Below, one piece after another: positions 1 through 64,000 of a stretch of 64,000 nucleotides of DNA (positions are counted from its first letter, which is position 1; every line of letters begins with the position of its first letter). The stretch is taken from contig CAZCRI010000001.1 in the NCBI GenBank assembly GCA_964501135.1, forward strand, positions 192,393-256,392, in the 5' to 3' direction. The position numbers and the translations under genes were made by a program. Source of the DNA: an uncultured Candidatus Saccharibacteria bacterium. GTDB lineage: Bacteria > Patescibacteriota > CPR2 > UBA1875 > CAIMLA01. Under the pieces are notes generated by a model that worked only from the letters and a program-made list of their open reading frames with translations, did no database searches and was not told the origin of the DNA.

Positions 1-1798
1 CATTGCCCACGTTGACCACGGTAAAACTACACTGGTTGATGGTTTCTTAAAACAGACAAAGCTTTTCCGAGAAAATGAAGCTCTTATGAGTCAGTCTCTT
101 ATTATGGACTCTGGGGATCAGGAACACGAACGCGGCATTACAATCACCGCGAAGAATACGGCCGTGGTTTATAACGATATCAAAATCAACATTGTTGATA
201 CACCAGGTCACGCGGACTTTGGTGGCGAAGTAGAGCGAACGCTGAATATGGCCGACGGCGCTATTCTGGTTGTTGACGCTCAGGAAGGCCCAATGCCGCA
301 GACCAAGTTTGTGCTGCGCAAAGCCCTAGAGCTTGGCCTCAAGATGATTGTGGTAATAAACAAGATCGATAAGCGCGATGCTCGTGTAGGTTATGTAATT
401 GATAAGATTCATGATCTTTTTCTCGATATGGCGACCGATATGGACCAGCTCGAATTTCCAATTTACTATGCGATTGCCAAAGAGGGTAAATCTTGGGCCG
501 AAATGCCAAAAGATTTCTCTGAAGATGCAGACCTTTCGCCGATTTTTGAAGCGATTGTAAAATACATTCCTGCTCCAGACGCCGATAAGAACAAACCTTT
601 CCAGATGCTGGTTACTACCCTCGAACGCGATAGCTATCAGGGTAAGTATGCCATCGGTCGTATCACCCGTGGTTTTGCCAAGCCCGGCATGTCCCTCGTT
701 CTTATAGATCGTGATGGCAACCAAGAGAATGTCCGCGCCGAAAAGGTATTTGTGAGCCAAGGTCTCAAGAAAGTAGAAGTCGCTACCGCAGAGCCTGGTG
801 ATATCGTGGCCCTTACCGGTATCAAGAATGCTCATATTGGTGACACACTTGCTGATCCTGCGATGCCAGATGCACTTCCTACCATCGAGATTGAAGAGCC
901 AACTCTTAAGATGTCGATTGCCGTCAACACTTCTCCTTTTGCAGGAAAAGAAGGTAAGTTTGTAACCTCACGACAGATTCTAGACCGTATCAATCGTGAA
1001 CTCGAGACTAATGTTTCACTCAAGATGGAGCTTGGGACCGAGGCTGACTTTATCCTTTCTGGTCGTGGTGAACTTCACCTTTCAGTATTCATCGAGACGC
1101 TACGTCGCGAAGGTTTTGAAATTCAGGTCGGTAAACCTCAGGTTATCATCAAGGAAGTAAATGGCGTCAAGATGGAGCCAGTCGAAGAGCTTACAGTAGA
1201 CGTTGCTACCGAGTATGTCGGTGGAGTTACGGGCGAAGTCGGAAGACGTAAGGGTAATCTGATTCAACAGATCGAGAATGCCGACGGCACCACTCGTCTA
1301 ATGTTCGAGATCTCTACCCGTGGTATCCTGGGTCTCCGCAACCAGTTACTCACTCTTTCGCGCGGAACCGCTATCATGAACTCACTATTCAAAGAATTTA
1401 TCCCCTACACAGGCTCTATCCCTCGACTTCGAAATGGGGTGCTGATTGCCTCTGATACCGGTAAGGCAGTGACTTATGGCTTAAACATTGCCGAGGGTCG
1501 TGGTACTATTTTTGTAGCGCCACAGACCCAGGTATATGCAGGAATGATCATTGGACTTAATACTCGTGCAGAAGACATCGAGATTAATGTTTGTAAGGAG
1601 AAGAAACTTACCAATACTCGTGCCAGTGGTTCAGATGATACCGTTTCTCTGACTCCTGCCACAATCTTCAGTCTCGAGCAGTCACTGGATTTCCTTGAGG
1701 ACGATGAGCTTCTAGAGGTAACTCCAGTAAGTCTACGCCTTCGCAAGAAATTCCTCGATCCAAATGTTCGCAATCGAATGCGTAAACAAAAAGCCTAA
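1..1798 (+). CDS. typA: Translational GTPase TypA/BipA; the 5' end is truncated by the window edge, since the reading frame is open from position 2 with IAHVDHGKTTLVD upstream of the listed ATG
   Basis: G-domain motifs AHVDHGKTT (G1, upstream of the listed start), DTPGHADFGGEVER and NKIDK. Length and domain order match the EF-G-like TypA family. Stop is TAA at 1796-1798. Confidence 0.9.
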   Translation, partial: IAHVDHGKTTLVDGFLKQTKLFRENEALMSQSLIMDSGDQEHERGITITAKNTAVVYNDIKINIVDTPGHADFGGEVERTLNMADGAILVVDAQEGPMPQTKFVLRKALELGLKMIVVINKIDKRDARVGYVIDKIHDLFLDMATDMDQLEFPIYYAIAKEGKSWAEMPKDFSEDADLSPIFEAIVKYIPAPDADKNKPFQMLVTTLERDSYQGKYAIGRITRGFAKPGMSLVLIDRDGNQENVRAEKVFVSQGLKKVEVATAEPGDIVALTGIKNAHIGDTLADPAMPDALPTIEIEEPTLKMSIAVNTSPFAGKEGKFVTSRQILDRINRELETNVSLKMELGTEADFILSGRGELHLSVFIETLRREGFEIQVGKPQVIIKEVNGVKMEPVEELTVDVATEYVGGVTGEVGRRKGNLIQQIENADGTTRLMFEISTRGILGLRNQLLTLSRGTAIMNSLFKEFIPYTGSIPRLRNGVLIASDTGKAVTYGLNIAEGRGTIFVAPQTQVYAGMIIGLNTRAEDIEINVCKEKKLTNTRASGSDDTVSLTPATIFSLEQSLDFLEDDELLEVTPVSLRLRKKFLDPNVRNRMRKQKA

Positions 1799-1802
1799 GT
1801 TA

Positions 1803-1827
1803 AGCCCCCACTCGGGGGCTTTTTATT
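1803..1827 (+). terminator. Rho-independent terminator after typA
   Basis: Hairpin AGCCCCC-actc-GGGGGCT followed by TTTTATT. Confidence 0.7.
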
Positions 1828-1836
1828 ACAAAACAG

Positions 1837-1865
1837 TTGAATAAATGGCTCAACGGCACTATAAT
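1837..1865 (+). promoter_or_regulatory. Sigma70-like promoter, TTGAAT-17nt-TATAAT, driving GC-rich cassette 1
   Basis: TTGAAT at 1837-1842, 17-nt spacer, TATAAT at 1860-1865. The RBS AAGGAG lies 6 nt before the ATG at 1920. Confidence 0.55.
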
Positions 1866-1919
1866 GACCGAGCCAAAAGGAAATCTGCAGCCTATGCTGC
1901 CTGACCCGAAGGAGTACCG

Positions 1920-2204
1920 ATGGGAGTCCCGGTAGTAATGCCGGACGGTGAATCTCAGCAGTGGATGATGTCGACAGCTTGCTTCGACCCCGCTACTGGT
2001 CACCTTCACCTCCGCAGGCTCGACACGGTCTATGTGGAAATAGACTACGAGAAGCAGGTTTCGTTTGCTTGGGTTGACGATGTACTCACCCTCGTCTCGC
2101 CTGCTGAAGGTGCGCGCTCACGCTCGTTAGTGGTTGCTGACCAGGTTCTGGTAGATGGCGATGGCCGCTGGGGTATTTACCCACAAAATCGGCGAAGGAG
2201 GTAG
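1920..2204 (+). CDS. Hypothetical small protein (94 aa) in GC-rich cassette 1
   Basis: ORF with AGGAG RBS. GC content (~58%) is clearly above the neighbours. No recognisable domain. Arg-rich C-terminus. Confidence 0.35.
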   Translation: MGVPVVMPDGESQQWMMSTACFDPATGHLHLRRLDTVYVEIDYEKQVSFAWVDDVLTLVSPAEGARSRSLVVADQVLVDGDGRWGIYPQNRRRR

Positions 2205-2206
2205 CG

Positions 2207-2479
2207 GTGGCTATCTTGACGGGACGTTTTCTCACTATCGTCGCGTTGCACGACGTCCGACGTTGTCAGGTGAAGGAAGCTGTGACGAAGAGCCACAAAG
2301 GCTTGGCGGTGACAGAAGACGGCACCGAAGCGGTTCTGGACCATGAAATGAGGGTCGAGGCCATCGAGACTCCTGACGGGTTGTATCTCTTTGAGCCTCT
2401 TGAGGGTCACGAAGTCGCAGTACTGCCCGGACCCCATGTCCGGGTCCTCCAGTGCGGCTACTGGTATCCCGAGCGCTAG
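2207..2479 (+). CDS. Hypothetical small protein (90 aa), GTG start, in GC-rich cassette 1
   Basis: GGAGG RBS 5 nt before the GTG. Immediately follows the previous ORF. No recognisable domain. Confidence 0.35.
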   Translation: MAILTGRFLTIVALHDVRRCQVKEAVTKSHKGLAVTEDGTEAVLDHEMRVEAIETPDGLYLFEPLEGHEVAVLPGPHVRVLQCGYWYPER

Positions 2480-2509
2480 TCCCTACAAGCTCCACAGTGG
2501 AAGGCAATT

Positions 2510-2537
2510 GCCCCCGCGTGGGGCTTTTGTCGTTTTA
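2510..2537 (+). terminator. Rho-independent terminator closing cassette 1
   Basis: GCCCC-cgcgt-GGGGC followed by TTTTGTCGTTTT. Confidence 0.6.
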
Positions 2538-2585
2538 TTGGCTGTCCCATGGGTGTAAAATATAGCTATAAATAGGAGAAAGACC

Positions 2586-3119
2586 ATGGCAACAAATACT
2601 CATCCAATTATGCGAGACTTGATGTCTCATGTTTTGCAGGTTCTCTATATGCTATTTCTCGGAATTGTCATCGCGGCTCTTTTTGGGCTTGGAGTGGATA
2701 ATTTCTATCCTGCTCCAAAGGCTCCGGAATATCCCACTCTGCTGCAAGAGCAACAATACAAAACAGTGCCAACAACTACTCAGACCGATGCAGAGCTGGC
2801 AGCCCAGAAAAAGTTTGACGCTGATCAGAAACAATACACAGAGAAGTTGAAACCATATACCAGAAACGTTTCTATTGTAATCATGATTCTTGCCGTCCTG
2901 GCCCTCGTGGTATCACTCACTGTATTGTCGCATTGGGAGATTCTAGCCAACGGGTTTCTTCTTGGTGGCGTTTTCTCGATGGCATATAGTATTATTCAGG
3001 GCATGATATCTGAAGACACTAAGTTTCGTTTCTTGGTAATCTGTGTCGCGGCATTGGTTACTCTGGTACTTGGGTACATTAAGTTTATTCGCCCAAATGA
3101 GAAAAGTGTTAAATCTTAA
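2586..3119 (+). CDS. Hypothetical integral membrane protein (about 4 TM helices)
   Basis: Hydrophobic segments LGIVIAALFGLGV, IVIMILAVLALVVSLTVL, GFLLGGVFSMAYSII and FLVICVAALVTLVLGYI. RBS AGGAGAAAGACC precedes the ATG. Confidence 0.5.
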   Translation: MATNTHPIMRDLMSHVLQVLYMLFLGIVIAALFGLGVDNFYPAPKAPEYPTLLQEQQYKTVPTTTQTDAELAAQKKFDADQKQYTEKLKPYTRNVSIVIMILAVLALVVSLTVLSHWEILANGFLLGGVFSMAYSIIQGMISEDTKFRFLVICVAALVTLVLGYIKFIRPNEKSVKS

Positions 3120-3300
3120 AGTATTTTGGGTTGTAAATCGGAGTATTAATGGTCATAGATATCGAACTAACATTAAATAGATTTGGTTTTGGTAGGATCG
3201 CAAAGAATAAGTTTCAACTTGCTTGGTTGCGATTTTCAAAGTGGGAAATACCTGGCAAGCACTCCATCTCTTTTGAGATAAACTGGAAAGAGAAACAGAA

Positions 3301-3663
3301 ATGAATGTAGAAAAGGTTATTGAAAAGCTGAAATCAGAATATCCGGGGAAGAACATAGTTCAGAATTTCCCCGAGAACCCCACAGAGATTGTTTGCGAAA
3401 TAGAGCCAGAAAAGGGTGTTGCAGTCGCCGTTATTGACCGTTCCGAGCCACATCATCACACCAAAACGACCGAGAGCTACCGAGTGATTTCTGGCATGTT
3501 GACTCTCTATATCGATGGTAGCGAAAAAGAACTTGAAAAAGGTGACGAATTCGAGGTTTACCCTGGCGAGGTTCATTTTGCGATTGGTGATGAAACCTGG
3601 GTCGAAGTGACATCAACCCCGCCTTGGACGGCAGACGATCACAATCTTGAAGGAGTCCAATAA
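3301..3663 (+). CDS. Cupin-domain protein
   Basis: Two cupin motifs: HHHTKTTESYRVISGMLT..., then GDEFEVYPGEVHF. Size 120 aa. Confidence 0.55.
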   Translation: MNVEKVIEKLKSEYPGKNIVQNFPENPTEIVCEIEPEKGVAVAVIDRSEPHHHTKTTESYRVISGMLTLYIDGSEKELEKGDEFEVYPGEVHFAIGDETWVEVTSTPPWTADDHNLEGVQ

Positions 3664-4116
3664 ATGCCGATTATAAAATATGAAAACCTTGGGGACATCA
3701 AGACTTCTGCAACTTTTGTCATCGGTACTTTTGACATTCTCCATGTTGGGCATCTACATTTTTTGGAGGAAGCCAAGAAGGCAGGGAACGATAACAAGCT
3801 TCTCGTTGGAATAATCTCGGATAAATTGGTGCGAGAACGCAAGGGTGATGGGCGTCCAGTAAATCATGCCGAGGATCGCGCCGAGATGGTAGACGCGCTG
3901 GGGGTTGTGGATTATGTCTTTGTCGCACCAGAAATACCGATAGGAGAAATTGCAGCAGAAGTAATTAAAGCTGTGCATCCAGAGTTTGCAGTAGCAAGCC
4001 GAGAAGACTGGGAAAATCGCACCGAAGATTGGCATGCCGAAGGTACGAAGCTAGTGCTGATTGATAAAATACCCGATCGTTCGACTACAAAAATTGTTCA
4101 AAAAATAAGGGGATAA
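3664..4116 (+). CDS. Cytidylyltransferase-family nucleotidyltransferase (TagD / HldE-C / RibL-like, HxGH motif)
   Basis: GTFDILHVGHLHFLEEAK matches the (T/H)xGH nucleotidyltransferase signature. The ISDKLVRERKG...PVNHAEDRAEMV region resembles glycerol-3-phosphate cytidylyltransferase. The start overlaps the stop of the cupin gene (TAAATG). Confidence 0.65.
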   Translation: MPIIKYENLGDIKTSATFVIGTFDILHVGHLHFLEEAKKAGNDNKLLVGIISDKLVRERKGDGRPVNHAEDRAEMVDALGVVDYVFVAPEIPIGEIAAEVIKAVHPEFAVASREDWENRTEDWHAEGTKLVLIDKIPDRSTTKIVQKIRG

Positions 4117-4117
4117 G

Positions 4118-4672
4118 ATGGCTCTACTGGATGTACTGGACGAAGCGGGAATACCCACCGGTGACACTAAAACCAAGGCTGAAATTCATGAACAGGGGTT
4201 GTGGCATCGCTCCTCTCATGTTTGGGTTTACGATTCTACTGGAAATATTCTTTTGCAACTCCGCGCGAAAAATAAAGATAGCAGCCCAGGTCTTTGGGAT
4301 ATATCTGCAGCTGGCCATGTAGATGCCGGTGAAACCCCTGAATTTGCCGCTGTGAGGGAGGTAGAAGAGGAGATCGGACTTTCTACCACCGAAGATAATC
4401 TGAAAAAGGTCTGGGAAAGACGAGAGTCTACATTTGACCCGGCTAATGGCTGGACAAACAATCAGATTAGCTGCGAATATATTCTTCTTTATGACGGTAA
4501 GCATGAAGAGCTGGTTTATCAGGAGGAAGAAATTGACGAACTTCGCTGGCTTACCATCGAGGAACTTAAAAACGAATTCGCAGACCCTAGGACATTTAGT
4601 TTCTACGTTGATCATGGGGATGGTTATTATGAGAGAATTATTTCCGAGATTCAGAAAGCGCTCTGTAGATGA
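4118..4672 (+). CDS. NUDIX hydrolase
   Basis: Nudix box GHVDAGETPEFAAVREVEEEIGL. Confidence 0.7.
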   Translation: MALLDVLDEAGIPTGDTKTKAEIHEQGLWHRSSHVWVYDSTGNILLQLRAKNKDSSPGLWDISAAGHVDAGETPEFAAVREVEEEIGLSTTEDNLKKVWERRESTFDPANGWTNNQISCEYILLYDGKHEELVYQEEEIDELRWLTIEELKNEFADPRTFSFYVDHGDGYYERIISEIQKALCR

Positions 4673-5466
4673 ACTACTCTGAGGTAATGAAGAGGTTAGA
4701 ATCTCTGGCTAGCCACGACCCCGCCGATCTCGCGGGGATGGCTCGGTTTGGAATAAATGTTGATAAGGCTTGGGTGATTAGCATCCCGAAGTTGAGGAAT
4801 TTGGCAAAGGAAATAAAGCGCTCTGTCATTTCGACCGAAATGGAGAAATCTGCTCCGGGAAAAGCAGGAAGATCTCTCGGCTACGCTCGAGATGACAATG
4901 GTGGTGCGAAAAAACTTCACAACCTCGCGTTACAGGTCTGGGCAAGTGGCGTCCATGAAGCAAGAATTCTAGCTGGATTTATCGACGACTCAAGTGAGGT
5001 TACTGAAAAACAGATGGAAAGCTGGGTTTCGGAGTTTGATTCTTGGGATGTAACCGACATGATCTGTGGCAACCTCTTTGATCGTACGGAATTTGCAGTA
5101 AAGAAAGCCATAGAGTGGTCTGCTCGCGAAGAAGAATTCGTTAAGAGGGCTGGTTTCGTGTTAATGGCTGGTCTTGCCGTGCATGACAAGACAATGTCTG
5201 ACGCACAATTTGTTCAATTTCTAGAGATAATCAAACGTGAGTCAGGGGATAAGCGCAACTTTGTGCGTAAGGCTATAAATTGGGCCTTGCGGGCAATTGG
5301 CAAGAGTCGCAACAAATATTTATATCTACAAGCAAAGGTGATGGCACAGGAAATTTTGGATTCGATTGGTAACAGCAAAGATGAATCTGCACGGGCTGCT
5401 CGTTTTATTGCTGGTGATGCCCTCCGAGAATTAGAAAAAGAATACATTCAAAAGCGATTTTGCTAG
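4669..5466 (+). CDS. DNA alkylation repair enzyme (AlkD/AlkC-like HEAT-repeat glycosylase family)
   Basis: Helical-repeat protein with ...ARFGINVDKAWVISIPKLRNLAKE...WASGVHEARILAGFI...RAGFVLMAGLAV...RKAINWALRAIGK, a pattern typical of PF08713-type DNA alkylation repair proteins. The start overlaps the NUDIX stop (ATGA). Confidence 0.5.
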   Translation: MNYSEVMKRLESLASHDPADLAGMARFGINVDKAWVISIPKLRNLAKEIKRSVISTEMEKSAPGKAGRSLGYARDDNGGAKKLHNLALQVWASGVHEARILAGFIDDSSEVTEKQMESWVSEFDSWDVTDMICGNLFDRTEFAVKKAIEWSAREEEFVKRAGFVLMAGLAVHDKTMSDAQFVQFLEIIKRESGDKRNFVRKAINWALRAIGKSRNKYLYLQAKVMAQEILDSIGNSKDESARAARFIAGDALRELEKEYIQKRFC

Positions 5467-5487
5467 AATCATTTATATAAAAAGCAG

Positions 5488-5531
5488 AAAGGGAGACGCG
5501 CTCCTCACCTTTCTGGTGATGCAAGTCTCCC
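5488..5531 (-). terminator. Compound GC-rich hairpin, downstream of the minus-strand cassette-2 ORF and also at the 3' end of the AlkD-like gene
   Basis: GGGAGAC...GTCTCCC outer stem with TCACC-tttct-GGTGA inner stem. On the minus strand it is followed by a T-rich run. Confidence 0.5.
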
Positions 5532-5945
5532 TTACCAGGATCTGGGCCTGTAGCTGTCACGAGACATCCCTCGTGTAGCTTGGTTTGCGGCAGCGAAAGA
5601 GGTGTTGATACGCCTGGTGTGATTGTGCGTTTCTAGTTCTCTTTCGGCGCGCCACGAGGCGCGTGCTTTGGCAAACCTGTCCTGTTCGACGTAGGACTCT
5701 AGCTCGTTCCGAACCTTGTCGTTCATCATCTGGCGCAGGTTCAGAGTGACCGTGTAGCGGGTACCATTGCGACTGAGCGGCGGATTGAGCCACTTACTCT
5801 TGTCGCTCAAAGAGCGCAAGATAGGATCTGGCAGACCCGCGTTATTCTTCTGTACCAGCCCTTTTGAGCTGTGGAACAGAAGGCAGAGCGCCAGAGCCAA
5901 GCGAAGCTCATGGTTTTCGACGTGTCTTATTATCTCTGGTACCAT
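5532..5945 (-). CDS. Hypothetical protein (137 aa) in GC-rich cassette 2
   Basis: Minus-strand ORF with AGGAG RBS (gagaggagctcgagATG) and its own promoter. GC content is raised. No recognisable domain. Confidence 0.4.
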   Translation of the reverse strand: MVPEIIRHVENHELRLALALCLLFHSSKGLVQKNNAGLPDPILRSLSDKSKWLNPPLSRNGTRYTVTLNLRQMMNDKVRNELESYVEQDRFAKARASWRAERELETHNHTRRINTSFAAANQATRGMSRDSYRPRSW

Positions 5946-5987
5946 CTCGAGCTCCTCTCGAAGTAGTGTGGATTAGGATGTGCGTGG

Positions 5988-6016
5988 ATTTTAGCACAGA
6001 ATTACAGATTTATCAA
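5988..6016 (-). promoter_or_regulatory. Minus-strand sigma70-like promoter, TTGATA-17nt-TAAAAT, for cassette 2
   Basis: Reverse complement of 5986-6016 reads TTGATAaatctgtaattctgtgcTAAAAT. -35 at 6011-6016, -10 at 5988-5993. Confidence 0.5.
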
Positions 6017-6051
6017 TCAGGGAGTTGTTGTCGATTTGCCGCAAAAAAGAT

Positions 6052-6080
6052 TTGACGTCAATTCCAACGGGGGCTAAAAT
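6052..6080 (+). promoter_or_regulatory. Sigma70-like promoter, TTGACG-17nt-TAAAAT, upstream of pyrG
   Basis: TTGACG at 6052-6057, TAAAAT at 6075-6080. RBS GAAGGGGG precedes the GTG start at 6143. Confidence 0.5.
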
Positions 6081-6142
6081 AATTGTAGTAAATGAGGTGG
6101 CGGTCCCAATATTTGGGACTTTTTAAGAGATAGAAGGGGGTC

Positions 6143-7750
6143 GTGTTGGGTAAAGATACCAAATACATTTTTGTTACTGGTGGTGTAATCTCGGGTCTCG
6201 GCAAGGGGATATTTGGAGCCTCTATTGGCAACATCCTCAAAAGTCGGGGCTTTTCTGTAAATATGCAAAAATGTGATCCGTATCTAAATGTTGATGCTGG
6301 AACCCTAAATCCTGGGGAGCACGGTGAGGTGTTCGTTACCGACGATGGCGCCGAAACCGATTTAGATTTGGGCCACTATGAACGTTTTATCGATACTCCA
6401 ATGACGAAACTTTCTTCTGTGATGACAGGGAAGATTTATACTCAGGTTCTTGAGGATGAGCGTAAGGGTAAGTACCTTGGCAAGACTGTACAGGTGATTC
6501 CGCATATTACCAATAAGATTCAGGACAACATCATAAATGCCGCTGGCGACTTTGATATTCACATCGTGGAGATCGGTGGTACCGTAGGTGACTATGAGGG
6601 ACTTCATTTTATTGAGGCTATCCGTCAAATGCGTCGCAAGGTTGGCCGGGAGAATGTCCTCTATGCGCACCTTGTTTACTTACCTTTTATTGAGGCTTCG
6701 AAGGAGCTCAAGACCAAGCCAGCACAGAACAGTGTTCGTGATCTTCTGCAGCTTGGAATTCACGCAAACATTGTAGCTTGCCGTGCCGATCATGCTATCG
6801 AGCAGGAACACCTAGCAAAAATTGCGCTCTATGCAGATGTGGACGAGAAGGCAGTAGTTCCGTTACCTACCATCAATAGTGTCTATAAGGTACCACGCAA
6901 TTTAGAGAAGGTCGGACTAGGAGATTATATCTGCGAGCAGCTGAATCTTCCAATCCGTAAACCTCAGGAAAATGGCTTGGTCAAGTACCTATTAGATCTG
7001 GAAAAGTCGGACAAGGAAGTTCGAATTGGTTTAATCGCCAAGTATATGTCAAACGAAGATACCTATAAGAGCGTCAACGAGGCTATCCAGGCAGCAACAG
7101 TAAACAATGGCGCTTGTGCTAAAATCGTTTGGGTCGATGCCGAGAAGATTGAGAAACAGGGCGTCGATATTCTAAAGGATCTCGATGGCATCGTTGTTCC
7201 GGGTGGTTTTGGAAATCGTGGAACCCTCGGTAAAGTTTTGGCAGCACAATACGCACGTGAGAACAATGTGCCTTATCTTGGGCTCTGCCTCGGTATGCAG
7301 ATTGCTACCATTGAATTTGCACGTAACGTTCTCGGCTGGAAAGATGCCGACAGTGAAGAATTCCGTCCAGAGGGCAAGTGTAATGTGATTCACATCATGC
7401 CAGAGCAAAAGGCAATTATGGACAAGGACGACTATGGTGCTACCATGCGACTCGGTGCCTACCCGTGTGTGCTTGATAAGAAATCACGTTCGTTCAAGCT
7501 TTATGGTGAAGAGAAGATTAGCGAGCGACATCGTCATCGCTTTGAGTTTAATAACGATCACAGGGAAGAGTTTACGGCTGCAGGACTGCTGTTTGCTGGA
7601 CTCTCACCGAATCATCACCTGGTGGAGATTGTGGAAATCCCAGAACATAAATTCTATGTTGGGGTGCAATTCCATCCAGAGTTCAAGAGTCGTCCAGGGA
7701 AGCCACATCCACTATTTGATGGTTTTGTAAAAGCGATTTTAGAAAAGTAA
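6143..7750 (+). CDS. pyrG: CTP synthase (GTG start)
   Basis: N-terminal synthetase domain YIFVTGGVISGLGKG. C-terminal glutamine amidotransferase domain GLCLGMQ plus the FHPEF motif. Length 535 aa. Confidence 0.95.
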   Translation: MLGKDTKYIFVTGGVISGLGKGIFGASIGNILKSRGFSVNMQKCDPYLNVDAGTLNPGEHGEVFVTDDGAETDLDLGHYERFIDTPMTKLSSVMTGKIYTQVLEDERKGKYLGKTVQVIPHITNKIQDNIINAAGDFDIHIVEIGGTVGDYEGLHFIEAIRQMRRKVGRENVLYAHLVYLPFIEASKELKTKPAQNSVRDLLQLGIHANIVACRADHAIEQEHLAKIALYADVDEKAVVPLPTINSVYKVPRNLEKVGLGDYICEQLNLPIRKPQENGLVKYLLDLEKSDKEVRIGLIAKYMSNEDTYKSVNEAIQAATVNNGACAKIVWVDAEKIEKQGVDILKDLDGIVVPGGFGNRGTLGKVLAAQYARENNVPYLGLCLGMQIATIEFARNVLGWKDADSEEFRPEGKCNVIHIMPEQKAIMDKDDYGATMRLGAYPCVLDKKSRSFKLYGEEKISERHRHRFEFNNDHREEFTAAGLLFAGLSPNHHLVEIVEIPEHKFYVGVQFHPEFKSRPGKPHPLFDGFVKAILEK

Positions 7751-7761
7751 TATTTCCACAA

Positions 7762-7787
7762 GAACCTCTTCGGAGGTTCTTTTTTTA
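7762..7787 (+). terminator. Rho-independent terminator after pyrG
   Basis: GAACCTC-ttcg-GAGGTTC followed by TTTTTTT. Confidence 0.8.
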
Positions 7788-7860
7788 TTGACACTATAAA
7801 TATCCAGCGGGTGTATAATATGAGTAGGTCGACAAGTAGTGAAAACTATAGGGGGATGTT

Positions 7861-8040
7861 ATGACAAAGAACTTTTTGTTAGTTCTCGGGGTGCTCATAC
7901 TTCTCATGGGCGTTTGGGGCCTGCTAGCTGCATATTCTACAGATCTAGCTTTTGGTCTACCTGTTGACCCATGGTGGCATGCACTCGTAAAGGTCGTTCT
8001 GGGTGGCGCTGCAACATATGTAGCCTATACAGAAAAATAA
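7861..8040 (+). CDS. Small membrane protein (59 aa, 2 TM)
   Basis: ATG preceded by AGGGGG. MTKNFLLVLGVLILLMGVWGLLAAY...VVLGGAATYVAYTEK. Below the 60-aa cutoff of the supplied ORF track. Followed by a terminator. Confidence 0.35.
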   Translation: MTKNFLLVLGVLILLMGVWGLLAAYSTDLAFGLPVDPWWHALVKVVLGGAATYVAYTEK

Positions 8041-8062
8041 TCTCTAGTTGATCTGTCTTGAT

Positions 8063-8090
8063 AGGAAGGGCAATATAGCCCTTCCTTTTG
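8063..8090 (+). terminator. Rho-independent terminator
   Basis: AGGAAGGGC-aatata-GCCCTTCCT followed by TTT. Confidence 0.65.
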
Positions 8091-8154
8091 TATGGTATGA
8101 AAAGTATGTATTGACATACTTGATGCTTTTTGAGAAAATATATTAGCAAAAATA

Positions 8155-9852
8155 ATGATAACTTTAGGGGGAATTTTGGCAAAAAAAGTCGATAAATCAT
8201 GTGTCGAAACACAGAAAGAGGGTTTTTTCCACAAGTGGGGCCCGGTATTCATACTTAGTCTTGCGCTCGCAATTATTCTAATAGATGCCACACTGCTGAA
8301 TGTTTCGCTCTCCACTTTGGTAAAAGATTTAAATACTGACATTCAGAGCTTGCAGTGGGTAATCACGGCATATTCGCTGACAATTGCCGCCCTTACCATC
8401 ACCGGCGGTCGTCTCGGCGATCTCTTTGGGCGCAAGAAAATGTTTATTGCTGGCGCGGCTCTATTTGCGGTAGGCTCATTTATCGCCAGTATTGCGGGCA
8501 ATGTAAGCACTATGATCATCGGTGAATCTATTATCGAAGGTGTTGGAGCCGCACTTATGATGCCGGCTACCTCTTCGCTTTTGGTTTCCAAATACAAGGG
8601 CCGAGATCGTGGCATCGCCTTTGGTATTTGGGGTGGTGTCGCTGCCGCTTCTACGGCTATAGGGCCGTTGCTTGGCGGCTGGCTCACGACGAATTATAGC
8701 TGGAGATATGGCTTCCGGATTAATGTTGTCGTGGCTGCACTCCTTATTCTTGGTTCATATGTTATCACTGAGTGCCGCGATACCGAGGAGAAGCCTTTGC
8801 TCGACTGGACAGGAGTACTTCTTTCATCGATGGGTATGTTTGCACTAGTCTTTGGAATTATCGAATCCTCAACCTACGGTTGGTGGGGCGCAAAGAAAGC
8901 TTTTGAATTTGCAAACAAAACCTATAATTTTGCCTGGGGACTTTCTATCGTACCGTTTTCACTCCTTATTGGGGTATTACTCCTTACCCTCTTCTTAATT
9001 TGGGAGCGCAGAATTGAACGTATAGGTAAAACCCCATTGGTTTCACTTCAGATTTTCCGAAACAAACAATTTGTTTCCAGCGTGATAACAACAGCAATTC
9101 TTTCGCTCGGTCAGTCGGGGTTAATCTTCTCGATACCAGTGTTTCTGCAGGCCGTCCGGGGCGAAGATGCTTTCCATACTGGTCTTGCGATGGTCCCCAT
9201 GTCTATCACCGCTCTTATTGTGGCACCGATTGGTGGTTTCCTCGCACATAAATATTCACCAAAGTTGTTGGTTCAGCTTGGGCTAGCTTCAACTACGATT
9301 GCCTACATCGTGCTCTATTACACCTTACAGGTTAGTAGCGTAGCGGCTGATTTTATACCAGCCTTCGTAATTATGGGTCTGGGTATGGGCCTAACCATGG
9401 CAACGATCAGTAATATGGCGCTCTCGGCAGTCTCAGTAGAGCAGTCTGGGGAAGCCTCCGGGGTCAACAATACTTTTCGACAAGTTGGATCTACCCTGGG
9501 AACGGCGATTATTGGTGCCATTATGCTAACAGCGATTTCGACCAACCTATCTGCCGGAATTCAGGATAGTAAAGTCATACCTCAGAAATTAAAAGCTACT
9601 GCCGATGAAATGGTTTCGAAGCAAACTTCGGCTGTAGAGTTTGGCGGCGGCGCTAAGCTCCCTGGCTTTATACCAAAACCAATTACGGATGAAATCACCG
9701 TAATTAGCAAGAAAGCGATTACCGATGCCAACAAGGAAGCTTTGAGCTATGCGATTATCTTTGCCTTCGTCGGTCTACTCTCTTCTTTCTGGCTACCGAA
9801 GGGTAATAATGTCGAGACCGAGAAAAGCTTGGCCGCGGCAAAGGTAAGCTAA
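8155..9852 (+). CDS. MFS transporter, DHA2 (EmrB/QacA-like, 14-TM) drug:H+ antiporter family
   Basis: MFS motifs GGRLGDLFGRKK and MMPATSSLLVSKYKGRDRGIAFGIWGG. About 14 hydrophobic segments in 565 aa. Confidence 0.85.
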   Translation: MITLGGILAKKVDKSCVETQKEGFFHKWGPVFILSLALAIILIDATLLNVSLSTLVKDLNTDIQSLQWVITAYSLTIAALTITGGRLGDLFGRKKMFIAGAALFAVGSFIASIAGNVSTMIIGESIIEGVGAALMMPATSSLLVSKYKGRDRGIAFGIWGGVAAASTAIGPLLGGWLTTNYSWRYGFRINVVVAALLILGSYVITECRDTEEKPLLDWTGVLLSSMGMFALVFGIIESSTYGWWGAKKAFEFANKTYNFAWGLSIVPFSLLIGVLLLTLFLIWERRIERIGKTPLVSLQIFRNKQFVSSVITTAILSLGQSGLIFSIPVFLQAVRGEDAFHTGLAMVPMSITALIVAPIGGFLAHKYSPKLLVQLGLASTTIAYIVLYYTLQVSSVAADFIPAFVIMGLGMGLTMATISNMALSAVSVEQSGEASGVNNTFRQVGSTLGTAIIGAIMLTAISTNLSAGIQDSKVIPQKLKATADEMVSKQTSAVEFGGGAKLPGFIPKPITDEITVISKKAITDANKEALSYAIIFAFVGLLSSFWLPKGNNVETEKSLAAAKVS

Positions 9853-9858
9853 GGAGAA

Positions 9859-10083
9859 GTGATGTTTCATAAAAAACCAAAAATGTATGGCGTGTCTTCT
9901 CTCGGAGAACGAGGTCAAATCGTTATTCCGGCAAAGATGCGAGAAGAAATGGGGCTAGAGAAGGGAGACAACTTTGTCTTCGTCTCCAAAGGGAACTTTA
10001 TCGGCATGATTCGTGAGGATGATATGACTGGATTCCTCAAGGAAATGTTGGGTCAGATAGAGGACTTCAAAAAAGATAAATAG
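9859..10083 (+). CDS. AbrB/MazE/SpoVT-type DNA-binding protein
   Basis: GQIVIPAKMREEMGLEKGD matches the swapped-hairpin AbrB/SpoVT fold motif. AGGAG RBS. Confidence 0.55.
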   Translation: MMFHKKPKMYGVSSLGERGQIVIPAKMREEMGLEKGDNFVFVSKGNFIGMIREDDMTGFLKEMLGQIEDFKKDK

Positions 10084-10085
10084 CA

Positions 10086-10111
10086 AAAAGCCGGGTTTAC
10101 CCGGCTTTTTG
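10086..10111 (+). terminator. Rho-independent terminator
   Basis: GCCGGG-ttta-CCCGGC followed by TTTTT. Confidence 0.8.
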
Positions 10112-10124
10112 CTATAATGAATAT

Positions 10125-10598
10125 ATGAGACGTGACGAAAAGTGGCTTTTCCAGCAATTAGATGAAGTGTGGGACACTTATTTTTCTGATGTCCCTCAAG
10201 ATAACGACGTAAAGATTGTTTGGGGACGTCGGGCGCGGCAGCGGCTGGGCAGTATCAAGCAGGGGGAAAAGATACGAGGAAAGCACCCAGAAACTATTAT
10301 AACGATCAATTCTTTGTTTAAAGACATGACAATCCCGGAGTTTGTGGTCACGGCAACAATTGCCCATGAACTCGCTCATTATGCTCACGGTTTTCATTCG
10401 CCGTTGGAGCGGAAGTTTGATAAACCCCATGAGGGTGGCATTGTGCATAAGGAGTTGGCAGTGCGAGGGGTGGACAAGCTCGAAAAGATGCAAAAGAAAT
10501 GGCTCAAAGAGAACTGGCGAGAGTATCTGGAGAAGAACTTGCCGCGAAAGACGGCACCACGAAAACTTAAAAGAAAAGTGATTATTCGCTGGATTTGA
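10125..10598 (+). CDS. HExxH zinc metallo-hydrolase (SprT-like / DUF45-like)
   Basis: TATIAHELAHYAHGFHS contains HExxH plus a downstream His. Basic C-terminus. Confidence 0.5.
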   Translation: MRRDEKWLFQQLDEVWDTYFSDVPQDNDVKIVWGRRARQRLGSIKQGEKIRGKHPETIITINSLFKDMTIPEFVVTATIAHELAHYAHGFHSPLERKFDKPHEGGIVHKELAVRGVDKLEKMQKKWLKENWREYLEKNLPRKTAPRKLKRKVIIRWI

Positions 10599-10604
10599 GT
10601 GTTA

Positions 10605-11576
10605 CTAGAGGTGTGGTAGGGTAAAGTCTTGGTTCGAGTAGGCGATAGATTCGGCTAAAGCTTTGGCGTAGTCTGCATCGAGGTGGCTGAGCTGAGTTAA
10701 TTTACCATTAATTTGAATCGGTGGATCAACATAACGAGCTTTCTTCTGGATAGTTCGAATATCTTTAATCCTAGGATTTACCGAACCAAGCTGTTCGAGA
10801 CAGAAGGCTATTTCCTCATCGGAGCTGGATGAGATTCTCCGCAGAATCCACACCTCATCTTTATTCCAGAAATCGGATTTATGTAGGATTCCAAGCTCCA
10901 TTCCTCTGCGCAGAGCATCTCCGAGCAAGGTAAAGCGCACCTTTGAGAGGTCGGAGCCCCAGTTCGTGCGCTGTAGCTCCAGATAGATGTCGGCAAAAAG
11001 CCTGGCCGCATCTTGGTTATTGAATACGATTCCTCTGGACGTTGCTTCCATCGAATTGACGATGAATTCAAGGTCTATCTTTGTGCCGTCAGTGGCAATC
11101 TCTCGTAGAGTATAGTCGATGCGATCAGCGCAAAGGTCTGGAAGGTCGAGCTCGAGCAGGATGTGGTCAGGATTATGATCGATATCGGTAAGCTCAGAAT
11201 CATGCTTTTTTAATAGTGCTGGCAGGCTGCTTTGCTCCAGGTAACTTTTTTGGATATTGTCTTGGTAGTCTTCATTGCCCGATTTACCTTCTCCAAAGAC
11301 CCAGTCCGAGACATGGGAGAAAGCCGAGTGTGAGGCGTCGTGAATGAGACCCGCGGCTTGCTCTTCGAGACTCGCACCAAGGCGGCGAAGCAGAAGCATT
11401 ACGCCGATACTATGATCATAGCGGCTAAAGTTTTTCTTGTGATGATACTGGTCGGGGATACCGTACTGAGAAACCCTTTTAAGGCGCTCAATTTCCGATG
11501 AATTAATCAGATCGAGCAGCAGCGGCTCGGTAATTTCGAAATTTCCATATACTAAATCATCAATTATCATGCTCAT
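10605..11576 (-). CDS. HD-domain phosphohydrolase, dNTP triphosphohydrolase (dGTPase/SAMHD1)-like
   Basis: RYDHSIGV, LIHDASHSAFSH and DRIDYTLRE correspond to the H..HS.GV, HD.GH.PFSH and DR.DY..RD motifs of dGTPase-family HD enzymes. Start taken at MSMIIDD (11576) rather than the longest ORF. Confidence 0.6.
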   Translation of the reverse strand: MSMIIDDLVYGNFEITEPLLLDLINSSEIERLKRVSQYGIPDQYHHKKNFSRYDHSIGVMLLLRRLGASLEEQAAGLIHDASHSAFSHVSDWVFGEGKSGNEDYQDNIQKSYLEQSSLPALLKKHDSELTDIDHNPDHILLELDLPDLCADRIDYTLREIATDGTKIDLEFIVNSMEATSRGIVFNNQDAARLFADIYLELQRTNWGSDLSKVRFTLLGDALRRGMELGILHKSDFWNKDEVWILRRISSSSDEEIAFCLEQLGSVNPRIKDIRTIQKKARYVDPPIQINGKLTQLSHLDADYAKALAESIAYSNQDFTLPHL

Positions 11577-11634
11577 ATTATAGCAGGATAGTGGGGTAAA
11601 AGTATTATCCACAGTTTTCCACATAACAAAAGTG

Positions 11635-11663
11635 TTGTGCTTTTTAAAAATCCCGATTATAAT
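11635..11663 (+). promoter_or_regulatory. Candidate promoter, TTGTGC-17nt-TATAAT, for tsaC in the divergent intergenic region
   Basis: TTGTGC at 11635-11640, TATAAT at 11658-11663. A second TATAAT lies at 11686-11691. Confidence 0.4.
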
Positions 11664-11697
11664 CCGTCGCAAACTCAATTTCTGGTATAATGACAGT

Positions 11698-12276
11698 ATG
11701 GTTATCTATAATTCATTCAAAAATCCAAAGCTTACGGATCTTATAAAAGCTGGTGGGATTGGAGTAATCCCAACAGACACCATTTACGGCATTGTTTGTT
11801 CGGCGTTTGATGCTGAAGCGGTGGATGCCCTGTTTGCCATTAAGGGGCGCAGTAAGGGCAAACCACCAATTATTCTGATCTCGCAGCTGAGCGATATCGG
11901 CCGTTTTGGGGTGAAGCTTACTCCAGAGAATCGCGCTGTACTAGATAGGCTCTGGCCAGGACGAGTCAGTGTGGTACTTCCTTATGCCGGAAGTAAATTA
12001 GGTTACCTGTCTCGCGGTCAGGGTTCACTTACCTTTCGCCTACCTGACGATGCAAAGTTACTGGAACTAATACGAAAAACAGGACCGCTCGTGGCGCCAA
12101 GTGCGAATCCTGAGGGGTTGGATCCAGCTACGGATATCGATGAAATCATGACTTATTTTGTGGGGAAAATTGACTTTGCAGTCGACGGGGGACATATCGA
12201 GGGCAACTCTTCTACCTTAGTCCGTTTGACGGACGGTAAAACCGTAGTATTGAGACAGGGTGATGTCCAAGTCTGA
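11698..12276 (+). CDS. tsaC: L-threonylcarbamoyladenylate synthase (YrdC/Sua5 family)
   Basis: GGIGVIPTDTIYGIVCSA...KGRSKGKPPIILI...GPLVAPSAN motifs of the YrdC fold. Start taken at MVIYNSF. Confidence 0.8.
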   Translation: MVIYNSFKNPKLTDLIKAGGIGVIPTDTIYGIVCSAFDAEAVDALFAIKGRSKGKPPIILISQLSDIGRFGVKLTPENRAVLDRLWPGRVSVVLPYAGSKLGYLSRGQGSLTFRLPDDAKLLELIRKTGPLVAPSANPEGLDPATDIDEIMTYFVGKIDFAVDGGHIEGNSSTLVRLTDGKTVVLRQGDVQV

Positions 12277-12568
12277 ACTTTTTGATCAGGTCTATGAGCT
12301 CGTTTCCCAGGTTCCTTATGGTCGGGTAGTTACATATGGTGATCTAGCCAGGGCGGTAGGGGTAAACCCACGTTATATCGGTTATATTTTGCATCACAAT
12401 CCCGCCCCTGGGCGGGTTCCTTGTCATCGGGTAGTAAATGCACAGGGCAGGGTGGCAGCAAACTTTGCGTTTGGAGGAGGGCTGGCTCAACAAAAACTTC
12501 TCGAAGCGGAAGGAGTTGTTTTTAGTAATTCCAAGCTTGCTCTTAGGGAATATCAGTATCCTCTCTAG
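12260..12568 (+). CDS. Methylated-DNA-protein-cysteine methyltransferase (MGMT/Ogt) catalytic domain only, minimal 102 aa
   Basis: PYGRVVTYGDLARAVG...PCHRVV carries the PCHR active-site motif of the MGMT C-terminal domain. No N-terminal domain. Overlaps the tsaC end by 17 nt. Confidence 0.75.
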   Translation: MMSKSELFDQVYELVSQVPYGRVVTYGDLARAVGVNPRYIGYILHHNPAPGRVPCHRVVNAQGRVAANFAFGGGLAQQKLLEAEGVVFSNSKLALREYQYPL

Positions 12569-12631
12569 TGAGCACAGGGTGGCTAGAAAGAGTATAATAT
12601 AGATAGGTTGATCTAATGGAAAGGAGCACAA

Positions 12632-12787
12632 ATGAAAGTAACCAAAGGTAGGGGGATTCAGTTCTTTAAACAGCCTTTCTTTAGTAATCACAAGAAGTAT
12701 TTTGCCGAGATTTATAAGAGTGGTAGGCAGGGAATTGGGAATGTCTTTAGTTTTACAAGTAAACAAAATAAGGAGAAGAAGAAGTGA
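12632..12787 (+). CDS. Possible small Lys-rich ORF (51 aa) translationally coupled to mscL
   Basis: AGGAG RBS 7 nt upstream. The stop TGA overlaps the mscL GTG start (GTGA). No homology recognisable, so it may be a non-coding leader. Confidence 0.25.
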   Translation: MKVTKGRGIQFFKQPFFSNHKKYFAEIYKSGRQGIGNVFSFTSKQNKEKKK

Positions 12788-13086
12788 AAGGATTCGTTGC
12801 ATTTATTAGGGAGCAAGGAGTAGTAGGTCTGGCGGTTGGTTTTATCCTAGGAGGTGCGGTTTCTAAATTAGTGGCGTCATTTGTCTCCGATATTGTTGGG
12901 CCTTTTCTTTCGGTGATTCTTGGTGTCGGTGGCGGAATTGCGGGCGCCAAATTTACCCTAGCTTCGGTGGTGGTTCCGTATGGTAGTTTCCTGGCAACTC
13001 TCATTGATTTTTTGGTCGTTGCGGCAGTCGTCTATTTTGGTGTCAAACTACTTCGCTTGGATAACTTAGACAAGAAGCCAGAGTAG
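12784..13086 (+). CDS. mscL: Large-conductance mechanosensitive channel
   Basis: FIREQGVVGLAVGFILGGAVSKLVASFVSDIV matches the MscL N-terminus and TM1. A second TM and a charged C-terminal helix follow. 100 aa. Confidence 0.85.
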   Translation: MKGFVAFIREQGVVGLAVGFILGGAVSKLVASFVSDIVGPFLSVILGVGGGIAGAKFTLASVVVPYGSFLATLIDFLVVAAVVYFGVKLLRLDNLDKKPE

Positions 13087-13553
13087 TGGAAGAGCGCCAC
13101 CTTACCTTGGCCGTAATAGAGCGAGAAGGGAAGTTGCTTCTTGGCCTCAAGAAACGGGGTTATGCCGAAGGTGTTTGGAATGGTTATGGTGGCAAGGTGG
13201 AGAAGGGTGAGAGTGTCGAAGATGCAATGGCACGGGAGCTACTGGAAGAATCTTCACTCCAAGCATTACGGATGGAAAAGGTTGGCCATCTTGAGTTTAC
13301 CTCAAACATTGAGGATGAAATTTCTATTTGTCACCTATTTTTAATTCATGAGTACCTAGGTGAGCCGGTGGAAACCGAGGAGATGCGACCGCAGTGGTTT
13401 AGTGTTGACTCGCTACCTTATGATCAAATGTGGCCGGACGATCCGTATTGGATACCACTGGTACTTTCCGGAAAAAAAGTCCGAGGCAGTTTTGTGCTGC
13501 GAGATAACAAGACCGTCGAGAAGCATTCCCTTACCGAGGTGGACTCGTTCTAG
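13086..13553 (+). CDS. NUDIX hydrolase (MutT-like)
   Basis: Nudix box GGKVEKGESVEDAMARELLEESSL. Confidence 0.7.
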   Translation: MEERHLTLAVIEREGKLLLGLKKRGYAEGVWNGYGGKVEKGESVEDAMARELLEESSLQALRMEKVGHLEFTSNIEDEISICHLFLIHEYLGEPVETEEMRPQWFSVDSLPYDQMWPDDPYWIPLVLSGKKVRGSFVLRDNKTVEKHSLTEVDSF

Positions 13554-13559
13554 GGCTTT

Positions 13560-13568
13560 TGATATAAT
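13560..13568 (+). promoter_or_regulatory. Extended -10 element (TGaTATAAT) upstream of the ferric-reductase-like gene
   Basis: ttTGaTATAAT at 13558-13568. No clear -35. Confidence 0.3.
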
Positions 13569-13591
13569 TGGCGGACTACTTGGAGGGATTC

Positions 13592-14248
13592 ATGGAATTT
13601 TTAAAGAAATATCGTTTTGATTTGCTTGTCCTAGGGGTCGTCATATTGATTCCTATTTTTACTTGGGCCACTATGAGGCCGCTGACCAGTCGTTTCGATT
13701 CAGTTATGATGATTCTTACTAGCATTGGGCAGCTGACAGCGCTACTAGGGACGGTGCTAGTGGCAATTTCGATGATTTTTCAGATCAAGCTTTGCCGATA
13801 TTTTAGGTTTTTGTCAAAACCGACTACGGGACTCAATATCCATCACTACACCGGCTTTTGGGGTTTATTACTTTTGATGGTTCATCCGCTGGTTTTGGCG
13901 GCGAGAATGTTGCCAACATCCCTACAATCTGCCTTTAGTTTTCTCTACACAACCCAGCTGACAAACCTGATTGGGTTAGTTGCTATGATTGTCATGATTC
14001 TCTCTATGTATACCGCTCTATTTTTGGAGCGAAGTTTCCGTTTTTGGAAACTATTGCACCAAATAATGCTCGTGGCTTACTTGGGTATCCTTTATCACAC
14101 GATATTCGTATATAGCGACACTAGCAATAGCGCCTTCCTAAAGGGGTATCTCTTGGGCTTGTTACTTTTGGGCGGTATTATGTTTTCGATTCAAAAAATA
14201 CAAGGCTATCTATGGCCAAAGGCAACTAGAAATGAAGATTCTTGCTAG
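13592..14248 (+). CDS. Ferric-reductase-like transmembrane heme-binding domain protein (MsrQ/YedZ-like, 6 TM, no flavin domain)
   Basis: HHYTGFWGLLLLMVHP (His-x13-His) and HQIMLVAYLGILYH (His-x12-His) in two TM helices, the bis-heme ligand spacing of the ferric reductase / NOX / MsrQ family. GGAGGG RBS before the ATG at 13592. The longer ORF starts at TTG 13568. Confidence 0.6.
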   Translation: MEFLKKYRFDLLVLGVVILIPIFTWATMRPLTSRFDSVMMILTSIGQLTALLGTVLVAISMIFQIKLCRYFRFLSKPTTGLNIHHYTGFWGLLLLMVHPLVLAARMLPTSLQSAFSFLYTTQLTNLIGLVAMIVMILSMYTALFLERSFRFWKLLHQIMLVAYLGILYHTIFVYSDTSNSAFLKGYLLGLLLLGGIMFSIQKIQGYLWPKATRNEDSC

Positions 14249-14540
14249 TTTTACAATTTTTGTTTTTGCGGTTTTGATTGGCAGTACGCTTCTGGCTAGT
14301 GGAATCTTGGAACGCTTTGGGAATGTCCGTAAACTTACCGAAGTAACTAGGATTCACGAGGAGAAAGAGGCTGCAGTTCGAAAAGAGGCGGCAACTACTA
14401 GTCAAAGCACCGGTACAAATGCCGGCTCACAAGCCGTCTCTGGAAATACAACGGCGCCGGTGGTCCAGTCCACAAAAAGCACGGTAGTAAACAATGACAC
14501 CGAGGAAGATGAAGATAACGAAGAGGAGAATGATGACTAA
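14232..14540 (+). CDS. Hypothetical membrane-anchored protein with S/T-rich linker and acidic tail
   Basis: N-terminal hydrophobic segment ILASFTIFVFAVLIGSTLLASG, then low-complexity S/T/Q, then an EEDEDNEEENDD tail. Overlaps neighbouring genes at both ends. Confidence 0.4.
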   Translation: MKILASFTIFVFAVLIGSTLLASGILERFGNVRKLTEVTRIHEEKEAAVRKEAATTSQSTGTNAGSQAVSGNTTAPVVQSTKSTVVNNDTEEDEDNEEENDD

Positions 14541-15033
14541 AAAATGGACCAAAATAGTATTTGTGATTAGCCTCTATCTTTTTTGTGTAGCTTTTGCCGG
14601 AGTTGGTGTTGCCTACCTTTTCGATAAGAGCATCACGCAGAAAACCGTAAAGACGGTGACAAAAAAAGTGACCGAGGAAGTTCCGGCAGCGGCAACAAAC
14701 TCTACGGCGACGGATACAAGCACAGCGTCATCTGGTAACACGACGTCTTCGTCTTCGGCAAACACTGGTTCAAATACAGCCACTTCTACAAATCAAACAC
14801 CGACAACTACTACTCTAACCGCTGCTTTGGTTGCTCAGCATAACACCTCGGGAAATTGTTGGATTATTTTATCTGGCTATGTCTACAATATTTCTTCTTA
14901 CTCTCATTCAGGCGGGGCCAGTCATATCGGTTGTGGTACTGATCAGACAGCAGCGATACATGCCAAGCATGGTAGTCAGTATGATTCATATTTTAGTTCC
15001 TTTGGGGTAGGAGCACTCGGGTCTCAAATTTAA
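14530..15033 (+). CDS. Membrane-anchored cytochrome b5-like heme-binding domain protein 1
   Basis: TM anchor IVFVISLYLFCVAFAGVGVAYL, an S/T-rich linker, then LVAQHNTSGNCWIILSGYVYNISSYSHSGG, which resembles the b5 core (HN..+.CW..i.G.VYDVT.+..HPGG). Confidence 0.5.
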   Translation: MMTKKWTKIVFVISLYLFCVAFAGVGVAYLFDKSITQKTVKTVTKKVTEEVPAAATNSTATDTSTASSGNTTSSSSANTGSNTATSTNQTPTTTTLTAALVAQHNTSGNCWIILSGYVYNISSYSHSGGASHIGCGTDQTAAIHAKHGSQYDSYFSSFGVGALGSQI

Positions 15034-15092
15034 ATTTTCTCAGCGCAATCTCAGCTTATTCTTTGAAAATAGGCTTTATAAAGGAGAGAATC

Positions 15093-15491
15093 ATGTCAAA
15101 CACTTTAAAAGCCTTATTTATCGCTGTGGTTACAGTCGTAATAATCGTTTTGGTTGGTTTTGGGATTTATCAGTCGGGGAAGAGTACCGGGACAAGCGGT
15201 GCCAGTACTTCTCAAGCCACCTCGACAAATACACAGTCGACGGCGAGTACAGCTAGTACTACCCAGAGCATACAGACGGTTACAGCGGCGCAGCTAGCAA
15301 CGCATAGTAGCTCGGGTTCTGATTGTTGGGTGGCCATTAACGGCGGCGTTTATGATGTCACGAATTATAGCCATCCTAAGCTAGATCCCTTTACTTGCGG
15401 AGCAGATAATACCAGTGGTTGGGATAGTGTTAGCAGGCACTCGACATCCTTGCTAGACTTGGTAGAATATATGGGTAAGCTAGTAAACTAA
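15093..15491 (+). CDS. Membrane-anchored cytochrome b5-like heme-binding domain protein 2
   Basis: AGGAG RBS. TM anchor ALFIAVVTVVIIVLVGFGIY, an S/T-rich linker, then LATHSSSGSDCWVAINGGVYDVTNYSHP, a b5-like core. Confidence 0.5.
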   Translation: MSNTLKALFIAVVTVVIIVLVGFGIYQSGKSTGTSGASTSQATSTNTQSTASTASTTQSIQTVTAAQLATHSSSGSDCWVAINGGVYDVTNYSHPKLDPFTCGADNTSGWDSVSRHSTSLLDLVEYMGKLVN

Positions 15492-15500
15492 GGAGCAAAA

Positions 15501-15776
15501 ATGAGCGAACATGGAAACTTTACTGCCGATGAGGCACAGAGAATTGGCGAAGTCCTAGGTATCGATTGGAGTAAGTGGGACGTGGAGCAGTTTCGGATGG
15601 GGATGGATGTAGAGCTCGAGCACGGCAGTGTGGATCCACACACCAATGTTACCGATAATGATCCGTTGCTCACTGGCAAGATTGCCCTTGCTCACCTAAA
15701 TGAGATTCCTGATTATTACACTCGCCTGGCCGCGATGGAAGAGGAAGGCGAAGCCTACTGGGACGCCCAAAAATAG
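15501..15776 (+). CDS. Conserved hypothetical protein, DUF5661-like
   Basis: FRMGMDVELEHG...KIALAHLNEIPDYYTRL resembles the DUF5661 family pattern as recalled from memory, not database-verified. Confidence 0.4.
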   Translation: MSEHGNFTADEAQRIGEVLGIDWSKWDVEQFRMGMDVELEHGSVDPHTNVTDNDPLLTGKIALAHLNEIPDYYTRLAAMEEEGEAYWDAQK

Positions 15777-15790
15777 TCTAATTATTTCTT

Positions 15791-15830
15791 AAAACCATTC
15801 TAATATTCTTAAGAATATTAGAATGGTTTT
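15791..15830. terminator. Perfect 40-bp palindrome (20-nt arms), a probable bidirectional terminator or operator
   Basis: AAAACCATTCTAATATTCTT|AAGAATATTAGAATGGTTTT, flanked by T-runs. Confidence 0.55.
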
Positions 15831-15889
15831 ATATTAGAAATACTTCGCCCGTAAGTGGTAAAATAATCCTAATGAAGAACGGAGGAACT

Positions 15890-16402
15890 ATGAAAGCGTT
15901 CATGCCAGAACTAGTAAAACTACTTGACCGAAATATGGTCACTGTTACCTCGTATGGTGACCCGAATATGGTAATGGAGCCGTATATGAAAGCTCTCTAT
16001 GGTGGCGTTTACTCAGCGAAAATGGGAGTCTATAAACCACTGGGAATTAAGATGGAGCTTGGAAAACTTACGGCTATGTGGCCTGATGCCCACCTGAAGC
16101 CAAAGAGTGAGTAGACGGGAATCTGGGCGGTACCGGTGCCTGACTATGTGAAGCAAGGGGATATTACCCAAAAGGACCCAGAGAAACCTGTAAAAGTTGA
16201 GGTCTGGCCTGGTGGCACTTATGCTCAGATATTACACCTTGGTGGTTATGTCGAAGAAGCTCCCACGATTGCAACCCTTCATAAATTTATCGAGGAACAG
16301 GGCATAGAAATGAAGGATGTCATCGGTTTACACGAAGAAGAGTATCTGACTAAGCCAGATGCCAAGGTGGTAAAAACCATTATTCGATATCGGATAAAAT
16401 GA
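15890..16402 (+). pseudogene. GyrI-like (AraC effector-binding / SbmC-like) small-molecule-binding domain gene interrupted by an in-frame TAG at 16112-16114
   Basis: ORFs 15872-16114 and 16136-16402 are in the same frame, separated only by TAG plus 21 nt. The second half, GGTYAQILHLGGYVEE...TLHKFIEEQGIEMKDVIGLHEEEYLT, matches the GyrI-like fold, and the domain needs both halves. GGAGG RBS before the ATG at 15890. Confidence 0.45.
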
Positions 16403-16427
16403 TATAATTACCCCACAAGGAGGATCA

Positions 16428-16973
16428 ATGAAAAAAGCATTAATTATTGCAAGTTCCCTGGGGTTACTGCTCGCAAGTGTGGCAGTTGCAAAGGTGGACA
16501 CCACAGCCCTTAGGGCACAACGCGCGGCAAATGCGCAGGCAAAGTGTGACCTGATTGAGGCAAACGTAACCCGTAAAATTACCAACTTTGAGGCAAACCG
16601 CAACAAGCACGTGGCATCGTACATTCGAACGAAAGAGAAGGTAGCAGCTATGGTTACAAAGCTCGAGGCTAAGGGCTATGACGTTACTAAGCTAAAGGCT
16701 GATCTCATCGAGTATGATGCCAAAATCAAGAAATTCTCTGACGATCACGCTGCTTATATTGCGGCACTTACCAGTACCCAGGAATTTGCGTGTGGTAAAA
16801 GCGAAGGAGAGTTCAAAACTCAACTCATCGCAGCTAGGGGGATATTAAAAGCAGTTCACGATGACTCGGTTGCCATCCGTACTTACTGGGCGGAAACTGT
16901 AAAGCCAGATCTTTTGGCCCTGAAGGCACAGACTATAACTGAAAAAGCAACGACAACAGGAGGGACAGAGTAA
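16428..16973 (+). CDS. Hypothetical secreted protein (signal peptide, helical)
   Basis: N-terminal MKKALIIASSLGLLLASVAVA signal-like segment. AAGGAGG RBS. An extended -10 (TGaTATAAT) lies at 16401-16409. Confidence 0.5.
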   Translation: MKKALIIASSLGLLLASVAVAKVDTTALRAQRAANAQAKCDLIEANVTRKITNFEANRNKHVASYIRTKEKVAAMVTKLEAKGYDVTKLKADLIEYDAKIKKFSDDHAAYIAALTSTQEFACGKSEGEFKTQLIAARGILKAVHDDSVAIRTYWAETVKPDLLALKAQTITEKATTTGGTE

Positions 16974-17305
16974 TGGCAGAGGTTACCCCACTTCATAAAC
17001 ATGAACATCCTGTATATCAGTGGATAGCGCTATTTGCTTCGGTGGCTATCATTCTATCTCTCGCCGGCTGGTATGCCTTGACCTACCAGGCTAGTGTGGA
17101 AGATGATGCTTTGGCTGCGGTGGAATCAGCCTATAGTGCCACTCTACATAAGAGTGCGAAGACTACCAAGTCAACAACTGCGACAACTAGCACCACTGGA
17201 AGCGAGATTGATGCCCAGGTTTCAGCAATTAATGGTGAAATTAATTCGGTTTCTAGTGATGATTTCTCGGAAAATAAACTGGATAATACTAGTCTCGGAC
17301 TATAG
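16973..17305 (+). CDS. Hypothetical membrane-anchored protein
   Basis: TM WIALFASVAIILSLAGWYAL followed by a T/S-rich segment. Start overlaps the previous stop. Confidence 0.4.
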   Translation: MAEVTPLHKHEHPVYQWIALFASVAIILSLAGWYALTYQASVEDDALAAVESAYSATLHKSAKTTKSTTATTSTTGSEIDAQVSAINGEINSVSSDDFSENKLDNTSLGL

Positions 17306-17326
17306 TCAGAGAAACTCATAATTACT

Positions 17327-17353
17327 AAAAAAGCGGCAGTAAGCCGCTTTTTT
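17327..17353 (+). terminator. Rho-independent terminator
   Basis: GCGGC-agtaa-GCCGC followed by TTTTTT. Confidence 0.75.
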
Positions 17354-17363
17354 AGTAAAAGTG

Positions 17364-17391
17364 TTGACAAAAATAGAGAAAGGTGTATAAT
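17364..17391 (+). promoter_or_regulatory. Consensus sigma70 promoter, TTGACA-16nt-TATAAT, reading into GC-rich cassette 3
   Basis: TTGACA at 17364-17369, TATAAT at 17386-17391. Confidence 0.55.
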
Positions 17392-17478
17392 AATCGGATA
17401 GTTCACAAAGAACATCGCACCGCGGCCAAGAGTCGCATACAATCCACGTACAATGCCTAGGAGGCTGCTGTGAAACGT

Positions 17479-17616
17479 ACTATCTTGGATGATTACTTCC
17501 AGGAACGCCTGAAGGTGTTTCTTGGAGCGCTCTACTTCATCGGTCTCTTCCTCTATTTCATCGGGGAAGCGCTTGTAGAGGACGCGATGCGTCCTTTCCA
17601 GCTGTAGTCCAGCGGG
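17479..17616 (+). CDS. Possible small hydrophobic peptide (45 aa, GTG start) in GC-rich cassette 3
   Basis: Perfect AGGAGG 6 nt before the GTG. VKRTILDDYFQERLKVFLGALYFIGLFLYFIGEALVEDAMRPFQL carries one hydrophobic helix. Speculative. Confidence 0.25.
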
Positions 17617-18088
17617 GACAAAAGGCTCTTAGGGCCCCGTAGACACCGTAGCCGGACGGATTCCGGATGTTCCCTTCATGACGAAGGGTCGAGCAAGGAG
17701 GTATCTCCATGAAGATCGCTCGCACTGCAGTCGCCGTTCGCGGCACCCCGGTCGTCAGCTCGTCCATCCTTATGAGTTCTGAATTCGGCATCCGCGGCGC
17801 GCGCGCCGGCACCGGGCCGCACAACTAGGGCCCGGTCGTCTCGCTTCGGGTAGCAACTCCTCAGGCGGGGAGATCCGAAGCGTCAGCACTAGCCTCGCGT
17901 TTCTGACCAGGAATCCTCTCGCGAGGTTGCTCTAACAGCTTGTGCTAAAATGTACGTGGAAATGGGGTCGGGACGATCACACATGGCCGCGCCAAAGGCG
18001 CCGCGTAGTGTTGGCCGTACCGGCCCTTCTCCTTTTAAGGATACGATGTATACTTGTTTCTTTGCCTTCGGCAATCTAGAATATCTAT

Positions 18089-19138
18089 ATGGATACAAAT
18101 ACTTTAATTATTTCGGGAATTTTAATAGCTGGTTTTGCTGCTCTTTTTTACTATCTCAAAACTCAGGTTGTCGAGCGACCTCAACCGAAGGAAGATGATA
18201 AGTCGTTATTACTCTTGCAACAGCAACTAGCCCAGGTATCTGAGCAGCTGAGCAAGGGAATGGTAGAGTCCAATCGTTCTGTACAGGAACAGTTCCGGGC
18301 CAGTAGTAACATTATCAAGGACGTTACTGAAAAGCTCAGTAACCTGGAGAACACCAACAAACAAGTTTTGGGGATAGCTGACCAGCTACAGGGTCTTGAA
18401 AATGTGCTCAAGAATCCAAAACAGCGTGGCATCCTCGGTGAATACTACCTGGAAACATTGCTCAAGAACATGTTTGGACCCAAGGATTATCAGATGCAGT
18501 ATCCGTTTAAAAACGGGGACATTGTAGATGCGGTAGTGTTTATCAAGGATAAGATCTTGCCGATAGATTCTAAGTTCTCACTAGAGAATTACAACAAGAT
18601 TGTTGCCGAAAAAGACATGACCAAGAAGGAACAGCTAGAGAAGCTCTTTAAGCAGGATCTAAAGAATCGTATCGATGAAACCGCCAAGTACATTAAACCC
18701 AAGGAAGGCACTATGGATTTTGCTTTTATGTTTATTCCTTCCGAGGGGATTTACTATGACCTTTTAGTAAATCAGGTCGGGGCGCTTAAGGTAAACACCA
18801 GGGATCTTATAGATTATGCTTTTCGTGAGAAGAGGGTAATAATTGTGTCGCCGACCTCCTTTGCCGCCTATCTTCAGACCGTGATGCAAGGTTTGCGGGC
18901 CTTGCAGGTTCAGGATTCGATAAAGGAGATTGTGGTCAATGTAAATAAGTTGTCTAGCCACCTTAATGCGTATCAAACCCATATGACCAAGTTGGGGAAC
19001 TCGCTAGGGACCACCGTAAACGCTTACAACACAGCAAGCAAGGAATTTGTGAAGATAGACAAGGATGTTACCAAGATTTCTGGTAAATCCATAGATTCGG
19101 AACTTTTACAGCTCGACAAACCTAGCACTGACGAGTAG
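18089..19138 (+). CDS. rmuC: DNA recombination protein RmuC
   Basis: N-terminal TM, a coiled-coil region, then the conserved RmuC C-terminal region (LGEYYLETLL...PIDSKFSLENY...VIIVSPTSFAAYLQTV). Confidence 0.8.
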   Translation: MDTNTLIISGILIAGFAALFYYLKTQVVERPQPKEDDKSLLLLQQQLAQVSEQLSKGMVESNRSVQEQFRASSNIIKDVTEKLSNLENTNKQVLGIADQLQGLENVLKNPKQRGILGEYYLETLLKNMFGPKDYQMQYPFKNGDIVDAVVFIKDKILPIDSKFSLENYNKIVAEKDMTKKEQLEKLFKQDLKNRIDETAKYIKPKEGTMDFAFMFIPSEGIYYDLLVNQVGALKVNTRDLIDYAFREKRVIIVSPTSFAAYLQTVMQGLRALQVQDSIKEIVVNVNKLSSHLNAYQTHMTKLGNSLGTTVNAYNTASKEFVKIDKDVTKISGKSIDSELLQLDKPSTDE

Positions 19139-19161
19139 TTGCTGTTCCTCCTTTTGAGGAA

Positions 19162-19560
19162 ATGTTCTATAATACCTATATGAATAAAAGTACTTTTTCA
19201 TACAAAGCGCTAGTGGCGGCTATTATTTCGGGAGGGATTTTTGTTTACGCACTTTATCGCCTGGATCCTAGGGCTGGTGGGATGAATGTAACTATCTTTT
19301 TGGTCTCTCTCTTTGTGGTAGTGATGAGTGTATCTGCGTTACTCAATTTTCTACTTTTGCGATTACGTAGTAATAACGAAAGTCATTTCTTGGCTTCCAA
19401 GGGTTCTCTGCGGAGGGGATTTCTCCTTGGTTTATACATAGTCGGCGTTCTCGGTCTTTCAGCATTAGAGCTGCTAACTTGGTGGGACGCACTGCTTTTG
19501 GCTTTGAGTCTGGTGTTATTTGAGCTATACTTTATTTCAGGTAAGGAGAAAACTTCTTGA
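19162..19560 (+). CDS. Hypothetical membrane protein (3-4 TM)
   Basis: Hydrophobic segments. Start overlaps the stop of the next gene (ATGA-like coupling). Confidence 0.4.
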   Translation: MFYNTYMNKSTFSYKALVAAIISGGIFVYALYRLDPRAGGMNVTIFLVSLFVVVMSVSALLNFLLLRLRSNNESHFLASKGSLRRGFLLGLYIVGVLGLSALELLTWWDALLLALSLVLFELYFISGKEKTS

Positions 19561-19922
19561 GCCACATTTTTTATATTATTTTGGGATTGACCCTTGTTAC
19601 CGCGACAAATTTCGGCGTGACTGCAGGCGTTGTCTTCTTTTACTTTTATCTCGCAAAGATTAAAGAAAGTGCTGTTTATCGTCTAAAACTCGCTGCCTGG
19701 CTCTCACTCTCGAATGTCGTGGCGCAATTTTTGGGACTCGTGGTTTTTTCTTCACTTGGCGGGGTGGTTTTCTCTGGCGTAACCTTCGTCCTATCAGTCA
19801 CGGGTTATCTAGGGGTAATGAAGTATGGTTATAAATATCACATACTGGAAAATCTAGTTATTGCGGGAGCTTTGGCTGTAGTTCTAAATCCAGCTTGGTT
19901 GCTACTATTCGGATTGATGTAA
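19557..19922 (+). CDS. Hypothetical membrane protein (4 TM)
   Basis: Hydrophobic segments. The stop overlaps the pheS start by 1 nt. Confidence 0.4.
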   Translation: MSHIFYIILGLTLVTATNFGVTAGVVFFYFYLAKIKESAVYRLKLAAWLSLSNVVAQFLGLVVFSSLGGVVFSGVTFVLSVTGYLGVMKYGYKYHILENLVIAGALAVVLNPAWLLLFGLM

Positions 19923-20911
19923 TGAATAAAAATATTGAACAAATAAAAGTAAATTTTACTAAAGATCTCGCTTCTCTTGAGCTTTCTGCGGTTCGCACCA
20001 AGTATCTGGGGCGCAAGAGCGAGCTTTCAGCATTGCTGAAGGGGATTAAGGATGTTGAACCCTCGGAGCGTAAACAATTTGGCGCCGACGCCAATGCGCT
20101 TCGGGTTTATATCGAAGCAGAAATTGCAAAGAAAGAGGCTGCTACGGTAGACACAGCCGAAAAGCCTTTTGACGTTACGGCTCCCGGCACCCTTTATCCT
20201 GTAGGTCACATTCATCCTGTGCATCAAACTTTAGAAAAATTAACAGATATTTTTACCTCGATGGGATACGAAATTGCCTCAGGTCCTGAAGTAGATGATG
20301 ATTGGCATAACTTTGAAGCGCTCAATATGGGGCCTGAACATCCCGCCCGAGATATGCAGGATACCTTTTATCTTCTAGACGGTTTTCTGCCCAGAACTCA
20401 TACCTCTACCGTGCAGATTCGCTATATGGAAGAGCACAAGCCGCCAATCAAGATTATTGCTCCTGGTAAGGTACATCGGAATGAGAATGAAGACGCTACC
20501 CACAGCTGGATTTTTCATCAATTTGAAGGCCTTGTGATTGATGAGGGTATTACATTCGCTAATCTCAAGGGAACATTGGAGCATGTGGCTAAAGAGATTT
20601 TTGGCCCCAATACCAGGACACGTTTCCGTCCCAACTTCTTCCCTTATACTGAACCAAGCGCCGAGATGGATGCAAGCTGTCCTCAGTGTGATGGCAAGGG
20701 TTGCCGTTCTTGTGGCGGTACAGGATGGTTAGAGCTTTTAGGCTCTGGAATGGTACATCCGCAGGTCTTGCGCAATATGGGGATAGATCCCGAGAAGTAT
20801 AGTGGTTTTGCCTTCGGCCTTGGAGTTGATCGTATCGCAATGATAAAACATCAGATTCCGGACGCCCGTCTTCTTTGGCATCCTGACGTAAGATTTTTGG
20901 AGCAATTTTAA
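19922..20911 (+). CDS. pheS: Phenylalanine--tRNA ligase alpha subunit
   Basis: Class II aaRS motifs FRPNFFPYTEPSAEMD and GFAFGLGVDRIAMIKHQIPDARL. A Zn-ribbon-like CPQCDGKGCRSCGG insert. Start taken at MNKNIEQ. Confidence 0.9.
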   Translation: MNKNIEQIKVNFTKDLASLELSAVRTKYLGRKSELSALLKGIKDVEPSERKQFGADANALRVYIEAEIAKKEAATVDTAEKPFDVTAPGTLYPVGHIHPVHQTLEKLTDIFTSMGYEIASGPEVDDDWHNFEALNMGPEHPARDMQDTFYLLDGFLPRTHTSTVQIRYMEEHKPPIKIIAPGKVHRNENEDATHSWIFHQFEGLVIDEGITFANLKGTLEHVAKEIFGPNTRTRFRPNFFPYTEPSAEMDASCPQCDGKGCRSCGGTGWLELLGSGMVHPQVLRNMGIDPEKYSGFAFGLGVDRIAMIKHQIPDARLLWHPDVRFLEQF

Positions 20912-20931
20912 CCCCCACCGTCATCCTGAGG

Positions 20932-20952
20932 AGTCCCGACGTAACGTCGGGG
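20932..20952 (+). repeat. Copy 1 of a recurring hairpin motif, TCCCGACG-taa-CGTCGGGG, in the pheT leader
   Basis: The same CCCGAC...GTCGGG stem recurs at 57396-57416 and 63935-63954, each just upstream of a gene or tRNA. Confidence 0.5.
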
Positions 20953-21005
20953 CGACGTGAGGATCTAGATCTTTCGACTTCGCTCAAGATGACATACGGA
21001 GAAAC

Positions 21006-23384
21006 ATGAAACTTTCATATAAATGGCTAAAAGAATATGTAAATACTAGGTTTTCCGCAGACGAGATTGCGGAGAAACTTACTATGTCTGGACTTGAAGT
21101 AGACGAAGTAGTTTCTGGCCACAATTTCAGCGGGGTTGTCGTTGGTAGGGTTGTTTCCCTTGAGAAACACCCTAATGCAGATAAGCTGCGAGTGGCAAAA
21201 GTGGATATTGGCACCGAGGTATTGCAGATAGTTTGTGGTGCTGCGAATTTAGAAAAAGGGCAGATCGTTCCGGTCGCTATCGTTGGTGCCAAGCTCGGTG
21301 ATTTTGAGATTGGCAAGGCGAGCCTGCGCGGAGTGGATTCTTACGGCATGATCTGTAGCGAGAAAGAGCTCGGGCTGGGCGAGGACCATAGCGGCATCAT
21401 GATTTTAGATAAGGCAACAAAGATTGGGGAAGTTTTTGTCTCCGACAAAGGAGCCGACTCGATTATTGACGTCAAGGTTTTGGCGAACCGCCCTGATTGC
21501 ATGAGTGTGATCGGTCTGGCGCGTGAGGTTTCGGCCCTAACAAATGAGAAGTTAGTATTACCCAAGATAGCACTTTCGGAAAGTAAATCTGCGACTGAAG
21601 TTCAGGTCGAGGTTGCGGATCCGAAACTTTGCTCGCGCTATATGTCTCGGGTCGTCACTGGTGTCAAACGAGCGGAAACTCCACAGTGGATGAGGGACCG
21701 TCTGCTGGCCTCTGGAGTGCGTTCGATCGATCTATTTGTTGATATTTCCAATTATGTCATGCTTGAGTATGGGCAACCTCTTCACTTTTTTGATCTCGAC
21801 AAGGTGAGTAAAAAGGGAATTGTGAAGATTGGTGTTCGCCTCGCAAAAACGGGCGAACAGCTGACAACACTAGATGGCAATAAACGCAAACTGACTGCAG
21901 AGATGCTGGTGATTACGGATGGCAAGGAGCCGATTGCCTTGGCCGGTGTGATGGGTGGCGCAACTACCGAGATTGATGAAAGTACTCAGAACATCTTTAT
22001 TGAAGCGGCGGTTTTTGATAAAGCCAGTATTCGTCGCACGTCGAGGGCGCTGGGTCTTCGTTCGGAAGCGGTGGCAAGGTACGAAAAGGGTATCGGGATC
22101 TCATCACCAGCACTTGCGATTGATAGAGCGGCGCAGCTGCTTGCGGAACTTGCCGGGGGAACGGCGGCTGGTAAGGCGACAGATACCCTTAAATTGATAC
22201 CAAAAAGCAAGAAAATCTCCCTGAACCCCTCCAAGTTAAATGGCTTCCTTGGATCAAGTTACTCTGATAAACAGATTCAGTCAGTCCTAACTAAGCTTGG
22301 ATTTACTATTACTGTGCGTACAAAGTACCTTTACGAGGTTACGGTACCGACTTGGCGCGTAGATATCGATGAACCGGTGGATCTTTACGAAGAGGTAAGT
22401 CGGGTAATTGGTTTTGATAGCATTCCTAGTACTTTACCTTACGGAGTGAAGATTGTTTCAGTGCGAAACGAGGGCTTTGAATTCGCGAGGCGATTACGGC
22501 ATGGCCTCGCTGCTATCGGACTTACAGAGATTATGACCTACTCTTTTGCTGGTGAGTCAGAACTAAGGGCGGTGAGTGCCAATATTAGAGACGCTTTTGA
22601 GCTGGCTAATCCCCTCGTAAAAGAACAGCGCTATATGCGTACCAGCTTGGTGCCAAAGATGTTGGAGGCCTTGGCAGCTAACCAGTACTTACGGGAAACG
22701 GTTAGGTTCTTTGAGATTGGAAAATCCTTTCATCGAAAGGGTAAGGGATTGCCACAAGAAAGAAATTGGCTCTCGATTGGTGTTATTGGAGGCAAGGCTT
22801 GGCCAATTACTTATACCGAGGGAGCGGAATATTATGACACTAAAGGTATCGTTGAAAACTTTTTTTCGTCCTTAGGTATCTCAGACCTTCACTTTAAATT
22901 GGCAGTAAACCCTCTTTTTGCAGCTGGTAGGGCCGCAGAGGTGTACGTCGGTAACTCAAAAGTGGGCGAAATTGGGATTGTTCGGTTTTCGCTTGCTGCG
23001 ACCTTTGGCCTAAAGAGAGAAGCATCTATTGCCGAGCTTGATTTAGACAAGATAATGCCGCTCGTTTCTGGTGACATCAAAGTAACCGTAATTAGCCGCT
23101 ATCAGCATTCACTACGCGACATCTCCTTTGTAGTTTCGGATCAGCTTCAGGTTGCCAAAATAATGGCAGCACTTTCCTCTATTGATAAACTAGTAGATAA
23201 GGTCGAAGTAGTTGATATTTATAAGGGTAAAATGTTGTCCCCGGATGAAAAAAGCATTACAATTCGACTTACTATTGTCAGCTACGGGAAGACATTGACA
23301 GAAGAAGAGGTCGAAAAGGTAGTGCAGAAGGCAATACAGAAAATTGTTGGGCTTGGAGGGAAAGTGCGTGGTAGCCAAAAGTAA
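21006..23384 (+). CDS. pheT: Phenylalanine--tRNA ligase beta subunit
   Basis: N-terminal tRNA-binding (EMAP/OB) domain, B3/B4, B5 and C-terminal anticodon-binding-like domains, 792 aa. Motifs GVVVGRVVSLEKHPNADKLRVAKVDIG and KIGVRLAKTGE. Confidence 0.9.
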   Translation: MKLSYKWLKEYVNTRFSADEIAEKLTMSGLEVDEVVSGHNFSGVVVGRVVSLEKHPNADKLRVAKVDIGTEVLQIVCGAANLEKGQIVPVAIVGAKLGDFEIGKASLRGVDSYGMICSEKELGLGEDHSGIMILDKATKIGEVFVSDKGADSIIDVKVLANRPDCMSVIGLAREVSALTNEKLVLPKIALSESKSATEVQVEVADPKLCSRYMSRVVTGVKRAETPQWMRDRLLASGVRSIDLFVDISNYVMLEYGQPLHFFDLDKVSKKGIVKIGVRLAKTGEQLTTLDGNKRKLTAEMLVITDGKEPIALAGVMGGATTEIDESTQNIFIEAAVFDKASIRRTSRALGLRSEAVARYEKGIGISSPALAIDRAAQLLAELAGGTAAGKATDTLKLIPKSKKISLNPSKLNGFLGSSYSDKQIQSVLTKLGFTITVRTKYLYEVTVPTWRVDIDEPVDLYEEVSRVIGFDSIPSTLPYGVKIVSVRNEGFEFARRLRHGLAAIGLTEIMTYSFAGESELRAVSANIRDAFELANPLVKEQRYMRTSLVPKMLEALAANQYLRETVRFFEIGKSFHRKGKGLPQERNWLSIGVIGGKAWPITYTEGAEYYDTKGIVENFFSSLGISDLHFKLAVNPLFAAGRAAEVYVGNSKVGEIGIVRFSLAATFGLKREASIAELDLDKIMPLVSGDIKVTVISRYQHSLRDISFVVSDQLQVAKIMAALSSIDKLVDKVEVVDIYKGKMLSPDEKSITIRLTIVSYGKTLTEEEVEKVVQKAIQKIVGLGGKVRGSQK

Positions 23385-23403
23385 AAAAGTGGACAGTATA
23401 GCG

Positions 23404-25161
23404 ATGAAACCCCAAAAGGGAGATCCTGGATATCTGGAAGATTTAGCCGCTAAAACAGATGAGCCGATCGAGGAGCTGTTGAAGCCGAATCTGCCTCCGG
23501 ATGATGGTAAGAATTTCGTTTTGCCTACCAAGAAATGGTACATCTGGTCTCGTACCCCGAAAACAGGGGTAAAAGACACTTCAGCAGCAAAAAGTAGACA
23601 GTCTCAAAAAGGTGCTTCAAAACCCAAGAAGGTTGAAAGTGCCGAAACAGTACCGGAAGTCATCAAGGCAGAAAGAAAATTCTTCAAGAATCATCGCAGG
23701 ATTGCTCTTGTAGTAACAATAGTAACCTCGGCTTTTATTGTTTTGGTCGGACTTATTGGTGGGGCGGTGTACGCTCACCAGGCAATTTATCAGAACAAGG
23801 TCTTCCCCGGTGTTGTGGTTTGGGGTGAGGACGTAGGTGGCAAAAGCGTTACCGATGTTCAGAAGCTGATAACTGCGAAAGCTAAAGATTACAATATAGT
23901 CATCAAGGGTCCAGACCAGGACTATAAGGCCAATGTTCAGGATTTGGGCATAATTTTCAATACAGATAGCATGGCCCTTTCGGCTTATTCAAGGGGCAGG
24001 TCAGGCGTTTGGTATGACGATTATCTGACACGCGGACGTTTGTTGCTCACCGAAATCAAGTGGACTCCATGGCAACAGTTCATTCGTTCTAATGATTTGG
24101 CCATTTCACCTAGCTATACGATCAATAAACAGAAACTCGATGCATACCTTGCAAAAATTGCGGATAACATTAAGATTCAAGCCCAGGATTCGCAGGTCAC
24201 AGTCGATGGCGGAACTACCCAATTGAAGCCCGCTATCTTTGGACGGGAAGTACTCTTGGAGGAGCTGAAAAGTAGCGTCCTTGGCAGTATTAATGCTTTG
24301 CGGGCGGAGAAGATTGAGGTCAAGACTACGGTTGTAAAACCGGCTATTGTTGATAATGCCGCTCAAGAGGTAATGCTTCAAGCGCAGAATGTTATGGCAC
24401 GACCGGTAACTCTTACTTACCAGGGCGTGGAGTATAGACCCAATCAGGATACAGTGGGCTCATGGATCACTTTCACTAAAAATGAAGGGGATACGAAATA
24501 CACACTAGCGATTGATCGCGCAAAGATGAACAGTTATTTTGCATTTCTCGGATCCAAGATCAATATTTATTCTACAGAGCGAATTGTTCGTGTTGAAAAT
24601 GGTGTTAAGCAGACTGAAACCCAGGCTGGTGTGGATGGTACGCTAGTTGATAATGATGTTTTAGGCGCGCAGATAGCTGCGGTATTGCCTGTACAGCCAA
24701 GCGTCCGCTTAGAGATACCTACTTACGTTGACAAATACAAAACGAGATACGAAAACGTGGTAATTGCGGATTGGGACAAGTATATTGATATCAATTTGTC
24801 GGCACAGACGATGACCGCCTGCGAAAAGGGCGGGGTGAACTGTCACCAGTGGAGTGTGACAACTGGGGACGATAACCATTCAACGCCGGTAGGAACATTC
24901 TTGGTACTGGGGCGAAATGCAAGTTTTTACATGACAGGCGGTACGCCGGGTGTTGATTATTACAAGGTTTGGGTCGATCGTGCCATTTGGTTTACAGCAG
25001 CAGGCCACGCGATACACGATGCACACTGGAGAAATGGTTCTTTTGGAGGCCAAGACTATCATTGGAACGGTTCCCATGGCTGCGTAAACAGTCCAGACGA
25101 TGCAGCAACATACATCTACAACTGGGCCGCTGTCGGTACGCCAGTAATAGTACACTACTAG
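23404..25161 (+). CDS. Membrane-anchored L,D-transpeptidase (YkuD domain) with a putative peptidoglycan-binding middle domain
   Basis: TM helix IALVVTIVTSAFIVLVGLIGGAVYA. C-terminal catalytic domain with HDAHW...NGSHGCVN (His...SHGC, the LDT catalytic motif). Start taken at ATG 23404 after the pheT stop. Confidence 0.65.
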   Translation: MKPQKGDPGYLEDLAAKTDEPIEELLKPNLPPDDGKNFVLPTKKWYIWSRTPKTGVKDTSAAKSRQSQKGASKPKKVESAETVPEVIKAERKFFKNHRRIALVVTIVTSAFIVLVGLIGGAVYAHQAIYQNKVFPGVVVWGEDVGGKSVTDVQKLITAKAKDYNIVIKGPDQDYKANVQDLGIIFNTDSMALSAYSRGRSGVWYDDYLTRGRLLLTEIKWTPWQQFIRSNDLAISPSYTINKQKLDAYLAKIADNIKIQAQDSQVTVDGGTTQLKPAIFGREVLLEELKSSVLGSINALRAEKIEVKTTVVKPAIVDNAAQEVMLQAQNVMARPVTLTYQGVEYRPNQDTVGSWITFTKNEGDTKYTLAIDRAKMNSYFAFLGSKINIYSTERIVRVENGVKQTETQAGVDGTLVDNDVLGAQIAAVLPVQPSVRLEIPTYVDKYKTRYENVVIADWDKYIDINLSAQTMTACEKGGVNCHQWSVTTGDDNHSTPVGTFLVLGRNASFYMTGGTPGVDYYKVWVDRAIWFTAAGHAIHDAHWRNGSFGGQDYHWNGSHGCVNSPDDAATYIYNWAAVGTPVIVHY

Positions 25162-25175
25162 AAGTTATTCTTTTG

Positions 25176-25206
25176 TGAAAACAAGCACTTTTGTGCTTGT
25201 TTTAAG
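25176..25206 (+). terminator. Terminator hairpin AAACAAGCAC-tttt-GTGCTTGTTT, also present after giant gene 1
   Basis: 10-bp stem, followed by TTTAAGTTT. Confidence 0.65.
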
Positions 25207-25253
25207 TTTGGAAAAAGCCTAAAATTAATACATAAATGTAAGAGGGAGGGACC

Positions 25254-28200
25254 TTGGCCAAAAAGCCACGATTCCTGAAAGCTAGAAGCTATTGCAAGAA
25301 GGCAGTAAGTGCATGTTCTGCTATTTTTGGCTTGGCTATCGTTCGCGCTCTTACCTTCTTTATTGATAGGGCCAGAATCTGGCGGTTTGAGCTGATGTAT
25401 AAACTTCATCTCAAAGTTCGTTCGGTCCATGACAACTTGGTAATTAAGAATGTAATCTATAGAAAAGTCACTGAAAATAGGTATGCCATACCGGTGCGAA
25501 ACGCCTCGGTCTCGGCTTTCCTAGTTTCTCTGCTTCTCTTTACCTCTTTGCAGTACTTGTTGCCACTTCTAAATCCATTTAAGGCGACAGGGGTACAAGC
25601 TGGCAGTACAACTTATAATTGGCCGACAAACTCACCTTTTTCAAGCGCAGTTACCACCCCTAATATGGATTTTTCTACAACACCCAATAGCGCACAGCTT
25701 ACCAGAGGTTTGGATCACTATCTCGAAACCGGTACTGGTACAGATGGTTCTCTGACTGTCTCTAACCCCATGACAGTATGGAGAAATGGCGTTCAAGTCA
25801 CTAACGTTACAAGCTACAACATTAATACAGACAAATCTACTCCTAGTAGGGTTTGTAGTGAAGGCGGAGATGCTGTCAATTATTCTGTGACTGCGATTAC
25901 TCCTACAAGTGCAACACTATTAAATACTCCTGCGGCAAACTGTTTGGCAATGGGTGACGAAATACTACTTATTAATCTTAAGGGTACGCCCACTAATTAT
26001 GCCAATGTAGGTAATTATGAAACTTTTACTATTTCAAGTATATCGAGTAATGTAATAAACTTCTCAAGCGTAAAGACAAAATACTATGGAAATGATGGTG
26101 GTGATGCGAATATAGGCTCCACCATAAATGTCAATCAAATTGTAATGCTGCAAAGAGTACCAAATTATAGTTCTGTAAATGTTACTGGTACGTTAACTGG
26201 TAGCTCCTGGGACATAACTTATAAGAAAAACGGTGTTTTATTCTTTAGAAATACGGGTACAACTACAGTGAGTGGTGTTATCACTATGGATGGCAAAGGG
26301 TATTCTGGAGGTACGGTTGTAAATGGAGGCGAGGGATATAATGGAACTGGCGGTAATGGGGGCATTTATAATAGTGTTGGAAATATTGGTCAAGGCGGCG
26401 GGGGAGGAGGAGGTGGAAATACAAAAGCTGGTGGTCAAGGCACTACTGGATCAGGAGGTGGTGGGGGTGGTATAGGTCAAAATAGTTCCACCTGGTTTGG
26501 CGGCGGCGGCGGCGGTGGTGGCTATGGCACAGTGGGAACAGGTGGTTATTATAGTAATAGAATAGGTTCGCCTGGAAGTGGGAATCAGGGTGGTGCAGGA
26601 GTGTCAAGTAATAGTGGAATTGGCGCCAGTGGCGGTGGCGGAGGAATTTATGGTTCCTCAAGTACATTGAATAGTAAAATCTATTTTGGTTCGGGTGGCG
26701 GTGGAGGAGGAACTAGTGGTACCAGTGGGGGTCCCGGATACCCTGGTGGTTCGGGTGGTGGTATCATTCATATCGGTTCAAACAATATTACTGTTTCTGC
26801 TTCTGGGAATATTTCTGCAAAGGGAAGTAAGGGGGGTGATAATGGCACGGCCTATTGGTATGGTTCAGGAGGCGGGGGCGCTGGTGGGTCAGTTTATTTT
26901 TCTTCAAATTCTGTTAATAATTCTGGTACCGTGTCTGCTTCTGGTGGTACTGGGGGCGTAGGAAGTGCTGCTGCTAGTGCTGGTGGCACCGGTGGTTCAG
27001 GAAGAATTGGGATACAACATATTTCCACATCAACTTTCGGGACAATTTCACCCACCCCTACAAATATACAAATTGGTTCATTCACGGGTGTATACCAATA
27101 TGCGTCAAGCGGCAATATTGGAACGGCAGCAACAGATGCTGGTGGGTTGGTTCTTGATGCTGGTATTGGTAGGGCAATAAAGCCCTTTTCTCTCGATTGG
27201 TCTGCCGATACTACTATTAGCGGACAAAAAATATATTTTAAAGTTAGAACTGCGGCCCAATCTTCGGATCTTCACTCGGCGTCGTGCTATGGACCTGCGG
27301 GTAGTGATCCTACCTGCTCAGACTGGTCTACAGTTGGCACATATTTCTCTCAGGTAAACAGCGATGGTTCTATAACTACAAGCCCGTCTGAATTACCGGG
27401 ATCAATTTTAAGTACAATATTGCCGAATAGATATGTTGAAATATTAGTGTATATGGAGGTCGCAGAACGCTCTAGTAGTCCAGTTTTAACTAATCTTACA
27501 CTTTCCTATGATTCGTTAGATTACCCGTCTTATGACAAGTTATTACTATATAAATCTGATGCTTCTACGGTGCTTAAAAATTCATCTGGCTCAAATATTT
27601 CACTAGGTGCCGCAAATTCTGTTGGTGGGTATAACAATGAGTCGACAGTGGTACTTAAGGCTACAGATCTTACGTGTGGTACTGCTGCAAATGATAATTA
27701 TTGTTCAGGTTCAGTTTCTGGCTCTACATCACGTAAGCCCCAGGTTGAAGTGAGGGAAGTAGGTGCTGCCTTTGATGACACAACACTAGTAGAAGGGGCA
27801 AATTACTTTGCATCCGAAAGCACTTCCACTACCTCTACAGGCGAGCTTCAGTCTGGTCAAGTCTCTATAACAGGACTACAAACAGGCAAGCAATATCATG
27901 TAAGAGTTAGAATAGTAGATGCACAAAGCCGTGTATCTGCTTGGACGGCCTATGGAAATAATGCCGAGAGCGTAGCGGACTTTAGTATAGAACAGGATTC
28001 ACCCACACTGTCGACATTCACGATCAATTCAGGAGCATCCTACTCTAGCTCCTCCAATGTAACGCTAAACATTTCGGCTACCGATTCTGGTGGCTCAGGC
28101 CTTTCTCAAATGCAGTTCTCCAATAACGGAACAGACTGGGGTAAAACCGCTGATATTGACGGCAATATCACTGATACTGGCTGGGCAACTTATGCTACCA

Positions 28201-31200
28201 GTTACTCCTGGAATGTGGCAAAGGGTGTGGTAGATGGAGGTAGTGACACGGCTAGGACTGTGTATGCGAGAGTGAGAGATAATGCTGGGAATGTGAGCGG
28301 AAGGTTACACAACACAAAAGCTGATTTTGAGGGTAGTGGGTATCAAAAAGGCTTAGGAACAATAATAGCCGCAAACGGCACTCTCAGTTTACAAACCTTT
28401 AGCGGCTCGGAATCGGTTTCGTTAACAGGAACAGATGGGACAACTCGGACATATACGGGTGCTTCGGAGGTTAATGTTGGTTGGTCGGGTAGTTGTCCAA
28501 ATATTTCCATTAACATTGGCGGTGCCAGTGCTTACTCTGGGGGCGATGGTTCGGGCGCAACTGGGTGGATGAGTGGATCAACAACAACGGTTAGTTGCTA
28601 TGACGATACAGGTGAAAATAGTGCTTCAATAACCTTTAATATCTCGTTTAGGTCAACTCAGCTTCCTGTTTTTGATACCTATTCTTCACCAACAATAGCC
28701 TTGGGTACAGGGTCAACAGCAACCCAAATCGGTTGGGTTAACACTTCCGTTCCCGGTGATTCCTCGGTGAAATTTAAAGTCGCTACAAAAGACTCGGATA
28801 CCGGTTGGCAGACCTCCGACTTTATCGGCCCCGACGATACCGAAAACACCTTTTACGATATAAGTAGCGGCCAGAATCTTTCAACTCAGCATTTGAATAA
28901 AAGATATTTACGCTACAAAGCATTCTTATATTCGACATCAGATCGACTCCAAACACCTATCTTAGATTCAGTCAGTATTTACCAAGCTTTAGTCGCCACC
29001 ACTATTCTTGATACGCAGACACCTACAGGCACGGTGGCTATACGAGATTCTTCGTCTGGTTACGCCTTGAGCAAGAATGTGACCCTGAATCTTGAACCGA
29101 GTGACGCCGCACCATCATCGGGGCTAAAGGATTTTGCTCTTTCTAATGACGGAATCACTTGGTCCGGTTGGACAAATTGGAGTGAAACTTATCGGGCTGC
29201 AGGTGTGGGATATTCATGGACTTTAGCCGCTGGTGCTGATGGAACTCGAAATGTTTATGTGAAATATCGTGATAATGCTGGAAATGTAGGAGGTGTTAAT
29301 ATACCTGGGGATAATTGGACGCCTGGACAAGCTGAAACAGGGTACGCTACGGAGTTAGTGGGAAAATATGTTTACAATTTTGATGACCAATCATATCCGT
29401 ATCTTAAATGGAAATCGGATAGAGCTGATTGTAGCGGCAATCAATGTAGCAAGACAGCTTACCCTGCTCCTGATAGTTTTAATTCTCAAGCCAATGTACT
29501 TGTAAGTCCTCAGTTTAATCCAGGGGTTACATTTGGGACGGAATACCCAGCGCAGGAGGCTTGTAGTCTGATTGGTGGCCGTTTACCGAAGGTTAATGAA
29601 CTCAGGGCAATTTATGCAGGCAAGGTTGCTGGTCACTATAGTAACCTTGACGATTATTCATATTGGACTGCGACAGAGGTCCCTTGGAGCAGTGGCAATA
29701 GAACTTCGGCCTACTTGGTTCAATTTTATAATAACGGGAATCTTAGTTTCGATGTTAAAGATAGTACTATAGCAAGAACTAGGTGCGTTGCAGACGTTAC
29801 TCCTACAATAGGGGTTTCTGTCACACTTGACGTTTCCGGACCTGCCACCACTCTAAATATCAACCCGGCCACCCCAAATGGTGACAACGCTTGGTATAAA
29901 ATTGGTAAACCTACGGTTGCCTTTTCGTCCTCGGACAGTGCCTCGAAAACCGATAAAACATATTATGAATTTGTAACAACTGGCGCAGCTGCGCCAACGG
30001 TAGGTGCTTACACCAACACCCTAACCAACTCCGGGCAGGTTGACCCATATCAACCGTCTATACCTGTTGGTAATATACCAGAGGGGGATAACACACTGTA
30101 CTGGTATGCCGTAGACAAGGCGGGTAATGTAGAGAGCGTTCATAATCAGCAAATAAAGGTTGATATCCAAACACCTGCCACCACATATGTAATAGATCCT
30201 GAATTACCAAATGGCGACAACAACTGGTATACACTTACGGCGCCTACAATTACACTGAGCAGTAACGATCCCGGCACACCTAATTATTCTGGAGTGGCGA
30301 CACTTTACTACGCCTGGGAAACAGATACCAACCAAGCAGGTTGTACAGCACCGAAGTACTGGGAATCAAATGTAGGACGTTGCTTTAACGTCTACGCGGG
30401 AGCTTTTTCTCCGAATGATGGGAGCCACACACTGTATTATTTTTCGAAGGATAATGCTGGAAATGCCGATGCCGTTACTACAGAACAAATTTCCTACATT
30501 TCTCAGTTACCAAGCGTACCTTCGAATTTTCGGGCACCTGTGGGCGATCCAGAGACGGACGGCTCACACATTAAACTTTATTGGAATGCTTCAAGCTCGG
30601 TATCTGGCATTGTGGCTTATCAAATATTGAGGAAAAGGGAGATTGATAGCTGGGGCCAGCGCGATGCTACAATTGACTTACCGCTTCCGTTGAGTAATAC
30701 GATATACTTAGACTCGAACGAAACAACCACCCCAAATGGCTTGAATATTTTGGAAACTGGGCAACGGTATAACTATAAGATAAGGGCGCGTGATAATGCG
30801 GGGAACTGGGGCTCTTTCTCTACAGATAAACTGGGGTATACTGCAGACTTTATATCTCCGACACCAGTTACTGGAGTTTTGGCGGAAGCCTGTGACGGGA
30901 CACTTTATGACTCTCAAAATAGCCCAAATGGAAAATGTAGCGATATTGGCAACGAAGGGTTTGAGGTCAAGCTTACTTGGAATAGCTCAAACGACACTGG
31001 AGTTGGTATGTCCAAGTATATCATTTATCGTTCTACAACCAATTCGGCAGATGAAGCTGAGTGGCCAGTAGTGGGGGTGTTGGAATACGCTTCTGGGCAG
31101 GAGACCATTTGGTTTGATAATGACACCAATAACGCTGCTACTTTTACTACTGACAAACCTTCTGCTACCCCGATACTGAACGATTCAACCGATTATTATT

Positions 31201-34200
31201 ATCGTATCAGAGCTTTTGATAATACTGAATCAGGAAACCCAACAGCATTATTTCCGTCTGATCCTGGGCTCTTTCTTTCTAACTTTAGCTCTACTACAAC
31301 CCCTGATGTTACTGCACCGACCGTTCCAAGTAATGTTGTTGCTTCACCGCTTGGTCTTGACTCATCGGGCAGCCATCAGAAGGTTCATCTTACTTGGAGT
31401 GAGTCGAAGGATTACAGGCGACGCTCTAGTGATGAGGTAGCAGGGATTGTAAACTATAACGTTTACCAAGCTACCAATCCCGCAGGACCATATACCTTGG
31501 CGAGAACAACATCTGAGATTGTCATTGACCTAGATGGGTTAGATGAATTTACTAACTACTATTATGCAGTGGAATCATATGACAGTGTTCCGAATACCTC
31601 AGCTCGTTCTGACTCCGCTACGGCCCGGACAGCTTCCAACTCGGTACCAACAACTCCGACTGATGTAACAGTGACAACTAAGACGGGTGACCCTGCGACG
31701 GATTCACAGATCGGCCACAAAAACACCATTAGTTTTAATGGGTCTTATGCTAAAAATTGCCTGAACTCAGTTGGTTGTTTGACAAAGTATGAAGTCTATC
31801 GCTCCACGAATAATTATTCTGATTATCAGACATGGCTTACGAATGGAACAAAAATTGCTGAAGTAGCACCAGCTGATCTTCGGGATGACCGCACGGCGAC
31901 AGTACAGAACAATCAGGGTAATGTGGTTAGGAGCGAGCCTTATCAGGTGGTAGATACCGGCCAGATTTATCCGGCAACTTCTGCGAATGGGCTTACCAAC
32001 GCCACTACTTATTACTACAGGGTTTGGGCGCTGGATAATACACCTGATCCAGTAACTGGCGGAGTTTGCCCCGTGACCCTAGTAGGGGTTCAGTGTAATT
32101 ACCATTCACCAATGACGACAGTAGAAGTTGGTACACCACACGCTGGTTGGGACACGACTGCAGATGATGAAGCTCCTGCCTTACCGACCGAACTCAAGGT
32201 GAAGGACATTCATGATGACGGATACGCCTTTAAGCGCAATATTATTACCTGGGCGCGTATCGAAGACCCTCTCAGGAATGGCACGAATGACTTTTATGAA
32301 TACCGAATTTACCGATCAGATGATGGAGTTACTTGGGAACAAATATGTACCGATGGCACCAATCAATACCTGCAAGCAGAATGCGGCCTGCCGAATGAAA
32401 GTCATTACAATCCTCTTTTTAATGCGGATCAAGAACTAGGGCTCGCCACGAACTATTATATGGATTTGATACCAAATTCGTTGGCAAACCAATATTATTA
32501 TTATCACGTAACAGCAGTTGATAATGCTGGATCTAGTTTTCGCTATTCAAACGGCCAGGTGATAAATAAAGTTGGTAATGTGACTTACTCGAACGAGTCT
32601 GAACCTGCAAGAGACGGAAATGGTAACATCGTCTCTGAGTCGCTAAATCCGGCAATCGCAAAGCCTACGATTACAACAACGGGTGCCTTTGCACCAAGGA
32701 TGGTGAATGTAGGAGTCTCCTCGGCGAGTCTTCAGTGGTATGCCGATCAGCCGACAGACTCAGTGGTAGAGTTCAAGGCGGTATCAGATACAGAATGGAT
32801 TACGATAGGTGAGCGAGAGAAAAAGAACCCAGATACACCTCACGTTGTAAATCTTTTCGGTCTTAGACCAGCTACGGAATATGAATATAAACTCATTTCT
32901 AGAAATAGTTTAGGCAACGAGGACGTTCTCGGTGACCGGCAAGAAGAAAAGGTGACGGTCCCGAACTTTACAACCAATTCATTCACAGTCAACTATCAGG
33001 CCGATAAGATAGAGAAGTCCACAGTATCTATTAAGCTTTTCTGGACCACGAATATGCCTGCAAATACAAACATTGTCGAGTATAAGCTTAGCAACGGTGA
33101 CCAGACTGGTTCGACAGCGGAGACGCCAGTGAATCTAGATGCAATACCTAGTAACGGACGAAATTGTGCAGCGACGCCGTCGTTGTGTAATCACACCGTT
33201 ACTCTATCTCCACTCCGCGGAGCTAGTGAGTATACTTTCAAGATAAGGGCGATGTCACTTGATGGGTTCAATACCGAAACCTCTTTTCTTTCGTTTATCA
33301 CTGATAACGCCGATACTAGGCAATTTACGATGGTGCCCTCATCTTCGAACGTAGCTGATCGCAACATCACTGCTACTTCGGCACAGATTGTATGGCAAAC
33401 TGCAGTTCCGACCACGGCAATTGTTCACTTTGGGACTTCTAAATCTGGTCCATATGCTAGCACCGCTACAGACAGCGTCTTTAGCTCCTCACACGTGGTT
33501 GTTCTCGAGGGGTTAACCCCGGGCGAGACATATTACTATTGGGTGGAAGCTAAGGACATCAATAACTTGGTTTACTCTTCTCCGGAATACTCCTTTAAGG
33601 CTGTGCTTAAGCCAAAAATCTCTAACATGCAGCTCAAGAATGTAACACCATACGCCGTAACGATTGCCTGGGACACCAATATTGAGACAGAGACAGTTAT
33701 AAACTGGGGCAAGACAGCTGTTTATGGCGAGAAACGAGGGGTTTCTGGTCTAAGTAAAGTACATCAAGTGGTGATAGACAATCTGGAAGACAATCAGGAA
33801 TATCATTATCAGATCCTGGCTAAGGATGAGACGGGCAATGAAGTTGCAGATACTGACAAGATTGTTCGTACCCCCCTCGACACCGAGGGACCAAAGATTA
33901 CCAATGCCAAGACTGATATTCTCCCTATGGGTGAGAATGACACAACCGCATCAGTGATCATCTCTTGGAATACCAATAAACCAGCTACCACGCTCGTCGA
34001 GTATGATGAAGGTATCATCGGCGGCGGCTATGGTAACAGGTCTGTGGAGGACACTTCGCTAAATACTTCACACACCGTTATCATAAAGAACCTAAAGCCA
34101 GCATCCTCATTTCACTATCGTATGGTCTCTGCTGACAAGCGTAACAACATCACGCAGTCGCAGGACTACACCTTCGTCACACCGACGAAAGAAAAGTCCA

Positions 34201-34304
34201 TCCTACAGCTCATCTTAAAGTCACTCGAGGAAACCTTCGCTTGGACAAAGAACCTCAATCAATTCTTTGGAAATATTGGCAAAAGAATCACTGGTAAAAA
34301 GTAA
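25254..34304 (+). CDS. Giant cell-surface protein 1 (3016 aa, TTG start). It has an N-terminal membrane anchor, a Gly-rich region, Ig-like/Fn3 repeats, a DUF1566/C-type-lectin-like domain and a C-terminal Fn3 (purple-acid-phosphatase-N-like) array
   Basis: GGGAGGG RBS. TM VSAFLVSLLLFTSLQYLLPLL. Poly-Gly tracts (GGGGGGGG). A recurrent DNAGN motif at Ig-like domain ends. A lectin-like ...CSLIGGRLPKVNEL...YWTATE...RCVAD segment near nt 29530-29790. The C-terminal ~730 aa are paralogous to the next gene. Confidence 0.8.
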   Translation: MAKKPRFLKARSYCKKAVSACSAIFGLAIVRALTFFIDRARIWRFELMYKLHLKVRSVHDNLVIKNVIYRKVTENRYAIPVRNASVSAFLVSLLLFTSLQYLLPLLNPFKATGVQAGSTTYNWPTNSPFSSAVTTPNMDFSTTPNSAQLTRGLDHYLETGTGTDGSLTVSNPMTVWRNGVQVTNVTSYNINTDKSTPSRVCSEGGDAVNYSVTAITPTSATLLNTPAANCLAMGDEILLINLKGTPTNYANVGNYETFTISSISSNVINFSSVKTKYYGNDGGDANIGSTINVNQIVMLQRVPNYSSVNVTGTLTGSSWDITYKKNGVLFFRNTGTTTVSGVITMDGKGYSGGTVVNGGEGYNGTGGNGGIYNSVGNIGQGGGGGGGGNTKAGGQGTTGSGGGGGGIGQNSSTWFGGGGGGGGYGTVGTGGYYSNRIGSPGSGNQGGAGVSSNSGIGASGGGGGIYGSSSTLNSKIYFGSGGGGGGTSGTSGGPGYPGGSGGGIIHIGSNNITVSASGNISAKGSKGGDNGTAYWYGSGGGGAGGSVYFSSNSVNNSGTVSASGGTGGVGSAAASAGGTGGSGRIGIQHISTSTFGTISPTPTNIQIGSFTGVYQYASSGNIGTAATDAGGLVLDAGIGRAIKPFSLDWSADTTISGQKIYFKVRTAAQSSDLHSASCYGPAGSDPTCSDWSTVGTYFSQVNSDGSITTSPSELPGSILSTILPNRYVEILVYMEVAERSSSPVLTNLTLSYDSLDYPSYDKLLLYKSDASTVLKNSSGSNISLGAANSVGGYNNESTVVLKATDLTCGTAANDNYCSGSVSGSTSRKPQVEVREVGAAFDDTTLVEGANYFASESTSTTSTGELQSGQVSITGLQTGKQYHVRVRIVDAQSRVSAWTAYGNNAESVADFSIEQDSPTLSTFTINSGASYSSSSNVTLNISATDSGGSGLSQMQFSNNGTDWGKTADIDGNITDTGWATYATSYSWNVAKGVVDGGSDTARTVYARVRDNAGNVSGRLHNTKADFEGSGYQKGLGTIIAANGTLSLQTFSGSESVSLTGTDGTTRTYTGASEVNVGWSGSCPNISINIGGASAYSGGDGSGATGWMSGSTTTVSCYDDTGENSASITFNISFRSTQLPVFDTYSSPTIALGTGSTATQIGWVNTSVPGDSSVKFKVATKDSDTGWQTSDFIGPDDTENTFYDISSGQNLSTQHLNKRYLRYKAFLYSTSDRLQTPILDSVSIYQALVATTILDTQTPTGTVAIRDSSSGYALSKNVTLNLEPSDAAPSSGLKDFALSNDGITWSGWTNWSETYRAAGVGYSWTLAAGADGTRNVYVKYRDNAGNVGGVNIPGDNWTPGQAETGYATELVGKYVYNFDDQSYPYLKWKSDRADCSGNQCSKTAYPAPDSFNSQANVLVSPQFNPGVTFGTEYPAQEACSLIGGRLPKVNELRAIYAGKVAGHYSNLDDYSYWTATEVPWSSGNRTSAYLVQFYNNGNLSFDVKDSTIARTRCVADVTPTIGVSVTLDVSGPATTLNINPATPNGDNAWYKIGKPTVAFSSSDSASKTDKTYYEFVTTGAAAPTVGAYTNTLTNSGQVDPYQPSIPVGNIPEGDNTLYWYAVDKAGNVESVHNQQIKVDIQTPATTYVIDPELPNGDNNWYTLTAPTITLSSNDPGTPNYSGVATLYYAWETDTNQAGCTAPKYWESNVGRCFNVYAGAFSPNDGSHTLYYFSKDNAGNADAVTTEQISYISQLPSVPSNFRAPVGDPETDGSHIKLYWNASSSVSGIVAYQILRKREIDSWGQRDATIDLPLPLSNTIYLDSNETTTPNGLNILETGQRYNYKIRARDNAGNWGSFSTDKLGYTADFISPTPVTGVLAEACDGTLYDSQNSPNGKCSDIGNEGFEVKLTWNSSNDTGVGMSKYIIYRSTTNSADEAEWPVVGVLEYASGQETIWFDNDTNNAATFTTDKPSATPILNDSTDYYYRIRAFDNTESGNPTALFPSDPGLFLSNFSSTTTPDVTAPTVPSNVVASPLGLDSSGSHQKVHLTWSESKDYRRRSSDEVAGIVNYNVYQATNPAGPYTLARTTSEIVIDLDGLDEFTNYYYAVESYDSVPNTSARSDSATARTASNSVPTTPTDVTVTTKTGDPATDSQIGHKNTISFNGSYAKNCLNSVGCLTKYEVYRSTNNYSDYQTWLTNGTKIAEVAPADLRDDRTATVQNNQGNVVRSEPYQVVDTGQIYPATSANGLTNATTYYYRVWALDNTPDPVTGGVCPVTLVGVQCNYHSPMTTVEVGTPHAGWDTTADDEAPALPTELKVKDIHDDGYAFKRNIITWARIEDPLRNGTNDFYEYRIYRSDDGVTWEQICTDGTNQYLQAECGLPNESHYNPLFNADQELGLATNYYMDLIPNSLANQYYYYHVTAVDNAGSSFRYSNGQVINKVGNVTYSNESEPARDGNGNIVSESLNPAIAKPTITTTGAFAPRMVNVGVSSASLQWYADQPTDSVVEFKAVSDTEWITIGEREKKNPDTPHVVNLFGLRPATEYEYKLISRNSLGNEDVLGDRQEEKVTVPNFTTNSFTVNYQADKIEKSTVSIKLFWTTNMPANTNIVEYKLSNGDQTGSTAETPVNLDAIPSNGRNCAATPSLCNHTVTLSPLRGASEYTFKIRAMSLDGFNTETSFLSFITDNADTRQFTMVPSSSNVADRNITATSAQIVWQTAVPTTAIVHFGTSKSGPYASTATDSVFSSSHVVVLEGLTPGETYYYWVEAKDINNLVYSSPEYSFKAVLKPKISNMQLKNVTPYAVTIAWDTNIETETVINWGKTAVYGEKRGVSGLSKVHQVVIDNLEDNQEYHYQILAKDETGNEVADTDKIVRTPLDTEGPKITNAKTDILPMGENDTTASVIISWNTNKPATTLVEYDEGIIGGGYGNRSVEDTSLNTSHTVIIKNLKPASSFHYRMVSADKRNNITQSQDYTFVTPTKEKSILQLILKSLEETFAWTKNLNQFFGNIGKRITGKK

Positions 34305-34327
34305 CAATCAAGAATCTCTAAAATAGA

Positions 34328-34364
34328 GCTAAAACAAGCACGTTTTGTGCTTGTTTTAGCTCGG
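34328..34364 (+). terminator. Terminator hairpin GCTAAAACAAGCAC-gtttt-GTGCTTGTTTTAGC, same core as 25176-25206
   Basis: 14-bp stem plus a T-run. Confidence 0.7.
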
Positions 34365-34398
34365 GCAAAGTATTACAATTTATCTATAACTTGCGAGG

Positions 34399-37300
34399 GT
34401 GATGAAACCTAAAAAAGCTCAGCTAAATTCAGTGTGGAAACGAGCTACAAAGCTACTATCGAAAAGTAGTAATTTTAGGTTACGCAAAAGTTTTTTTACT
34501 CAAATTCCGTTGCGTTCACTATCCTTCGTCTGGTCACTCTTCAAACATATTATTTCTTTCCTAGCGAAGAACGTTATCTTGGTCCTTATAAATTTTATTG
34601 ATTATCTAGTAAAACTGCTCCAGATATTACGCTATGAGCTGACCTATAAATTCCACCTCAAGGTTCGCTCGGTACATGACACTTTGGTAATACGTGTGCC
34701 GGTTTACAAGAAGGTTACAGAACATCAGCTAGCTGTCCCAGTACGCAATGCAACTGTATCGGCTTTCTTCTGCTCATTAGCAATCTTTTTATCTCTCCAG
34801 TATGTACTGCCTCTTTTTAATCCGTTTGCCCCACAGGGAGCTCACGCGGGATCAAATAGTGCGACCTGGACCACAGATTCTGACTTTAATAACAATACAA
34901 TTACAACAAACACACCTACAACCAAGAATACAACAAATTTTGCAGGTACAGTTCTTGCCACAACCGGTAGTACTTCAGTTGTGGGCACGGGTACATCTTT
35001 TGCAGATTATCTGGATCCTTTTAATACTCCTAAGGCTATTAATATAGACGATGTTTCTTATGGTGTGGCTAGTGTGACCGACAATACCCATCTGACACTT
35101 ACTGCAAACTATCAAGGGACTACTGGCTCGGGGAAAACATTCACCTTTGATAATGTTGTAGTGAATGATGATGCCATAAGTCTACGTAAATATGGTCTCC
35201 CTGTAACTAAAACTTCAACTTTTACAGTTCCTAGCGGTGTCACGAAAATATATATTGACATGAAGGGTGGCGGAGGCGGTGGTGGTTCTACTGTTTATTC
35301 TGGAGGGAATTGCGGACAAGCCGGAGGCGCCGGGGGATACTCAGCGCTTAAGATTGATAACGGACTAGAATACTGGGCATTCGGCGGCGGCGGAGGTGGA
35401 GGAGGTTGCCCTAACTTTGTTGGGGCAACAGGCTCTCCTGGAACCTATAATCACCGAAACGTTCCCACCTTAATACCCGTTGATGGAGGGGCAAATAATG
35501 GAGGTATAGGGGGTTACTATGCAAGTACTAGCCGTGGAGGTAATGGTGGTGCGGGGGGCAGGATCACGGGCACATTGGCAGTCACTGGGGGTCAAGTTGT
35601 CACAATAACAAATGGTGCTGCAGGGGTTGGTGCTACTGGCCCAAGCGGATGGCCAAAGGTAAACGGAGCGAATGGATCCGCAGGCTCTGTAGAGGTACTG
35701 TATTACATCCCTGCATTTGCAGGAAATGGTAATATAACTGGCTTTAAAATTGATGCAGGGGCAGGACTTAAATATAAGTGGAGTTCCTTATCATGGGTTA
35801 CTGATGCCTTACCAAGTAATACATCGGTGAGGTTTAAATACAGAACATCAGACGACGGTTCCAGCTGGTCTGATTCTACCTGGTCACAAACAGGAACGGC
35901 ACAAATAACTGGTAGTTCAGGAGGAGCTTCTTTGACCAGTTTGAGTGCTTCCAGATACTTGGAACTTCAGCTGCTGCTGTATTCCGTAGACGGAGTCTAT
36001 TCCCCTAAGCTAAATGAGTTTATAGTACAGTACGATACCTTGGAAGCACCCTTAAATGAAAACCTATCGTTAACTGACATAAGTAATAACTCATTAAGAA
36101 CCACAACGGGTATGATTACAGACGTTCCGATCGAGACCACTTCTATACCGGCGGGGCATTCCAGATATGGAACTCCAAACACTTGGACAAATCAAGCTAC
36201 AGTAAGGCTTAAGGCAAACAACCTTACCTGCGGGAGTGGTGTGACGGCATGTACTGTTACTTCTACAAACCTAAGACCAGAAGTGGAGATAAAGCCTATT
36301 GTTAATGGGGTTCCAACGGCATTTACGGGCAGTGGAGTGACGGCAGATGAAGGCAAGACCTATGTCGATATTTCTGGTTTAGCTACAAACTCAGCCTACC
36401 ATATCCAAGTAAGAGCCGTGGATGGTCAGGCCAGAGCATCTGCCTGGGTGTCGTATGGAAATAACGGAGAGTCGGAACCAGATGTTACGGTAGAACAAAC
36501 GTCTCCCACCCTTCAGCTTAATGGTTTTGCGGATCAAGCTGGCAGTGATATTTTGGAAAAAGGAGGTGTGCTATACACCAGGAGTAATCAGGTAAAGATG
36601 AAGATTGGAACCTCTGACAATGGGGGTATACGTTCGAACCTTGCAAAAGTAATGATAACTAACAACCTCGACGACACAGGGTGGCAGGATGTTACGAATC
36701 AAATTACAAACTATCAGACACAGTATCTTGGACAATCATCGTTTACTGGGCTAGTACCCTGGACTCTTGAGGGCACGGACGGAGTAAAGACCGTTACTGT
36801 CAAAACTGTAGACAATGCTGGCAACGTCAGTGGACAGAGCATTGTGACTTCAACGGAGCTATCTACTACCGATAGTACTTTTGTGGTTTCTCCTGCAGGT
36901 AATGCGGGCGGCGCTGTAGTTGTAGATAATAAACTTCAGTTATCATCGACAACTAGTGGCGGAGTGGGTAGTTCGACTACCTCTGTATACCCAACAAATG
37001 ATGAAACTACATACTGGGATGAATGGTGCGGAGGCTGGTCATTGGATGAAAACCCAATGGGCACCAATTCTGGCTACGATAATGACTGTGGGAGTTGGGG
37101 GCAAGATGCGCACATTACCTTCAATAACGGTTTAGTTTCTGGTCTAACAAATGCAAGTATAAGGATTACCAGTAATGGTGATGCACTTACCTGGGTCTGG
37201 CATGATACGACAGGTACTTCTAATAGTGTTAATCTGACTACTAATACACCAAATTCACTAGATATCACGGCAATGGTCCAGGCAGATATTGCGAATGGTG

Positions 37301-40300
37301 ATACCTACACTGACGTGTGGGTAAACAACGGAATGGGTGTATATTCAATGGAGGATCCGATTCCTAGTTATAGGCCCCAATTAACACTAACAGCAAGTAC
37401 TCCAAGTACAACTACCTTTGACACACCAGAAACATTTACCTCTCGTATTCTCTATAGCGGTGCCACAAGTCCAGACTATAGTGCATTTACCACTAGTCAG
37501 ACAAATAACGGACAAACCATTTCATATCAGATGCGCTCGGGTAATAATGCCACTACTATCGATGGTTCGTGGGGCAGTTGGTACTCGGTAACGCCTGGTA
37601 GCTCTATAAATGCAAATCTTAGTGGCACGAACAGGGGTTATTTCCAGTACAAGGCAACTCTATCCACATCTAATCCGGCAGTTACACCAACTATCAGCAG
37701 TGTAACTGTGGCTGGTGCATATACGCCTCCTTCTGAAGGTACGGTGTATTCGGCGAATATCACTCTTGATCTTATTGGTCCGGCAACTTTTGATGTTTCT
37801 CTGCCAGCCGACAATACTTGGAGTGGCTCCAATAAGCCGACCCTAACCTGGACGGCCTCCCAGGATAATCCAGGGTCGGGACTGTATAAATATGAACTCT
37901 ACATGGATGGGGTACTTAAGAAAACCATTGATGACACTACCGTGGGGGCAACGGCAAACATCCTTAGCGCTACTCCTGGGAGTGACGTGTCATATACCTT
38001 ACAAACTGGCGAGGAATTATCGGAAAAGATGCATACTTGGTATGTGAAAGCATATGACAAGGCACTAAATACCGCCGATTCTACCAGGGGAGTCAGCAAC
38101 CCTTTCCATATTGGTTATGATAGCTCGCTTCCGAATACCGTGCCAACTACAGATATCTCGGCTCAGGCGTCTGGGTGGTTTACCACGAGCCCGCAAATCA
38201 CTCTTACGGCTACAGATCCAGGCGCAGGTGATGGTTCTGGTATCTCCGAGATTAAATATCGTTGGGATAATAGCGATCTGTCAACCGGTGCCACTACTTA
38301 TGCTTCGGCGATAAACATGTCGGCCACTATTGGAGACGGCACGCACGTTTTATATTTCCGCTCCAAGGATACTGCAGGAAACTATGAATCAGTAAAACAG
38401 CAGACCTACAAACTCGATACTATTAACCCAAACACAGATTATTCTATAAGTAACACTCCGCCGAACGGTGACAATGACTGGTACGTAGGAACTGCGCCTA
38501 CTATTTCGCTTACCCCGCATGATGAAGGAAGTGCGAACGCTTCGGGTGTGGCCACTACAAAATATCAGTGGGTCAACCATGGTGCTCAGCCAGGGGCAAC
38601 ATGGCTTACTGGCACTAGCTTTGCCGCATCGCTTGGGGATAAGACACTTTACTACTACTCTACAGACGTAGCTGGGAATGATGGTGCACAGTATGAGCAA
38701 CAACACGTAAAATTTGACAATGTGAGCCCTATTTCTCCGACTGGCTTTGATGCTCCCACAGATAGAGCGTATACGGATTCGATCTACCTCAAATGGAACG
38801 GCGTTACTGACACTTCAGGTGTCCAGACCTATCAGTTGAGAAGAAAAAAAGATAGCGATACCTGGAGCGGTTTGTCCGTTGTTGATTTGGGAGCTGTCGG
38901 GAATATAACCACCTATACAGATGCTAATGGTCTAGAAGCTGGCTATAAATATACTTATCAAATAAAAACCCAGGATAATGCAGGCAATTGGAGCGACGGC
39001 TGGTCGAGTGGTAACCCAGACCAGGTAGTTGGCTATACTATCGATACCGTAACGCCGACAGTCCCTAGTGGCGTCGTCGCGGCAGCTTGTGATGGATCCG
39101 GGGCTACGCTTGCGATCCCAGATACTGACCCGGCAGTGACCACGCCAATATGTACTAGTATTAGCAATAAGGGCTATGAAATCACGTTATCTTGGAAGCA
39201 AGCGGGTGATACGGGTGTGGGCCTTGGCGGATACAAGATCTACCGTTCGGCTGACGGCGATACTGCCGATGAGACCAAGTGGGTGATGGTAGGTGTGCTT
39301 CCTTGGACTGGCGCCGAGGTACTCAAGTGGAATGATAACAATACAAACAACTTAGCAACCTGGGACATTGGAACGTACCCAAGTACGCATCAGAAATCCG
39401 GACAACAGGCAGGGAAGACGGATCCTTCAGATCCATTGAGCGACTCTACCACTTACTACTATCGAGTCACCGCCTACGACGCTGTTAATAACGAGAGCGC
39501 ACTGTTCCCACCAATTTTCCCAGATCCAGACATGAACAGGACGGCTGCTGTGACCCCAGACGTTACCGCGCCTGGCTGGTTTGATGTACAGGGAAACCGA
39601 ATCAGTGACGCTGGCGTTTCTGCTGTGGCACTCGGCCTTGATGGTAGTAACCTCGATGACGAAAACATTGGTCATCAGCGAATAGTAGTAAGCTGGAACA
39701 CTGCTATCGACAAAAAACACAACGGGGATGTTCTCGAAGGTTCGGTACCTAGCTACGAACTATACCGCTCAGCGACTAGCTACCAAACTGACGGTGAGTG
39801 GCTTGCGAGTGCTACCAAACTTACACTGAGCCCAACTACGGCCGTGACCTACGAGGACAACGGGCTCGCTGACTCGACAGTTTACTATTATCGAGTGCTT
39901 ACCTATGACGTGAGCGCCAACAAATCAGACCTCTCCAGTCGGGAGGGGAGTGACCACGCCACTACCTATGATTCTAATATCCCATCAGCTCCGAGTGAGG
40001 TCCGTGTGTCGACGGCAAAGGGAGATCCTAACGTCGCAGACTCCCAAGTGGGAAACACGATAAACATTAGCTTTAAGGGAAGTAACTCCAAATATCGTGA
40101 AATTGTGAAGTACGAGGTTTATCGTTATGAAGCGGATACTAATAATCTTAGTAACAGCCAGTGGCTTGATAGTACGCAGACCACGAAACTCAAGATTTCC
40201 CACTCAGATAGTTGTGGTAGCAAGTGCGAGACCTATACGGCTGGGTCCTCAGGCGGCGACATCGAGATTACGGCGAATCAGGATGACCGCGATAATGAGT

Positions 40301-42621
40301 ACCGGATCCTAGATACGGGGCTTTCCGACGCTCATACCTACTTTTATCGAGTGAGAGCTCAGGACAACGCCTATGTTCCAAACGAACCAGAGCAAAGCTA
40401 TCGTTTCGGGCCACTTTCAAACATTTCTCCGCTGGATTCGAACGAAGCGGCTAGATTCGGTTGGGACACGACTCCTGACGCCACTGCTCCAGACATCAGT
40501 GCGAGCGACCTTGCTCTTTCCGTAAAAGACACACACCCTAGTGACACTTGGCTCCGTAACGTTGTCACTTGGAGAGTGGCAGACAAGACAAAAATCATTC
40601 GCCGGAAACAACTTGGCTCAGGATGCACGACCGTACTCACCGTTGGTAGCACGGAGTATTGCACAGATTTTGCTAGATATGAAATTCATCGTGAGGTTTA
40701 CGATCAAACCGATGTTCTTATCCCTGAGATGAATGAGACCTTTACATTTACCGATATTAATACCAATATTTTGGTGGATTCCGTTGCGGTGGCATATAAA
40801 TCTGACAAATTTAAGTATTATATGGTAATAGTCGATAATGCAGACACAGAATATAGGTACGCAAACGGTACGGTGATTAATAAGAGTGGGTCTACAACGA
40901 ATGTTCCAAATATGACCAGTAAAATATATTGGAATGGTTCTATTACTCCTGAGAAGTCCCATGCCGTGATTGACAGTGTTGCTCTAAGTGGTGTTGGGGT
41001 ATCAAGCGCCACGGTTACCTGGCATACTGATCAAAGTACGGACTCGTTGGTTGAATATAGGCCAATGAAAAAAGTTTCGGGCAATTGGGTCGTAGATGAT
41101 AGCTCGAGTAACCAGTTTGTAGCAGTAGGCCATAGGGAGACTGATGTAAACCATTCGGTATATATTTTTGGGATGAAACCGGAAACTAGATACGAATATC
41201 GGGTAATCTCGAAGAACTATCCATTTGCCAACGAAACGGTGGTTTCTACTGGTTTACCAGAGCTAGTGACGAAGGGATTTATCATTACCTATATTCCTTC
41301 GCCAGAGAATGTTTCTACTGTATCGGCTGACATTCGTTGGACGACTAATATGCCTTCGAATTCGAATATGGTAGAGTATCGCGAAAGTAATGGTAGCCAG
41401 AATGGCGCCATGGCAGAGACTCCTCTCAAGTCCGAAGAGATTACGAATGAGATGAAGGATTGTGTAGCAAATCCGGCCTCGCCGCTCTGTACGCACTCTG
41501 TAACGTTGTCACCTTTGAAGAAAAATACTGAATATACAATAAATATTGTCTCGATTTCGCTTGATAATTATACTTCAACTTCTGGTTTACAGCGTTTTAC
41601 TACCGCCAATTCTGATTCAAAACAATTTACAATTGCTCCATCTGCTTCTAATGTTGCTGAACGAAACATCACCTCTACATCAGCCCAGATTGTCTTCCAG
41701 ACTTCAGAGGCAACGACAGCGACTCTGTATTATGACACAGACAGTGGTGCACCAAACTATGATCCAAAAGACTACAAACAGACCGCTACAGATGCAATGA
41801 AGGGAACTACTCATGCAATTCTGCTAGATGGTCTAGAGCCGGGGAAGAAATACTTCTACGTTGTTAAAGTAGATAATGGTCTCTTGTCTTACACCTCTCC
41901 AGAGGCCTCATTTACCGCCGTCCTTAAACCGAAGATTTCGAACCTAAAGATTTCTGATGTGAAGCCATACTCCTTTAGTATCACCTGGGATACCAATATT
42001 GATACCGAGACCCTGATAAACCTAGGTACAAGTGCTAACTACACCGAAAAGCGCGGCAAATCTGGCCTTACCAAGGTTCACGAACTCTTAGTTGACGGCC
42101 TACAGGATAATACTGAGTACCACTACCAAATTCTAGCCAAGGATGAGACGGGTGAAGAGGTAGCTAGTGGTGATTCAGCAGTCCGTACGCCACTTGATAC
42201 CGAAGGCCCTAAGATTACTGGAGTGAAGGTGGATATCTTGCCAATGGGAGAGAGTGACGCCACTTCTTCAATCATTGTTTCATGGCAGACTAACAAACCG
42301 GCCTCAACACTGGTAGAATATGACCAGGGTATCATTGGCGGTACCTATAATAGTCGCTCGGTAGAAGATAGCACTTTGAATAATTCCCACACTGTAATTA
42401 TCAAAGGTCTCGCACCAGCCTCCTCTTATCGCTATCGTCTGATATCGAAGGATAAACGGCAGAATACCACTATTTCACAGGACTACACCTTCGTAACGCC
42501 GACAAAAGAAAAATCCATCCTACAGCTCATCTTAAAGTCACTCGAGGAAACCTTCGCTTGGACGAAGAACCTCAATCAATTCTTTGGTAATGTTGGTAAA
42601 AGATTAACAGGTGGGAAGTAA
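34399..42621 (+). CDS. Giant cell-surface protein 2 (2740 aa), a paralog of giant protein 1 with a divergent central region
   Basis: Shared N-terminal block (ELTYKFHLKVRSVHDTLVI...PVRNATVSAF...LQYVLPLFNPF) and shared C-terminal Fn3 array ending ...TPTKEKSILQLILKSLEETFAWTKNLNQFFGNVGKRLTGGK. Gly-rich region and Ig-like repeats. Confidence 0.8.
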   Translation: MMKPKKAQLNSVWKRATKLLSKSSNFRLRKSFFTQIPLRSLSFVWSLFKHIISFLAKNVILVLINFIDYLVKLLQILRYELTYKFHLKVRSVHDTLVIRVPVYKKVTEHQLAVPVRNATVSAFFCSLAIFLSLQYVLPLFNPFAPQGAHAGSNSATWTTDSDFNNNTITTNTPTTKNTTNFAGTVLATTGSTSVVGTGTSFADYLDPFNTPKAINIDDVSYGVASVTDNTHLTLTANYQGTTGSGKTFTFDNVVVNDDAISLRKYGLPVTKTSTFTVPSGVTKIYIDMKGGGGGGGSTVYSGGNCGQAGGAGGYSALKIDNGLEYWAFGGGGGGGGCPNFVGATGSPGTYNHRNVPTLIPVDGGANNGGIGGYYASTSRGGNGGAGGRITGTLAVTGGQVVTITNGAAGVGATGPSGWPKVNGANGSAGSVEVLYYIPAFAGNGNITGFKIDAGAGLKYKWSSLSWVTDALPSNTSVRFKYRTSDDGSSWSDSTWSQTGTAQITGSSGGASLTSLSASRYLELQLLLYSVDGVYSPKLNEFIVQYDTLEAPLNENLSLTDISNNSLRTTTGMITDVPIETTSIPAGHSRYGTPNTWTNQATVRLKANNLTCGSGVTACTVTSTNLRPEVEIKPIVNGVPTAFTGSGVTADEGKTYVDISGLATNSAYHIQVRAVDGQARASAWVSYGNNGESEPDVTVEQTSPTLQLNGFADQAGSDILEKGGVLYTRSNQVKMKIGTSDNGGIRSNLAKVMITNNLDDTGWQDVTNQITNYQTQYLGQSSFTGLVPWTLEGTDGVKTVTVKTVDNAGNVSGQSIVTSTELSTTDSTFVVSPAGNAGGAVVVDNKLQLSSTTSGGVGSSTTSVYPTNDETTYWDEWCGGWSLDENPMGTNSGYDNDCGSWGQDAHITFNNGLVSGLTNASIRITSNGDALTWVWHDTTGTSNSVNLTTNTPNSLDITAMVQADIANGDTYTDVWVNNGMGVYSMEDPIPSYRPQLTLTASTPSTTTFDTPETFTSRILYSGATSPDYSAFTTSQTNNGQTISYQMRSGNNATTIDGSWGSWYSVTPGSSINANLSGTNRGYFQYKATLSTSNPAVTPTISSVTVAGAYTPPSEGTVYSANITLDLIGPATFDVSLPADNTWSGSNKPTLTWTASQDNPGSGLYKYELYMDGVLKKTIDDTTVGATANILSATPGSDVSYTLQTGEELSEKMHTWYVKAYDKALNTADSTRGVSNPFHIGYDSSLPNTVPTTDISAQASGWFTTSPQITLTATDPGAGDGSGISEIKYRWDNSDLSTGATTYASAINMSATIGDGTHVLYFRSKDTAGNYESVKQQTYKLDTINPNTDYSISNTPPNGDNDWYVGTAPTISLTPHDEGSANASGVATTKYQWVNHGAQPGATWLTGTSFAASLGDKTLYYYSTDVAGNDGAQYEQQHVKFDNVSPISPTGFDAPTDRAYTDSIYLKWNGVTDTSGVQTYQLRRKKDSDTWSGLSVVDLGAVGNITTYTDANGLEAGYKYTYQIKTQDNAGNWSDGWSSGNPDQVVGYTIDTVTPTVPSGVVAAACDGSGATLAIPDTDPAVTTPICTSISNKGYEITLSWKQAGDTGVGLGGYKIYRSADGDTADETKWVMVGVLPWTGAEVLKWNDNNTNNLATWDIGTYPSTHQKSGQQAGKTDPSDPLSDSTTYYYRVTAYDAVNNESALFPPIFPDPDMNRTAAVTPDVTAPGWFDVQGNRISDAGVSAVALGLDGSNLDDENIGHQRIVVSWNTAIDKKHNGDVLEGSVPSYELYRSATSYQTDGEWLASATKLTLSPTTAVTYEDNGLADSTVYYYRVLTYDVSANKSDLSSREGSDHATTYDSNIPSAPSEVRVSTAKGDPNVADSQVGNTINISFKGSNSKYREIVKYEVYRYEADTNNLSNSQWLDSTQTTKLKISHSDSCGSKCETYTAGSSGGDIEITANQDDRDNEYRILDTGLSDAHTYFYRVRAQDNAYVPNEPEQSYRFGPLSNISPLDSNEAARFGWDTTPDATAPDISASDLALSVKDTHPSDTWLRNVVTWRVADKTKIIRRKQLGSGCTTVLTVGSTEYCTDFARYEIHREVYDQTDVLIPEMNETFTFTDINTNILVDSVAVAYKSDKFKYYMVIVDNADTEYRYANGTVINKSGSTTNVPNMTSKIYWNGSITPEKSHAVIDSVALSGVGVSSATVTWHTDQSTDSLVEYRPMKKVSGNWVVDDSSSNQFVAVGHRETDVNHSVYIFGMKPETRYEYRVISKNYPFANETVVSTGLPELVTKGFIITYIPSPENVSTVSADIRWTTNMPSNSNMVEYRESNGSQNGAMAETPLKSEEITNEMKDCVANPASPLCTHSVTLSPLKKNTEYTINIVSISLDNYTSTSGLQRFTTANSDSKQFTIAPSASNVAERNITSTSAQIVFQTSEATTATLYYDTDSGAPNYDPKDYKQTATDAMKGTTHAILLDGLEPGKKYFYVVKVDNGLLSYTSPEASFTAVLKPKISNLKISDVKPYSFSITWDTNIDTETLINLGTSANYTEKRGKSGLTKVHELLVDGLQDNTEYHYQILAKDETGEEVASGDSAVRTPLDTEGPKITGVKVDILPMGESDATSSIIVSWQTNKPASTLVEYDQGIIGGTYNSRSVEDSTLNNSHTVIIKGLAPASSYRYRLISKDKRQNTTISQDYTFVTPTKEKSILQLILKSLEETFAWTKNLNQFFGNVGKRLTGGK

Positions 42622-42623
42622 TT

Positions 42624-43055
42624 ATGCAGCTCGATTCTAGTAACATACAGCCACAAAATATCGAAACCCCTGTAGTGAGTGGGGAAAATAATGTAGATCG
42701 ACCCCTAGGGACACAGGTAACCCCAGAGATAGCTGCCGAAGCAATACCGGCCACACCGGCGCCAGTAAATCCGGCTGCGGCCGCAGCTCCTATGGACGAT
42801 GCAGCCATATTGGCGAGTGATGACATTAACCCGAGTGACGACACTGCTGCTATTCCTCCAGTTGCCGAGCCTCAGGAGTTTGATGACACGGTGGAACTTA
42901 AGGGGGATGAACAGTATATCTCGGCGATCAAGAAAGTGATTCAAGAAGAGGCCGAAGAGCCTTTTCGAGAAGAAATGGATTCCGAAAAATTGCAAAAAGG
43001 TTATTTGAAGGAACGTTTTGGGGTCGATGTTGATATCGAGGAGGAGGCGAAGTAA
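42624..43055 (+). CDS. Hypothetical acidic low-complexity protein (143 aa)
   Basis: Starts 3 nt after giant gene 2. Pro/Ala/Glu/Asp-rich. No TM. Confidence 0.45.
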   Translation: MQLDSSNIQPQNIETPVVSGENNVDRPLGTQVTPEIAAEAIPATPAPVNPAAAAAPMDDAAILASDDINPSDDTAAIPPVAEPQEFDDTVELKGDEQYISAIKKVIQEEAEEPFREEMDSEKLQKGYLKERFGVDVDIEEEAK

Positions 43056-43057
43056 CT

Positions 43058-45520
43058 TTGGGAGTAGCTATACAATTTCTGTTATTTGTAATAGTTGGCG
43101 GTTTGGCCTTGTGGGGGGTATTTTTTATGGTGAAACATACCACTTACTGGAAGAAACAGATGGAGCGCTCACTCAAGATGGTTCCTCTCCTTTTGACCAT
43201 TCCTAGAGATTCTGGGTCCAAGGATTACGAAGCTAAAAATCGTGATGATCGTGATATGATGCGCGAGGTTATTTCGGTGGCAGAGACTTTTTACTCCAAT
43301 ATGACAGTGCTCTATAATAAGTATAAGTTTGTAAAAAACCTGATTGTTGGGCCACCTCACCTTGCGGCAGAAATTGTTGCTAAGGACAAGGAAATATTTT
43401 TCTATCTTGCAGTACCCTATGCTTTTCTCGAAATGACCGAAAAGGCGCTTTCCGCACAATATCCCGAGTGTAATCTAGAGCGTGCCGAGGAGCACAATAT
43501 TTTTAGTGAAAAGTGGGGGATAGAGAACATCGCTGGCGGTGAGATAAGGGCTAGTAACTCATATTTCTTCCCTTTTAAATCATATGCAGAGCTTGACTCG
43601 GAGCCTCTGGAGAATATTACAAATGCTTTTGCCAAGATGCATCCCGAGGAAGGCGCTGCGTTGCAAATCCTTTTCCGTCCCGCAAAGCCCAGTAAGGCGA
43701 AGAAGGTTAATCATGTCGCTAAAGAGATGCATCATGGGAAGAGCCGAGATCTCTTTAGTGCGCTATGGCGAATAATTGATGCCATGAATGCCAAGGGGGA
43801 TCAGGCTGAGGCCAATCGCCTGACGCCGATGGAAGAAGATGCGGTGAAGGCGGTGGAGAAAAAGGCTGCAAAGCCACTTTTCGATACGATGATACGCATC
43901 GTTGCCTCTACCGACAGTAAGCAGCGTTCAGAAATGTTTGCCAAGGAGATTGCGAGCACTTTCGTTCAGTTTAATGATCAGAACTTAAATTCCTTCCAAT
44001 ACGTACCGGCTCGCGATACAGAAGAACTAGTTACGGATTATATTTTCCGTTTCTTCGCCCACAAGATATTCAGCATGAATCGTCTTTTTCGTTTACACCG
44101 TGGGCACGAAATCGTCTTAAATACGGAGGAGCTCGCTTCGGTTTTTCATTTACCAAACTATTTGGTCAAGACCCCAGGAATTCGTTGGTTACCATCAAAG
44201 AAAGCGGCGCCTCCTACCTTTATCTCTGAAAACGGAGTTGTTATTGGACACAGTCAGTACCGAGGGGATGACAATATTATCCGAATCGACGAAAACGATC
44301 GACGAAGACATCTCTATATCCTGGGTCAAACTGGTACCGGTAAGTCGACCAGTATGATTAACATGATTATCTCGGACATCCGCGAAGGTAAGGGGGTTTG
44401 CTACATAGACCCACACGGCCAGGATTTGGAAGAGCACGTTTTACCATATATTCCCAAGGAGAGAGCCGAGGACGTGATTATCTTTAATGCCTCGGACACA
44501 GAGCGTCCGATAGGCCTTAATCTCTTTACGGCCAAAACCCAGGAAGAGAAAGACTTCGTAATCCAAGAGGCGATTGCGATGCTTTATCGACTTTACGACC
44601 CAGGTCACACCGGTATCATGGGGCCGCGTTTTGAGCACTGGTTCCGTAATGCAGCGCTTACTCTAATGGCAGGGCCAATACCAGGAACCTTTATCGAGGT
44701 ACCAAGAATATTTACCGATGACAAGTTCCTGGCCGAAAAGCTGCAGTACGTAACAGATCCTGTAGTTCGTAATTTCTGGATTAACGAAATGGGACAGACT
44801 AGCGATTATCATAAAAGCGAAATGCTTGGATGGTTTGTCGGCAAGTTTGGCGCTTTCATGACTAACATGACGATGCGAAATATCTTGGGGCAGCCAGAAT
44901 CGGCAATCGACATTCGCAAGATTATGGATGAGGGTAAAATCTTGCTCGTTAATCTTGCCAAGGGTCAGACCGGTGAGATGAATATGCAGCTTCTCGGCAT
45001 GATGCTGGTGGCAAAGATTCAAATGGCAGCAATGAGCAGAGTAGATATGCCGGAAAATGAACGGCGTGACTTTTACCTTTACGTGGATGAGTTCCAGAAT
45101 TTTGCTACCGATTCGTTTGCTTCAATTCTTTCCGAAGCTCGCAAATTCCGTCTGAACCTTATTGTGGCGAATCAGTTTATTGGCCAGCTCAAAGATGAGA
45201 TTCGCGACGCCGTCTTTGGTAATGTTGGTAGCCTGATGTGTTTTCGTGTCGGCAATGACGACGCCGAGTACATGGCAAAGCAGTTTGTGCCTCTTTTTAA
45301 TCAACAGGACCTCATCAATATTGAAAACTATAACAGTATTGCAAAGATTCTGGTGGATGCGAAACCGTCTCGACCTTTCAGTCTAGAAGGATACAATTAC
45401 CCACCTAACAAAAGTGTTGAGATTGGGGAAGCGATAGAGCAATTGTCTCGTTTGAAGTACGGTAGACCGCGTGATATAGTAGATGCAGAAATACAAGAAA
45501 GAATGAGTATAAAACTTTGA
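43058..45520 (+). CDS. FtsK/HerA-superfamily type IV secretion / conjugation ATPase (VirD4/TraG coupling-protein-like or VirB4-like)
   Basis: N-terminal TM. Walker A HLYILGQTGTGKST followed by CYIDPHGQ (compare TrwB HLLVNGATGTGKS...VIVDPNGD). Walker B FYLYVDEFQNF. ARKFRLNLIVANQFIGQL matches the RK...Q motif of T4SS ATPases. 820 aa. Confidence 0.65.
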   Translation: MGVAIQFLLFVIVGGLALWGVFFMVKHTTYWKKQMERSLKMVPLLLTIPRDSGSKDYEAKNRDDRDMMREVISVAETFYSNMTVLYNKYKFVKNLIVGPPHLAAEIVAKDKEIFFYLAVPYAFLEMTEKALSAQYPECNLERAEEHNIFSEKWGIENIAGGEIRASNSYFFPFKSYAELDSEPLENITNAFAKMHPEEGAALQILFRPAKPSKAKKVNHVAKEMHHGKSRDLFSALWRIIDAMNAKGDQAEANRLTPMEEDAVKAVEKKAAKPLFDTMIRIVASTDSKQRSEMFAKEIASTFVQFNDQNLNSFQYVPARDTEELVTDYIFRFFAHKIFSMNRLFRLHRGHEIVLNTEELASVFHLPNYLVKTPGIRWLPSKKAAPPTFISENGVVIGHSQYRGDDNIIRIDENDRRRHLYILGQTGTGKSTSMINMIISDIREGKGVCYIDPHGQDLEEHVLPYIPKERAEDVIIFNASDTERPIGLNLFTAKTQEEKDFVIQEAIAMLYRLYDPGHTGIMGPRFEHWFRNAALTLMAGPIPGTFIEVPRIFTDDKFLAEKLQYVTDPVVRNFWINEMGQTSDYHKSEMLGWFVGKFGAFMTNMTMRNILGQPESAIDIRKIMDEGKILLVNLAKGQTGEMNMQLLGMMLVAKIQMAAMSRVDMPENERRDFYLYVDEFQNFATDSFASILSEARKFRLNLIVANQFIGQLKDEIRDAVFGNVGSLMCFRVGNDDAEYMAKQFVPLFNQQDLINIENYNSIAKILVDAKPSRPFSLEGYNYPPNKSVEIGEAIEQLSRLKYGRPRDIVDAEIQERMSIKL

Positions 45521-47547
45521 AAAAAATAGATGACACAAGAGAAAAAGCAAAGGTTAAACAAGCTAGAGAGTGTTATTTAGAATTGGCCAAAGTTTACGCT
45601 GCAAAACTTTCTGCTGCCGCAAAGCTTGACCCCAAAGTACTCTCAATAGCTCACGATATCGCAAATATTGGCGTCAACCTCGCTGCCATTGATTCGAAGG
45701 CAGTAACCGATTTTTATTCCAAACTATTAGCAACCTCAAGAATCGACAAGAGATACCACGACGTAGTAATAGAGACCAAGAAGGCTAAAAATGCGCTCGA
45801 TATAGCATCGCATAAGCTTTTCAATGCTCAGGTGGACCTAGCGCTCGCGACTAGCGGACTGCCCAAAAAGAAGCATAATCTAGGAGTCGCCAAAACTGCC
45901 GACTACATAAACGATAAGAAGACTACTCTGATCGAGAAAATTGCCTACGCCTCCTCCTATATCCAGGACGAAATCCTTGCACTTTCAGCAATGGCATCTC
46001 GAGGTGAAGTGGTGATTGATAACGGAAATATTGAAGGTACTTCCAAACCAGCAAGGGCATATTTAAAAAATTTGGGGAAACTCATTGTTGAACGAGTTAA
46101 TGATCATTATTTTGGTCCGAAATCACTTGACATCAAGCGAATATATATTGATTCAAATAATTCAGGGATGGGACCGTTGCAGCTAATAACTCATCTAGGT
46201 GATGCAGAGCACCGCAGAGAGCTAGAGAGACGAATTGCTGACGGCGATGTAGTGATGCGTCTTGGGGAGATCGAGCCCATTACTACAAAAGGTGAAAAAT
46301 ACTTGCAGCTCCTCTCCGAGGAATTGACAGCAATACTTGATAAGAACCTCGAAGAGCAGCTTCTAAATTCTAGCCAAGAAGCCCTAAGGGGGGATGACTT
46401 ACTCAATACAATATTTGGGGTAGTGGATCAGTTCGAGGACAGACTTGCGAAACACTTACAAATTACCGCAAGGTATGATTTTGAGGGTGACTATTCGGGC
46501 GCAGTCGAAAATTACAGAGAGAACATTTCCCGGTTTGTGAGTGATAAGAAGCAAATACAGGAAGACATTGACCATATTTCTCGAGCAGCTCTATCGATCC
46601 GAAAGAAGCTTATAATTCTCGCTGGGCATGATGAGGTCTTGGTGGAAGATTCTTTGCCGGTCCTTACGGCTCTAAATTTACTATCTAAATACGAGCAACA
46701 ACTAGACCAGAGAATCGCAGCTTTGGCGGCACGGGCTAGCCTTCGCTTACCAAATACCCACCACGCCGCTGCTAGTCTTTCTGACATTTTAGAAACCTAT
46801 AGTAGTAAAGACGATGCGGATTCACTAGCTGTTTTAGAGTCTGAGATTTCGAGTATTCTTTCGTCTCGTGTAAACACTAGTGATGATCTTGAGGCAACGA
46901 TTCGTTGGGTTCTGGGTCATTCGGAGAACATCCAGGCATACCTTTCAGCTGCCAACGAACTCGATTCTCTTAGGGCATATCTTTCTAGCTATGTAGGTCG
47001 TGAAGACCGTCTATATAGAGGGAATGAAATTGTTGAGACCGTGCTCTCGGAAATTGTTGAGAAGGAAATTGAACGCCGTGAGTTACTCTCAGAGATTATT
47101 CATGAAGTGCAACTTTGTCACAAGAAGTTGTGGCTTGCAAATATTCGAAGTGGAAACAATGAATATCTGGACAGAAATTATTCAGGGAAGAAATTACCAC
47201 TTAAGCAAGCCCGGGATATAAATATTCAAATTATCAAAGAAATCGAGGGCGAAATTTCGGCGATGATTCAGTCTTATCGAGAGCGTCATGACGCACACGC
47301 GAAGGAGTTTCTTACCACACTAAAGCAACTTTCAGCCAAGGTCGCAAGTGGTCAGGACGTCTCAGTAATCGGTGCAGAATTACGACGTGAATACCGTGAA
47401 ATGGAGCAAGCACATCGTGAGGACTTATCTCGCTTGGAGCTAGAAATGAAGCGACTTGATAGGCAGCTTATAATGCTCCCAGAAAAGTCACGAAAAGCAA
47501 TCGAAAAAAGCCTAATTTCAGACATCAAAAAAAGGGTAATTTCGTAG
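45517..47547 (+). CDS. Hypothetical alpha-helical / coiled-coil protein (676 aa)
   Basis: Start overlaps the ATPase stop (ATGA). No TM. No recognisable domain. Confidence 0.5.
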   Translation: MKKIDDTREKAKVKQARECYLELAKVYAAKLSAAAKLDPKVLSIAHDIANIGVNLAAIDSKAVTDFYSKLLATSRIDKRYHDVVIETKKAKNALDIASHKLFNAQVDLALATSGLPKKKHNLGVAKTADYINDKKTTLIEKIAYASSYIQDEILALSAMASRGEVVIDNGNIEGTSKPARAYLKNLGKLIVERVNDHYFGPKSLDIKRIYIDSNNSGMGPLQLITHLGDAEHRRELERRIADGDVVMRLGEIEPITTKGEKYLQLLSEELTAILDKNLEEQLLNSSQEALRGDDLLNTIFGVVDQFEDRLAKHLQITARYDFEGDYSGAVENYRENISRFVSDKKQIQEDIDHISRAALSIRKKLIILAGHDEVLVEDSLPVLTALNLLSKYEQQLDQRIAALAARASLRLPNTHHAAASLSDILETYSSKDDADSLAVLESEISSILSSRVNTSDDLEATIRWVLGHSENIQAYLSAANELDSLRAYLSSYVGREDRLYRGNEIVETVLSEIVEKEIERRELLSEIIHEVQLCHKKLWLANIRSGNNEYLDRNYSGKKLPLKQARDINIQIIKEIEGEISAMIQSYRERHDAHAKEFLTTLKQLSAKVASGQDVSVIGAELRREYREMEQAHREDLSRLELEMKRLDRQLIMLPEKSRKAIEKSLISDIKKRVIS

Positions 47548-47698
47548 CGCTTTTTGCTTGTATTTGTGCTTAAAGTAAACTAAAATATTAGTATAGAAAC
47601 TCACTGTTTCTGGTCTTTAAATAAATCAGTTTTTGGGTAGCTAGTACTGGAAGTATTTCTAGTGCATTTTATTGAGTATTTCAAAGAAAAGGGAGCAT

Positions 47699-49771
47699 AT
47701 GGTTGATAAATCCAAAGGCACTTATGACGCCTCCTCGATCCAGGTCCTAGAGGGCCTACAGGCCGTCCGCAAACGTCCGGGTATGTATATCGGTGGTACC
47801 GGTAAAGAGGGTCTACATCATCTTATCTGGGAAATTGTTGACAATGCTATCGACGAAGCGATGGCCGGGTTTGCTGACACCATTGGTGTCATAATCCATG
47901 CCGACGGAAGTGTCTCTGTCGCCGACAATGGTCGTGGTATCCCGATCGATAAACAGAAGCAGACGGGCAAGAGTGCTCTAGAAACAGTGATGACTATTCT
48001 CCACGCCGGTGGTAAATTTGGCGGCGGCGGATATAAAGTTTCTGGTGGACTCCATGGTGTGGGTGTCTCGGTTGTGAATGCCCTTTCTACTCATGTCCGG
48101 GCAGAGGTTCGTAAAGACGGTAAGATTTGGGTTCAGGAATACAGGGATGGTGGTGTTCCGGTTGGGCCACTAAAGAGTGTTGGAGAAACCAAGGAAGACG
48201 GTACGACAATCACCTTCACTCCAGATGCTAGTATCTTTGACACCACTGAATTTGACTACAACGTGGTTTTGGACCGTATTCGACAGCAGGCTTACCTTAC
48301 TAAGGGCGTAAAGATTAAGCTCACCGATGAGCGTGTCGATAAAAGCTACGGGTTCTACTTCGAGGGCGGTATTAAATCGTATGTAGACCATTTGAATCGT
48401 AGTAAGAATTCGGTAAATGAACCGATATTTTATGTCGATAAATCGGCAGATAACGTTAATGTAGAGCTTGCAGTTCAGTATACGGACGGCTATACCGATA
48501 ATGTCCAAACTTTTGCCAATAACATTCATACACCAGAGGGTGGTACACACCTTACTGGTTTTAGAACTTCACTTACTCGTACGCTCAACGATTACGCTCG
48601 TAAAAATAGCTTACTCAAAGACAACGAAGGTAATCTCACGGGGGATGATGTTCGCGAAGGTCTTACGGCAGTAATCTCGGTAAAGCTCGCTGACCCACAA
48701 TTCGAAGGCCAGACAAAGGCCAAGCTTGGTAACCCAGAGATTGCAAACATTGTGCAGACTATTTTTACTGAATATTTCTCATACTATTTAGACGAGAATC
48801 CAACCGAAGCAAAGAAAATCATCAATAAATGCTCCCTCTCTGCTCGTGCTCGTATGGCCGCTCGGGCCGCACGCGACACCGTGATTCGAAAGGGCGTACT
48901 AGAAGGGATGACACTTCCTGGTAAGCTCGCTGACTGTTCTAGTAAGAATGCCGAGATTTCAGAAATCTATATTGTAGAGGGAGATTCGGCTGGTGGCTCT
49001 GCAAAGCAGGGACGCGATCGCCGCTTCCAGGCAATTTTGCCTCTTCGCGGAAAAATTCTTAACGTTGAGCGAGCGCGTATGGATCGTATGCTTGCTTCTG
49101 ACGAGGTGAAGAATCTTATCATCGCTCTCGGTACTGGTATTGGCGAGCAGTACGACCCGGGCAAATTACGATATCATCGCATCATCATAATGACTGACGC
49201 GGACGTTGACGGTGCACACATTCGGGCATTGCTACTCACTCTTTTCTATCGTCACTTCCCTGAGCTTATTCTAAACGGTAACGTTTATATTGCTCAGCCA
49301 CCACTATATAAGATCCAGAAGGGCAAAACCAAATTATATGCACACGATGATGCCGAGAAGGAAGAAATTCTCGCTGAGATGGCGCAAACCATGAAGGATA
49401 AAGCGCAGAAAACCGAGGATGGACTCTTCGCAATCACCGAGGTTGGCGCTGAGGGTGAGGTTCTAGAAGGCGAGAATGAAGAACCAGAGGAAAATAATGA
49501 TCTTTCGGAATCACACAGTGACGACGGAGTAGATTCTGATCTTAAGATTCCTGGGGTTTCAATCCAGCGCTACAAGGGTCTCGGTGAGATGAACCCAGAG
49601 CAACTCTGGGAGACCACTATGGATCCAGAAAATCGCGTTCTTTTGCAGGTCACTGCAGATGACGCCGAAAAAGCCGATGAAATATTTACTATCCTTATGG
49701 GTGACGAAGTAGAACCTCGTAAAAGATTTATCCAGACTCACGCTACAAACGTGAAAAATCTGGATATCTAG
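47699..49771 (+). CDS. gyrB: DNA gyrase subunit B
   Basis: GHKL ATPase motifs ([32 protein letters not shown]), the Toprim EGDSAGGS and [10 protein letters not shown] motifs, and an acidic insertion before the C-terminus. AAAAGGGAG RBS. Confidence 0.95.
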
Positions 49772-49783
49772 GAAGGCGAAAAG

Positions 49784-52375
49784 ATGGCAGGAGAAAGCCA
49801 GAGTCCTATCAGATTTGAAGAAATTAAGTTCAAAGACAGCCCGAAGAAGACAGGCAGTAAATCTGTGCCAACCTCTTCGAATACTACAACTTCTCGTATG
49901 CCATATACTTCCGCGACAGTCCATGAAGGCACTGGTACGGGTGGAGGTTCAGGAAGTGTCACAGAGACATCAGGTGGAGGTAAACGGGATGGAGACAAGC
50001 CAGAGGAAGAACAGGCACCGGTAATTCCAACTCCAACCAATGAAGAATTAGGACTTTTGGCAGAAGATAGATATGTAGATAATGAAGGCCGCATGGCTTA
50101 CGATGTCGAAACAGCTCGTAAATACGCAGATCGAGTTGCCGAAAGAGCAAACTCGTACTACGAACAGAGAGCGCAGGGCAGTAGTGATGAAGTTCATGGA
50201 TTTGCAGACCAGGTTGCCGCTAGAGCCGCAGAAATTGCTTCTGCTCGTGTTAGTGAAGAAGACCAGACCGATGAGGGTAAAACCATATCTAGTGCTGCTG
50301 AATTCCAAGAGGCTTCTAGGCAAATTAGTCGTGAAGCTTGGAAAATATTCAAGTCGAAAGCCAAGGAGCGCAAAGGCGAGAAGAAACCTAGCCTAGAAGA
50401 TTACGAAGCCGCCAGGGCTAGCTATTTTGCAGCTACTGAGAATCAGGAAAAAAGCTTGGATATCACAGCGGCCGATTATATGGAAGCCGATACTGAGCTT
50501 GGAGACGAATTCGATGCTTTAAACCAGCCAGAAAACCTAAACCTAGATGGAGGCCCTACCACTGCCGATTATGCCCGTGCTGAAGCGGAGCTTAGGCCAT
50601 TATTCGAGTCGGAGGCGAGAGCAAATGCTGAAAATCACGCTGAAACCCTAAAGGCAGCAAAACGTGCGGGCATCGAATATCGTGACGCAGATATGCTTAG
50701 TGATGCCGAATCCATAGACCACGGTAAAATGCGCGTGGAGAATGCCTTGCCAGTGGAGGAAATGTTAAGACGGGTTGGAATCAGTGAGGCTAGTATTCCT
50801 GGTATTGTTGAACAGATAGAAAAGGGAACACTTAGTGCTGATTTTTACGATAAAATGCCAGAGACGATCCCCATTCCCCCCGAGAATGCCTTGCTTGCTG
50901 AGCTAGACCGTCGAAATGCCCTCAGGACAGTCGATGAGAATGACGAAAACTCTGAAGACCGTTGGTCCGAAGAGATTATTCGTCTTCATGGTATTGCTTT
51001 ACAGAGAATTGAAGACTCTGGGCTGGGGCAGACATTAAACGCAAAGATAGTGGCCGAAAGAGAAGCCGGCGCAAAGAGAAAACGTGCAGAAGCTCTAAAA
51101 ACAGACTGGCAAACTACCGAGGAGCTTTTGCTTGAGACCCTAGCAGATGCAAGGGATGTTTTAGGGGAATTGCAGAGGACCCAGAATAGCAGTACAGAAA
51201 GAGCGGAGCTAGAATCTAAACTCTTAGGACTCGCGGCCTTGCTTAAATCCAGGGAAACGGAAGTCAAAAAGGCAAGAGCTAACGTAGCAAGCTATCTTGG
51301 TGTCGAACCTGGAGCTTCCCAATCTCCAAGCGCTGAAGTCGAGAGTAGGATTTCCACAGAGATTGATAGGGCTATTGCTGGGCGTCATTATGATGCCGTA
51401 TTACGCAGCCTCGGTGAGGCTTCTCTAACTCAGGAGACCTTAGACTTCTTTGAACAAGCCGGCGTCTCGGGGCAGGTAGAGGCAGCATTTAAGCGCATGC
51501 AAGGCAAGAACTTGTTAGCGCGTTTAGGTGAAGCTGTTCAGACGCTTGGCCCTGTAGGAGGTGAAGGCAACGAATACGATATCAATCAGTTAGTCAGTGA
51601 TCCAGATTTGTTACGTAATTTTGCCAAAAGTGAAGCCGGTAAAGAAATCCTGGAATCCCTAGTGAAGAATATGAGGGAATATGAACGCTCCGCAATGAAA
51701 TTAAATAGGGTTGGAGCAGGAGACATTGGCAACCTAGACGGAAACCAGCTGGCTGATCTTATTTATCAGAGGCAAGCATCTAGACTAGACCTAGTTTCTA
51801 ATACTCATCGACTTGCTATAGAAGTACGTCGTGGCGGTGCGCGAAGGTCTTGGGCGGTCGCAGGCCAAGAGATTGTCAGGCAGCTAAAAACTCAGGTCGC
51901 AGCGCGATTCGTAGGTTCTGACGTAGACGGCAGGGGTATGGACGATGAAGCTCGAGTAAGTTACGACACAAGTATTGGTGAGATTGTTGAGAACGGTAGT
52001 AATCGTCGTGCATTAGCCCTTCAATCTCTGCGGGTTGCTGGTTCATATCTAGGAGGTGCAGTAATCCCTGGAGTAATAGTCGGCAGAGACATCTTGCGTC
52101 ATTTTGGGATAGAGCTCGATCGCTCTCTACTGGATGAAAATCGAGCTATGAACGCAGAACATACTGTCATTGGGCTAGAAGAAGGCAGAGACAGTGAGAG
52201 ATTTAGAAACGTTGAAGCCAGAGCCGAGCGCCAGAAGCAATACGAAAACATTGGTTTGATCCGCAGTAAAATAAGGGCGAGGGCTGACAAAGAGTATGCA
52301 GATTGGTCGGACACCCATTACCAAACTATACGGGATCTAGATATGAGGCCGGAGGATAATGATGGAGCTGAATAA
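49784..52375 (+). CDS. Hypothetical highly acidic helical protein (863 aa) located between gyrB and gyrA
   Basis: Long ORF with coding-like composition. No TM. Low-complexity acidic N-terminus (GTGTGGGSGS...). No recognisable domain. Confidence 0.5.
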   Translation: MAGESQSPIRFEEIKFKDSPKKTGSKSVPTSSNTTTSRMPYTSATVHEGTGTGGGSGSVTETSGGGKRDGDKPEEEQAPVIPTPTNEELGLLAEDRYVDNEGRMAYDVETARKYADRVAERANSYYEQRAQGSSDEVHGFADQVAARAAEIASARVSEEDQTDEGKTISSAAEFQEASRQISREAWKIFKSKAKERKGEKKPSLEDYEAARASYFAATENQEKSLDITAADYMEADTELGDEFDALNQPENLNLDGGPTTADYARAEAELRPLFESEARANAENHAETLKAAKRAGIEYRDADMLSDAESIDHGKMRVENALPVEEMLRRVGISEASIPGIVEQIEKGTLSADFYDKMPETIPIPPENALLAELDRRNALRTVDENDENSEDRWSEEIIRLHGIALQRIEDSGLGQTLNAKIVAEREAGAKRKRAEALKTDWQTTEELLLETLADARDVLGELQRTQNSSTERAELESKLLGLAALLKSRETEVKKARANVASYLGVEPGASQSPSAEVESRISTEIDRAIAGRHYDAVLRSLGEASLTQETLDFFEQAGVSGQVEAAFKRMQGKNLLARLGEAVQTLGPVGGEGNEYDINQLVSDPDLLRNFAKSEAGKEILESLVKNMREYERSAMKLNRVGAGDIGNLDGNQLADLIYQRQASRLDLVSNTHRLAIEVRRGGARRSWAVAGQEIVRQLKTQVAARFVGSDVDGRGMDDEARVSYDTSIGEIVENGSNRRALALQSLRVAGSYLGGAVIPGVIVGRDILRHFGIELDRSLLDENRAMNAEHTVIGLEEGRDSERFRNVEARAERQKQYENIGLIRSKIRARADKEYADWSDTHYQTIRDLDMRPEDNDGAE

Positions 52376-52796
52376 GAACGATATTGACGAAATACAGAGG
52401 GTTATCGGAACCTTAAATTTAAATGAGGCGCAGCAAGAAGAGTTGAATGACTTGTTACGTGAGAAGGACTATCTGGGTGCTATTGATAAGATTGATTTTT
52501 ACCTCCAGTTAGAGATTCGCAACCTAGACACGCTTGAGAGGTTTAGGGTAGAGGCGGCGGATAAGGTTCCAAGGGATATCGAAGACGGTAATGCGGTCGT
52601 TCAGAATGTCCAGAAAGCAGCCAAGCTAGCAAATTACTATCTTGAAAATGCGTTGCAACAAGAAGAAGAGGCCGAAGACCAGGCAATTGTTCTGGCGACA
52701 GAGCAGGTGGCGGCTGACTACCTCAAGTTACGAGAAAAGATATTCAGAGATGCGGATGAGGCTGAAATTGAAAAAGTTAAAGATAAGTTAAGATAG
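52359..52796 (+). CDS. Hypothetical acidic coiled-coil protein (145 aa)
   Basis: Overlaps the upstream gene by 17 nt. Followed by the gyrA RBS. Confidence 0.45.
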   Translation: MMELNKNDIDEIQRVIGTLNLNEAQQEELNDLLREKDYLGAIDKIDFYLQLEIRNLDTLERFRVEAADKVPRDIEDGNAVVQNVQKAAKLANYYLENALQQEEEAEDQAIVLATEQVAADYLKLREKIFRDADEAEIEKVKDKLR

Positions 52797-52803
52797 GTGA
52801 GTT

Positions 52804-55311
52804 ATGGCAAAAGAGAAGAAACTGTTAGACGAAAAAATGTTTGGTGAAGAGATCGGTTACGTTCGTGAGCGAGATCTTCGGACTGAAATGCAAGAGAGCT
52901 TTCTCGACTATGCAATGTCGGTTATTGTATCCCGCGCACTACCTGATGTCCGCGATGGCCTAAAGCCGGTACATCGTCGTATTTTATATGCAATGAATGC
53001 CCTGGGCATTCGCTCCAATACTAAATATCGTAAGTCTGCGATGGTCGTCGGTGAAGTGCTCGGTAAATATCATCCTCACGGCGATACTGCGGTTTACGAC
53101 TCTATGGTCCGTATGGCCCAGTACTGGTCAATGCGTTATCCGATGATTGACGGTCAAGGTAACTTTGGCTCGATGGACGGAGACGGTGCTGCCGCGATGC
53201 GTTATACCGAGGCTCGTATGGCAAAGATGGCAGATGAAATGCTCGCCGACATCGATAAAGACACTGTGGACTTTATGCCAAACTATGATGGTAGTCAGAA
53301 GGAGCCAGCGGTTCTTCCTGCTAAGCTTCCGTTACTACTACTCAACGGTCAGCTCGGTATTGCTGTGGGTATGGCAACTAACATCCCGCCGCACAACCTA
53401 GGAGAGTTGGTTGACGGTATTACCACCCTTATCGACAAGCCAGAATCTACGGTCGAGGATCTAATGGAGTTTATCAAAGGCCCTGACTTTCCTACTGGTG
53501 CTCAAATTTATGACCCCGAAGTAATTAAGCAGGCGTATGCTACGGGTCGTGGCTCGATTATTATGCGTGCGGTTGCAGAAATCGAGGAAGATAAACGTGG
53601 CCAGCAGCGCATTGTAGTTGCTGAAATTCCATATCAGGTAAATAAGGCCACTCTTATTACTCGTATCGCAGAGCTAGTAAAAGAGAAAACCATTGTCGGA
53701 ATCTCTGACATTCGTGATGAATCTGACCGCAAGAACCAGGTTCGTATTGTGATAGAGCTCAAAAAGGAAGCCTTTGCGAGTAAGATATTGAATCAGCTTT
53801 ACAAGCTCACGCAAATGCAAAGCAACTTTGGCGTCAATATGATTGCCCTTGTTGATGGTATTCAGCCACGAATTATGACACTCAAGTCTATCCTAGAGGA
53901 GTTTATCAAGCACCGCCAAGTAGTGGTTACGCGGCGGACCCAGTTTGAACTCAAGAAGGCCAAGGATAGAGCTCACATCCTAGAAGGATTACTGAAGGCC
54001 CTCGATAATATCGACGAAGTTATCGCTACAATCAAGAAATCAGCGACTCAAGACGAGGCAAGACAGAACCTGATCAAGAAGTTTGGTTTATCCGAAGTCC
54101 AGGCGAATGCAATTCTTTCTATGCAGTTACGCACCCTCGCTGGGCTTGAGCGTAAGAAGATCGAAGACGAATTTGCTGAGCTCATGAAACTTATTGCTTA
54201 CCTCGAGGATCTGCTTGCACACCCAGAGAAAGTCCTCGGTGTTATCAAGGGTGAACTTCTGGAAATCAAAGAGAAGTATGCAGATGAACGCCGCACCAAA
54301 CTTGTTGGTCACGCTCTAGGGAAGTTTAACGAAATTGATCTGATTCCAAATGAAGATGTGATCGTCACAATGACCGAAGGTGGCTACATCAAGCGTATCC
54401 TCAGCTCTACCTATCGAGCACAGGGCCGTGGTGGCAAGGGAATCTCTGGCACCAGCCTCAAGGAAGAGGACGTCGTAGAGCATCTTCTGCACGCAAGTAA
54501 TCATGACACAATTCTTTTCTTTACCAATCAGGGTAGGGTATTCGCCAATAAGGTCTACGAGCTTCCAATGGCATCGCGTATTGCCAAGGGTTCCCCAGTG
54601 ATTAATGTTGTCCAGCTAGCTCCAGAGGAGAAGGTAACGGCAATCTTGACTCTTGCGAAATTCGAAGGTGAAGGCAATCTCTTTATGGCCACGAAGCTTG
54701 GTACTGTAAAGAAGACGCCACTTTCAAACTTTGCAAACATACGTAAGACCGGCATTATCGCCATCGGTCTGGACAAGGGCGATGAGCTCAAGTGGGTCGA
54801 GGCTACCAGTGGTAGTGATGACGTGATTATGTCCACCAAGCAATCGATGGTGATGAGATTCAACGAAAAAGACGTCCGCCCAATGGGACGTAATGCTCGT
54901 GGCGTGCGTGGAATCCGACTAAAGAAGGACGATGAAGTAGTCGGAATGGACATTGTCGTTGAGAAGAGTGAGCTGATGGTAATCATGGAAAATGGTTATG
55001 GTAAGCGTACTGCGATAGAGCAATTCACCCCTCATCATCGTGGTGGCGTCGGCATCAAGGGCGGCGTTGTGACCGCAAAGACCGGAAGCTGTGTTGATGT
55101 TCGGGTAATTACCTCTACCGAGGATGATTTAATGATCATTAGTAACGGGGGACAGATTATCCGTGTTCCACTCTCAAGTGTTTCCAAGATCGGACGTGCT
55201 ACCCAGGGAGTTCGAATCATGAAGCTTCCAGATGGCGAAACAGTTTGTTCCGTAGCTCTGGTACATGAACCAGAAGAAGAAAACGAACAACTCACTATAG
55301 CAACCGAATAA
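52804..55311 (+). CDS. gyrA: DNA gyrase subunit A
   Basis: [28 protein letters not shown], the active-site Tyr region, the QRD-like region [17 protein letters not shown], and a C-terminal beta-pinwheel. 835 aa. Confidence 0.95.
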
Positions 55312-55320
55312 CCAATAAAA

Positions 55321-55345
55321 AGAGACCCTACAGGGTCTCTTTTTA
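55321..55345 (+). terminator. Rho-independent terminator after gyrA
   Basis: AGAGACCCT-aca-GGGTCTCT followed by TTTTT. Confidence 0.8.
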
Positions 55346-55375
55346 TTACCGTGAAACAAAAATGTTTCACGGTAA
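55346..55375. repeat. Perfect 13-bp-arm palindrome, TTACCGTGAAACA-aaaa-TGTTTCACGGTAA
   Basis: Directly follows the gyrA terminator. May be a second hairpin or a protein-binding operator. Confidence 0.5.
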
Positions 55376-55412
55376 TGTATATTATTTAGCCATAAAAGGG
55401 TAAAATATAGCT

Positions 55413-56258
55413 ATGACATGGCAATTATTGGTATTAATAAGTGTTATTGCGGGATCCTCATCGGTGATCTTGCAAAAACGATTAGCAGATAAGCGGCTGG
55501 ATCCAATAGCCTATGCAATTGCCGTACAATTTCTCTCAGCTGTAATATTAGCCGTAGTCCTGGGCTTTACCGGTTTTGATTTTGGTGGAATGCTACGTTT
55601 CTGGCCAAATCTGATATTAATGGTGCTTTTGTGGTCTGGCTTCAATGCCTTAAACCTTTTTGCTCTAAAAAAGGTTGAAGCTTCTCACTTTATAATCCTT
55701 TTTCAGACTAGGGTTTTCTGGACATTGCTTGTCTCGTTGCTCATTATGAACGCAAAGTTCACCGCTCTCAACCTAGCAGGATTAGTTTTGATCACGGTCG
55801 CAGTTATTATTGCAACACCGAAGGCAAATTTTGGCACCCTAAATCGTAACGATTTCTATGTATTTTTAGCTGCGATGTTCTTTGGCCTTGGGATTGCCAA
55901 TGACGTCGTTGTCCTAAAGGGTGTAGCTAGTCCGATTACCTATTCATTTTTGACTTTGATTTTACCCGCAATTTTCTTGGCAGTTGCTTTCCCAAAGGCG
56001 CTTAAGAAGTTTGGATTTTTGACAGACAAAAAAGTAGCGGTAGAGTTTTACGTTACGACAGCCTTGGCTGCCCTGACTCTAATGGCAACTTACACCTCTT
56101 TCAAGATTGGTAACCCGGCGATTATTACATCAATTTCACAGATAGGTTCCGTGGTAGTGGTTCTGCTTAGTATAGTCTTTTTAAGAGAAAGAGATCGGAT
56201 CCCGCTAAAGATATTCGCGGCCCTGGTTTCTTTTTTTGGTTTATTACTACTAGTTTAA
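55413..56258 (+). CDS. EamA/DMT-family transporter (10 TM)
   Basis: Two EamA-like halves with GSSSVILQKRL and hydrophobic repeats. 281 aa. Confidence 0.7.
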   Translation: MTWQLLVLISVIAGSSSVILQKRLADKRLDPIAYAIAVQFLSAVILAVVLGFTGFDFGGMLRFWPNLILMVLLWSGFNALNLFALKKVEASHFIILFQTRVFWTLLVSLLIMNAKFTALNLAGLVLITVAVIIATPKANFGTLNRNDFYVFLAAMFFGLGIANDVVVLKGVASPITYSFLTLILPAIFLAVAFPKALKKFGFLTDKKVAVEFYVTTALAALTLMATYTSFKIGNPAIITSISQIGSVVVVLLSIVFLRERDRIPLKIFAALVSFFGLLLLV

Positions 56259-56267
56259 TTAAAAGGC

Positions 56268-56316
56268 TGTCCAGTGCCGCGCATATCATGCGCGGCACTG
56301 GGTCTTGGACAGCAGC
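56268..56316 (-). terminator. Long GC-rich hairpin between the EamA gene and cassette 4
   Basis: CTGTCCAGTGCCGCGCAT-atc-ATGCGCGGCACTGG..GGACAG. Confidence 0.5.
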
Positions 56317-56717
56317 TACTTGATGGCAGCCTCGTAGAGATTGCCGATACCTACGGCTTCCATGATGGAACGGAGAGCGAGCATCTGCGTCGCGGAGGTC
56401 ATCTCCTCTTTGCGCCAAGATGCCGGGAACTCCGAGTAGAGCCGGGAAGCATTGATCCCGTCTGCGATAGAGCCTACGGCACAGGCGGCGATAGCACAGG
56501 TGTCGTAACGCCCGAGGAGTGCAATCACCGGACGAGTGTTCGCGCTGGCGATTGCATCCCCGATTACGAGGCCAAGCATGAAGCCGTCTTCGTCTTTGCT
56601 GTAGCTCTTCTCGTGGATGTGCAGTTTCTTGTAGGTGTCCAGCTTCTGCTTGTAGTACTCGCTGATGCTTGCGTAAAGCTCATGGATCTCGGCTTGCAGC
56701 CTTACAAGTCTCTGGTT
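56316..56717 (-). CDS. Hypothetical protein (134 aa) in GC-rich cassette 4
   Basis: Start taken at MNQRLV with a GAGAGGGG RBS. Contains LGLVIGDAIA...GRYDTCAIAACAVGSIADGI, only faintly reminiscent of ADP-ribosylglycohydrolase motifs. Too short to assign. Confidence 0.35.
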   Translation of the reverse strand, partial: NQRLVRLQAEIHELYASISEYYKQKLDTYKKLHIHEKSYSKDEDGFMLGLVIGDAIASANTRPVIALLGRYDTCAIAACAVGSIADGINASRLYSEFPASWRKEEMTSATQMLALRSIMEAVGIGNLYEAAIK

Positions 56718-56977
56718 CATTGCAACCCCTCTCGTGAAAGCCGGTCGGCTTGTCTCCACTGTCCAAAGCCCTTTCGATTTACGACGTAAATCAAAAAGGC
56801 TTTCCAGCGGAAAGCCTTTGTAATAGTTGTGAAAATTCAGCAAATACTAACTAGACTCTCCGAGAAGAAAGCGGCGGCGTGGGCGACGAGTTGTTGACGT
56901 AGTATTTTGCATTTGATTTAGTCTATCAAAGTTTGGCGGAGAGGTCAATATTAAGTTAGAAACACTGGATAATACTG

Positions 56978-57005
56978 TTGACATGCCTCACTCCTTTGCT
57001 ATAAT
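56978..57005 (+). promoter_or_regulatory. Consensus sigma70 promoter, TTGACA-16nt-TATAAT, about 420 nt upstream of the surface protein gene
   Basis: TTGACA at 56978-56983, TATAAT at 57000-57005. Confidence 0.55.
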
Positions 57006-57364
57006 TTCACTACGCCTTTTGCGAAAGTAAGGGGTACGGAATCCGAAATCCTGTTTATGCCAAATCAGCATAGAGGTTACAAAACAAACAAACTATTCTG
57101 ATACGAACAAAGTAAGGGAGTGAATGCTTTGACCTATGGGTGCGCACACAGTACTGCTACACGGTTGACACAAGTGCCTATGGGAAACAGCAAATGGTGA
57201 AGCCGGTCACATTTCCTCGAAGTTTTTTATGGTAATAAATATCAAACTTGGAGGGAGGGTGATCGGTTTTTGTTTTGTCAAAATTATGGCAACACCGATC
57301 AGAACTCTCATAACACAAACACAGAATGACAGAAGCGTAATTAATCAGTAATAATAAACGTAAG

Positions 57365-57416
57365 CCCCGACGTTTCGTTGTTCGAAAGTCGGGATCCCGA
57401 CCGCAAGCGTCGGGGG
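57365..57416 (+). repeat. Tandem hairpins (copy 2 of the CCCGAC...GTCGGG motif) overlapping the RBS of the surface protein gene
   Basis: CCCCGACGTTTCG-ttgtt-CGAAAGTCGGG, then AT, then CCCGAC-cgcaag-CGTCGGGGG. The RBS GGGGGAGG shares the 3' arm. Confidence 0.5.
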
Positions 57417-57425
57417 AGGTAAAAA

Positions 57426-59090
57426 ATGTTTCAAAAGTTAAAGAAAAATTTTGCAAAGGTAGCGCTTGTGGCGCTCACTATGCAAGTGGTAGCAATGTTA
57501 GCTCCAGCTGGCGCTATGGCGGCTTTTAACCCAAGCGTTGCTGTCGACAAAACAGAACTCTACAAAGACGAGCAATTGACCATTACTGCGAACCTGGAGA
57601 ATACCGGGGATTTTGCTACATTTTTTGTATCGAACGATGGTACAAATTATAGTTTTGTAAAGTCGTATCAGGATGGTGGTTCCGATGACCAGGATGGTTT
57701 AGCAAATGGCACCTTCGTAGGTGAAGTTGATTACTCACAGTTTCCTGCGACAGCTACACCAGTAGAATATACAACCCATGTGTATGGCTCTAGCGCTGCA
57801 CTAACGGCCGTAAGTGACCTCACTGGCTTAATCTTTGGTAGTACAAAGGTTACTGTCGAGGTTGGGTATCGAGCTCCAATTGCTACAATCACTCCGAATG
57901 TGATTGACCAGGTAACAACCAGCGACCTTACAGTAAAATTAACAACTCCAGGAAATTACCTTTCTTTTTGGGGGAGCAATGATGGGACAAACTACAACTT
58001 CATTGGTTCTTATCAGGAAGGCGGGGTTGATGATTTAGACACCCTAACCGATGGGGTCTTCACTGAGCAATACAGTTTTGCTTACTTTACGGCAGCGGGT
58101 GATTATCGTTTCCACATTTACGAATCTGCGGCTCCAATGACAGCGGTTTCCGATCTGCAGTATCTTGCATTTGCAAGTACTGAACAGGTTGTAATTATGG
58201 ACGTTGCTGCTCCAGAAGTAACCACTACTTTTGCTCCTGTAATTGTCAACAATCTCGGCAAAAGCATCAATGTATTCTTCTCTGCAAATGAAAATATGAC
58301 CGTAGATTCTTTTACCTACGAAGTTGATGGCGCACCTTTTGTGCCAGCGGACCCAACCTTGGTAAAAGCGGATACCACTGATTTTGCACTTTTCCACTCT
58401 GTACAGATTCCTGCAAATTTCTTTGCCGGTGCTACTACAAGCCTGACCCTAAATTACGTTGCCAAAGACAAAGTTGGTAACCCATATGTTGGAAAGGTGG
58501 TAATCCCAGTAGACTTAGTCGCCCCAGGAAAAGTAGAAAATCTAGTAGCTACCACAAACGCCGATGGATCGGTTGTCCTTTCTTGGACAAACCCAGCGGG
58601 TGATTATACCGGTCTTCAGGTAAAACGCGATGGCGTCTTCCTTACTACTTTGCCAGTAGGAACAATTACTTATACCGATACCTCTGTCACTCGTGGAACA
58701 ACCTATAGCTATACCGTTACAGCTTTCGATGCTGCTGGCAACGAGACAGTGACGGCTCCTGTTCAGATCACAGTGCCTGGGCTTCAGGTTGCAGCTGCTG
58801 TTTCTGACTCAACAAACTACACTACCGATTCTACAGGCAAAGATGCTGGCACCGTTACCTCTGCTGCAAACTCGGTAGATACAAAGGGTGACAAGGACGA
58901 AGATAAGGAAAATGGCTTGCCTTTCTGGGCGATCGTCCTTCTAGTCGTACTTGCAGCCGTCGGCGGATATCTGATCTATAATCAGAAGCCAGTAGCTACT
59001 CCAGTAGTAGCAGCTCCAAAGAAAGAAAAGGCAGTAGCTCCTAAGAAGACTACACCAAAGAAAAAACCTACTACAAAAACCAAAAAATAA
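57426..59090 (+). CDS. Cell-surface protein with signal peptide, two tandem ~90-aa repeats, an Fn3-like domain, and a C-terminal TM plus Lys-rich tail
   Basis: Signal VALVALTMQVVAMLAPAGAMAA. Repeats ...SNDGTNYSFVKSYQDGGSDD... and ...SNDGTNYNFIGSYQEGGVDD.... Fn3 ...VVLSWTNPAGDYTGLQVKRDG...TAFDAAGNE. C-terminal WAIVLLVVLAAVGGYLIY followed by a KKxK tail. Confidence 0.7.
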   Translation: MFQKLKKNFAKVALVALTMQVVAMLAPAGAMAAFNPSVAVDKTELYKDEQLTITANLENTGDFATFFVSNDGTNYSFVKSYQDGGSDDQDGLANGTFVGEVDYSQFPATATPVEYTTHVYGSSAALTAVSDLTGLIFGSTKVTVEVGYRAPIATITPNVIDQVTTSDLTVKLTTPGNYLSFWGSNDGTNYNFIGSYQEGGVDDLDTLTDGVFTEQYSFAYFTAAGDYRFHIYESAAPMTAVSDLQYLAFASTEQVVIMDVAAPEVTTTFAPVIVNNLGKSINVFFSANENMTVDSFTYEVDGAPFVPADPTLVKADTTDFALFHSVQIPANFFAGATTSLTLNYVAKDKVGNPYVGKVVIPVDLVAPGKVENLVATTNADGSVVLSWTNPAGDYTGLQVKRDGVFLTTLPVGTITYTDTSVTRGTTYSYTVTAFDAAGNETVTAPVQITVPGLQVAAAVSDSTNYTTDSTGKDAGTVTSAANSVDTKGDKDEDKENGLPFWAIVLLVVLAAVGGYLIYNQKPVATPVVAAPKKEKAVAPKKTTPKKKPTTKTKK

Positions 59091-59199
59091 ATTCTCAATA
59101 TAGAAATAAAAATAAAGGGTGGCCAAAATAGCCATCCTTTTCGTTTCGCTTAAGGTAAAAGAACTTTTTACTTTTCCTCTTTTCCTTTATACTGTAGCT

Positions 59200-59778
59200 A
59201 TGGAAACAGTTGATTTTTCGAGAGTAAAACCAAAGTTTATCTCACCAGCAAAAGTCCTGGACGATCTAGGCCTGCATGCAGGAGAGTCCGTAATTGACTT
59301 TGCAAGTGGTGCTGGCCACTGGTCGCTCGCAGCTGCTGAGATCGTCGGTCCTAGTGGCTCTGTGTTGGCGCTAGAGGACGATATCGAAATGCTTCGCCTG
59401 CTACAAGGCAAAGCAGAAATTCAGAAATTTACAAATATTGACGTTGAAGAGATAGATTTTCTAAAAGGGCCCAAGAAACAATTGGAACCGGTAGACTTGG
59501 TGATTGTGGCTAATGTTTTTCATCTTATATCGGACAAGGCGACCTTTGCTCAAAGGGCAGCTGGGCTCGTTGGTCCGGATGGGAAACTGTTATTTATCGA
59601 CTGGCTACCGCGGAATACCCTTATCGGGCCGCCTCTGAGACTCCGAGTTACCGAGGAGCAGGTGATTAAATATTTTGAAGACGCAGGCCTTAAGCTAGCT
59701 TGCACGGTTGATACCGGATGGCAACACTTTGGTTTAGTCTTTGACCGAGTAGGAGAAGGTTGTGGCTGGAAAAAGTAG
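59200..59778 (+). CDS. Class I SAM-dependent methyltransferase
   Basis: Motif I VIDFASGAGHWS, an acidic post-I residue (LALEDD), and motif IV-like VIVANVFHL. Confidence 0.65.
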   Translation: METVDFSRVKPKFISPAKVLDDLGLHAGESVIDFASGAGHWSLAAAEIVGPSGSVLALEDDIEMLRLLQGKAEIQKFTNIDVEEIDFLKGPKKQLEPVDLVIVANVFHLISDKATFAQRAAGLVGPDGKLLFIDWLPRNTLIGPPLRLRVTEEQVIKYFEDAGLKLACTVDTGWQHFGLVFDRVGEGCGWKK

Positions 59779-59782
59779 TGAA

Positions 59783-59917
59783 GTGGAACCGATTATAGAA
59801 CCAGAGGATCTCTGCCCAAAGTGTGGTAGTAAAATGGTCTACGAGGATGGCGAATTAGTCTGTCCGCATTGTGATGGTGAAATTGATTATTTTGGAGAAG
59901 ATGAAGATGAATCTTAA
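59783..59917 (+). CDS. Possible small zinc-ribbon protein (44 aa, GTG start)
   Basis: CPKC...17...CPHC in another frame, overlapping the MTase stop and the next gene's start. Confidence 0.3.
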   Translation: MEPIIEPEDLCPKCGSKMVYEDGELVCPHCDGEIDYFGEDEDES

Positions 59918-60341
59918 ACCTATTTCTGATTTTTTCGGAGCCTTATTTGATCGTTTTGGGATAAGCTACTTTTTTGGGCAGCCAGCCGATACTATTACCT
60001 TTTGGTTTTTGCTCGCTTTCTTTGTGGTGGCCCTTGTATTTGTAGTTGCCTTTTACCTTTCACTTAAGATAAAGGCACGCTCTGTAAAGCCGTACAAGGC
60101 TTATGGTAAAGTCTTTTTTTGGCCAAACCTGACCATCTGCCTCTTGGGCTTTGTGAACCTTTTTGGACGCTATGAGAATCTTACCTTGATTTCGTGGCGT
60201 TTCTGGATGTATCTAGCCCTTGCTATTTTGGTAGCCTATAACGGTTGGTTTTTTGTGAAGCGCAAGGAGCAACTAGACGAAGAGCTTCTGATTCTTGCAG
60301 ATACTAAACGTAAGCAAAAATGGTTAAAACCTAGGAGGTAA
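59901..60341 (+). CDS. Hypothetical membrane protein (3 TM)
   Basis: Hydrophobic segments. Basic C-terminus. Confidence 0.45.
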   Translation: MKMNLKPISDFFGALFDRFGISYFFGQPADTITFWFLLAFFVVALVFVVAFYLSLKIKARSVKPYKAYGKVFFWPNLTICLLGFVNLFGRYENLTLISWRFWMYLALAILVAYNGWFFVKRKEQLDEELLILADTKRKQKWLKPRR

Positions 60342-60343
60342 AC

Positions 60344-60604
60344 ATGAACGTTTGTCCAGCGGTTTGCACGACAACCTACGAGATAGTATTGAACTTTTAT
60401 GTCTTAGGGGCACTTGCGGTTGGATTGGTTGCGGGTACGCTTATGTTTCTAAAGAAGATTAAGCCATGGCTGGGGATTTTGCTGGTTGTTGTTGCGTTTG
60501 TTTTCACCTTTTTGGTAGCCATAAAGATCAATGCCTGCGACTCGGGATGTGCCAAGGATGGTAGCATAAAGTTTGAAAACGAACTTTTCGGAGATAAAGA
60601 CTAA
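60344..60604 (+). CDS. Small hypothetical membrane protein (86 aa) with Cys pairs
   Basis: Two TM segments. CPAVC and CDSGC motifs. Confidence 0.4.
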   Translation: MNVCPAVCTTTYEIVLNFYVLGALAVGLVAGTLMFLKKIKPWLGILLVVVAFVFTFLVAIKINACDSGCAKDGSIKFENELFGDKD

Positions 60605-60611
60605 AAACTTG

Positions 60612-60640
60612 TTGACAGCGCCCTCGAAAATTGTTAAGAT
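60612..60640 (+). promoter_or_regulatory. Probable rRNA promoter, TTGACA-17nt-TAAGAT
   Basis: TTGACA at 60612-60617, TAAGAT at 60635-60640, about 190 nt upstream of 16S. Confidence 0.45.
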
Positions 60641-60829
60641 ATTGAGGCTTTTTACAAAGCGGAATCATGCGTGAAAATTAAGCGCCTTCTAGGAGCTTAG
60701 AGATTTTCTTTGCGCAAAGTTCAAAGTTCTTTGACAGCAGAATAATAGCAGAAACAAAACCAAACCCTTAAATTTCTTTAGTAGAACATAACTACTCAAA
60801 AAAAATGAAAACAGAGCATTAAAACTCTA

Positions 60830-62288
<1,459 letters not shown>

Positions 62289-62488
62289 CTAAGGAGTAAG
62301 ATGTTGTTTATTCAACAATCTAGGCCGAATCGAGACTTACGTATGTTAGATATACCCTCAGGGTTGATAATATATTAAATTATCTTGAAGGTTTGGTTCC
62401 CTGTTCTGCTATTATTCGGCTGTCAAAAGTCGGCAAGAGACTCCACTTCGGTGGTGTTTTTTGTTTCTATAAAGTAAGATTGAGTGTG

Positions 62489-63208
62489 ATGAAGATAGAA
62501 GCCATAAAAACTGAGATTATCACCCCTTCCTCTATTTCGCTGGAAGCATTTTTGGATAAGTACATTACTGAACTTCACGAGGAAGTTATTGTCGTATTCT
62601 CGTCAAAAGTAATATCGCTCATCGAGGGCAGGGTATCTCGGGAGCTAGAAAAGCGAGAAGAGCTGGTTCGCAAAGAAGCGGATTTTATTTCTCGAGAAGA
62701 GACCAAGAATGCACATCACATAATCATTAAGGAACATGCATTTATCTTTGGCGCTGGCATTGACCTTTCAAATGCTGCTGGCACCCTGGTTTTGTTACCG
62801 GAGAACGCGATGCAAACTGCCCGAGAGATACAACAATATTTGGCTAACAAATTTAAGTTAAAGCAGTTTGGGGTAATTATTTCGGACAGTAGGTCGTTGC
62901 CGCTTCGCAGAGGCACCGTTGGCGTTGCCCTCGGGTTTAGCGGGTTCTCCCCACTCTTGGATTATCGCGGAACCCCGGATATTTTCGGTAGGAACTTTGA
63001 AGTAGAGGTTTCGAACATCGTTGATTCCATAGCAATTGCCGCGAATTTGGCGATGGGCGAGGGCACAGAACAGACGCCGATAGCTGTGGTTTCTGCCGTG
63101 CCTTCCGTTAAGTGGGACGACTCCTTCCCCACCGAGGAACAGCTGAATGAGCTCTTCTTGGATCTAGAGGAAGACCTCTTCTATCCTTTTTATAAAAACA
63201 TATTTTGA
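62489..63208 (+). CDS. CofE-family protein (F420-0:gamma-glutamyl ligase-like)
   Basis: VIVVFSSKVISLIEGRV, GAGIDLSNA, VIISDSRSLPLRRGTVGVALGFSG and FGRNFEVEVSNIVDSIAIAANLAMGEGTEQTPIAVV align block by block with archaeal CofE. Start taken at MKIEAIK. Confidence 0.8.
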   Translation: MKIEAIKTEIITPSSISLEAFLDKYITELHEEVIVVFSSKVISLIEGRVSRELEKREELVRKEADFISREETKNAHHIIIKEHAFIFGAGIDLSNAAGTLVLLPENAMQTAREIQQYLANKFKLKQFGVIISDSRSLPLRRGTVGVALGFSGFSPLLDYRGTPDIFGRNFEVEVSNIVDSIAIAANLAMGEGTEQTPIAVVSAVPSVKWDDSFPTEEQLNELFLDLEEDLFYPFYKNIF

Positions 63209-63217
63209 GGTGAGACC

Positions 63218-63787
63218 ATGAAAGACATTGAGATTGAAATTCAGGTACGTGTTCAAAACGTAAAACCGCTTATCGAGAGGTTGGAACGCGAGGGAACCTT
63301 CGTTTTGGATGATCACCAGAAGGACGAGTACTTTACACCCCTACATCGTGATTTCTTTAGTAAAAAGCCAATAGATGAATGGCTACGAGTACGTGAATCA
63401 GGAAAGAATTCTATCACCTACAAGAATTGGCACCATCGAGAAGATGGAAAATCTAATCATTGCGATGAATATGAAACAGAGGTTGTTAGTCCCGAACAGG
63501 TGAGAAATATCTTTCGCGTTCTAGACATTGAGCCACGGATTGTTGTAGATAAACACCGACGTAGCTGGAACCATGGCAAATACGAGGTATCAATTGACGA
63601 GATAAAGGGGTTGGGTACTTTCGTGGAAGTAGAATATAAAGCAGCAGGTTTAGTAGACCCCGACCAAGTTGCTCGGGAAATGATTGAATATTTAAAAGAG
63701 ATAGGGGTCGGAAAGATTGAGATGAACTATGTTGGGTATCCATATCTCATACTCTATGGCACAGAGGGATATTTTCAAGAAGTTTAG
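63218..63787 (+). CDS. CYTH-domain protein (class IV adenylyl cyclase / triphosphate tunnel metalloenzyme-like)
   Basis: N-terminal EIEIQVRV (ExExK-type start), then the CYTH-like ...GTFVEVEYK end. Confidence 0.7.
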   Translation: MKDIEIEIQVRVQNVKPLIERLEREGTFVLDDHQKDEYFTPLHRDFFSKKPIDEWLRVRESGKNSITYKNWHHREDGKSNHCDEYETEVVSPEQVRNIFRVLDIEPRIVVDKHRRSWNHGKYEVSIDEIKGLGTFVEVEYKAAGLVDPDQVAREMIEYLKEIGVGKIEMNYVGYPYLILYGTEGYFQEV

Positions 63788-63796
63788 CCAAAATTA

Positions 63797-63825
63797 TTGA
63801 TAATATCAGGGAAATCTGGTAGAAT
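63797..63825 (+). promoter_or_regulatory. Sigma70-like promoter, TTGATA-17nt-TAGAAT, upstream of tRNA-Ile (and presumably 23S)
   Basis: TTGATA at 63797-63802, TAGAAT at 63820-63825. Confidence 0.45.
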
Positions 63826-63914
63826 ATTGTCTGTTAGTTGCTTGTTATTTGTTTTTGGTTCTTAGCTAAAAACGAATAGCCAATAACTAAGAACGGGTTG
63901 CGGGCGATTAGCTC

Positions 63915-63954
63915 CCCGATGCTTCGATCGGGATCCCGACTGTATACGTCGGGG
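63915..63954 (+). repeat. Tandem hairpins (copy 3 of the CCCGAC...GTCGGG motif) 19 nt upstream of the tRNA
   Basis: CCCGAT-gcttcg-ATCGGG, then AT, then CCCGAC-tgtata-CGTCGGGG. Confidence 0.5.
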
Positions 63955-63972
63955 CAGATGGTTGGTTCGCTA

Positions 63973-64000
63973 GGGCGATTAGCTCAGATGGTTAGAGCGC
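63973..64000 (+). tRNA. tRNA (probably tRNA-Ile), 5' portion only, cut by the window end
   Basis: GGGCGATTAGCTCAGATGGTTAGAGCGC. The D-arm GGTTAGAGCGC is typical of tRNA-Ile(GAU) in rRNA operons. Confidence 0.6.

Follow-up and report, generated by a model that had tools for sequence, protein, structure and literature searches.

Does the GC-rich block around the short reading frame at 56316-56720 in this 64,000-nt stretch of DNA (hereafter the window) represent an insert bounded by hairpins, as the first-pass annotation proposed, or a transcription unit in its own right? The minus-strand frame has a GC content of 0.558, compared with a mean of 0.457 for the window, which corresponds to z = 2.84 against 405-nt windows taken across the whole stretch (sd 0.036), only 1.2% of which are equally high; the compositional anomaly claimed for the block is thus borne out quantitatively (z 2.8). 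A GC content of at least 0.54 is reached in four stretches (1801-2606, 5481-5966, 17391-18146 and 56181-56816), which correspond to the four 'cassettes' described earlier, as well as in one piece of a giant ORF and in the 16S rRNA. The view that this block is the fourth instance of a cassette pattern holds for composition but does not extend to sequence, as an all-vs-all comparison of the four GC-rich blocks reveals no similarity at the DNA or protein level. In addition, profile searches with the leader and the 3' hairpin detect no further copy within the window. In transcript order, the unit consists of a promoter, a 21-codon arginine-rich upstream ORF (uORF), alternative antiterminator and terminator structures, a Shine-Dalgarno (SD) sequence, the 134-aa orphan gene (hereafter the cargo gene) and a conserved 3' hairpin (Table 1).

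Table 1. Coordinates of the features of the unit, in window positions
Feature	Position	Strand	Remarks
Promoter	56920..56948	minus	-35 TTGACC (56943-56948), 17-nt spacer with TG extension, -10 TAGACT (56920-56925); from scan
21-codon uORF (MQNTTSTTRRPRRRFLLGESS plus stop)	56847..56912	minus	same length, start and stop in four loci, no indels
Arg tract, uORF codons 9-14	56871-56888	minus	part of core TTRxPRRR
s0, antiterminator 5' arm (GGAGAGTCT, uORF codons 18-20)	56853..56861	minus	same position in four loci
P0 hairpin capping the antiterminator	56821..56849	minus	from MFE folds; stem invariant, loop AUUU/AACU/AACC
Intrinsic terminator T	56785..56819	minus	AAAGGCTTTCC-GCT-GGAAAGCCTTT (56795-56819), then TTGATTT; from terminator scan
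s2:s3 hairpin, terminator 3' arm and tail with downstream AAATCGAAAGGGCTTT	56765..56803	minus	-18 to -21 kcal/mol
Small hairpin AAGCC-loop-GGCTT directly before SD	56738..56751	minus	stem invariant, loop different in four loci
SD GAGAGGGG of cargo gene	56726..56733	minus	5 nt before ATG; same position in L009, L003 and L002
Cargo gene, 134-aa orphan protein P0001 (type A)	56316..56720	minus	ATG 56720; GC 0.558; GC3 0.73
3' hairpin	56266..56313	minus	starts 2 nt after cargo stop; in the gap where the EamA and cargo genes converge

The minus-strand ORF of 134 aa is a real gene. An exhaustive HMMER search of ~15 billion proteins returns two distant homologues of its product (E 7e-16 and 9e-14), and the cargo genes of the window and of a related locus, L002, show identities of 0.53, 0.61 and 0.36 at codon positions 1, 2 and 3, with divergence therefore greatest at third positions. 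Together with the GC3 of 0.73 and the lack of conservation of the plus-strand ORF, these observations uphold the minus strand as the coding strand, and the ORF, its SD and the TTGACC-17-TAGACT promoter are all found where the first-pass annotation had placed them. The frames antisense to the cargo gene carry 3–7 stops in the relatives, and the 171-aa plus-strand ORF is therefore noise, as had been suspected.

Neither the 134-aa protein, the plus-strand ORF nor the ORF of cassette 2 gives anything significant in Pfam, NCBIfam, PHROGs or PADLOC, and the 134-aa protein has no Pfam or NCBIfam match at E ≤ 1. The cargo proteins of the other loci are likewise without a Pfam match, PDB sequence and profile searches with the cargo protein return nothing, and k-mer protein searches return only the query proteins themselves. 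The AF2 model of the window protein (type A, see below) is all-helical with low confidence (pLDDT 51.6), that of type B has a pLDDT of 49.6, and Foldseek comparison of the models with the PDB yields no match at E ≤ 0.001, at pLDDT values too poor for fold assignment. ADP-ribosylglycohydrolases adopt the all-helical ARH fold of ~300 aa; the resemblance to this family that had been noted finds no counterpart in any of the family-profile, PDB or fold comparisons and is not supported. The product is best explained, on the predicted model, as a small cytoplasmic all-helical protein without a detectable family, and our best guess is that it is a candidate strain-specific conflict or immunity-type protein. 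The codon usage of its gene lies beyond the range spanned by all 41 host ORFs, with a bias towards C-ending codons that no host ORF in the window approaches, and this foreign-looking usage is common to all cargo ORFs behind the leader. Translational selection was discarded as the cause of the high GC3, as no host ORF in the window comes close to the cargo bias in a comparison limited to genes other than those for ribosomal proteins.

The unexpected feature of the locus is the region ahead of the gene, a conserved leader of ~190 bases with a 21-codon arginine-rich frame and a terminator, which has the appearance of a ribosome-sensing switch. Public data as a whole contain no more than four or five known loci with the element, of which four were compared here, namely the window, L002, L003 and L009, with one of the three relatives coming from a Patescibacteria MAG. 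Among these the leader (GC ~0.47) is 75–83% identical over ~190 nt, whereas the cargo genes are unalignable at the DNA level. For comparison, 54% of the four-fold sites of gyrA differ between the window and L009 (~46% identical, K4 = 0.97), and the product of the adjoining 145-aa gene is 62% identical between the same two loci. Judged by these alignments, the leader is kept almost unchanged in related Patescibacteria, whereas the gene that follows is hardly recognizable from one locus to the next. The leader is strongly constrained and, if the model is right, the control region is as conserved as gyrA DNA and subject to very strong purifying selection.

The cargo ORFs fall into two types that can barely be aligned to each other, type A in the window and L002 and type B in L009 and L003. 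This division contradicts the grouping of the loci by leader and flanks, with informative sites split 11 against 2 and 1. Identity within the types is also low (35% and 25%). Homology of types A and B is no more than plausible, with alignment scores of E 0.03 (hhalign, probability 1.6%) and E 0.007 (best between-type BLASTP). Conservation ends exactly at the start and stop codons of the cargo gene. The unit occupies the same position adjoining gyrA in a relative with K4 ~1, and the slot is therefore old. Further related loci were found neither with EamA as bait in genome contigs nor with the protein alignment as bait in metagenome contigs, an exact look-up of EamA had no recorded entry, and L004 to L008, L010 to L014 and L016 to L018 were set aside as chance matches to short patterns. 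Viral contigs contain neither leader nor cargo, and the literature yielded no described equivalent for Patescibacteria or Saccharibacteria. The uORF and the terminator/antiterminator leader, as well as the differing cargo genes that relatives hold within the same frame, were overlooked by the first-pass annotation.

The promoter is kept in L002, L003 and L009 (TTGACC or TTGTCA; TGnTAnnnT), and the distance from the -10 element to the ATG of the uORF is exactly 7 nt in all four loci, though the 7 bases themselves differ. The uORF is probably leaderless, since its ATG lies only these 7 nt after the -10 element and no SD precedes it; leaderless translation is not known from Patescibacteria, a point against the model. 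The N-terminal codons of the uORF vary freely, yet without indels. Seven of the eight codons of the core change only synonymously, with third-position substitutions (ACT/ACC, CGT/CGC) in codons 7-9 and 11-14, and codon 10, the variable 'x', is either CGC/CGT (Arg) or TTC (Phe). Arginine is thus present at codons 9 and 12-14 in every locus and at codon 10 in two of the four.

Within the uORF, s0 is the best partner for the 5' arm of the terminator in all four loci, with pairing energies of -9.8 to -13.6 kcal/mol that 0.1–2% of shuffles equal. Helix 1 of the resulting antiterminator is 94% paired across the loci, with changes of G.U to A-U and of U.G to C-G, and the P0 hairpin that caps it begins with the three bases of the uORF stop codon. 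The terminator, which has an 11-bp stem and a U-rich tail (UUGAUUU), is the only terminator-like site in 56100-57500; its hairpin is predicted at -12.6 to -14.3 kcal/mol and is invariant in sequence save for one loop base. The arms of this hairpin lie at 56790-56805 and 56809-56824. The two hairpins taken as boundaries by the first-pass annotation (56268-56316 and 56796-56824) are both real, but the upper one is no boundary of the unit: it follows the promoter by ~100 nt and precedes the ORF by ~75 nt, and is therefore inside the transcript. The block is best explained, from its sequence signals, as an autonomous minus-strand transcription unit rather than a hairpin-bounded insert.

Beyond the terminator, conservation extends for a further ~70 nt up to the cargo SD. 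The s3 segment in this region is the exact complement of the terminator 3' arm, and the s2:s3 hairpin, which is predicted to form only in read-through RNA, has 97% of its cells paired, with two changes in L009 that preserve pairing (U.G/U-A swaps) and one compensatory loop-end pair. Inspection by eye reveals no promoter-like hexamer pair from the terminator to the start of the cargo, and the gene therefore appears to depend on read-through. RNAalifold also pairs uORF codons 15-17 with the cargo SD, although this duplex stands out from shuffles in L002 (p 0.02) and not in the other three loci (0.13–0.45). At the other end of the unit, the 3' hairpin is built from perfect 14-nt arms (56271-56284 and 56288-56301) within an outer GCTGTCC/GGACAGC stem; three of its 17 aligned pairs show compensatory double changes and none is broken, and the cargo strand has a TTTT tail in the window locus only, the other three lacking it.

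The leader folds far more stably than shuffled sequences (z = -4.3 and -4.1). The antiterminator is predicted at -14.6 to -17.7 kcal/mol, against -12.6 to -14.3 kcal/mol for the terminator, and the first structure to nucleate should therefore win. When a ribosome footprint is placed at the uORF stop codon, the terminator is the only one of the two structures that can form, in each of the four loci. With the ribosome on the Arg codons, the antiterminator is not uniformly favoured in equilibrium folds, the window and L009 preferring the terminator plus another small hairpin, and the direction of regulation therefore rests on a kinetic argument. Across the leader 95.9% of cells are paired, compared with 39–55% in slid controls; a single double change is seen and the observed value is matched or exceeded in 259 of 500 shuffles, such that covariation is not significant, because the four leader sequences are too few and too similar. 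The helix of the terminator shows no variation at all.

The leader thus combines an ORF with a cluster of Arg codons, an intrinsic terminator and a computed, mutually exclusive antiterminator. We suggest that it acts as a ribosome-mediated attenuator, with arginine as the probable signal, and that the orphan gene it drives is fast-evolving or swapped, a reading to which we assign a probability of roughly 0.55. Transcription would start at or beside the AUG of the uORF, which would then be translated. A ribosome that reaches the stop codon would cover codons 18-21, including s0, and the foot of P0, whereupon AAAGGCUUUCC would pair with GGAAAGCCUUU and RNA polymerase would terminate at the U-tract before the gene. 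A ribosome held within T-T-R-x-P-R-R-R would instead leave s0 free to pair first with the 5' arm of the terminator, which would be blocked, and the cargo gene would be transcribed. The hold-up may be caused by scarce Arg-tRNA or by pausing that depends on the nascent peptide; rare Arg codons were rejected as the cause, since CGC and CGT account for 19% and 29% of the Arg codons of the host. The stalled ribosome would also mask codons 15-17, a pyrimidine tract otherwise able to pair with the cargo SD. Beneath this fixed control region, the cargo would evolve or be exchanged very fast.

The proposed arrangement is similar to, but distinct from, the amino-acid operon attenuators of the trp, his, thr, pheA and leu type. 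It shares with them a short ORF with a run of codons for one amino acid, an intrinsic terminator ahead of the structural gene and a mutually exclusive antiterminator whose availability is set by the position of the ribosome. In contrast to these systems, the sensor codons are those of arginine, for which we know of no established attenuator of the leader-peptide type in bacteria, the uORF is apparently leaderless, and a 1:2 'pause' hairpin is missing; since the antiterminator has its 5' arm inside the uORF, the default without translation would be read-through. Moreover, the genes regulated by amino-acid attenuators typically act in the metabolism of the amino acid that is sensed, whereas the gene here is an orphan without a family match that would link it to arginine metabolism, and is no arginine biosynthesis or transport gene.

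In mycobacteria, leaderless poly-Cys short ORFs are ribosome-stalling attenuators that control Cys metabolic genes and act on translation by unmasking a ribosome-binding site (bioRxiv 10.1101/834739). The locus described here resembles them in its probably leaderless short ORF as first cistron, its tract of codons for one amino acid and the proposed remodelling by a stalled ribosome of downstream RNA that blocks the next gene, and differs in its canonical terminator, in an SD-masking helix that lacks statistical support and in its phylum, the Patescibacteria. As in the translational attenuation of ermC, cat and cmlA, a short leader ORF is followed by stacked alternative hairpins of one motif (here GGCUUU / AAAGCC) near the SD, although those systems respond to a ribosome stalled by a drug and lack a terminator, and no resistance gene is present here. 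A more distant parallel is the fungal arginine attenuator peptide (arg-2 / CPA1 uORF), in which a uORF of ~24 codons couples arginine status, by way of ribosome stalling, to expression of the downstream ORF. The two uORFs are of similar length and share the proposed coupling to arginine via stalling, but the fungal system is eukaryotic and responds to free Arg by way of the nascent peptide at the stop codon, and its sequence has no similarity to the 21-codon uORF. Pfam presumably includes a model for the fungal leader; the four uORF peptides match nothing in Pfam.

If true, the attenuator reading would establish ribosome-mediated attenuation, built on arginine codons and a leaderless uORF, in Patescibacteria, whose gene regulation is to our knowledge almost unexplored and most members of which cannot be grown alone. 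It would also provide a concrete case of a strongly constrained control region in front of a coding sequence that divergence or replacement has made unrecognizable, and in which the cargo keeps a genome-foreign codon usage over about one substitution per neutral site. This combination is unusual and, if true, hints at diversifying selection or cassette exchange.

Two alternatives concern the leader itself. Its promoter, ORF and good terminator amount to a complete minimal gene, and the core of the peptide is conserved at the amino-acid level, as would be expected if the leader were an independent small gene for a 21-aa Arg-rich peptide or an ~110-nt sRNA, with the cargo expressed by unregulated leak-through. 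The continued conservation past the terminator to the cargo SD, the exact complementarity of s3 to the terminator 3' arm, the overlap of antiterminator and terminator and the lack of a separate cargo promoter by eye make this distinctly unlikely. We regard as improbable a riboswitch-like leader RNA that binds a ligand or protein and in which the uORF is incidental. Such an RNA would be consistent with the very high nucleotide conservation, the stable fold (z about -4) and the terminator-type expression platform; however, none of the Rfam 15 covariance models matches 56721-56912 at E ≤ 10, and the C-rich Arg-core segment (leader nt 19-42), which is the most conserved 5' part, has no complementary partner in the leader by eye. 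Changes within nt 19-42 fall only at third codon positions outside codon 10, the N-terminal uORF codons vary freely without indels, and the AUG is found at the predicted transcription start in 4/4 loci, all of which speak against this reading.

Other alternatives concern the origin of the cargo. Phage 'morons' and integron cassettes are single genes of deviant composition that carry their own signals between housekeeping genes, and the locus resembles them in its compositionally deviant single gene, likewise set with its own signals among housekeeping genes, and in a cargo that differs between relatives at the same position. A recently acquired foreign cassette, moron-like or otherwise horizontal, bounded by hairpins and served by a simple promoter with no regulated leader, as the block was first described, would account for the raised GC and GC3, the codon usage beyond that of the 41 host ORFs, the separate promoter and terminator, the orphan protein and the three further GC-rich blocks with signals of their own in the window. 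We nevertheless consider it unlikely: the gyrA-adjacent slot is chromosomal and old, the promoter, leader and 3' hairpin look native and are far more conserved than the cargo, no prophage or phage copy was found, 20 scanned ORFs include no integrase or transposase, and the supposed boundary hairpin lies within the transcript. An integron-like slot for site-specific recombination, in which whole ORFs are swapped and the 3' hairpin serves as an attC-like site, would explain why cargo type conflicts with leader and flanks, why the conserved sequence breaks off precisely at the start and stop codons and why the hairpin is kept by compensatory changes while its U-tail is missing in three of four loci. 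This is very improbable, as no integrase domain is found in the 20 scanned ORFs or the genes flanking the block, no GTTRRRY / RYYYAAC core is visible by eye in the 3' hairpin, each locus holds a single cassette, and divergence within the types is deep; differential loss or ancient polymorphism therefore explains the cargo pattern equally well.

Returning to the attenuator, a joint reading that we entertain only tentatively, and hold to be unlikely, is that it controls a fixed slot. Among the species of a Patescibacteria clade, whole ORFs would be exchanged in this slot or would persist there as ancient alternative alleles (A and B), with the leader and the 3' hairpin, the latter maintained by compensatory changes, acting as recombination arms or sites. 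The persistent C-ending bias would then stem either from frequent recombination (GC-biased conversion) or from a separate pool of GC-rich genes, and the slot would encode a strain-specific protein for conflict or host interaction that is turned on when the ribosome stalls without arginine, a shortage of which could signal host status in an auxotrophic episymbiont. As a side observation, the 21-codon uORF lacks annotation, and, if the attenuator model is right, any annotation pipeline would misread the 'boundary hairpin'.

The unit formed by a minus-strand promoter, an upstream ORF (uORF) leader, the gene behind it (the cargo, encoding the 134-aa protein P0001) and a 3' hairpin is best described as a putative leader-peptide attenuator of Patescibacteria, leaderless and Arg-rich, that would control an orphan gene whose sequence is hypervariable and whose codon usage is anomalous. 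We found no description of such an element in the literature, and the known family is tiny: public data contain DNA of four loci and a total of five proteins. In addition to the window, the loci are the contig encoding P0002 (L002), a JGI contig (L003) found via a 20-mer from the region upstream of the gene, and a Patescibacteria MAG (JBGSPL010000004.1, isolate JTS-AC303; L009/L015) found via a second 20-mer; the remaining pattern matches were discarded as chance matches. The block is not an assembly chimera, as both of its junctions recur with 100% identity in an independent Logan assembly (L001).

Features of the attenuator unit, cargo genes and GC-rich blocks (window positions unless a locus is named)
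Feature	Position	Strand	Remarks
Promoter TTGACC-17-TAGACT	56948-56920	-	consensus scan
uORF, 21 codons	56912-56847	-	length, start and stop same in 4/4 loci
uORF peptide, window			MQNTTSTTRRPRRRFLLGESS
uORF peptide, L009			MQNTTTTTRRPRRRFSSGKSS
uORF peptide, L002			MNNAANTTRFPRRRFPSRKSS
uORF peptide, L003			MNIISNTTRFPRRRLSSRKPS
s0, antiterminator 5' arm	56861-56853	-	uORF codons 18-20; complementary to s1 AAGGCUUUCC
Terminator s1:s2 and U-tract	56819-56795	-	hairpin then TTGATTT; sole terminator-like site in 56100-57500; s1 doubles as terminator 5' arm
s2:s3 hairpin	56803-56765	-	s2 and U-tract paired with downstream s3
Small hairpin	56751-56738	-	downstream of s3, followed by SD
SD GAGAGGGG	5 nt ahead of cargo ATG at 56720	-	direct reading of region
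Cargo gene, window	56316-56720	-	P0001
Cargo gene, L002	320-709		P0002
Cargo gene, L003	1186-1668		P0004
Cargo gene, L009	5837-6298		P0005
GC-rich block 1	1801-2606		TTGAAT-17-TATAAT promoter; terminators both sides; between housekeeping genes
Block 1 tandem ORFs	1920-2204, 2207-2479	+	second with GGAGG ahead of GTG start
GC-rich block 2	5481-5966		137-aa ORF 5532-5945 (-); between housekeeping genes
GC-rich block 3	17391-18146		perfect promoter; 45-aa ORF 17470-17607; between housekeeping genes
GC-rich block 4	56181-56816		studied unit

The cargo ORF has a GC content of 0.558 against a window mean of 0.457 (sd 0.036, 405-nt windows; z = 2.84), matched or exceeded in only 1.2% of the window's 405-nt windows. 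The raised GC reported in the first-pass annotation is thus borne out, and both hairpins and the promoter that it named are present. Its choice of coding strand also stands. For successive codon positions of the minus-strand ORF, GC is 0.55/0.40/0.73 and identity between the window and L002 is 0.53/0.61/0.36, with greatest divergence at third positions; read in antisense, every relative is interrupted by 3-7 stops. The minus-strand ORF is therefore a gene and the plus-strand 171-aa ORF noise. The orphan status proposed for P0001 likewise holds, with no match in Pfam, NCBIfam, PHROGs, PADLOC or PDB, no relative in a word-indexed protein search and exactly two in an exhaustive phmmer search of 1.84 billion representatives, namely P0002 (137 aa; 38% identity, E 7e-16) and P0003 (130 aa; 37%, E 9e-14). 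All three share the motifs S-x-D-x-DGF-x-LGL-x-x-GD and AC-x-x-GS-x-x-DG-x-x-AS-x-L. The suggested resemblance to an ADP-ribosylglycohydrolase found no counterpart in these domain databases, nor among PDB folds for the AF2 model, which is all-helical and of low confidence (pLDDT 51.6). In the database, P0002 begins with a GTG at L002:296, a position inside the conserved hairpin of the leader. A more likely start is the ATG at L002:320, which is preceded by GAAGGGAA and aligns with the start codon at every other locus; the protein would then be 129 aa.

The main feature of the block, which the first-pass annotation missed, is the conserved leader. The match between L002 and the window is far closer ahead of the gene than inside it. 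The window and L009/L015 share synteny that runs from gyrB through two ORFs, gyrA, the unit and a conserved noncoding element to genes for a surface protein and a methyltransferase. The gyrA products of the window and L009 are 97.7% identical while 54% of four-fold degenerate sites differ (K4 = 0.97), so that unconstrained DNA should be about 46% identical. Between the start codons of the uORF and the cargo (~190 nt), these two loci show 82.5% identity (75-83% among the four), compared with 83.5% for gyrA DNA overall and 62% for the neighbouring 145-aa gene, and the two cargo ORFs are not alignable at all. Judged from these alignments, the leader is conserved whereas the gene is not. Conservation ends at the cargo start codon and restarts at the stop codon, where the 3' hairpin shows three compensatory pairs and none broken, with a U-tail in the window only. 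The EamA transporter gene (55413-56258, +; GC 0.41) is absent from L009/L015, where the unit directly follows gyrA; no relative of it was found in genome contigs, and the exact protein is absent from protein records. L009 carries about 280 extra bases (L009:6512-6789) between the promoter of the unit and the conserved noncoding element, a segment that is missing in the window and L003 and contains an 82-aa hydrophobic ORF on the opposite strand as well as a hairpin, CCTGGCTTGCGACCAGG, also seen upstream of the L002 promoter (L002:1-110).

The leader anatomy was derived from alignments A4 and A6 of the four loci, with coordinates read directly from the region. In each locus a promoter with an extended -10 is followed, after 7 nt, by an ATG that lacks an SD; the spacing is constant and its sequence varies, indicating a transcript that is probably leaderless and starts at the uORF. 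Codons 2-6 and 15-20 of the uORF vary freely, codons 7-9 and 11-14 of its core T-T-R-x-P-R-R-R are altered at synonymous third positions only, and codon 10 is variable (Arg or Phe). No pairing partner for the C-rich core was seen by eye within the leader, which, together with the fixed frame and length and the synonymous-only changes, argues that the uORF is translated. The s0:s1 pair encloses a hairpin, P0, that begins with the uORF stop codon.

The uORF segment that pairs best with s1 occupies the same position in all four loci (-9.8 to -13.6 kcal/mol), with energies equalled by only 0.1-2% of shuffles. The antiterminator unit is predicted at -14.6 to -17.7 kcal/mol, the terminator at -12.6 to -14.3 and s2:s3 at -18.1 to -21.1. 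Leader folding gives z = -4.3 and -4.1, and 95.9% of cells in its helices are paired, compared with 39-55% in slid controls. The terminator helix is invariant, and covariation among the four near-identical sequences is not significant (259/500 shuffles reach the observed value). An anti-SD:SD helix proposed by RNAalifold is no better than shuffles in three of four loci, and the leader matches no Rfam family.

Inspection by eye showed no pair of promoter-like hexamers in the stretch from the terminator to the cargo gene, which thus appears to need read-through. The antiterminator, made before the terminator 3' arm and slightly more stable, would form unless s0 is occupied. A ribosome at the stop codon would cover s0 and the foot of P0 and lead to termination; with such a footprint, the terminator is the sole structure remaining in the predicted folds of all four loci. 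A ribosome delayed in the RRPRRR tract would leave s0 free and allow read-through, and equilibrium folds with a ribosome on the Arg codons differ in outcome among loci. From this dependence on ribosome position, in a mechanism derived solely from sequence and folding, we infer a ribosome-mediated attenuator in which slow decoding of the Arg tract turns the cargo gene on. Neither CGC nor CGT is a rare codon in the host genome, so any stalling would be due to Arg-tRNA supply or the nascent peptide rather than codon rarity. The closest documented parallel to this Arg-rich, probably leaderless system is the mycobacterial leaderless poly-Cys sORF attenuators, which act via unmasking of the ribosome-binding site (bioRxiv 10.1101/834739).

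The cargo proteins fall into type A (P0001, P0002 and P0003; 35-42% identical) and type B (P0004 and P0005; 25%, E 2e-6), which are marginally similar to each other (best BLASTP E 0.007 in the motif region; hhalign E 0.03), both predicted all-helical and similar in element order; all five are singletons at 90% identity. The leaders group the window with L009 and L002 with L003 (11 informative sites against 2 and 1), as do the flanks, whereas the cargo types group the window with L002 and L009 with L003, so that cargo type is incongruent with its frame. Whole-ORF exchange through the conserved flanks, an ancient polymorphism and, from an ancestor with two genes, differential loss are possible routes. 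The four cargo genes also have a C/(C+T) of 0.76-0.83 in two-fold NNY codons and a GC3 of 0.60-0.72, compared with 0.16-0.49 and 0.37-0.52 in 41 host ORFs. Because this bias persists although divergence between the hosts is about one substitution per neutral site, it is either maintained or renewed, the candidates being GC-biased conversion, an outside gene pool and selection on mRNA. The heptamer TGGACAG occurs at the end of s3 (56760-56768, UUGGACAGUGG) and again in the 3' hairpin (56266-56313, CACUGGACAGCC). In the window, in L009 and, if one wobble pair is allowed, in L002, the copy in the leader has its complement, CUGUCCAA, in the 5' arm of that hairpin. In addition, CACTGGAAAGCC in the terminator resembles CACTGGACAGCC of the 3' hairpin. 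These similarities could represent a 5'-3' contact, a recombination repeat or chance.

Within the window, a GC of at least 0.54 is confined to four intergenic-looking blocks, part of a giant ORF (35251-35726, +; the sole such stretch within a long ORF, 34399-42621, 2740 aa) and the 16S rRNA gene. The unit had been described as the fourth instance of a cassette pattern, a description that applies to composition only, as the four blocks have no sequence in common and leader and 3'-hairpin profiles found no further copy in the window. At 90% identity, none of the ORFs in blocks 1 and 2 clusters with another protein, and they favour C-ending codons (0.63-0.74), as does the studied cargo; the ~480 nt beyond the 45-aa ORF of block 3 have a GC of about 0.6 and contain no convincing ORF.

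The neighbourhood is housekeeping (BipA, MFS transporter, PheST, RmuC, GyrB, GyrA, 16S rRNA), with no integrase or transposase among 20 scanned ORFs, and neither leader nor cargo was found in viral contigs. At 56978-57278 (+), a perfect promoter, TTGACA-16-TATAAT (56978-57005), previously assigned to the surface-protein gene, rather heads a ~267-nt noncoding stretch that ends in a long hairpin (57199-57270) and a T-run, 148 nt ahead of the surface-protein ATG. This stretch shows 91% identity with L009:6790-7112 and 78% with L003, gave only generic hairpin matches in Rfam, carries a 13-codon ORF (57194-57235, MVKPVTFPRSFLW) in the 5' arm of its hairpin and could be a novel ncRNA or a second attenuator-type leader. 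At 25254-47547 (+), giant ORFs of 3016 and 2740 aa precede two further proteins, one of 820 aa with ATPase domains of the TrwB/HerA type and one of 676 aa without a domain match; the same ATPase and 676-aa protein adjoin gyrB in L015.

Follow-up and report, generated by a model that had tools for sequence, protein, structure and literature searches.

Unlinked rRNA genes are reported to be widespread and typical of Patescibacteria, Rickettsiales, Deinococcus-Thermus, and others (Brewer et al., bioRxiv 10.1101/705046). FolC2-type ligases have also been described: CT611 of Chlamydia, a member of the same ligase family as the protein considered here, complements an E. coli folC mutant (PMC1971073). 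In addition, CPR genomes commonly carry folA, glyA, and folD (PMC11974145). Neither unlinked rRNA genes in Patescibacteria nor FolC2-type ligases are new, and the locus that we describe adds little beyond them. Its value is practical, as a clean and well-bounded case of an rRNA operon coming apart in a CPR bacterium.

The locus lies at the right-hand end of the window, i.e., the whole 64,000-nt stretch of DNA that was analyzed. A first-pass annotation, made from the sequence, had proposed the order 16S rRNA, CofE-like ligase, CYTH protein, tRNA promoter, and tRNA 5' end. Profile matches and the sequence itself show that this order is real and that both genes had been identified correctly (F420_ligase, E = 6e-33; CYTH, E = 1.4e-19). 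The proposed CPR host is also borne out, the named GyrA and CYTH homologues being mostly from Patescibacteria. Our preferred reading, to which we give a probability of roughly 0.7, is that the locus flanks, on the downstream side, an unlinked 16S rRNA gene of a Patescibacteria lineage, in which the ligase would be a FolC2-type folate enzyme and the two protein-coding genes independent passengers. The features of the locus are as follows.

60612-60640, + strand: 16S promoter-like site, TTGACA-17-TAAGAT with TG before the second hexamer (10/12 matches in a consensus scan)
60730-60766, + strand: 5' leader strand of the predicted 16S processing stalk (cofold pairing with 62390-62427)
60830-62288, + strand: 16S rRNA gene, complete and with no insertions (Rfam RF00177, 1521.7 bits, model positions 1-1533)
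62289-62431, + strand: 16S trailer, whose 3' strand (62390-62427) closes the predicted processing stalk (conservation and cofold)
62434-62466, + strand: intrinsic-terminator-like hairpin CCAC-UUCG-GUGG, its stem extended by A-tract/T-run pairing, then TTTTTTGTTT (local fold, -16.4 kcal/mol)
62475-62480, + strand: candidate -10-like hexamer TAAGAT, 8 nt before the ligase start codon
62489-63208, + strand: CofE-family (COG1478) gamma-glutamate ligase gene of FolC2-like type, 239 aa (PF01996, F420_ligase)
63204-63212, + strand: putative Shine-Dalgarno sequence of the CYTH gene, GAGGTGAG, which spans the ligase stop codon
63218-63787, + strand: CYTH/triphosphate-tunnel metalloenzyme gene, 189 aa (PF01928)
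63797-63825, + strand: predicted sigma-70-like tRNA-Ile promoter, TTGATA-17-TGGTAGAAT, with TG (consensus scan)
63837-63894, + strand: AT-rich palindromic leader hairpin (inverted repeat I1), common to the window and one relative (L084)
63902-63972, + strand: window-specific 71-nt insertion with repeats D1 and D2, absent from three relatives (L001, L084, L091)
63973-64000, + strand: tRNA-Ile(GAU), 5' 28 nt, cut by the window end (100% match to the tRNA of relatives)

Surroundings of the 16S rRNA gene

The first-pass annotation placed the two protein-coding genes in a spacer leading to tRNA-Ile and 23S. There is, however, no 23S rRNA gene anywhere in the 64-kb window, including the 1712 bp from 62289 to 64000, a distance exceeding the 1500 bp from the 16S 3' end without 23S that marks unlinked rRNA genes. 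The window stops 28 nt into the tRNA, and we infer what follows position 64000 in the source genome from relatives alone. In a relative with a 98% identical 16S (L001), the order is 16S, ligase, CYTH, tRNA-Ile, an 84-aa ORF, tRNA-Ala, and then ordinary genes, with no 23S within 8.7 kb downstream. A second relative (L084) offers the same picture over 9.8 kb, where tRNA-Ile is followed by a small membrane ORF, tRNA-Ala, and ordinary genes, again with no 23S. Since no 23S follows the tRNAs in these relatives, their 16S is unlinked rather than part of an interrupted operon spacer, and the 16S in this genome is probably also without a 23S partner. The annotation had called for rRNA operon architecture to be checked in relatives and had named as counter-evidence genomes with the two genes elsewhere and a conventional spacer, together with a full F420 pathway. 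Instead, the ligase and CYTH genes stay at the same place beside the unlinked 16S, and the scanned window ORFs contain no F420 genes (see below).

Like the unlinked rRNA genes surveyed by Brewer et al., this is a lone 16S with more than 1500 bp without 23S and ordinary genes after it, in a host group known for this arrangement. Unlike in those cases, the spacer tRNAs (Ile, and Ala in relatives) remain near the 16S, and protein-coding genes and a separate promoter set them apart from it. These tRNA genes would be those of the former spacer, with a small membrane-protein gene and tRNA-Ala still following tRNA-Ile in relatives. When compared to a canonical rrn operon, the sequence displays a conserved terminator-like hairpin and T-run after the 16S, and a separate conserved tRNA-Ile promoter, both of which would speak against co-transcription of the 16S, the spacer tRNAs, and a 23S from the promoters before the 16S.

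Judging from its sequence signals, the 16S seems to be transcribed as a unit of its own, with a promoter, a leader-trailer processing stalk, and an intrinsic-terminator-like hairpin. The promoter-like sequence is also found in one relative (L093). The predicted stalk is 34 bp long, with a cofolded duplex of -78.2 kcal/mol versus -52.5 ± 5.4 kcal/mol for shuffles, and blastn finds the leader to be the reverse complement of the trailer in four relatives as well (L091, L092, L094, and L095). The trailer shows ~95-97% identity to L001 and L084, with coding DNA beyond it at ~65-75%, and its core, TTCTGCTATTATTC, is invariant across five relatives. Identity falls from ~97% to ~70%, or to no detectable similarity, exactly at the T-run. 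The terminator-like hairpin is kept in the window and four relatives (L001, L084, L091, and L095). In a fifth (L090), the stem differs (CCACCA-GAAA-TGGTGG) and the T-run is the same, and since the changed stem still pairs, the hairpin persists despite the altered sequence. A simple scanner missed the hairpin of the window because its perfect stem is short, with four pairs where at least five were needed. The possibility that the 16S-ligase spacer is a promoter region was rejected, since a stalk and a terminator explain its high conservation better.

The slot between the 16S rRNA gene and tRNA-Ile

The segment between the predicted 16S terminator and the predicted tRNA-Ile promoter is a slot whose content differs among close relatives. 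It holds both the ligase and CYTH in the window and three relatives (L001-L003), CYTH without the ligase in three others (L084, L085, and L095), the ligase without CYTH in a further three (L091, L092, and L094), and a 122-aa ORF, a 203-aa ORF, CYTH, and a MazG-like gene in L090. L001-L003 come from three separate JGI assemblies, and the others from ENA, Logan, and JGI contigs; a metagenome scan with the conserved trailer core returned three short contigs, two of them useful. Since each gene is found without the other in relatives, the ligase and CYTH are probably independent passengers of the slot, which would hold whole protein-coding genes that are gained and lost among close relatives. We found no description in the literature of such turnover among relatives with 94-100% identical 16S. 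The 16S keeps its stalk and terminator, the spacer tRNAs keep a promoter of their own, and genes turn over between them while the 16S is nearly identical. This is a caution that, in this group, 16S-ITS-23S amplicons or 16S identity would be a poor proxy for genome similarity.

Both slot genes are under purifying selection, the ligase having a pN/pS of 0.34 and CYTH one of 0.16. This ratio replaced dN/dS because synonymous sites are saturated, as they are in GyrA among relatives at 98-100% 16S identity. A separate acquisition of the ligase, which is 58% identical at the amino acid level between the window and L001, was considered and rejected, since other non-core syntenic proteins are 55-70% identical between the two and the slot ligases (the window, L001, and L091, the last 54% identical) form one clade.

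Expression of the slot genes probably comes either from transcription that reads through the 16S terminator or from a weak promoter with a -10 element only, which would yield a leaderless ligase mRNA. There is no Shine-Dalgarno sequence before the ligase start, and in all five cargo variants an A/T-rich -10-like hexamer lies 6-8 nt before the start of the first gene (TAAGAT, TAAGAT, TAAAAT, TATTAT, and TATATT). CYTH, whose ATG follows the ligase stop codon after a gap of 9 nt, would rely on a strong Shine-Dalgarno sequence of its own for translation. It is conceivable, although we consider it unlikely, that the slot is a preferred landing and exchange site, in this Patescibacteria clade, for small accessory nucleotide/cofactor enzymes (FolC2-like ligase, CYTH, and MazG-like), with a first gene whose transcript, leaderless or read-through, begins 12-22 nt past the rRNA terminator. 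If so, the dosage of that gene would be tied to rRNA transcription, i.e., to growth rate.

Might the two enzymes instead form one module acting on a non-folate substrate (tRNA/t6A or a triphosphorylated intermediate), for which the position next to rRNA and tRNA genes would be meaningful? The tight packing of the two genes fits this idea, as does a second lineage (L075, L081, and L083) in which a ligase homologue and a CYTH of a different subfamily lie on the same strand within 2 kb. In another lineage (L037 and L039), with an unlinked 16S nearby, the ligase follows tRNA-Ile at a distance of 0.8-1.7 kb. Two t6A genes, TsaD (16 loci, probably from a single lineage) and Sua5 (L017 and L089), have ligase homologues directly after them, an adjacency of which the folate idea gives no account. 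We nevertheless find a module distinctly improbable. Each gene occurs without the other in close relatives, CYTH lies within 2 kb in only 3 of ~78 other loci, which constitute one syntenic lineage, and folate adjacency is broader, involving four folate families in several lineages. Moreover, housekeeping genes are densely packed in small CPR genomes, which makes proximity to translation genes a weak argument. A conserved ligase-CYTH operon was likewise rejected as the main explanation because, beyond close relatives, a tblastn search of 83 loci found the pair in one other lineage alone.

The first-pass annotation had viewed the locus as a single 1.7-kb, two-gene insertion in an intact 16S-tRNA-Ile-23S spacer, with a 14-nt duplicate of the tRNA 5' end as its scar. 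The gene order is real, and so is the repeat, which is exact over 13 nt (63902-63914 = 63973-63985) and differs at the 14th base; three matches with at most one mismatch were found, two of them exact, where shuffles expect 0.03. The relatives, however, already contradict this scenario, and we regard it as highly improbable. No 23S follows the tRNAs in L001 or L084, the 16S has its own conserved terminator-like element, and slots that hold only the ligase, only CYTH, the pair, or other genes do not agree with one insertion of the pair in place of a spacer. Nor does the repeat behave as a scar, since L001 has both genes and no repeat, and L084, L091, and L095 have one gene missing and no repeat.

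The repeat belongs to the 71-nt insertion confined to the window, which is unrelated to the arrival of the ligase and CYTH. This insertion opens with the copy of tRNA nt 1-13 (63902-63914), continues with two GC hairpins that together take up 40 nt (63915-63954), and closes with a degenerate copy of tRNA nt 13-28 (63955-63970) followed by TA. In L001, L084, and L091, the window segment 63902-63914 aligns onto the tRNA start itself. The twin hairpin was considered as a repeated mobile element and rejected, being single copy in the window, and a window-specific 60-nt insert had no match in the metagenome scan. Upstream, the promoter that the annotation had assigned to tRNA-Ile holds up as a prediction: the pattern ATTGAnA ... 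AATCTGnTAGAATATT is kept in the window, L001, L084, and L091, whichever gene precedes it, and also in L095. The whole tRNA leader (63826-63972) folds at -56.6 kcal/mol, with z = -5.15. ARAGORN calls no tRNA in the window because the window end cuts the gene, but the 28 nt present match at every position the start of the complete tRNA-Ile(GAU) that it calls at this place in L084, L091, and L094.

Finally, metagenome assemblies are notoriously prone to chimeras at rRNA genes, and the 16S of the L084 contig is demonstrably a chimera, as seen in its first ~300 nt, but an assembly artefact at the 16S-ligase junction is scarcely credible, given that the order 16S trailer, ligase, CYTH, and tRNA recurs in the three separate JGI assemblies, that the junctions of the other variants are each seen again in contigs obtained independently from ENA, Logan, and JGI (the trailer-CYTH junction of L084 being seen independently in the Logan contig L085), and that the upstream synteny of GyrA, an 86-aa ORF, and 16S is common to the window, L001, and L093.

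Substrate of the CofE-family ligase

The ligase belongs to the PF01996 superfamily (114.6 bits against a cutoff of 25), and among NCBIfam models it scores highest on TIGR04132, "putative folate metabolism gamma-glutamate ligase," with a full-length match (positions 1-236 of 241) of 219 bits, below the curated cutoff of 350. Look-ups of the exact ligase and CYTH proteins matched no contig on record. To place this score in context, we examined 80 homologue loci from a contig scan of GTDB genomes, none of them from the window's own genome and the best of them 47% identical. At 21 of the 80, at least one of FolA, RibD_C-type DHFR, SHMT (GlyA), and the Vut_1 transporter is encoded within 5 kb. These folate-flanked homologues score 239-353 bits on TIGR04132, and since one alone reaches 350, the cutoff excludes most of the family that is supported by context. 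No folate gene adjoins the ligase here or in close relatives, and Pfam finds none in the 30 window ORFs that are 150 aa or longer.

That the ligase is a genuine CofE making F420 polyglutamate tails is suggested by its Pfam domain name, F420_ligase, and by its solved relatives, which are all CofE. This is barely tenable, because the protein falls below every CofE equivalog cutoff (TIGR01916, 115.4 versus 180.65; NF009809, 114.4 versus 274; NF009810, 95 versus 304), gets roughly double the score on the folate-type model, has no cof genes (cofC, cofD, cofG/H) by Pfam among the same 30 window ORFs, and has homologues whose neighbors are folate rather than F420 genes. The initial view that the ligase is unlikely to serve F420 stands, and the "something else" that it was said to glutamylate, left open at the time, can be narrowed to folate, of the FolC2 type. 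Residues D92, D133, G190, and E191, which would be metal ligands as in CofE structures, occupy invariant or near-invariant columns in 29 homologues and align to the motifs of Archaeoglobus fulgidus CofE. When compared to that enzyme (2PHN/2G9I/7ULD; PMC10861534), the window ligase is of the same fold family and the motifs AGID-SN, (I/V)I(S/T)D(S/T), RRG-VG, and MGEG-E align, but it fails all the equivalog cutoffs and is without F420 context.

Most likely, the ligase polyglutamylates folate and not F420. It would add gamma-linked glutamates to (tetrahydro)folate that has been taken up or reduced, standing in for FolC. Like FolC2/CT611 of Chlamydia trachomatis (PMC1971073, PMC4161248), the window ligase consists of a single CofE-type domain, has a similar length, and comes from a host not expected to make F420; TIGR04132 is its best-matching model, and its homologues cluster with folate genes. 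Unlike CT611, it scores below 350 bits, has no adjoining folate gene, and is known from sequence alone. Its role in CPR bacteria would likely be the trapping of salvaged folate rather than the completion of de novo synthesis. These findings favor taking the "F420 ligase" that is widely annotated in Patescibacteria to be a folate polyglutamylase of the FolC2 type, which, if correct, would supply the folC step that the folA/glyA/folD set reported for CPR genomes lacks.

The CYTH protein

The second slot protein matches the CYTH domain PF01928 with 71.1 bits (cutoff 23.2) over residues 4-165 and TIGR00318 cyaB with 89.9 bits (cutoff 57.95), and is 76-77% identical in L001 and L084. Its nearest solved structures are the TTM Saci_0718 (7NS8) and the class IV adenylate cyclase of Yersinia pestis (3N0Y and 2FJT), with which it has in common a CYTH domain spanning the whole protein. 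The best solved relative is deposited as "Triphosphate tunnel metalloenzyme Saci_0718," not as a cyclase. On this basis, the protein may be a triphosphatase, or it may be a class IV adenylate cyclase. It departs from the canonical ExExK signature of TTM enzymes, reading E5-I-E7-I-Q9 (EIEIQ) at this position. The Gln (Q9) aligns with K14 in the EVELK of the Yersinia enzyme and is invariant in 13 sequences, i.e., the window protein and 12 aligned Patescibacteria homologues, all with EIEIQ.

Genomic context of the 16S rRNA gene

Rfam, Pfam and tRNA identity to relatives bear out the genes, gene order and coordinates proposed in the first-pass annotation, and we found the following features at the end of the window.

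Features of the 16S rRNA region (window coordinates)
60612-60640: sigma-70-like site TTGACA-17 nt-TAAGAT, upstream of 16S
60830-62288, + strand: complete bacterial 16S rRNA gene (Rfam)
62489-63208, + strand: CofE-family ligase ORF, 239 aa (PF01996 F420_ligase, E 6e-33)
63218-63787, + strand: CYTH ORF, 189 aa (PF01928 CYTH, E 1.4e-19)
63797-63825: sigma-70-like site TTGATA-17 nt-TAGAAT, with TG, 3' of CYTH
63973-64000: first 28 nt of a tRNA; the complete tRNA-Ile(GAU) genes that relatives have at this position begin with the same 28 nt

The ligase and CYTH genes are 9 bases apart, and the latter is preceded by the Shine-Dalgarno sequence GAGGTGAG. ARAGORN calls no tRNA because the window stops 28 nt into one. 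Since an Rfam scan of the full 64 kb detected no RNA family besides 16S, the 23S rRNA gene invoked in the first-pass annotation was assumed rather than visible. Its further proposal, that the two genes interrupt a 16S-tRNA-23S operon, gives way to an unlinked 16S rRNA gene when relatives are considered. In the JGI contig L001 (16S 98% and GyrA 93% identical to the window, syntenic from GyrA on), 16S is followed by the ligase (58% amino acid identity), CYTH (77%), tRNA-Ile(GAU), an 84-aa membrane ORF, tRNA-Ala(UGC) and then 8.7 kb that holds ordinary genes and no 23S. In the NCBI MAG contig L084, tRNA-Ile, an 85-aa ORF and tRNA-Ala are likewise followed by 9.8 kb with no 23S. Unlinked rRNA genes, defined by more than 1500 bp from 16S to 23S, are reported to be common in Patescibacteria (bioRxiv 10.1101/705046), and the window alone exceeds this distance. 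The arrangement is a further case of an already known phenomenon in CPR. The CPR assignment itself is supported, with the named best matches of GyrA being "Patescibacteria group bacterium" and Saccharimonadales MAGs, and CYTH homologues coming mostly from Patescibacteria.

The 16S gene looks like a closed unit. Its leader (60730-60766) pairs with its trailer (62390-62427) over 34 base pairs on cofolding, with a duplex energy of -78.2 kcal/mol versus -52.5 ± 5.4 for shuffled trailers, and this duplex is predicted to be the standard stalk for 16S processing. A CCAC-UUCG-GUGG hairpin, its stem extended by A-tract/T-run pairing, follows immediately and leads into TTTTTTGTTT (62434-62466). The hairpin sequence is kept in four relatives; since the more distant relative L090 has another stem (CCACCA-GAAA-TGGTGG) and the same T-run, it is the structure that is conserved. 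The 180 nt past 16S are ~95-97% identical in the window, L001 and L084, whereas the coding DNA beyond is only ~65-75% identical. A separate promoter for tRNA-Ile, also part of the original proposal, is supported by sequence: the predicted site at 63797-63825 (ATTGAnA ... TGnTAGAATATT) does not vary across four relatives, regardless of the upstream gene.

In every relative, tRNA-Ile and tRNA-Ala are separated by the gene for a conserved, predicted membrane protein of 84-88 aa with 46-83% identity and no Pfam match (L001 11507-11761; L084 3308-3565; L091 1619-1885; L090 2481-2744, minus strand). In L090, it is inverted along with tRNA-Ala. A second lineage (L037 1-3389 and L039 3381-10744) has 16S and tRNA-Cys, then a syntenic block with a 122-124-aa ORF, tRNA-Ile, a small ORF and a CofE-like ligase 0.8-1.7 kb past tRNA-Ile, with no 23S in 13-20 kb. 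Its small ORF bears CxDxR...HxxC motifs that resemble those of beta-carbonic anhydrases.

Gene turnover between the 16S hairpin and the predicted tRNA-Ile promoter

We surveyed the slot between the terminator-like hairpin and the tRNA-Ile promoter in the window and in eleven contigs of relatives, drawn from JGI, ENA, Logan and NCBI, and found four states.

Protein genes in the slot
Ligase and CYTH: window, L001-L003
CYTH only: L084, L085, L095
Ligase only: L091, L092, L094
122-aa ORF (opposite strand), 203-aa ORF, CYTH and MazG-like gene, with the tRNA-Ala/small-ORF block inverted: L090

Slot boundaries coincide cleanly with gene edges. L084 has a 79-nt spacer where other relatives have the ligase, and CYTH starts 12 nt past the T-run in L095. 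The L084 contig end (1-930 of JBGSPL010000001.1) is chimeric, with a GC-rich part and the first ~300 nt of 16S being foreign (62-71% identity), but the remainder of its 16S is 100% identical to that of the window and its junction is independently borne out by L085. Since each gene is found in the slot without the other, ligase and CYTH are probably independent passengers. In a neighbour-joining tree, the three ligases that occupy the slot group as a single clade, making one gain with later losses the most parsimonious history. Purifying selection acts on ligase and CYTH alike, with pN/pS of 0.34 for the ligase and 0.16 for CYTH, compared to 0.065 for GyrA (synonymous sites being saturated, no dS is given). 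This whole-gene turnover among relatives with near-identical 16S is the only fresh detail of the locus.

Among relatives with saturation of synonymous sites in GyrA (pS 0.67-0.74 for window 52804-55311 versus L001 and the relative contig L093) and only 55-84% identity in non-core proteins, 16S (60830-62288) is 98-100% identical. Either the divergence here is far larger than 16S identity suggests, or 16S has been homogenised or co-assembled. In L095 (reverse complement, 850-1416), whose 16S matches that of the window at 97.6% over 838 nt, CYTH is only 57% identical to the window's, perhaps because a different allele has replaced it.

In all five variants, the first gene in the slot lacks a Shine-Dalgarno sequence, and an A/T-rich hexamer resembling a -10 element lies 6-8 nt before its start codon; in four of these it starts 12-22 nt past the T-run. 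Its expression might rely on a weak promoter with only a -10 element, which would give a leaderless mRNA, or, alternatively, on translation of read-through rRNA transcripts. Either mode is only a lead, because -10-like hexamers are common in AT-rich DNA.

The first-pass annotation read a short repeat of the tRNA 5' end as a scar of insertion or rearrangement. The repeat is real, with 13 nt matching exactly (63902-63914 and 63973-63985; three 13-mers with at most one mismatch in the window, two of them exact, versus 0.03 expected from shuffles), but it has no connection with the arrival of the two genes. It sits inside a 71-nt insertion in which a copy of tRNA nt 1-13 is followed by two similar GC-rich hairpins that together span 40 nt (CCCGAT...ATCGGG and CCCGAC...GTCGGG; 63915-63954), then by a second tRNA copy (nt 13-28, 81%) and TA. 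Since L001, L084 and L091 lack the 71 nt, the first repeat copy aligning onto their tRNA start itself, the window has undergone a partial duplication or insertion at the tRNA 5' end that is recent and specific to it. The 40-nt pair occurs once in the window and, searched together with its flanks, is absent from the metagenome collection. The enlarged tRNA leader folds strongly (z = -5.15).

Predicted functions of the ligase and CYTH proteins

The best NCBIfam model for the ligase is TIGR04132, "putative folate metabolism gamma-glutamate ligase" (219 bits, positions 1-236 of 241), with a score about twice that of any CofE model. The protein falls below every CofE cutoff and also under the curated TIGR04132 cutoff (350). 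Homologues with folate context score 239-353 bits, and the window ligase is the lower end of one score continuum. A folate-related gene adjoins 21 of 80 homologues in loci from GTDB genomes: FolA (5 loci), a RibD_C/DHFR-like reductase (9), serine hydroxymethyltransferase (9) or the vitamin-uptake transporter Vut_1 (9). Six loci (L023, L029, L034, L046, L053 and L072) have the trio of Vut_1, reductase and ligase in the region about 1.5 kb ahead of the ligase match; this trio is a candidate folate-salvage cassette for uptake, reduction and polyglutamylation. The family member CT611 of Chlamydia complements an Escherichia coli folC mutant (PMC1971073; also PMC4161248 and PMC5041015), and folA, glyA and folD are common in CPR genomes (PMC11974145). 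A scan of 30 ORFs from the window, each 150 aa or longer, found no F420 or folate genes. Taken together, model score, neighbours, CT611 and CPR folate genes make folate polyglutamylation the best-supported function, to which we give a probability of about 65-70%.

Adjacency to t6A genes is not accounted for by the folate hypothesis. Homologues directly follow a t6A gene, frequently with overlap: TsaD, with ValRS after, in 16 loci (L004, L007, L009, L011, L016 and 11 more) that are probably one lineage, and Sua5/TsaC in L017 (Berkelbacteria, 9452-9937) and L089 (8206-8778).

CYTH passes the cyaB model (89.9 bits versus a cutoff of 57.95), and the closest relatives of known structure are Saci_0718, a triphosphate tunnel metalloenzyme, and the class IV cyclase of Yersinia. 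Its ExExK signature reads EIEIQ (residues 5-9; window 63230-63244), the Gln being invariant in 13 aligned Patescibacteria sequences (50-77% identical). CYTH could be either a cyclase or a triphosphatase. The label "class IV adenylate cyclase" is in wide use for EIEIQ proteins.

The first-pass observation of two protein genes behind 16S is real, and by sequence both genes appear functional and ordinary, the ligase apparently belonging to the known FolC2-type family. Unlinked CPR rRNA genes and such ligases are both already known.

In a syntenic lineage with one member labelled Kerfeldbacteria (L075 10001-12671, L081 1138-3009 and L083 9974-12089), a CofE-like ligase and a CYTH of another subfamily (canonical EIEIK) lie within 2 kb of each other in the same orientation. 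Behind them is a ~450-aa ORF, RarA-type AAA ATPase-like as judged by eye from its sequence. L081 has two tandem CYTH-like genes. Elsewhere in the window, two giant adjacent surface proteins of 3016 and 2740 aa (25254-34304 and 34399-42621) carry fn3 and Pur_ac_phosph_N-like repeats and are followed by a TrwB/DUF87-type ATPase (43058-45520).
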